From positions 15,893 through 52,133 of the forward strand of contig RHPI01001043.1 in assembly GCA_009103225.1 (NCBI GenBank): 36,241 nt of DNA, in the 5' to 3' direction. Shown here in pieces: positions 1 through 36,241 of this stretch. The notes below the pieces were generated by a model. The model saw only the letters and a list, made by a program, of their open reading frames with translations, did no database searches and was not told where the DNA came from. The position numbers and the translations under genes are program-made. Every line of letters starts with the position of its first letter. Position 1 is the first letter of the stretch. This DNA comes from Chlorokybus atmophyticus (lineage: Eukaryota; Plantae; Mesostigma and Chlorokybus algae).

Positions 1-187
1 TCAAGGGTGGCTGCTTCTAGCCCACCCCACCCAACGACCATAAACACGCACATATTTAAGACACGCAGCACACTGTGTGCACACACATGCGCCGCCATCT
101 GTCCTGCCTTGCGCACACTCATCCCTTCAAGCTGCGGCCTGCGTTACGAGCTGGGGGATGGTGCGTTGGCGGTTGCGGTTTCCGGCG

Positions 188-3100
188 ATGGAGGCTGCCG
201 TCAAATATGCCGCAAGCGCTACGGTCATGGTGTTAGCGTCCATCTGGCCAAGGTCAGTGCGCGGAGACTGCCATTTCTGTGTTGACGCACATGTGTTCAT
301 CTTGGTCTTCACCTGCTGCAACCATGTGTGCGGTGGGGCTGTCTCTCGTCCTCTCTTTGCATGAGTCTGCCTTCCACTGTCTGCGTGCGTGCGCATGTCA
401 CCTAGACGATGGGCACGACTCTGCATATGTGCTCATGGGTGTGCACTTGCAGGGTAACGCGCACGTCCGTTGCTTACCCCTCCGGCAAGGGCAAGCTCAT
501 CTCCCCCAAGCCCGTGCCATTCATTGAGGTGGTGGATGGCGCGCCGCGTATAACGGACGAGAGCAAGGAGCTTCTGCGCGAGGCCTCCTTGCAGGGCCTG
601 CCTGTGGAGGTTTTGGCCGTTGCCGGAGAAAAGCGGACGGGCAAGAGCTTCCTGGCGAAGCAATTTACGGGAGCCGGCGTCCCGCTGAATGCGTTTTCGC
701 GGGAGGATGGTGCAGTGGGTTTTGCCATCTCGCACAGCACGACTCCACAGGTACACTGCAACCATTCCACTCCTGCCTCCGATGCACTTGTCTGTGTGTG
801 CGCGCGTGCATGTGTGTGCGTGCGTGTTTTGGGGGAGGGGGCGTGAGCACCTGCCGAAGTAGTTGTGGTATGCACTTGTATTCTTCAACCACAATCCTAT
901 GGTAACATGTATGGCTTTTACTTGGTAGACAAGCGGCATCAATCTCTGGGGTTACACCCTGGACGATCGTTTGGTCTTCGTGTTGGACACTGAGGGCTCT
1001 ACCATTCGGCGAATGACCAAGTCGACAGACTCATCTGCACGCTGGCGCTGCTGCTCCCAAGCACCCTCCTGTACAACGTCATGGGTAAAGTTACACAACC
1101 ACGTTGTCATGCATTTCACCTCAGTTACAAGCAACTTCTACAACCCCAAACTTAGCAAGTCATTTCGCACTTGCTGGTTGTTGCCTTACTCTTTCTTATT
1201 GCTCTGTTTTCTATACCATGTGCAGGGTCGAAGCTGACCAACCTTGAAGCGCAAGCTGTGCGAAGCTTCTGCATAGTGGCTGCGCAGTTGGCTGAGGATG
1301 AGCAGCAGGGCGTTGGTGTTGGAGGCGATGATCATGGGCAGCAGGACGCGTCGGTGGCAGCTCCTGCTCTTGCGCCTGCTGTCAGGCCGACACAGCTGCT
1401 GCCGCACCTGCGGGTGCTCTTCAGAGACTGGCAGTGAGTGCTCAACAGCCCTTGTTTTTGCCATTCCAACCTGTTGCTGCGTCAGTCATATCGCTGTTGG
1501 TGTTGCCAACGTGTTGGACAACTGTTGTTGCAAGCCTGAGGTGACAATGCCATGGTTGGCAGGTTAAATCTGGACGGCTTCACAAGCATGGATGACTACG
1601 TACGGGAACAGCTCCGCACAACCACAGGAGGTGTGGCAGGAGGAGGAGAAGTCTTGGGAGTTTCTCCTGTTGAGGAGCTACTGTCTTCAATCCGCGGTGA
1701 CTATCTGCCCCCTCCCGCCATGGCAAGTGCCCTTCCTTTGGCGTTGTCTTTTGCACGATCTTATCAGAAAACTGAATGCCCTCCATGCGTGCGTGCATTG
1801 TTGACAGGAACAACGCTTCCCTGACAACCGCAATTTACCCCCCTTTTCCGTCCTCGCCACCCCCAACAGGGTCTTCTACGACAACGTGGCCAGAGTTTGC
1901 AAAAACATTATGGCGAACGAACAACCCAAGATGCTCCAAGGCTCCATGGGTGCCATTGCCATGACGGCCGCTGGTGAGACAGCTTATAACAGCAGCCCGT
2001 CCTTGAACATCAGTTTTGTGCGTGTGCCTGCATGCCATGGGCAGCGTCCATTGAGCTGGCAATTACTACGCAGAATCTTTACGATTGGCCGAGGGCGTTG
2101 TCCAACAACTACAACCCAACAAGAACAGGCCCCCGTTGCGCATTGCGAGCCTGCACGAAGCCACGATGGCTGCCCTTGTGGAGCAGGCGGTCGACACGTG
2201 GATACCTGACGAGGGCCGCCTGGAGGTATGAGGAATTCGGACTGGGAGCCTGAAAGAAAGACTGTGGGTAATGCACGCGTGCGCGCGCGCGTGCGTGCTT
2301 TCAGAAGTACACGTTGCCATGTGCGCTTGCTCCCGATGAGATCTGGGGTAATCAACTGGCGTGCATTACCAGGTGCTGTGCAAGAAGTTCCCGTTGGAGA
2401 TCGATGACGTTGACCGCCAGCTTAATGATATCTTTGATGATGCTGATGAACTCTGTCGAAAGGCCTCCAAGAAGTTGTGGCCAATGGTGCGGCCCATCGC
2501 GCAGGTAAGTACGAAGGTACCTGTGCCAGTGTGATGACAACGGCTCTTGTTGCGCATCCGTTGTGATACAAGCGAGCCTAGGTTCCCTCTGAGCCATTGG
2601 TGCTGTTGGCAGACTAAGAGGACAATGAAACAACAACAATATATTGTGATGAACGTTTCGGCGTCGGAAGCGCTCTGCGACAAGGTTGCCCATGATATAA
2701 CAGATGGCGCAAACATACGCAAGCAGGTGGTAGCGGTGCACATGCACTTGCAAGTACTCAATGAGCTTGCAATGCAAAGAGGCTCACCTTTGATGGCATT
2801 CATGAACAGGAGTTTGGTGTGGATCAATGCCTTGCGGACAGATATGTTCGAGACAACCTGCGGCAGTACGACCTATTCGCCAAAGGGCCTGCCAAGGAGG
2901 TTAAGCGCCAGCAGGTATGGCACAACCGCGCTCAGACATTGTGATGACATACCCATACGCACGTCACACACGCCATTAACTTCTATGTGTATCAGGTGGA
3001 GGCCGTCTTGTACGGAATCCTAAGGGATGTTTCACTGGCGCACCTTGCACAACTTCAAGCAAAGTTGGCAAAGTAAGTTTGTTTATGATGTCATTGCTTT

Positions 3101-3881
3101 CTAGCTTGTCCCTCTCAATTGCAATGGAATGCTTGTGCACACTGACATGTGTGTCTCTGTTCTCGCTTTTGACGCCTGAATTAGAGCGAACGAGGAACTT
3201 AAAAGGTGGGCAACTGTAGTACGTCAGTCATTGCTTTGCTTCTTTAAGTAGAGTCTTGCCTGAGATTGGGGTCGCTTTGGATGGCTTGTTGCTTGTGTGC
3301 GCTTGAGAGGTGACGCTTGTGCACGCTGACATGTGTCTCTCTCTTCTGGTTGTGACATTTGCTTCAGGGCAAAGGAGGCATATGAAAGGTGAGCTATTGT
3401 AGTACGCCGGTCATTGCGCTGCTTCTTGAAGTAGAGTCTTGCTTGAGATTGGATCTTTGAACGGCTTGTTGCATTTGTGCGCTTGGGTGATACTGTGTTT
3501 ATGTCTTTCATGGTTGGCAGAGCGCAAGAAGAGGAGAACAAGGAGAACAGCAAGGAGTTGCAAGGAAATGTTAACAAGTTGACCAAGACGGTGACTGAGT
3601 TGCAAGACAACTTGAAGAAACAGAGAGAAGAGATGGACAAGTTGAGCAAAAAGGTATGTTGCTGCAGAGAGCATTCAAGTCTTAATAGCACATGACGTGG
3701 CAGCTTGTTCGACAACATTATGCAACACAAGCTAAGCAATCCCACCCCTTTCTCTCCCCGGCAGGGATTCATTGGAAGATGTGCGGATGTCGCTGATGAG
3801 TTCTTTTCGAATGTCGTGAAGTATGTACCAACGGCTCCGCGAGATGTCTTCAAAACGGTGTTAAAGTACTTTTTCACATGA
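188..3881 (+). CDS. Guanylate-binding protein (GBP/atlastin, GB1/RHD3-type) large GTPase, multi-exon; 5' end may extend upstream; one apparent frameshift
   Basis: Hand-spliced GT-AG exons: 188-252, 453-750, 929-1084, 1226-1433, 1563-~1790, 1870-~1972, 2074-2225, 2373-2504, 2613-2726, 2810-2914, 2996-3072, 3185-3205, 3368-3388, 3521-3653, 3765-3881. Motifs: G1 VAGEKRTGKS (hGBP1 GLYRTGKS), G2 region SHSTTPQTSGINLW, G3 VLDTEG, then LALLLPSTLLYNVMG and G4 LFRDW. A helical region and a C-terminal coiled coil follow. One base is missing at ~993-996, and the phase is unresolved at ~1720-1770. Confidence 0.8.
3073..3520 (+). repeat. Tandem duplication (~183-nt period) of an intron plus 21-nt microexon unit inside the GBP gene
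   Basis: Repeated blocks such as tgtagtacg..gtcattgc..gcttct..aagtagagtcttgc.tgagattgg and gcttgtgcac.ctgacatgtgt. Microexons are ag|agcgaacgaggaacttaaaag|gt (3185-3205) and ag|ggcaaaggaggcatatgaaag|gt (3368-3388). Confidence 0.8.
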
Positions 3882-4292
3882 CATGGACAGAAAGTTGTAT
3901 AGTTTAGAATCACTCACAACACGAGAGGTAGGCGTGCATCTTGTTTGTAGGCAAGGATGTTGAGTGTACCAGGGTGGGCAGACACTCTGATGGTGTGTGT
4001 ATTGTATTATGCTGAAGCACTGGGTCACATTCATGTCTGTGTGTCTTGTGGTGCTTGCATTGCACCCTGTTTGCCAAAGCAAACATAGCCAACGAAGTGC
4101 CATGACTACATGTAACATGATAATATGAACCTCACAGCGCACAAGTTCAACAACCAACAGGGCAGCAGAAGTTATAGTAATCTAGCATTGGGTCACATGT
4201 GTGTTAACGCGGGTGTTGTGGGCGCACAAATCCGCACTCCTTCTGTTATACACACATACACCCACAACAACACGTTGCCTGTCCTTTGCGCG

Positions 4293-4296
<4 letters not shown>

Positions 4297-4344
<48 letters not shown>
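4297..4344. repeat. (CT)n microsatellite running into an assembly gap
   Basis: Direct reading of ctctct... up to the first N. Confidence 0.95.
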
Positions 4345-4783
4345 NNNNNNNNNNNNNNNNNNNNNNNNNNNNNNNNNNNNNNNNNNNNNNNNNNNNNNNN
4401 NNNNNNNNNNNNNNNNNNNNNNNNNNNNNNNNNNNNNNNNNNNNNNNNNNNNNNNNNNNNNNNNNNNNNNNNNNNNNNNNNNNNNNNNNNNNNNNNNNNN
4501 NNNNNNNNNNNNNNNNNNNNNNNNNNNNNNNNNNNNNNNNNNNNNNNNNNNNNNNNNNNNNNNNNNNNNNNNNNNNNNNNNNNNNNNNNNNNNNNNNNNN
4601 NNNNNNNNNNNNNNNNNNNNNNNNNNNNNNNNNNNNNNNNNNNNNNNNNNNNNNNNNNNNNNNNNNNNNNNNNNNNNNNNNNNNNNNNNNNNNNNNNNNN
4701 NNNNNNNNNNNNNNNNNNNNNNNNNNNNNNNNNNNNNNNNNNNNNNNNNNNNNNNNNNNNNNNNNNNNNNNNNNNNNNNNNNN
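4345..4783. other. Assembly gap (N run)
   Basis: Continuous n characters. Confidence 0.99.
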
Positions 4784-7084
4784 GCGGGGGGGCAGAGGGC
4801 AGCAAACAGACAAGCAGTTGCTATTGGACACAATGCTACTCGTCAATACACATGCTGCAACCCGCTTTAGCTCATCCCATCAAGGCAAGATATTGGTGGT
4901 GGTGGTGAGCAGTGCATGGCTCATCATACACAGCTGATTAAGCTTCAAACAGAAAGCTCCATTTGCCACAAACACAACTATGACAGCCGGGTACTTGCTG
5001 TTGTTGGTATGGTTTGTGATGTTGTCTTCATTGTTGCACGTTTAGGCTACCACTAGTCAAGTGGTGACTTTCCTCAAGTCATGAGAGTTTGCATGTATGC
5101 ACTTGTACTGAACTGCCGCAGCGTCTTGTGTGATTGCAGTGTCGCCATGTTTTGACAAGCTGTGAGTTACTCACACAAGCGGGATGCATGCGCTTTGTGT
5201 TTGATATGTGTCTCATGCGACACATGGCAATACAGGGGTGTGCACGTGCATGTGCACGCCTGTGTAATATCATGTCTGCATGTGTGCGGGCGCGTGTGTG
5301 CCTTTGGGCAAGAAGGAGGGGTGGGGTGGGAGGGGGAGGGGATGACTCATTGCGGCTTTGAGCTGCAACAACAATAACACCAACAGCAACGACAATGACA
5401 ACGACAACAATAACAACGTGGTTACTAGCAACACCAGCTTGTCCTAGAAAAATTTCTTTGCAACTTGCACTGCTTTGGCAACCGGTCGCGCACGAGTTGT
5501 GGACAACACAAACAACTTTCGCGTATGAGGACACAATCTGTTTGGAGAAGAGAGAACGGAAAGACGGGAACATAACGATGCGAGGAGAAGTTCCAACTTC
5601 CTCTCTCTTCAAGCTCCATGACAGAGAGCGAGCAAGTGAGCATGTGAACCAGTGTTCTTTTGCGCGAGCTGTATCACGTCATTGCAAATGCATACACAGC
5701 TTGCCTCAGTCTCATTTACACGCAGGATTGTTTGATGTACTATTCCTGCCTGGTGAGTTGTCATCGTAGTCATTGTCGACGAACATTGCAGCTGTGAGCA
5801 CGCGGCATGGGACACTATGACATGATACTGCACTTGGTACGCTTGTGCGTGGTTTCGGGGTACGCAAACCAGCAGCTGCGCAACATGTCACAGCTTAAGT
5901 ATGCGTGCTGGTATGGGTCAACAACTTCAACAACATTGCTAGTAGTATTTGAAAATGCCAGTAGTGCCTAAACTATCTCTTTGGCGAGGGGTATGAACGC
6001 CCGTGTGCCCATGGCTTTAAAGTATGCTGCGTCCGCCTGCATGCCGAACTCCATGTCAAAGGTGATGAAGGGCGGGGCCCCCAAACGTATTAATGCACTT
6101 GAACCGCCAACAACTGCGAGTATTGCAAGGGGAAAGCTCTGAGTGCCACATGGTGCGTGTTACATTACAAGCGTATACGTGTGCGTATGCGCATGTGTGC
6201 ATCTGTGCCTGTGCGTGTGCGTGTATGTGTGCGCGCACAAGCACGATACTCACTTGTGGGCCGTCTGCAGAGATGAGCCCGGCAGCTAGCGAATACGACA
6301 TGAAAGTGTTCCCGTCACCGGGGCCGAGGGCGTGAGTCCCATGGTTCATCGTAACACGCTCTCGGCTCGGCATACTGACCCGCAACGCCTCATAATCATT
6401 CACGTACATGATCATCCTGAGGATTCAAGAATATCGGTCCGAGGTGAATCTCTTTGTCATACCATCAACGTGCACACGGACAGCACGTCCTACCACTGTG
6501 TGTGTGCGTGTGCGTGTGCGCACGTTCGCATGTTTGCGTGCGCGTGCGCGTACCTGCATGCAAGCAGGCACACCCATGCACACGAGCACACACGCACTTA
6601 CCCACACATGCAAGCACATGCTTGTGACACACATGCCCAAACATGCAGCAGTCACAACGCAGGCAAGTCTCCGCTGGGTTTCTACAACAAGGCCAAACTG
6701 TGCGCGGACCAGACAAATGTTGCCCGCACGCACCCGACCACAACCTACTTCCAAAAGACATTCGCACTTGCAGGCGCACACTGCGCGCACACTTACGGGG
6801 CCGACAGCTTGCCTGAGGGCCATGTCGAGTCACCAAACGAGGAGTAAGTCCACATTGAGCCCGGCTGCCCGTCATCCTTATAACTCCACGCGCTATAAGT
6901 TTTGAACTCACTCAGCCATTACTGCACATGATTGCATATGAGCCTCTACACACATAAAAACACATCATGATTATATGCACCGCAATGCATACTTTGTATA
7001 CATACCCACATGACCACATACCCTCATTACCTTTGTATGCAGCGTGTCGGGTTCGAGCACGGCAAAGCCACAGTTGCAGTGAGT

Positions 7085-7460
7085 GAAGCCTCAAGCTGAA
7101 GACAATTGAATCGTCTCGTTTTGGGCATCTCCACAGCGAGGCGGCTCACCTGTCCACGGGCTTGAGCAGATTGTTGATGTTGCTATTGTTTGCAGGGAGG
7201 AGCGTCACGTTGATGCGCTTTCGCCGTGTACGTTTCATTTGGCGATCGAGATGCATGGCACGCTGGGAGAGGATATCCAGCGTGTCCTCTATTTGTGTGT
7301 GCAACGCGTCATATCAGCGCGAGAGTCGGAGCAGCGCAGGCTGAAGGGGTTTGCATAATTGTGCGAGTGGGCAGTTAGCGTGTCGCTTGCGCCTTGCAGC
7401 GCGTGTAGGCCCTCGCCATCATGGAGCAGGCACGGCGCAGCAGCGGTAGCAGGGATGGGT
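7085..7460 (+). mobile_element. Degenerate 3' fragment of a restriction-like-endonuclease (CRE/R2-type) non-LTR retrotransposon
   Basis: Plus-strand translation gives ..EQIVDVAIV..CTFHLAIEMHGTLGEDIQRVL.. and, after a shift, *RVACALQRV*ALAIMEQ. These resemble the RLE C-terminal motifs DVTV, F.PFAVET.G.LG and QRLSVALQR.QA. The stops look like C>T decay of CAG/CGA. Confidence 0.4.
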
Positions 7461-8025
7461 AAGAAGACATTGGTGTCACATGGCTGCCCAACCACTGAGG
7501 CGGACACCGCGCTTGCGTAGGATATGGTTGCTGGCGCATTGGATTGTGTTGTTGGTGTTTGAGAATGTGACTGTGGTGTAGGAAGCTATGCGTGCTGATA
7601 TGACCGCTTGCTGTATGTCACGTATAAAGGGGTGGTTTTAAATGACAGAGACGACCTTCAATCTACTCCAAACCGCATGAACAGTGTATATATGCTGTTT
7701 ACAGACATACACGCGCACACGGTCGCTTACTGAGTGGTTGTCGAGCCACGAAGCATGCATAACAAGACAACAAACAATCGACGTACACAACTTTGTTGAG
7801 CAGAGATAAATAGCAACAGTAAGTTACCTAGTTCTCGCTCAAACACCTGCCCTACGCAAGCTACGCTGCGACAAACAACTTACTACTAAGAGAAGCAGAA
7901 GCAAGAGCACCCAGGTGCGGTTGGTTACTAGTAATATCCTGCGCATACCTGGCTCCTAATTATCTTAACCTGTACAAAGCTTTGCTGGGAACTGCCATGC
8001 AGTTCCCAGCCTTAGGACCTCAGTG

Positions 8026-10515
8026 TCAAGCAGGGCTGGGCACCACATTATGGGTGTTGGGCTTCATCTCCAGGTGGACGGCAGGCATCTCCACACCATC
8101 CTCGCCGACAACTTTGCCTTGGTCATTCACTGTCATTGGCAGCGCGGGCTGGTCGTCACCAAGATCAAGCTTGGATGATCGCGCCTCCATCCGTTTGATG
8201 TACGCATCAACGCGCTTGCCAACTGTGCAAGAAAGAGTCAGAATAAAGCGCTTACCAGTAAGCAAGGGCCATGACCTGCGAAAACTTGCTTACTTGGCCA
8301 TTCCGACATGCGGAACTTCCAGAAGTTGATTCTGAAGGTGACAAATTTGCAGCAGAAGTAAGACGCAAGGCCCATGATGGCGCCGTAGGCGATGTTGTTG
8401 GTGAAGGGCATGGTGATGATGGTGAGGAAGGCCGGGATGGCCTCAGTCAGATCCATCCAATTGATTTCAATAACAGATTCCAGGAAGATGACAACCCCAA
8501 TCAGCATCAAGATGGGTCCCGTTGCTATGTCAGGAATTGGCCCAGCAAAGATGGGGGAGAAGAACACGCACAAGAAGAACAGGAGGGCGCAGACGAGAGC
8601 GGTGATCCCAGTGCGACCACCGTCTCGCACAGCAGCTGCAGACTCTACGTATGTGGTGATGGAAGAGGTGCCCAGGACGCCTCCCAGGGTGGTGCCGAGA
8701 CCGTCCGAGAGGAAGGCCCAGTTGCAGCGTGGGATCTCGCCTGTTTATTGATGTGTATCAGATATATGTTATTTTCTGGTAATGATATTGTGTTCAGTTG
8801 TACGCATTGATGCATGCAGTCACTCGCCTGTCTTCTTGTCGAGGATGCCCATCAGCTGACCCATGGAGTAGAAGGTGATGCAGCTGCCGATGAAGTCCAG
8901 GTACAGGAAGGTGATGAAGGCTGCATTCATGCACAAAGAAGAATGAGCGTCAGCGGACACGACAGCAGCAAAGCCTCACAAAAGCACACAGCACAGCATT
9001 GCCCCACCCTCCACGAGTGTCTTCGTGTTGTCGCCCCAGTGGAAGTCGAGGTTGCCAGCAGTCTCGTGGAACTTGGGTGTGCGAACAACGCTGTCGGGGG
9101 CAGTGGTATGCCAGCGGATCCACGTGATGAAGGTGGTGAAGAGGATACCAATGAGCATGGCTGCATTCACTCGGTAGAGCATGAGGAGGCCCGTAAGAAA
9201 GAGACCTGCCATAGCTAGCCAGGGACAGCGCGGGGCCCCGTTGGCATCCAGCGCGCAGATGTTGAAGTCCGGGTTGAGCTTTGTCAATGTGGGAGGCGAG
9301 TTCTGAATGATGAAACCGTTCTGCTTCACTCCCACCCACGCAATGAACACACCGATACCTGTAACGAGTCAGGAAGAAGTTCAAGGCTAGCTGGCACGTG
9401 CACATTCACCATTTATGCATGTGTAGCCATAAATATAAGCGTACCACAAGCGCCTGCCATGAGGACGGTCGTCGGGAAGAGCTTGAGCAGGACAGAACGC
9501 ATGCCAACACAAGCTATGGCAGTGAAGACAAGGCCCTCAAGGAAGACAGCCGCCAAAGCCTGCCATGGTCTATCAGTAAGAGTCTCTCACTGCGTGGTTT
9601 AACAGCGGGGGTCGTGTTCAACAGTTCACACCTGGGGATAGGGGGTCTCGTAGCAGGTCTGAGTGGGGTCGTCAGCGCAAGGGTGGGGCTTGACGACGTT
9701 GTAGACAAAATATACCTGTGGATTGATACCTGTCAGTGCGCAAGTACAACAAGTCGAAGTTGGTATACATATGTTGCAAAGCGTACGTTGGTGCCAAGCT
9801 GAACGGAGCACACCCTGCATGCGCAAACAGAGGAAAATCTGCGTTAGCGCACTGAGCTGCAAGATGGTAGCTTGCATTTGGGTTGCTGCTTACCATGGGT
9901 AGTTGCCAGCAATTGCCATGATGAGTGTTGCAAACCTGCACGCACACATGCTATCAGCCCCTGAATTGACAACGAAAGACCTTGGCACAGGGGATAAACA
10001 TCTTGCAAGCAGAGAAGCAATGGCCACGGCTACGAACCCTGTGGAGATGGCTGTCGCGAGCAAGATGTCATCCTGCCGGACACATACAACCAGTTCCCAA
10101 AGTCAGCATGCTTGTCTCTGCATTGGTTGACAAAGTGTCACATCCGGTCGCATTGCTTACCTTAGGCATGCCGGCGGCAGAGAGGATGAGAGGGTTGAGG
10201 AAAAGAATGTAAGCGCTCGTCATAAACAGCGTGAACCCCGCCCTGAGCAGCAGAGAGAAGCAGTGCCAGAATCAGTGAAAACACCACACCACATGCACAG
10301 AGGCAAGACAATGCTGTAGGGCAAACGCCTGCACAATGCTGGGCGTCCAAGAGTCAGTGCAGTTGTGCATGCGACGAGGCAAGGGGAGCAACCACAGCGA
10401 GTGCACCGCATGCATTGCACCTGAGCTCGGTGAGCCATGAGGACTTGCGCCGTCTGATCTGGAAGAAGTCGTTCAGCTTCTTCTCCGGCCCGGCCAGAAA
10501 CGCCGGCAACTTCAT
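8026..10515 (-). CDS. AzgA/AZG-family (NCS2) adenine/guanine/hypoxanthine-type nucleobase permease, multi-exon
   Basis: Spliced translation: MKLPAFLAGPEKKLNDFFQIRRRKSSWLTELR|AGFTLFMTSAYILFLNPLIL..ATAISTG|FATLIMAIAGNYPW..QALAAVFLEGLVF..GIGVFIAWVG..SDGLGTTLGGVLGTSSITTYVESAAAVRDGGRTGITA..ATGPILMLIG..AIPAFLTIITMPFTNNIAYG. The ESAA..GGRTG and PAFLTI..MPFT..IAYG motifs are typical of AzgA/PbuG. Exon 1 is 10515-10421, exon 2 is 10242-10161 and the stop is at 8026-8028. Confidence 0.92.
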
Positions 10516-12477
10516 CTCCACCACGTGACACAGACTACCAACTCCCGACAGCACCACCACCGGCGTCGCCACCAAGCAGCAACAGCCACAGCTAGTGACT
10601 CCTGCCTCAAGACCTCTTCACTGTCAGCCTTCACTGCCACAATGCAGCGTAGTTGGGCGCGGAGCTTTCAACCCGACCTGGAAAACCGCTGCCCCTGAAA
10701 TAATTGTTTCCTCGGCAGTATTACTGCCGAGGTCCTGAAAGACAACGGAATGCAGACGGGTGTAGGTAGAAGTTCCGGGGATCCGGGGCTTTTAAGGCCG
10801 TCTCTTGCGCGTTGCAAGTGGTGCGAACAGCCGGAGACCGGCCGCGCAGCCGGTGGCGCGCCGGCCGCGGGCACCTCACGTGACACAGTGTGGTCGCCCT
10901 CAGCGAGACGAGAGAGACGAGAGCCTACGTGCCGAGGTGGGAGGTGAGGGCATGATTTCGTCCCTGCGAGTCTAATGTTGATTATTACGGTGGAGCATCA
11001 GCGGTCCTAATTGTGGTATGACATGTCTCGTAGTCCGTCATGAGTCATGACTCTTGAGTCCTCTTGCGCTGCATTTGAGCAGTTGGTCTCTGCCTGTGTC
11101 GTGTGGCGGGGCTTCTTCGGGGCGCGGAAGGACGGTCCTTGATGAAAGCAAGCAAGTCCGGTAAAGAGTCCAGGCCACCCTCCATGTAAGCACACCTGTT
11201 AATGTGTCCCTTGCTGTAATACCTGTGATACCAATAGTACCTGCAAGCCTTGCAATGCAAGCCTTGTGAGTACTATTGCAGAGCACACATGTTCCTCCAA
11301 CTCAGATGTTTCGTGATTATTAACATGTAATGTGACTGCAGTCTCGTTACTTTACTGGTACCAGCATTGGTATAAGTAAAGTAGTAGTGTTAATTTTTCG
11401 TATACAGCATTACATCAATGGCGAGCGCACACTCAATACGTTTCACGCAATCGGTAACATTATTATATGTGCGGCGATTCCTGCGCAAGTGAGAGTTTTG
11501 GATGATTGAACCGAACGCAGCACCAGTAGCATGCCTACGCAATACAATGTGAGTTCCTTGTACATATTATACAAAGTTTGCATTATTAACCAATTGCGAC
11601 ATAGATTGTATGTATATCCTTGTTCATGCTATTATAACAGTGCAAATGCAATGCTATGTGTACATGCTGAAACATCCGTGCAGTCGGCAAGCATGGGGTA
11701 CACTGTATAGGCAATGTGCTTTTGGCTTGCTCACTTATTCACATCCATGATGTAATTGCAGGTGCAGCACGATCATACGCTACAGGTGTGGCCGCTGCGG
11801 CCATGGCCACACCCACACCCACACGAGCAAGTTGGCCGTGTGGGCGACCGCTTATGTGGTGTAGCAATTGCATGCAGCATTCACGTGTTCATTCAGTCGG
11901 TCTATGCATCTTGCCATGTGTTAATGGCTCCATCAGTTACTGCATCATTCACTTAGCATTGTTGGCAAATGCTAAACTGTTTGGTGTACAAAACAACCAT
12001 GCGAATCTATCCAATACATGTACCTACTTCGGGGTTTGCCATGTGCAACTTTTGCACGTTATGTATGTATACATGGATTCGCAAAATAAGACATGTACAT
12101 GTGTAAGCAAAGTTGTTTCGCCTTACCAACTGAACGGCCAATTCATAGCCCCACTTTACAGAGGACTTGTGAAGCCCTATGAAAGGCTCCGTCATATCTA
12201 ATTGTACTCCCGAGAGTGCAGAGCTCGGCACTCGCAAGACACAACATATATGAGCATACACCACTATTTATATATGAATCGCTACTCAGCTCATCGACAC
12301 CGAGGTTGTGTATGTGTTGTTTGTACCTATGTAGTTTTCCTGTAGATATCAGTTGGATCTGCTAATTGAAGGATAGTATATTATACGTCTAGCAATTGTT
12401 GCTTGCTGGTGGAATTTGTACAAGCCACAAGCATCAACAGCATGTACACGGCCGTTGTAAGTGCCAATGGCCATCTC

Positions 12478-15400
12478 TCATGCAGCAACCGCGCCAGTGG
12501 TAGCCGCGTGCAGCGCATCCTGCACAGCGGTGGATGTGGCCACCCAGCCGCCGATTGCTCCCTGCGACTTGACCATGGAGACCGCAGCAGCTTTGAATCT
12601 GCAACGCATATTCACAAAATTCAGTTGCAACAAGCGAGTGGTCTATGCGGTCAAGCTATTGACAATCTCACTCTGGGAAGTAGGACTCCGTGCAGTCTTC
12701 CAGCAGCAAGCACTGGTAGCCACGGTCGTTTGCTTCACGCAGCGTCGTCTGCACGCAAACTTCGGAAGTGACTCCACCAATGAGCAGGTGTGTGATGCCA
12801 TGGATCCTGCCAGCAGCCGCAGCGTACACAAGTGAGCAACAGATCGCAACGACTCAAGGTGTTCTCCCTGACACAGGTGAGTAGCTAAACGTGGCGCATA
12901 TGTACTGTATTGCCTGAGGATACTGCTTACTTGAGATAGTCCGCAAGCTCCGTGTTGTAGAATGAGCCTTTGCCCGGTTTCCACAGTTTCTGCATGAATA
13001 CAACCACTACCAGTGAACGCATGTAAAGGTATGAAACAACAAGCAAGGAGAGGTAGTAGGAAACCGTGTACGCACACTTGTCATACGCTCAGGTTGTAAG
13101 AGTGGCATACCCAACAAAGTGTTGCACAAAAAGCATAATAGAGGTAACAGCAGAACGCACCTTCTCTGCAGGCAGAGCATCGCACTCATCCACGAGGTTG
13201 TTGCCATACTCATGTCGAATGAGGATTCTTCCCATGTCACCCTGCGGAGAGGTGATAAGGCACGGCCACAACAAGACGGACGGAGACAGAGCCCCAACAC
13301 AACAGCACTCACCGCGTCGCCAATGCGCTTGCCCACTGGCGGGTTGCCGCGCGTGATCTTGGTCGAGTGAAGGTCAGAGCAGTCGGGATAGTGGGCTTCC
13401 AGGGTATGTATCACATGGACGCCATGCTCACGGGCGGCATTCTGTATGCCAAACATGCACACTGTAAGCGACTCAACCTGCTACGCATGAGTCAGCAAAC
13501 TACGCGACGTAACAACTGGGTTATCGCTCACCAGCATTGAGCTGACAGCAGGTATGATAGCTTGCAGAAGCTCCACTTTGTTCCCAAGAGCGGCACCGAA
13601 ACCCCCATGAAGGACAAAGTCCTTCTGCATGTCAATCATAAGCACTGCTGTGCTTGCCACCTACTCGGAAAGCCACCACATAATGGTCAAACATGAGCAC
13701 CAGACAGCGACAAGCATCAGAGTGCCAGGGTTGCCTGCTTACCGGGAACATGAAGTCATAAGGCTCTGCTTTAACCACAACTTGCAGGTTTGCCTTGTCA
13801 TCTGGCAGCGGCCGCGCAACAGGGAAGAGAGGTGCTGTGAGAGCCTCAATCAGTGCCGTTGAGTCCGCAATCGCGCCAAATACTCCACCCTGCGTCATCA
13901 CAACAGTCACCCTCAAACCAGCGAGCCTTTCTTCAAAAAGTGGAGTGACGAAGCCGTTCTACCTGCTTAGTAACCATATTGCATGCAGCTTCATGGTTTG
14001 CAGCGTCTGTTGCAGCGGAGCAATCTGTAAGCAGCAGGCACTCATAGCCTCTATCATTCGCGTCTCGCATGGTTGTGTGCACGCACACGTCGGTTGTGAG
14101 CCCGCACAGCACAATGTTCCTGATACGGCTGCAGAAGGAGAGAGCAAGTGGGTGAGCTTTAGCAGGGGATTCTTGGACTGTGGTACTCACTTTCGTCTCA
14201 GCAACATGTCAAGGTCTGTTGCATAGAACGAGCCCTTGCCCGGCTTCTCAATGATGTCTTCACCATCGAGGGGTGCCAGCTCAGGGATGATCTCCCAACC
14301 CTGTCGGTCATGGGATTGTAGCAGAAGGAGCAAGAGCCCGCACACTCCAACATCGCATAGGAAAAGGAACGATAACATCACACCAAGCATGCCTGTAAAA
14401 GCGACAGGTATCCATCGAACTAGATTTTGGATATGGGATAGCTGCCATCTTGGGCACCCACCTTTTCCCCGCGGGTGAGTATGCGGCCGTCGCTGCTGTC
14501 ATCGCCTATGCCAGCACCTAATTCACGAGACCTCCACAGCTGCGCAAGACAGAATAAAACTTTGTGGTTCTCCAAGCTGTAATGCAACTTCCAGTACTCA
14601 CTTTGTTTTTTGGCAAGTCTGAGAGCGTGTTGGGTCTGTGCCCTTCGCGGGTGTGCATGACATGGAAACCATAGCGGCGGAAGACTTCGAGGACCCGCTT
14701 GATCTTTGGGATTGTCGCCCGCGCATTGGTCAGGTCGTAACCCATGCGGTCCACATACCCACCCTCCCCACAAAAGTCTACTTGCATGTCGATGATGAGC
14801 AGCGTCTAAAGGCAGGCACAATCCAACAGTCAGCAAATGACTACAACGAGACATTGCGCATGTCAACAAAGCAGACGCAGCTGTCTCACTGTGTTGTCTG
14901 GGCGTATGTGTCCATCGTAAGGCCAGAGGTATGGCTTTGAGTCCACGCGCCTTGGCACAACCTTTGCTGGCAGCTCGAAGCCGCCGAGTGCATCCGGCGC
15001 GGCCTTTGCCGTGTAGTTGCGCCACCCGCGATAGGCTGTTATGTCCCGCATATTCTATGTGGGACATTGCATTGCCACAGTTACTGAGATGCATATACAG
15101 ATGAGCCTGACAGCTAGGCCATGCTGCTGGCAGACCTGAATGATGTAAGGCTCTCCGAGCACGCCGAAGCATGTGCTGCCGTCGTCCATCTTCATCAATC
15201 CGACCATAAGGCCTCTGGGCTCATCCGCCATAATCATGGCCAAGCCTTGAGGCGTCACATCAAACAACTGCGCAAGGAAAGAGACCGTACGCACAAGCCA
15301 TCTGCACTGTACCCAACTGCTGATGCTCACACAAGACGCTGTGTGCAAGTTGTGCTAACCACCAGACGTTACCTCAACTTCGATGGAGGCTCCGTCTTTG

Positions 15401-16074
15401 CTCTGCATCAAAGCTGGGTACTTGCCTTCAACCGCGTAGATGCGGTAACAGGGAGCAGTCCTGCATTCTCTGCGGTACCAAACAATCGTCAAGTACGGCA
15501 TTGAGCCCAGACGTTCAGTGCTGAACCACCCACATCTCCTCCCGTATGTGCAGGTACTTGCAGGGACTGTTAATTACTACCACTAGCTGCATTGTGTGCG
15601 GCATGGTTGGAGCAGGTCTGTGTAGAAGCATAGCGTGCGGTGTGTGTTGGTTTGTTGGCTGTGCTCATTGTGCTGCTGCATGTGTGCGGGATGGTGCGGT
15701 CTGTGCTGGCACTGCCTGCGGGAGTGACACGTGTGCTTGCATACGCATTGTGCTTTATTAGCAAGTTCTATCCATCAACATCCATCCCTCTGCTCATCAC
15801 GCTAAAGCAGCACCCAGGCAGCTGCCGAGGTAACCATGCAGAGATCCAGTATTGCACGCATGAGCCAAGCTCAAGTCAAGCAATTTCACATTCACAAGCA
15901 CGATGACCAGACCGACTGCACAAAGCGAGCTGCTCACTTGACGAATTTCGCCCCCGCATTCACCATGCGGAAGTTTTGGTCGAGCCCCTGCATGAGCTGC
16001 CCGGAGACAGCCAGCTGCCAGCTGCCAGCCGGCGACGGAGCCATCCCTTTGGCACTCGCCCCGTCCGTTACCAT
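12478..16074 (-). CDS. Gene A: tri-domain fusion of allophanate-hydrolase-C-like domain + biuret hydrolase (BiuH)-like + triuret hydrolase (TrtA)-like; both isochorismatase-family triads intact; 15 exons
   Basis: Domain 1: [32 protein letters not shown]|[22 protein letters not shown]. Domain 2: [15 protein letters not shown]|[39 protein letters not shown]|[60 protein letters not shown]|GGVFG. Domain 3: EPYDFMFP|[62 protein letters not shown]|[18 protein letters not shown]. All introns are GT-AG. ATG 16074-16072, stop 12480-12478. Confidence 0.9.
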
Positions 16075-16631
16075 AGCGGAGCTCTCCCAGCCTCCCAAAC
16101 CACCACCACCACCACCTCCTCCTCCTCCTCCACCTCCGCCCAAAGCGTTGTGAGCAAAGCTGCAATATATACGTTGGCATTCGGAGCCGAGAAGTTGCCG
16201 GCCGCACCCGGTCGCATCACGGCGAGCTTCATCGGTCGCGCGCTTGCCGCCGCGGGTTCAATTCTGCTTTCCGACCGGCTTGGCTTGCTAGCTTATGAAA
16301 AGCCAAATGAGTGAGAGTCGGACGTTGTCATGGTGATTGGAGGTGGAGGCGGCGGCGGCGGCAGCGGAGGAGGAGGGTGACGGGGCAGTGGAGGAGGAGG
16401 TTGGGACAGGGAGGTGCTGCGGACAACGCCGCGTATCGCCGCCAAAGTCCGGGTTCGTGCGGCGTGGCGTTGCTTCGCCTTGCATTGCTTTACTTGCGTT
16501 GCGTTGCGTTGCGTCTTGCCTGCATTGGGCTCGTGCTCTGCATGCAAGCAAGTTGGGTTGTCTCTGTCGCTGGTTGTGTGTGTATGGCCGACTCGCTCAC
16601 CGGCTTGCATTGCATTCCTGTACAGAGCGGC
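16075..16631. promoter_or_regulatory. Probable shared bidirectional promoter/5'UTR region between genes A and B
   Basis: Divergent ATGs lie 557 nt apart. The region is GC-rich, with GGA/GGT/GGC-rich tracts on each sense strand (16092-16140 minus, 16339-16400 plus). A probable 5'UTR intron of gene B ends at cctgtacag|agcggcATG (16625). Confidence 0.5.
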
Positions 16632-20711
<4,080 letters not shown>

Positions 20712-23700
20712 TGATGCGCACAATGTTGTTCTCCTGAGCCAAATGCATTGGCCTCTGTGTGTACATAAGTAATTGTGTTGAGAGGCGGAACATAACCATG
20801 TCTCACTACTACAGCGTAGGTTATGCTCACGCCTAGCGCCTTCATCTGGCAGTCTGATGGAAGCCTTGAGAACGCCATAGCTATCTGGCTCTATTGAACT
20901 AGATGCATACTTGGCTAATGAAGTCAACCATACTTATACGGGTACTGTAGTAGGTATTTATACGCATATCATCTGCATACTTAGGTTGATGCAACATATA
21001 AGACATGCCATTGCTGCATACTGGTTGCTGGTGTGTGAGATGTTTTCCATCTGCATTTGCACCTGCTGTGCGCGGCATGGCATTGTGCAAAGTAGCGCTA
21101 TGTATACAGGCTTGTTTCATTGTATTCTGTGCTCAAAGTGATAGCATATGCCATCTGCATTGTATGCAGATGGCATCTCTACATTGCGAGTGTATGTGCC
21201 GCATGCAAAGTTAATATGAGTGTTGGCAACTTGTGCATGGTTTGGTTGTATGCTTGTGTTTGGTTTCTGCTTTAGTGTGCACCTAGTCATAGCATGCTTG
21301 TAAAGTACACATATGCTATATGTTAGTGCCGGCTTGCCGTAATGTTTGTTGACAAGCAGGTAGCACATGTGGCCATAAGCTCACCAGCAGTTTGAGCACC
21401 ATGCAGCTAGCATGCGAGCGTCCCAAACCCCCTGTGTCTGACGTGTCACTTGAGACACGGATGGAAGAATAAGTACATAAAGACTTACCGAGCAAAAACA
21501 TCATGTAGCAAAGATGCACAACATAGCCACCGGGTTGCGCACGACAACTGCTTGTCGCTTGCAGTTGCAGCTGCGAAGGGAATCTTGAGTTTACCAAACA
21601 TAATCTTTGTGTGCCACTCACTTATATGCACGGCGGGCACTTGACGGTGTTCACGCTTGTGGTAGAGGTGCCCACTTGCGTGTCGTAGTTGCTAGTGTTG
21701 TAGAACATGAATTAGCGCGCGTCTTCACAGTCCGCTTACACGAATTTGCAGCTGCTGTCCTCAATATAGGCCTAATCATAGGTCGCCGACAATTATGGCG
21801 AAGGGCCTTCGCCATTAGCGTGATAGCTGTATATGTTGAGCAGCCAATGCCTGAACAGCTGCGGTCATCGATGTCTACAAAGCTCTCCGTGCGCCAACAC
21901 ACGTGCTTCGTGTTCCCGTAAGACGACTGATGGACAACATGCAAATCAATATTCGACCTGCCGCAATAGCCATGTTCTTCCATCCATCAAGGACAGTCTA
22001 TTTAGCCTGGGCATGTGTGTGCTGAAAAGAGGTGATCGGCTCACCTCTATGTGCGAAACAATGGTCGGGATTCTGTGTTCAGTGCCCTGGGCGGCCATCA
22101 CGAGCAGCAGCAACGCTCATACCGGCATTGGACCGACTCGTCTCGGAGATACACCAGCAGCGACGATGGCGACGCCAAGCAAGAATAGCGCTTACCAAGA
22201 GCCACAACGCACAACAAACGCTTATGAGAGTTTGTTGTGCAATGTGTGCACACATCAAGCCAATGATGAAGTCTATTACGTGTATCTTGCTTAAGAGTAA
22301 GCCTGGCTGGTGCCGTACTGTGGCAGGGTACTGTCGCCAAAGCTTCAATAGTTTAAGGCAACGAAAGTGCATCCACCAAAGTTATCGAAGTCGCCAAAGT
22401 TAGCTCGGACTGGTCAATGTCATGCTGCGTATTAGCGCGTTGCTCGACCTTGAGAAATAATTGTTCAATAACTAATTAAGCTGCGCTTGTTTCAAAAAAT
22501 GCACGTATGACAAGCCACCCAGGCAAGCCGACTTGACAACACGTGTCTTGCCTCACGTCAAGAAGATGCAGATTGCCGATGGGAGAAGGGTAATCGCTAT
22601 ACGTATAATATGCACTGCAACTTGTTATTTGTGCAATTGCAGTCGCAGATGTCCATTCATTATACAACATTGTCCATTGCAATGTCTACTGGTTTCAAGT
22701 GTAAGAAGTTTGCCATTATTCACTTTCAATCTTACAGATGTATTAAGTATCAATCACAATTAAGCAAGCCGTCATGTTAACAATACGGCCATGATGTAAC
22801 ATGGTGATGAATGGTAATATCAATTGCATGAGGAATGCAAGGAGCATGAGTTGAAGCAGCTTTCACTTTGGGTTATAGGGAGTTGGAAGAGGACTTTTGC
22901 CAGCATGTAATATTGCAGTATGTACACGCGTTAAAAGTCATTACATGACAGTAATGCAATTTTCCTCCATGTCATTTGATAGGCAAAAAACACATGACAT
23001 AAACGACAAACATTACAATTTATAATGTGTTGGCTGCTGAAAGTCGTGTACGTAACCTTTTGTCTTACATCTTGCTTTCCATGCGCTTGCATGCAACAGG
23101 TGCACGCTTTACAAAAAATGGCAATTATAAGCTTTAACATTATGCTCATTACCACCACCACAACAATGCTTGTCTTTTGAGGGAGTGTTTGTATGAGTAT
23201 GGTATTCCCACCTATGCACGTCATCGATATTGATGAATTGCTCATCAGAATATGGAATCGTTGAACTGGTAACGCATCACTGGCAAAGTACTTATGTTTA
23301 AACAATGTAAAGCTATCAAGCAAACACACCACAATTGCGGTGACTATTGAGTGCTAGTGATAGGTCCCCGGTTTAGTTAAGTTTTGGTGGCTCAAGTGTA
23401 TGTGTACTATCTAGTGAAGTGAGTCCGTGTGTCCATCTGTATACTGTGTTATTTCTGCTTGTTGCTCCATTACACTGTTCCTATCCTACCCCCACCATTC
23501 AGTGCGTTTGCAGGCGTCGGCGCTTGTGCCTGCTGCTTTGCACCAATAGTCGACGTTGATCGCTTAGGCGGTTGCAATCCAGCCGTCGGCAGTTAAACCA
23601 TACAACCGTTCACTGGGAGTCATTCAAGTCTACTGCCTGGTCCGGAGCCCAAGCCCAAAAATACACCTCACGTGCAGGCAATCGGGCGACATTCAACGCA

Positions 23701-23772
23701 GTGACCGCTGCGCGAAGCAGATTGAATAAACAGACGGTTGGGCGGGCGGACTGTCTCACACAGCAGGCAAGC

Positions 23773-25315
23773 ATGGCGTCAGCGGCGGCGGCGGCGGCGG
23801 CGGCGGTGTGCTTGGTGCTGGCCGTGATTGCCAGCCACACGGTTGCGGTGGCGGCGACCAACTACGACGTGGGATACCCTGATGCTGGCGGCTCACGCAC
23901 AGACGATCTCTGGGACTTCCCCGTCACGCTCAGCAACAGGGTGGGTGATTCGAGGTGAAAGGGGATGGAGAGATGTTTGTTGCTCAATTGATAGGATGAT
24001 CAGGTCACAGAAATACCCGATCAGCATTCGCATGGTTGGTCTGATGAGTTTTGGAAAATCCGTTACCACTGCAACTAGTAGGATATGTTGAAAGAAGAGT
24101 GTCAACGATCCCCATGATCCTGTTGGTCACAGCGTCGTAACATTTGTCATGGTGTTTGTCGCCGCCTACCACTTGATCAACACAGCACAGCGTCTGTGTG
24201 TGGTTTCTGTCACGCCTACTGACACACTCACCCTCCTTGTTCATCTTGCAGCCCGGCTCAAACTTCACGTCCTATCAACAATGGGCCAACCAAAGGCTGA
24301 CGCGGGCGAAGGGTGGCGACACCCTGACCTTCCGCTTCGCCACAAACCAATACACCGTCTTTCGTGTCGCGGATAATCTCAACTACGCCGACTGCAACTC
24401 CACCGGGACCGTGGTATGCACGCACGCACACAGACATGCATACACACGCACATGTACACACACACGCCATCCAGAGCACATAGTTGTTGCTGAGTGGACA
24501 CGCTGTTGGAACTCAGGTGGGCACGGTGTCGCCGGTGGTGTTGACGCTGACCGACTCCACGACGTACTACATCATAAGCAGCATCTCAAAGGCGCAATGC
24601 ACCCAGGGCATGAAGTTCACCTTCACCACCACAAGTGAGCAGCACACACACGTTGCGCGCATGGATTAGTGCACAACGCGCACATGCACAGACATGTGCA
24701 CTTGCAGACATGCGCGTTCGCGCAGTCACACACATGCATACGCATGTGCATGTGGCAAACACGCATATGTGCAGTCATGTGTACACACGCACACACGCCG
24801 ACACAACCTCGTGTGCAGGCTCCCCTCCCCCTCCTCCACCCACACCTCCTCCTCCCCCATCTCCCCCGGCCTCACTCACTCCCGCCCCCGCTCCATCTCC
24901 ATCCGGATCCGGCCAGACTCCCGGCCTGGCCCCCGCTCCCTCCCCCACCACATCAGGAGGCACACCCACACCCGCCCCCGCCCCCGCCCCAGGCAGCGTG
25001 TCACCCAGCAACGCTCCTCCCCCACCCACTTCAACCACACCCGCACCCGGTCCGAGCACGGCGGGAGGGACAACACCACCTTCGGGATCACCTACAACAT
25101 CACCCACAAAATCACCCACATCTGCACCGGGCCCGTCACCCAGCACTTCTCCCACATCATCATCGCCGCCTCCACGCCTTTCACCTCCCCCTGCGGGCAC
25201 CACTGGTGGCACGCCTGCGCCAGCTCCTGCCAAAAACAGTGCGTTGGCGTTGTCCACCACACGCGTCGTTGCGTTGGGATGCGCAGTCGCCGCGATGTTG
25301 GCCATGGCGGTGTAG
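23773..25315 (+). CDS. Phytocyanin/early-nodulin-like chimeric arabinogalactan protein: signal peptide, plastocyanin-like domain, Pro/Ser/Thr/Ala-rich region, GPI-type tail; 4 exons
   Basis: MASAAAAAAAVCLVLAVIASHTVAVAATNYDVG..W..|..YQQWA..GDTLTFRF..YTVFRV..NYADCN..|..LTLTDSTTYYIISSISKAQCTQGMKFTFT..|SPPPPP..APAPS..PAPAKNSALALSTTRVVALGCAVAAMLAMAV*. The Y.VG..W, GD.L.F, Y..C and C..GMK motifs match phytocyanins. Confidence 0.85.
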
Positions 25316-26454
25316 GAACCCCCACATTGGGGTGTTCCGTCGAGTTGATTCAAGCTGGAGAGCTCTCCACCGTGTGTATCATTGTTGCGGTGTTGAACTG
25401 GCTCTGGTGTCGTGTACCGTGCATCTGTAACAACTGTTGGTTGTTGATGTCGGCTGCTGATCTCTGCCATGCTTACTGTTGCGAGTTGTGCACAGTTCAT
25501 CCATATTGCTACTGCGATGCAAGCTCAGAAATGCTTAGGCGGGTTTCAATGCTTGCATATGCGCTTGTGTGTGCGGGGTTATCGGAAGCTCTCCTCACCT
25601 GCAGGCATGCCACGAGATTACCATGCAAGCATGCATGCACACGCGCACACACACATAGCCAACCCACGCATACATGCGTGCACAGACGCGCGTAAGCGTG
25701 CAGGCACACATGTGGACACACATGCGCGCACACACAATTTCAGACGCACACCCACGCACACCCACCCACCCACGCGGCTTACCTCCAATCCACAGTGCTG
25801 CGACGCCTCGCTGTGGTACAGCGCTGACCATCTGTCTTGCATCTGGCCTTGAGCGTGATGCCCTGCCAGGGCGGCTTGCACGTGATGGAGGGGAAAACGC
25901 CAACCCACGCCCACCTGCACGGACTGAGTGAATTGAGAAGCTGGAAACCACTTGCTCACAGAACGCGCAAGGGGACGGACGCCTCCGACACCGGTGGGTG
26001 CACGTTGACCTTGTGTGATGTGATGTGGTTGTGTAGCCAGTGAAAGAGAGAGACACTGCTTGTTCGGCACATGTACACATGCGCTGGTGTAGCGTCAGAC
26101 GTTTCGACATGTGTCCATTTTGTTGAAGCTGCGCATGCGCCAAACGTTGATGCTCAGATCACCAACTAGGTCGTGAACACAAACAGCAACGCCTCTGCCG
26201 TCATAACGGGCTACGACGCTGCCACACGCTCAAGCTGTAGCGTCGCCTGTCGCAGTCTCCTGTGACATGCACGTGGGGGCATGATCTTGTGTCACAGGAC
26301 AGGACAAGGCCTACATGTACGTGCCTGTCCCAATTCTGTACCAGCAATGTTGCTCTTTCATGCCCGGCTACCTTCCTATGAGAGAGTCCAATTGAGTAAG
26401 TTTACAAACTTGCACCTGTTAGTATGAGGCTCATACTTGACAGGCCTCCGTAAG

Positions 26455-26613
26455 GCACTCTATTTGCGTGATTTCGGGCCGTAGGCTACGTCACGCCGCG
26501 GGATTCTCAAGCCGTAGGCTACGGGCCGCCAAAGCACTCTATTTGCGTGATTTCGGGCCGTAACGCACCGTCACGCCGCGGGATTCTCAAGCCGTAGGCT
26601 ACGGCCGCCAAAA
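26455..26613. repeat. Two-copy ~79-nt tandem repeat immediately 3' of the tRNA gene
   Basis: gcactctatttgcgtgatttcgggccgta...gtcacgccgcgggattctcaagccgtaggctacgg starts at both 26455 and 26534. Confidence 0.9.
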
Positions 26614-26625
26614 GTTGCGCGCAGA

Positions 26626-26697
26626 AGCTTCCACTGAGTTTCGAACTCAGGACCTTCTGTTTACAAGACAGATGCTCTACCACTGAGCTATAGAAGC
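26626..26697 (-). tRNA. trnT-UGU: tRNA-Thr (anticodon UGU), intronless
   Basis: Reverse complement: GCTTCTA TA GCTC AGTGGTA GAGC A TCTGT CT-TGT-AA ACAGA AGGTC CTGAG TTCGAAA CTCAG TGGAAGC T. All four stems pair, and a TTTT Pol III terminator lies at 26613-26610. Confidence 0.95.
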
Positions 26698-26941
26698 GCC
26701 CAACGGTTGGAAGACGCTACTATGTTGTTCATACACTGTGTGCATTGTAATATATTAGAATACTGGAATGCTTGTCAACTGTCAGTCGATTGTGGCAAAT
26801 AGAAGCGCCCAGCAACGGCGGTAGGCGGGTGTAAGATATAGCCTAAGTTGTACATGTTGGAGTGCTTGTCAATCTTCAACTGGATGTGACACATGGGAAA
26901 CGTGTGACACACGATGTAATATCATTTACTAAGTGCACATA

Positions 26942-29900
26942 GGGTAAGTATGCCTAACTTGGGGCTGTTTGGAGATTATAAGGTTATGCCTTCCGCGGTG
27001 TTGGTTTTTTGGCGGCCATGTATATGTATGATGTGTAGATAAAGTTTTTGCCTACACAGCCATATTTTTAAGGGTTTTTTTGGCCTAGTATAACGTTAGT
27101 TGCAGTAGGCCAAAGTTGGGGTGTGAGAGCTAACAGTCCCAAAAGTCGCGGGCCCTAACTTGGGGACTCGATGCAGCCTGCCAAAGGCTGTCAGCAGACT
27201 GCAGCCTGTGCTGAAGGCTGTCTAAGGCAACCTTGCAGCCATTTCGGCATGGCTGCGGCCAGTGGGAGCAGGCTGGGGGGGCAGGCGGACACGCAGGTGA
27301 TAGCCTTGACATGCAGGTTACTTGGGCTGCAGGCAATGCTTGCCGCCAAGCGACGAGCATTGCCTTCATTGCAAGGTTGCAAGCAAGGCGGCGAGGTGGG
27401 CGGCATGCACAAGGTAGGCAGCATGCATGGGGGACAGGGGTGCATGTGTGTGTATGGTTGTATGTGCAGGGTCAGAGCATTGCTAGCTACCACTAGTGCT
27501 AGGTGTAGCTACTGCTGGGGTGGTCTTGCGCTTCTGGCGCCAGCGTGCGCCAGCCTCCTTGGCGAGGTGGTTGGTGCGGCCGTTGAAGTGACGCTCAGCG
27601 ACATCCCACAGGGGATCGCCCAGTTGGTTATGGCATAGCATAGGGTTCCACTAATAGCGGAACCAGATCTCAAGGGCTTCTCTGGCTGTCTGCTCTCTCA
27701 CATGCCTCTGCTGCCGTGCATCTTGTGCTGTTGCCTGTGCCTCTGCTCTCTCCTCCTTCTCTAGTTCTTGCTGCCGCTTGGCTGCTGCCTGCGCCTCTGC
27801 CTTCTCTTGCCGCTTCTTCTCTTTCTCTTGTTCTTGCTGCTGCTTGGCTGCTACTGCTGCCTCTTGTGCCTCTGCTTTTTCTTGTTGCTTCTTCTCCTTC
27901 TCCCGCTGTGCTATCATCTTCTTCAGCTGTGCTCTCCTCTTCTTCTCTGCTTGTGCTGCTGCCTTGGCTACTGTATCCTCAACTGCTTGGACCTTTTTCA
28001 GTGCTGCAGCTTCTTTATGAGCCTTGGTTGCTGCCACCTTGGCAGCCTTGGCCTCAGCCTTCCTCTGCAGCTCATCGATCACCTCATCAGCAATCAACAG
28101 GTGAGCAATCTTGATGCTCTTGGCCCTCTTTGCTGGCTGCCCATCTGTGCAATCTTCTTCGCCATTGTCTTCCTCTACTGCCTGCTCATCTCTAACCTCG
28201 ATTGCCTCCAGCAGGGCAGATAGTTCAGGTGCCGGTGGGGCTGCTTCAACAGTGTGGAAGTACTTGTCGCAGCAGTGCTTGTCAAGGGGCCACAACCCAC
28301 AGGCTCTGAACCCTGAGATGATGTTCTGGGGGGACAACGCAATCAGATAAGGGTTTACCAGCACCTTCAAGAAATCCTTGCGCTTGAGTGCCTGGTTGTG
28401 GTGTCCGTCCTCCCTCTTACGGTACTCCTTCTTGTAGGCTTCTTTAAATGGGTGGAAACAGCTAACATCCAACACTTGTAGCCTATGTGTGGTGTGTGGT
28501 GGTAGTATGAGGATGTGGAGTCCCCGGTCGAGTGCAAAGCGGATCATCTTTGGGTTGTACCTTGAAACATGCCCGTCCGTGACTAACAGCGCAGGGTTCT
28601 CAGGGCTGACTCCTCCTGGCAGCCATGACACCAGCTTCTCAATCCAGAGCTCGAAGATGTAAGTAGTCATCCACGCGTTGGCTTGAGCAAGTAGCGGGCC
28701 CCGGGGACCTTGAAGGCCTTGACATCAGCGCTGACTCTCTCTCTTCATAATCACAAGGGGTGGTGCGGCAAGCCCAGCTCCAGTTATTGCGCACATCAAG
28801 GTGATGTGCTCTGCTGCCGCTGGTTGAACACTGTGCATACTTGTTGCCACTGCACAGGCAGACAAGTGAGTCAGCATGTGCATGAACATGTGCATGCACA
28901 TCAATCTCAAAGACAATGCATGAATCTCAAAGACAACACTAACAACTCTTACCGTTCGCAGATGATGCGGATGTTCCCTGCAGCACTGTTAGGCTCGATG
29001 CCAACCTCGTCTGGTGACAGGATCCTCTCTGGCCCAACACCCAGCTTGTGCACAGTCTCAGCCAGCAGATCAAAGTATTGGTACACAATGTCTTTGGTGA
29101 AGGCAACCCTCCGGGACCTGTCAAGAGGCTCAGCCTTTCTACTGATAAGGTTGTGCCTCTTTCGTAGCCCATCGAACCACTTCTGCCCAGGTATGCCATT
29201 GTTGAACAGCTTTGCGCGCGGGTCTCCCACGAGCCACTTGCCTACTTCAACAAAAACCTCCCCCCAGGTAACACCTCTCCCCCATTTGTTTCGCAGCTTC
29301 ACCCACTCTGCTAAGTCCTTCTCTTCTTCATCAGTCAACACAGTCGAAGCCCCTGGTGCTCTGCATTGCATACACACTTTGCTCAGCCCCCCACCAACGC
29401 AGTGACCAACTCCTGACTGCAACACTGAATGCACTGACACGCAGGACTTGCTAACTCATTTGTACACAGGCAGGTCCTGCTGCTGGGCAACGAATCTGCG
29501 CATGGTTGAGTCAGAGATGTCCAGCTCCTTCACTGCGTCACTCACAAGCATGCAGCCTTGGTTGATCGCAGTGACAGCCCTGCTGATGTCCTCCATCCTC
29601 CCCTCGTATATGCTGTAGTTGCGCTTGCGTTTATCGGCCTTGGGAGTCTGGGCCTTCACTCTCTTGCCCTGCCAGCAGCATGTTAGCTTGGGTGGTCTCA
29701 GTGGCATATGCCACCGTGATGACAAGCATGCCAAAGCGTGCAAACTACCCACCCGGGCCCAGCTGCGTTGCATAGCAGTAGGTGTAGTTGTGTAGTTGTG
29801 GTAGTCTTGCCTTGAACTTGGGGACCTCCTTGCAATGCACAGTCCTCCTCCACACTACTGCCGTGTGCTAACTCAGTGCAAAAATTGTAGTGCTCGACGA

Positions 29901-30606
29901 GAGGAATCCAGAAAGTATAAACTTGACCGCCATTTGCGCAACCCATCCACAACTACGGCCAAAACCGGCTGTCACAACGTGCGATCCCTTTCCCCTGTTA
30001 TAGGGTAAAGTGCCCTTACTTGGGAATGGACCCTGACTTGGGAACATCCCGTTTTTGGGCTGTAGCTGCCGGCTTAGCAATTCTTTCCCGGTCAAATTAT
30101 AGGGGTTGAAAGCCCTCGTACAGACCTATCCAACGAACCCATAACCTAGCCAAACGGCCAACCAGGCCAGGAGTTATGCATTCTTCATAATGGATATTAC
30201 CGCGTGGAAACGGGGTAAGATTGCCCCAAAGTTTGTGATATCATAACTTTCTCACATCAAGTCCAAATGCGTTTTTTGTTTTTGTGCCTAGTTTGCGTCA
30301 TTGTTAAGACCTTATTTTCCCAAGTTTCATCCCATTCCGCGCGGAAATGAGATTTCACCTAGGGAAGTGCCCTAGCGTTTTCGTCCCCAAGATAGGGCTG
30401 GGGCACTCGAGGGGTGGCACCCCCAACACCCTCTACTTCGGCGCGCGCCCTGTCTCACTCAATGCTTATTTATAAATTGAGAAAACAATATCACACATGT
30501 AGCTGATACTTGTTAATAACTATATACATGTCCGCCACAAACACCAATAACGCCGCCGCGAAATCCTTAAAACCCCAAAACGGCCCCAAGTTAGGGCAGT
30601 TGACCC
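26942..30606 (-). mobile_element. Full-length pogo/Tigger-like (IS630-Tc1-mariner superfamily) DNA transposon with imperfect ~85-nt TIRs and TA target-site duplication
   Basis: Left end TA|gggtaagtatgcctaacttggggctgttt...ggcggccatgtatat (26942-27025). Right end, reverse-complemented, TA|gggtcaactgccctaacttggggccgtttt...ggcggacatgtatat (30606-30522). TA sits at 26940-26941 and 30607-30608, and a DDE transposase lies inside. Confidence 0.85.
27651..29668 (-). pseudogene. pogo/CENP-B-type DDE transposase, intron-containing, with apparent frameshifts (start exon unresolved)
   Basis: N-terminal HTH (EDISRAVTAINQG..SDAVKELDISDSTMRR), CENP-B-type HTH (TVLTDEEEKDLAEWV..PGQKWFDGLRKRH), ILSPDEVG, EHITLMCAITGAG..PPLVIMK, ANAWMTTYIFELW, LLVTDGHVSRY and LPPHTTHRLQVLDVSCFHPFK, followed by a K/E/A/Q-rich tail. 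There is a GT-AG intron at 28952-28850, and the frame is broken between ~28690 and 28820. Confidence 0.8.
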
Positions 30607-31532
30607 TACGTTATACAAATAACCAGAAGTGATGGTTACTGCAAGTTCCGTTTGCCCCCTGCGTCCAACGGTAATGGCGACGGCATGCTCACGATTTGAT
30701 TGACCGTCTAACCTCTGTCAGTCTGACTGACTCAGTCATGCACATGCGCGTCACGCTACACGGCAACACCGTACAACAGTGTAATGCCAGCCGGCGGATG
30801 CAGTTGATTGGCGGCGAGTGGTAATTTGCTATCGTTGGATTCATACTCATGAATCTTGGTGAAGTTTCTTTTGCGAGGCGTTTGACGCTGTGTGATTAAC
30901 GTAGCGCGTCGAGGGGTCCACTAGAAATCAAAAGTCACGCCTTAACGTGATTAATCACGCACGTGTCCGATCCGTCACACCATGCGGTTACACGAGAAGC
31001 GTCCGATTATCGGACCGCGACGCGAAAGGAGAACGAAGGGTTCGTGGACTTAAGATTTGCGGTAACCGTAAAGATAATCTTTCATGTTTCAACTTCACCA
31101 CGATAGAACACTTCAAGTGTGTTCAAGGTGTGTTCCCCGGGTAAAAGACTGAGCCCGCTCAAAAAATTATAAGCCTATGTTTCAATCTTAATACATTTGA
31201 ATATGTTCTCCTAAATTTGCCTCTGGACGATTGGTCTTACAAAAACCATGATGTTAGCGGGGGCATTCTCTTGCACATTGGTCGTTAAACGGGAGTAGAT
31301 TAGAGTGTACACTGACAGTCTTCCCCCGTTGAGAGACTTCGGTTTAAGTGAACAACTTCGTTATGATGATTTGTTTAAAGACGAAGCAAGTGTTGCTGCC
31401 CGTGAGCATTTTCTTGATACGTAATAAGATCAAGTTCTTGAAAAAACCGGTGCTTGTATTCACTTATCAAGATAGTAGCTGTGGCAAAGGGCACAAGCTT
31501 GTGGTTTGACACCGCCATGCTCGCAAAGCAGG

Positions 31533-31878
31533 TGTAACGGTGTGCTACCTCCATAGAGGTTCCCCGCCCTTATTTAGGATTAAATAAGGGTCCCAACGGG
31601 ATTATACAGTCTATTAAGCCATTTTAGGGCCGTTAACCTAGTGTTAAGGCCCTAATGTAGTGTTACTTAATTGTGACACTGATATCGACATGAGACATGA
31701 GTCTCATGTCGATATCAGCCGTATGGCGGCGCTGCTAACGCAGCGGCCGCCATAGCCAGGGGATCTTCTGCTCCGGCAGATTCCCCTGGCGGCGGCGGCG
31801 GTGGCGTCGTGGCTGGTGGTGGTGTTGGGGTAGGGGATTAAAGGGAGGAGGGGGCACACCCCCTCTAGTCTCCTTACA
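31533..31878 (+). repeat. 5' LTR (minimal extent; may begin at 30780)
   Basis: TGTAA...TTACA inverted termini directly before the PBS. The 3' LTR and TSD are outside the window, so the boundary is unconfirmed. Confidence 0.6.
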
Positions 31879-31879
31879 T

Positions 31880-31891
31880 TGGTATCGGAGC
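31880..31891 (+). promoter_or_regulatory. Primer binding site complementary to initiator tRNA-Met
   Basis: TGGTATCGGAGC, versus the usual plant TGGTATCAGAGC, 1 nt after the LTR-terminal CA. Confidence 0.85.
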
Positions 31892-32908
31892 ACGGGCGTG
31901 AAGAGCCTGTGGAAGGGGCGGCGGCAGGCGGCAGGCGGCAGGCGACTGCGGCAGCAGGCGGCAGGCGACTGCAGCGGCGGCAACTAGTGGTAGTTATTAG
32001 GTGGTAGTTGTTGTTGTTGTTGTTATTATTGAAACGCTGTTGCTGGTGTAGGCTAGTTACCTAGCCCTGCCTTGCCTTGCCTTGCATAGCCTAGCTTGCC
32101 CTGCCCTAGCCTAGCCGAGCTTGTTAGCTTGCGTGTAGGGGAGGCGGCCACTCAGGCAGCCTTCCCCCTCAGTATTGCATGCCCAGCACATCACATAGTG
32201 ATTTATATATATATAACCACTTGTGTGTGCTTGTGCTGGCCACCACGTGGATTCGTGGTGGTGTAAAGGGTTTGACCCCCCTTGTGAGACAGTCCGGTGG
32301 CAACATCGGCTGTCGTTACCGCCAGTCAGTGCGGTGAGGCCGCCAGAGTCATTCTGTGCGGCCAGTATCAGACTCACAACTCACAACTCGCTGATATCAC
32401 CCTGTAGGGTTGATTCAACGAGGTTTTGGCACCCTGTGTGTCAATTACAATTGTGGGTTGAGTTGAGTTGTACAAAGTGCAAACTTTGACAAGCTGTAAC
32501 TTGTGAACCGCCGCGTGAATTCGCGTGCGGTTTGTTTCTAAGCAAGTGTCTAGTTGAGAAGTGTGTGGGGAGCTCTTGTTTGAGCTGTATACTCCACGTA
32601 ACACACTTGAAACTTGACGAGACAACATCAAGTGATTTTGACACTTTTGCAGTGCACAACTTGTGTGTTTGTGCACTTGCAAACTTCAACTATTGACGGC
32701 TTATATTCTTGGGCAGATGTCTGACCAAGGAGGGGACGATGTGGAGAAGTCCACATCATATGAGCCATCAAGTGAAGAGGAAGTGAATTACTCTGACACG
32801 AGTGAGAGCTATTAGCTGACCGTCAGTGAGAAGGAGGGAGACAAGCAAGAGAGCGATGCTTCTCCCGACCAGTCTGCTCAGAGTGTACCAGTTGCAGTAA
32901 ACGCTGAA

Positions 32909-34192
32909 ATGGCACCACCTGCAGTTGACTCTCAGAGTGTCATTGGCGGGGCAATTGAGAAGTATGCCCAGGAGCGCAAGGCTCTGCTTGATGCCAACCC
33001 ACAGCTTGGCAAGGAAACATGGGATGCATGGGCTCAGAAGGTTCGTGATGGCTATGAGACGGACTTTGTCACACTTCCTCGCGCAAGCAAGGAGATGGTG
33101 ATCCGCATGCTCGAGCACGAGCTGACGAACAATGTTCCGCCACTCGTGCGCGGTGATCCGAAGGTGGCTGCTCTGATGGCTGTTTACGATAAGCCTCCCC
33201 CTTACCAAGGCAAGCGAATGGCGTTTGAGGCTTTGGCCAACTTGGGAGTGGAAACCTCACAGCGTTGCAAGGACGTGTTCTGGTACTTGGGACCTAACTT
33301 GGAAGACAAGTTGACTGGCCGAGTACAGTTGACGGCACGCCTCGATGCTATGCAGGCTGAGTTGGTGGCGCTGCGCCAACAGGTGGCGGGTGCTACTTCA
33401 GCAGCTGGAGCATCAGCGGGGCTGCCGGATACAGAACTGAATAAGCCTGAGAAGTTCAAGCCCAACGGCAGCGTCAGTATCCACGACTGGGTGGTAACTG
33501 TTGAGCACTATTTAACAGCATTGAGACGCCCCGTTGGTGAACACATTGCTGTTGCTGAGTTGCTCATGCCTTCTGACGCTCTCGCCGAGTGGGCGAGGCA
33601 GACACAGGACGGTGCTACCAAAACAGTGGAGGCACTGTTTCAGTTCCTGACGGAACGCTATGGTGGCATGGACCCGGCTACTCAGGCTCGCAACAAGCTC
33701 AGCAAGTTGCGACAGAATGGTCGGGCGGCTTCAGCCTATCTGCAGGAATTTCAGGCATTGGTGGGTCGTGCCAACAGCGGCCTCATGCCTATTGACAAGG
33801 CCGAGCAGTTTGAGTTGTACAAGCGCGGCTTGGATGCGCGTGTGCGTGATCAACTGCAGTACAACACGGCAACGGGACTGCCTTGGGTTCCCGAGGACTT
33901 GGCCAAGTTGCAGAAGCTGAGCGTGTACCTATACAACGATGACACGGCGGTGCAGGACAAGTCACATGTGGCAGTTTCGGCCAAACCGCCAGGGGTGGGA
34001 GGGAAGCGTTTCCCTCATCCGAGTGCACACTTGGCAAAGAAGGCGAAGACATATGGTCCTTCTACTAGTGCCACACCTGCTGGTGGTGCTACGCCTGCTG
34101 CGGCTCGCACCTGTTACGTCTGTCATCAGCCTGGCCACATTGCAAAGAACTGCCCAACCAAGGGGAAGGGCAAGGCCAAGAAGGTTGAATAG
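32909..34192 (+). CDS. gag: Gag (retrotransposon capsid domain + CCHC zinc knuckle)
   Basis: 427-aa ORF with KPEKFKPNG..IHDWV..E.YL, ARNKLSKLRQNG..AYLQEF and FELYKRGL, ending in CYVCHQPGHIAKNC. Confidence 0.9.
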   Translation: MAPPAVDSQSVIGGAIEKYAQERKALLDANPQLGKETWDAWAQKVRDGYETDFVTLPRASKEMVIRMLEHELTNNVPPLVRGDPKVAALMAVYDKPPPYQGKRMAFEALANLGVETSQRCKDVFWYLGPNLEDKLTGRVQLTARLDAMQAELVALRQQVAGATSAAGASAGLPDTELNKPEKFKPNGSVSIHDWVVTVEHYLTALRRPVGEHIAVAELLMPSDALAEWARQTQDGATKTVEALFQFLTERYGGMDPATQARNKLSKLRQNGRAASAYLQEFQALVGRANSGLMPIDKAEQFELYKRGLDARVRDQLQYNTATGLPWVPEDLAKLQKLSVYLYNDDTAVQDKSHVAVSAKPPGVGGKRFPHPSAHLAKKAKTYGPSTSATPAGGATPAAARTCYVCHQPGHIAKNCPTKGKGKAKKVE

Positions 34193-36241
34193 GATTACGT
34201 CGTGACTGATGTAAAAGTGGTTGATGGCCAGTTGCTTGTGTTATTAGCAAACTGGTTTGATGAGCTGTCCCAAGTGCATGTAATGACACACGCATGGCAA
34301 ACACATAGCAAGTTGCCACTTTTTGACGTTGCAAAAGTGGAAGAGAATGCTTGTGTGTTGGTACATGTGGAATTTAACATGCTTACCAATGTGTTGCACA
34401 CTTTGACTGAGTTGCAAAGTAAACACAGAACTTTGAGTGTGGTAGTAATGGTGCCTAAGTATCATGGCCCATGGTTGAAACATACTCGAGGGGGAACTGT
34501 GTTAAAGCAATTTAGCAAGCGTGAAACAGGGACAGTGCGATTGTCAGCAATTTTACTCAACCCTCGCATTAGTCACGGACTCTTGGCTACATTTCAAGGA
34601 CGGGTTGTGCCTCTGTTGTGGACATTTAGTGGCACAATGCAGGGAATAACCAGTTCGTTCTTGATTGACACTGGTGCAACGCACAATTTTATTGAGGAAC
34701 AATGGGTTGTGCGCAATAAAGTAGCGTGTAAACCCTCAGCATTTTCAGCTGCCGGTGCTGGGGGTACGTTACCAGTGAAAGGAGAAATCAAAATGAAGGT
34801 AAAGATTGGTAATTATCATGCCAATCTCACCTTCATAGTGGTGTCCATCAACATAATGGGTGTTGATGTGGTACTAGGACAGGAATGGCAGGACAATGTT
34901 AAAATGACATTGGATACTGGTGCACGGTTGTGCACAGTGAAAAAGGGTCGTAAGCGTGTAACGTTGTCTGTAAAAGGGTCGCATAGCTTGGAACACAAGC
35001 AAACAGACCCTGCGCTTCTCAGTGCACTTCAGGTGAAGCGTGCGTTGCGTAAAAACACACCGGCTTTCCTTGTGCACTTAACGTCATCTGATGACTTTGT
35101 GCCAGGCAGTACGGCAGGTGTTGCAGACATCATTGAAAAGTATCAGGACATATTCTCAGATGAGTTGCCAGGCTTACCCCCTGATCGAGGTGTCGGACAC
35201 ACCATACCACTGATTCCTGATAGTGAGCCTCCATTTCGGCCAATATATAGGCTGAGCCCCAATGAGAGGGGGGAAATGGAAACTCAAATCAAAGAGTTAT
35301 TGGAAAAGGGATTGATTGAACCGAGTTCTTCACCCTTTGGCGCACCCATCTTGTTTGTGATGAAAAAGAATGGGAAATTGCGCATGTGTGTAGATTATCG
35401 TGCTCTAAACAAGATTACGGTAAAGAATCGATACCCGTTACCACGGATTGATGATGTGTTTGATAAACTGTCGGGTAATGCGTACTTCAGTACGCTAGAC
35501 TTGACAAGCGGTTACCATCAAATCCGTATTCACCCTTCTGATGTTTACAAGACAGCATTCAGAACACCTTCAGGTCATTATCAATACAAAGTGTTACCTT
35601 TTGGATTGACAAATGCACCTGCGGTGTTTCAGAAGGAAATGAATAAGATCTTTGATAACATGCTTGGCAAGCATGTTATGGTTTACTTGGATGACATCAT
35701 TGTCTTCAGTAAAACAAAAGAGGAGCACAGAAAGCATCTGGAAGCGGTGTTTGCTTTACTGCGANCATAAGCAGCACTTGGAAGCGGTGTTCGCCTTGCT
35801 GCGTGCACATCGCTTGTTTGCCAATCTTGCGAAGTGTGACTTCTGCAAGACGGAGTTGCCATTCTTGGGGCACATTGTGAGCGGTGCGGGTGTGAAACCT
35901 GACCCTCGCAAAGTGCAAGTTGTAAAGGATTGGCCTCAACCTAAGAATATCCATCAGCTGCGATCATTCTTGGGATTGGCAAACTACTTTCGCAAGTTTA
36001 TGATGGGGTACTCCACAGTAGTGGTGCCTTTGACAAAACTGTTGCGAAAAGATGCTCCATTCTTATGGACAGCTGAACAAGAAGCTGCTATGCAACAGGT
36101 GAAGCTAGCTTTGACTTCTGCTCCAGTGTTGGCATTGCCAAACTGGGACAAGCATTTCACTGTGGTTAGCGATGCGTCCACCCTTGGGTGTGGTGCAGTA
36201 CTGTTGCAAGATGGCAGACCATGTGCTTATGAGAGTAGGAA
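34193..36241 (+). CDS. pol: Pol (unknown N-terminal domain, aspartic protease, reverse transcriptase, start of RNase H), partial
   Basis: Protease FLIDTGATHNFI and DVVLGQEW. RT SSSPFGAPILFVMKKNGKLRMCVDYRALNK, YPLPRIDD, LDLTSGYHQI, PFGLTNAPAVFQ and VYLDDII. After the n at 35764: KCDF..LPFLGHIV..RSFLGLANYFRKF..APVLALP..VSDASTLGCGAVLLQ. Confidence 0.93.

Follow-up and report, generated by a model that had tools for sequence, protein, structure and literature searches.

Our analyses show that the early-branching green alga Chlorokybus atmophyticus carries AH_C, BiuH-type and TrtA-type modules in one protein, and it is quite likely that this protein takes triuret by way of carboxybiuret and biuret to allophanate. 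The gene lies in a 36,241-nucleotide stretch of contig RHPI01001043.1, referred to below as the window. Since many bacteria encode these three parts in adjacent genes, the alga probably breaks down triuret and biuret, condensates of urea rich in nitrogen, with a single enzyme. To our knowledge, bacteria are so far the only source of characterised biuret and triuret hydrolases. Public protein sets already contain proteins of this three-domain architecture.

Gene model and transcript evidence

The initial annotation described one 15-exon reading frame joining three domains. This frame was recovered exactly where it had been placed, on the minus strand, with its ATG at 16074-16072 and its TGA at 12480-12478 (Table 1). 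All of its introns follow the GT..AG rule. The 629-aa product looks cytosolic and is divided into an AH_C module (residues ~20-140), a BiuH-type domain (~158-385) and a TrtA-type domain (~398-615). The exon 1 peptide agrees with the consensus of 25 AH_C sequences, and the alignment to BiuH (6AZO) begins in exon 4. RNA contigs of run X1 matched nine exon junctions exactly, from 5/6 to 13/14, and these include exons 8-9-10, which join domains 2 and 3; two overlapping contigs tie exons 8-9 and 9-10-11 to each other. None of the X1 contigs covered exons 1-4 and none spanned the exon 14/15 junction. The gene is present in the public annotation as P0151, unnamed and mis-spliced. That model differs from ours at three places; it lacks exon 1 and contains two intron-derived insertions; its 12-aa insertion is contradicted by RNA junction 13441/13532.

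Table 1. Positions in the window of the three-domain gene, its exons and its neighbours (RNA junctions are given as the two flanking positions).
Feature	Position	Strand	Residues	Content	Support
Three-domain gene	16074-12478	minus	629 aa	15 exons, 1890-nt CDS	
Exon 1	15938..16074	minus	1-46	start codon, N-terminal AH_C (...AKFV)	Pfam AH_C positions 2-27
Exon 2	15373..15469	minus	46-78	AH_C	Pfam AH_C positions 29-63, E 2.4e-5; GT..AG
Exon 3	15136..15267	minus	79-122	AH_C	Pfam AH_C positions 65-106, E 3.9e-4
Exon 4	14890..15054	minus	123-177	AH_C end, short linker, BiuH-type start	Pfam AH_C positions 109-123
Exon 5	14602..14805	minus	178-245	BiuH-type; Asp183 (14790-14788), GEGGY, MGYD, HTREGHRP	isochorismatase Pfam E 2.6e-8; RNA junction 14539/14602
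Exon 6	14462..14539	minus	246-271	BiuH-type	RNA junctions 14539/14602, 14300/14462
Exon 7	14191..14300	minus	272-308	BiuH-type; Lys290 and Lys293 (EKPGKGSF)	Pfam; RNA junctions; residue map
Exon 8	13963..14128	minus	308-363	BiuH-type; TTDVC, nucleophile Cys323 (14085-14083), Gln363	Pfam E 6.2e-17; RNA junctions 14128/14191, 13889/13963
Exon 9	13743..13889	minus	364-412	BiuH-type end (GGVFG...), ~25-aa linker, N-terminal TrtA-type strands	alignments to 6AZO, 6XIX
Exon 10	13532..13660	minus	413-455	TrtA-type; Asp422 (13633-13631), HGGFG (Phe35 position), LGN (Asn41 position)	RNA junctions 13660/13743, 13441/13532
Exon 11	13313..13441	minus	456-498	TrtA-type (...RGNPPVG)	6XIX alignment; RNA junctions
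Exon 12	13161..13241	minus	499-525	TrtA-type	RNA junctions 13241/13313, 12989/13161
Exon 13	12931..12989	minus	526-545	TrtA-type; Lys529 and Lys532 (WKPGKGSF)	RNA junctions; residue map
Exon 14	12672..12806	minus	545-590	TrtA-type; GVTSEVC (Glu160 position, nucleophile Cys562, 12757-12755), SYFP (Tyr187 position)	Pfam E 1.3e-11; RNA junction 12806/12931
Exon 15	12478..12598	minus	590-629 and stop	Gln loop QGAIGGW (Gln602, Ile at 205 position), C-terminal tail	gene model; 6XIX alignment; signature table
Paralogue P0001, head-to-head	16584..20708	plus	644 aa	same three domains, 55% identical	tblastn
AZG-type adenine/guanine permease, downstream neighbour, exons mapped in part	8241..10271	minus			Pfam Xan_ur_permease E 1.5e-15; Arabidopsis AZG1 8IRL E 5.5e-33

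The two hydrolase domains and their relatives

Domain 2 is a BiuH-type domain, predicted to convert biuret to allophanate and ammonia. The resemblance to BiuH noted at the outset was borne out by reciprocal best matches to the solved enzyme, by discriminating residues and by a 100/100 split in the tree. Against BiuH 6AZO, domain 2 scored 342 bits (E 1.7e-101), compared with 194 bits against TrtA. On the NCBIfam BiuH equivalog NF050097, which it matched at positions 1-221 of 221, it scored 368.9 bits, 1.1 bits under NCBI's cut-off of 370; on the same model, Rhizobium BiuH scored 427.8 and TrtA-type proteins 197-250. Exons 5, 7 and 8 matched Pfam PF00857, with D183, K290 and C323 at the triad columns, and the Gln loop reads KQGGVFG. 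For the exon 5 part, a phmmer search against 1.8 billion proteins returned 1116 matches. The domain 2 signature, DFYYEKKSTDCTQV, is identical to that of the Rhizobium BiuH found beside atzD. All six residues that separate BiuH from TrtA are present (Tyr, Tyr, Asp173, Thr, Val218 and Ser; the discriminating residues of both enzymes were taken from PMC7948467), as are Phe41, Lys145 and Gln215. In the tree, domain 2 fell on the BiuH side of the 100/100 branch, within a group of green-algal and streptophyte sequences. It resembles BiuH of Rhizobium leguminosarum bv. viciae 3841 (5BK6/6AZO; EC 3.5.1.84) in its end-to-end alignment, its triad, its equivalents of Phe41, Lys145 and the trans Gln215, and its clade; it differs in being the middle part of an intron-containing eukaryotic protein.

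By similar evidence, domain 3 is of the TrtA type, a predicted triuret hydrolase yielding carboxybiuret. Its best solved match was TrtA of Herbaspirillum sp. BH-1 (6XIX/6XJE), with 200 bits and an E-value of 3.3e-58 against 6XIX, compared with 146 bits against BiuH 6AZO. Chance cannot account for E-values such as those of domains 2 and 3. The N-terminal AEPY.F.FP segment is shared, and the Asp24/Lys129/Cys162 triad of TrtA, together with Glu72, Lys132 and the trans Gln202, is found at the aligned columns, where the domain 3 equivalents include D422, K529, K532, C562 and Q602. The domain 3 signature, DFFNEKKSTECYQI, equals the published TrtA consensus at F35, N41, E160, Y187 and I205 (PMC7948467). 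Five of the six TrtA discriminating residues are kept; the sixth, position 134, is Ser rather than Ala, as it also is in the bacterial TrtA-type protein P0325, and A134S was neutral in TrtA mutagenesis (PMC7948467). Apart from this residue, domain 3 differs from the Herbaspirillum enzyme in being fused C-terminal to a BiuH-type domain. In the tree, a 100/100 branch groups it with 18 bacterial TrtA-type proteins, in keeping with the kinship to TrtA first proposed for it. Specificity in this family rests on second-shell residues and backbone conformation (Tassoulas et al.), so the matching signature is suggestive and not proof.

Every motif quoted in the initial annotation was located in domains 2 and 3. 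Both Asp/Lys/Cys triads that it had described as intact are complete, as are the two trans-acting Gln residues (D183/K290/C323/Q363 and D422/K529/C562/Q602), and a phylogeny of the individual domains set domains 2 and 3 in the BiuH and TrtA clades, respectively. The head-to-head paralogue P0001 has lost these features in part. Based on its residues, its TrtA-type domain is predicted to be dead: it has Asn at the Asp24 position and Gly at that of Cys162 (signature NFYNEKKATEGYQI; CINMQKEF at 19651-19674 and TTEVGCQTT at 20373-20399).

The same three-domain architecture was found in P0001 and in an uninterrupted 1866-nt ORF of another organism, and all three modules occur in one protein only in Chlorokybus (two genes) and one JGI contig. 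Two-domain fusions of BiuH with a TrtA-type domain are widespread in green algae. Those of chlorophytes (e.g. Chlamydomonas reinhardtii CHLRE_10g448500v5) have orthologous domains and lack AH_C, while AH_C-BiuH proteins of Klebsormidium and Spirogloea have orthologous domains and lack the TrtA-type domain. In the tree, the TrtA-type domains from every green-algal fusion group together in a single clade (98/97). Two-domain proteins from dinoflagellates and some from MMETSP were also considered as members of the family and were rejected, as their second domain is not TrtA-type. Our literature search found no paper tying fusions of biuret or triuret hydrolases to algae; trtA is stated to occur in "some fungi and phytoplankton" (PMC7948467).

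The AH_C module and its bacterial partners

Domain 1 had been labelled a putative decarboxylase. Its link to the pathway holds, as AH_C genes occur in bacterial trtA/biuH operons. The domain itself is an AH_C module, unrelated to TrtB, the known carboxybiuret decarboxylase, which is AtzH/HpxZ-like (PMC12625717). Homology to TrtB was considered and rejected: the supplement of that paper (Fig. S11) aligns TrtB with AtzH and HpxZ, and domain 1 gave profile matches of the AH_C/GGACT type only, with TrtB set apart through its published alignment. The profile check advised for each domain agreed with these assignments, with AH_C and isochorismatase-type profiles matching their respective parts of the protein. 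The four exon pieces of domain 1 are collinear on Pfam AH_C (PF21986; Table 1), and PF21986 is also recorded for P0151 in precomputed Pfam results. An HMM built from the AH_C domains of the fusions matched P0151 at E 8.9e-25 despite its missing exon 1.

The exons upstream of the BiuH part encode AH_C only, with no amidase-signature N domain. NCBIfam allophanate hydrolase models, scored on the AH_C of P0001 and the related three-domain protein P0152 rather than on the window's own domain 1, matched over only their last ~110 positions, with 68-87 bits against cut-offs of 487-511. Judged by its domains, the protein is not an allophanate hydrolase (AtzF/DUR1,2 AH), as it has AH_C without the amidase. 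Domain 1 is homologous over the entire module to the C domain of allophanate hydrolase (K. lactis 4ISS, G. bethesdensis 4GYR), with diverged motifs. Stand-alone AH_C proteins such as E. coli c4763 (5C5Z) are much nearer to the fusion type than true allophanate hydrolase C domains are: the fusion AH_C profile gave 173 bits to 5C5Z and 59-80 bits to the latter. A DNA search of E. coli genomes for the Klebsiella-type AH_C gene gave no match. Domain 1 keeps 35 of the 49 AH_C columns conserved at >=90%, and its changes include NGTLMRG to SGQLMQG and an invariant Trp to Phe. Since 14 of these highly conserved positions are lost, domain 1 may be non-catalytic; the AH_C copy of Klebsormidium is less diverged.

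Stand-alone AH_C genes lie beside trtA and biuH in bacterial loci, an observation that is new here. Among 80 bacterial loci with a stand-alone AH_C, a typed biuH or trtA, or both, lay no more than 10 kb away in at least 25 (both genes in 16); AH_C frequently adjoins trtA or overlaps it. Since these genes adjoin one another in bacteria, it appears that the alga has fused three recurrent operon partners. Independent bacterial fusions were also found, namely BiuH-AH_C and TrtA-type-AH_C (L080). The bacterial operons (bmp-permeases-formamidase-biuH-ABC ATPase-trtA, with or without atzF, atzD and trtB) contain the same enzymatic parts as the algal protein, and in many cyanobacteria, Verrucomicrobia, Rokubacteria and a Nitrospira they end in an AH_C gene. 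In contrast to the alga, where AH_C-BiuH-TrtA form one protein, the bacterial genes are separate and run in the order biuH...trtA-AH_C; the algal protein also has no TrtB-type decarboxylase. AH_C additionally occurs beside cyanuric acid hydrolase, an enzyme that likewise yields carboxybiuret. Genes of the oxalurate pathway (allF/allG) lay within 6 kb of five of seven metagenomic stand-alone AH_C genes, four of them directly after allG, and trtA did not adjoin these; together with the later step assigned to AH_C in allophanate hydrolase, this counts against a role on carboxybiuret.

It is possible, though doubtful, that AH_C, both in stand-alone bacterial proteins including the structurally solved c4763 (5C5Z) and in domain 1 of Chlorokybus, removes the N-carboxyl group of carboxybiuret, and perhaps of allophanate, independently of TrtB. 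It is also possible, if doubtful, that the architecture is the same but AH_C acts after BiuH, on allophanate/N-carboxycarbamate with a separate amidase, or simply serves dimerisation or docking, bringing in allophanate hydrolase. Sequential steps of allophanate breakdown have been ascribed to the two domains, N and C, of allophanate hydrolase (PMC5770610). An AtzF-like amidase gene lies within ~9 kb of AH_C in six bacterial loci and follows it directly in five, which resembles a split allophanate hydrolase, and the Citrobacter trtA/biuH operon has a full-length atzF but lacks a separate AH_C. Fusions of AH_C to BiuH alone occur in streptophyte algae and in a bacterial contig. However, in most of the trtA-biuH-AH_C operons retrieved, no amidase lies within 10 kb, and both the fusion of AH_C to a TrtA-type domain alone (L080) and its position beside cyanuric acid hydrolase argue against a role after BiuH.

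Predicted route from triuret and its meaning

Substrates, the role of AH_C, quaternary arrangement and physiology are all predictions from the sequence. At the TrtA-type domain (Asp422/Lys529/Cys562), one terminal amide of triuret would be removed via a thioester to give carboxybiuret and ammonia. Carboxybiuret would then yield biuret and CO2, either spontaneously (half-life ~20 min in vitro) or with the aid of AH_C, and the BiuH-type domain (Asp183/Lys290/Cys323) would convert biuret to allophanate and ammonia. Allophanate would be finished by a separately encoded enzyme or would decay spontaneously to urea. In the parent enzymes, BiuH and TrtA, the Gln that positions the substrate is supplied by the partner subunit. 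The Gln loops of the algal protein are kept by type, QGGV in domain 2 and QGAI in domain 3. Because each loop is of its own type, we infer like-with-like pairing between two chains rather than pairing of domain 2 with domain 3 in one chain.

The physiological role may be the scavenging of nitrogen from condensed ureides of oxidised purines, which fits the adjoining AZG-type purine permease. This gene was found from stop-to-stop segments of the minus strand; a Pfam search of six ORFs in 7982-10531, 3224-3913 and 24694-25695 gave no match, those around the permease being in the wrong frames. The permease can also be read differently, as it is a purine and not a ureide transporter. Together with the uncertain natural sources of triuret and biuret (PMC7948467) and the existence of family members with shifted specificity, such as the generalist RhdBiuH and GuuH, this could mean that domain 3, domain 2 or both use other natural ureides, such as formylurea, compounds resembling oxalurate, or further breakdown products of purines or pyrimidines. 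We consider this unlikely, as the first-shell and discriminating residues equal those of the characterised enzymes (Ser134 of domain 3 excepted) and both clade placements are strongly supported. Still less credible, to the point of being highly improbable, is an annotation artefact in which two or three adjacent genes are unjoined in the mature mRNA: it could draw on the stretches lacking RNA contigs (exons 1-4 and the exon 14/15 junction) and on the three differences from the public model, but the domain 1/2 boundary falls inside exon 4 and the domain 2/3 boundary inside exon 9, both with the frame open, so that the fusion is independent of the splicing model, exons 5 to 14 are chained by RNA contigs, the paralogue and the uninterrupted ORF carry the same three domains, and the AH_C-BiuH proteins of other streptophyte algae are transcript-derived. 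The single polypeptide proposed in the initial annotation is upheld by the same evidence.

The route from triuret to allophanate in one algal protein, if correct, bears on more than Chlorokybus. The BiuH+TrtA fusion is conserved and intron-containing throughout green algae that range from Chlorokybus to Chlamydomonas. Taken with the Chlorokybus duplication and its purine permease, this conservation suggests that triuret and biuret are genuine metabolites of photosynthetic eukaryotes and not only fertiliser impurities; they probably arise there from oxidised purines. The question of natural triuret and biuret is now open to testing in a model alga with mutant libraries. The fusion also serves as a Rosetta stone that ties the widespread AH_C to the triuret/biuret pathway, a link that the bacterial operon data support independently. 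If AH_C does remove the N-carboxyl group, the Chlorokybus protein would take triuret through to allophanate in three consecutive steps, and the bacterial trtA/biuH operons without trtB, which number in the hundreds and include those of comammox Nitrospira, would be complete. The fused enzyme may in addition offer a compact tool for making crops tolerate biuret and triuret or use their nitrogen.

Gene structure and transcript support

Our analysis located the reading frame where the initial annotation had placed it, with every quoted motif present. The fusion gene runs on the minus strand from an ATG at 16074 to a TGA at 12480-12478 and consists of 15 exons separated by canonical GT..AG introns; its 1890-nt coding sequence specifies a protein of 629 amino acids. 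Contigs of an RNA run (X1), which are of low depth and leave exons 1-4 and the last junction outside their coverage, skipped genomic sequence at nine places, each bounded by CT..AC, which reads GT..AG in the direction of the gene. All nine matched the exon 5/6 through exon 13/14 junctions to the base. Exons 8-9 and 9-10-11 are each joined in one of two overlapping contigs, which links domain 2 to domain 3. Further, both domain boundaries fall within single exons: domain 1 passes into domain 2 inside exon 4, and domain 2 gives way, through the linker, to domain 3 inside exon 9. The fusion is therefore independent of splicing. The RNA and the exon structure thus both support the proposal that the three domains form a single polypeptide.

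A public protein set already includes the fusion gene, without a name. Exon 5 was used to search 1.8 billion representative proteins, and a subsequent homologue search led to P0151 (EukProt/JGI Chlat1 gene 1831 of Chlorokybus), in which all shared exons are identical to those of our gene model; this assigns the window to Chlorokybus. This public model is mis-spliced: it lacks exon 1, starts inside intron 1 and carries intron-derived insertions of 17 aa (intron 3) and 12 aa (intron 10), the second of which is contradicted by the RNA junction 13441|13532.

Features of the window
Feature	Position	Strand	Remarks
Low-G+C island	4001-5000		G+C 0.27, against ~0.5 in the rest of the window
AZG-type adenine/guanine permease	8241-10271	-	match to 8IRL, E 5.5e-33; partial exon map
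Three-domain fusion gene	12478-16074	-	
Paralogue	16584-20708	+	Chlat1 gene 1832 (P0001)
G+C-rich segment	17001-18000		G+C 0.75, GC skew -0.61; mostly in the gap between two paralogue coding exons (17484-18016)
Paralogue motif CINMQKEF	19651-19674		TrtA-type domain
Paralogue motif TTEVGCQTT	20373-20399		TrtA-type domain
DDE_1 transposase-like ORF	27651-28670	-	mobile element
Retrotransposon ORF	32909-35770	+	gag, zinc knuckle, aspartyl protease, reverse transcriptase

Identity and distribution of the hydrolase domains

The tests run predicted domain 2 to be of the biuret hydrolase (BiuH) type. Its best match among all solved structures was Rhizobium BiuH 6AZO (342 bits, E 1.7e-101), followed by Rhodococcus BiuH (309 bits) and triuret hydrolase (TrtA; 194 bits). 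Against the NCBI BiuH equivalog model it scored 368.9 bits over the full length, 1.1 bits short of the cut-off of 370; the same model gives 427.8 bits to a genuine Rhizobium BiuH and 197-250 to sequences of TrtA type. Tassoulas et al. (PMC7948467) defined fourteen positions that take part in catalysis, bind substrate or discriminate BiuH from TrtA; across these, the domain 2 signature, DFYYEKKSTDCTQV, is identical to that of the Rhizobium BiuH encoded beside atzD.

Similar comparisons point to a TrtA-type domain 3. Herbaspirillum TrtA 6XIX was the best solved match (200 bits), with BiuH behind at 146 bits. The domain 3 signature, DFFNEKKSTECYQI, agrees with the TrtA consensus at F35, N41, E160, Y187 and I205, and the triad, E72, K132 and Q202 are kept. 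The sole departure from the consensus is a Ser at A134, a residue also present in bacterial TrtA-type proteins and neutral in published TrtA mutagenesis (PMC7948467). Maximum-likelihood analysis of 70 domains placed a 100/100 branch between all BiuH-type sequences on one side and, on the other, 18 bacterial TrtA-type proteins together with the second domain of each of 14 algal fusions, domain 3 among them. The BiuH and TrtA assignments of the initial annotation therefore held in matches to solved structures, signatures and per-domain phylogeny alike. All 14 algal sequences in the TrtA-type group belong to a single clade (98/97), and the Chlorokybus BiuH-type domains cluster with those of other streptophyte algae.

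Apart from the two genes of Chlorokybus, the only three-domain protein found was encoded by an uninterrupted 1866-nt ORF on a JGI contig. Two-domain BiuH and TrtA-type proteins of ~470 aa occur across chlorophytes (Chlamydomonas CHLRE_10g448500v5, Chromochloris, Botryococcus, Micractinium, Scenedesmus and others) and, outside them, in a pelagophyte, a chrysophyte and one Paenibacillus. Proteins of ~370 aa joining the allophanate hydrolase C-terminal module (AH_C) to BiuH were found in Klebsormidium, Spirogloea and other streptophyte transcriptomes. Dinoflagellate look-alikes were rejected as family members, their second domain not being TrtA-type. In the Paenibacillus sp. 598K protein (P0180, 526 aa), Gly replaces the nucleophilic Cys of the BiuH-type domain, while the TrtA-type domain has His where E160 would be and Phe where Y187 would be. 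Separately, among bacterial proteins of 400-480 aa (P0211-P0264), many actinobacterial ones named 'biuret amidohydrolase' carry a full BiuH-type domain after ~200 extra residues, which gave only a partial, degenerate isochorismatase-like match.

The AH_C domain and its bacterial partners

Domain 1 had been proposed as a putative decarboxylase. Its exon pieces are collinear over positions 2-123 of the Pfam AH_C profile, which identifies it as an AH_C module. TrtB, the known carboxybiuret decarboxylase, was rejected as its identity since domain 1 matches AH_C, whereas TrtB has been aligned with AtzH and HpxZ (PMC12625717). The proposal is thus only partly right, but the link of domain 1 to the pathway holds, as AH_C genes do accompany bacterial trtA and biuH. 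A profile built from thirteen fusion-type AH_C domains scored 173 bits against the stand-alone 137-aa E. coli c4763 (5C5Z), but only 59-80 bits against C domains taken from true allophanate hydrolases. The sequence collection contains about 8000 stand-alone AH_C proteins, 125-140 aa in length. On five of seven metagenomic contigs, the AH_C gene lay within 6 kb of allF/allG, genes of the oxalurate pathway, and on four of these five it immediately followed allG; on another contig it was near a cyanuric acid hydrolase gene.

Among 80 species-representative bacterial AH_C loci, 25 had a typed biuH and/or trtA within 10 kb, and 16 had both. The AH_C gene is frequently immediately 3' of trtA. In Elainella (L084, 9292-10372), where the two genes close a bmp-permease-formamidase-biuH-ATPase-trtA operon, they share 11 nt, and a Nitrospira contig (L062, 4771-6053) has the same layout; this Nitrospira gene may supply the 'missing trtB' of comammox noted in PMC12625717. 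An AtzF-like amidase gene was found within ~9 kb of AH_C in six loci, directly after it in five. Fusions also occur: a single Roseiarcus ORF (L080, 9053-10387) joins a TrtA-type domain to AH_C, and a metagenomic protein (P0210) joins BiuH to AH_C in the order opposite to that of the algal fusions. The alga thus has, fused in one protein, three recurrent operon partners. Domain 1 has diverged: it retains 35 of the 49 AH_C columns that are highly conserved, its counterpart of NGTLMRG reads SGQLMQG, and Phe stands in place of an invariant Trp. Its catalytic competence is therefore uncertain.

The component enzymes of the fusion are already known, and trtA has been reported 'in some fungi and phytoplankton' (PMC7948467). 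In the searchable literature we found no account of the fusion, nor of AH_C linked to the triuret/biuret pathway; the latter association is the most original element of the finding.

The paralogue and a possible role in nitrogen salvage

The paralogue is 55% identical, has the same three domains and lies head to head with the fusion gene. Its BiuH-type domain is intact. Its TrtA-type domain is probably catalytically dead because Asp24 is replaced by Asn (CINMQ) and Cys162 by Gly (TTEVGCQ), a Cys following one residue later. On the plus strand, an RNA contig is spliced between 16451 and 16625 (GT..AG), with the acceptor inside what is annotated as paralogue coding exon 1. The public model may therefore be wrong about the 5' end and start codon of the paralogue. 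One X1 contig joins 32 bases of exon 3 (15140-15171), in opposite orientation, to paralogue exon 1 (16757); a further 99 bases of this contig are unmatched. The contig is probably chimeric, an assembly error spanning the bidirectional promoter region.

Based on these assignments, the putative TrtA-type activity would convert triuret to carboxybiuret, which has a half-life of ~20 min in vitro (PMC7948467). Decarboxylation to biuret would be spontaneous or AH_C-assisted, and the putative BiuH-type activity would then yield allophanate. In both parent enzymes the Gln that positions the substrate is supplied in trans, and each hydrolase domain retains the Gln loop of its own type; this suggests like-with-like pairing between chains. 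The AZG-type permease gene lies directly downstream on the same strand, so that it and the two fusion genes make up a small putative cluster for nitrogen salvage. The adjacency of the permease fits nitrogen salvage from purine-derived ureides as the role of the fusion.
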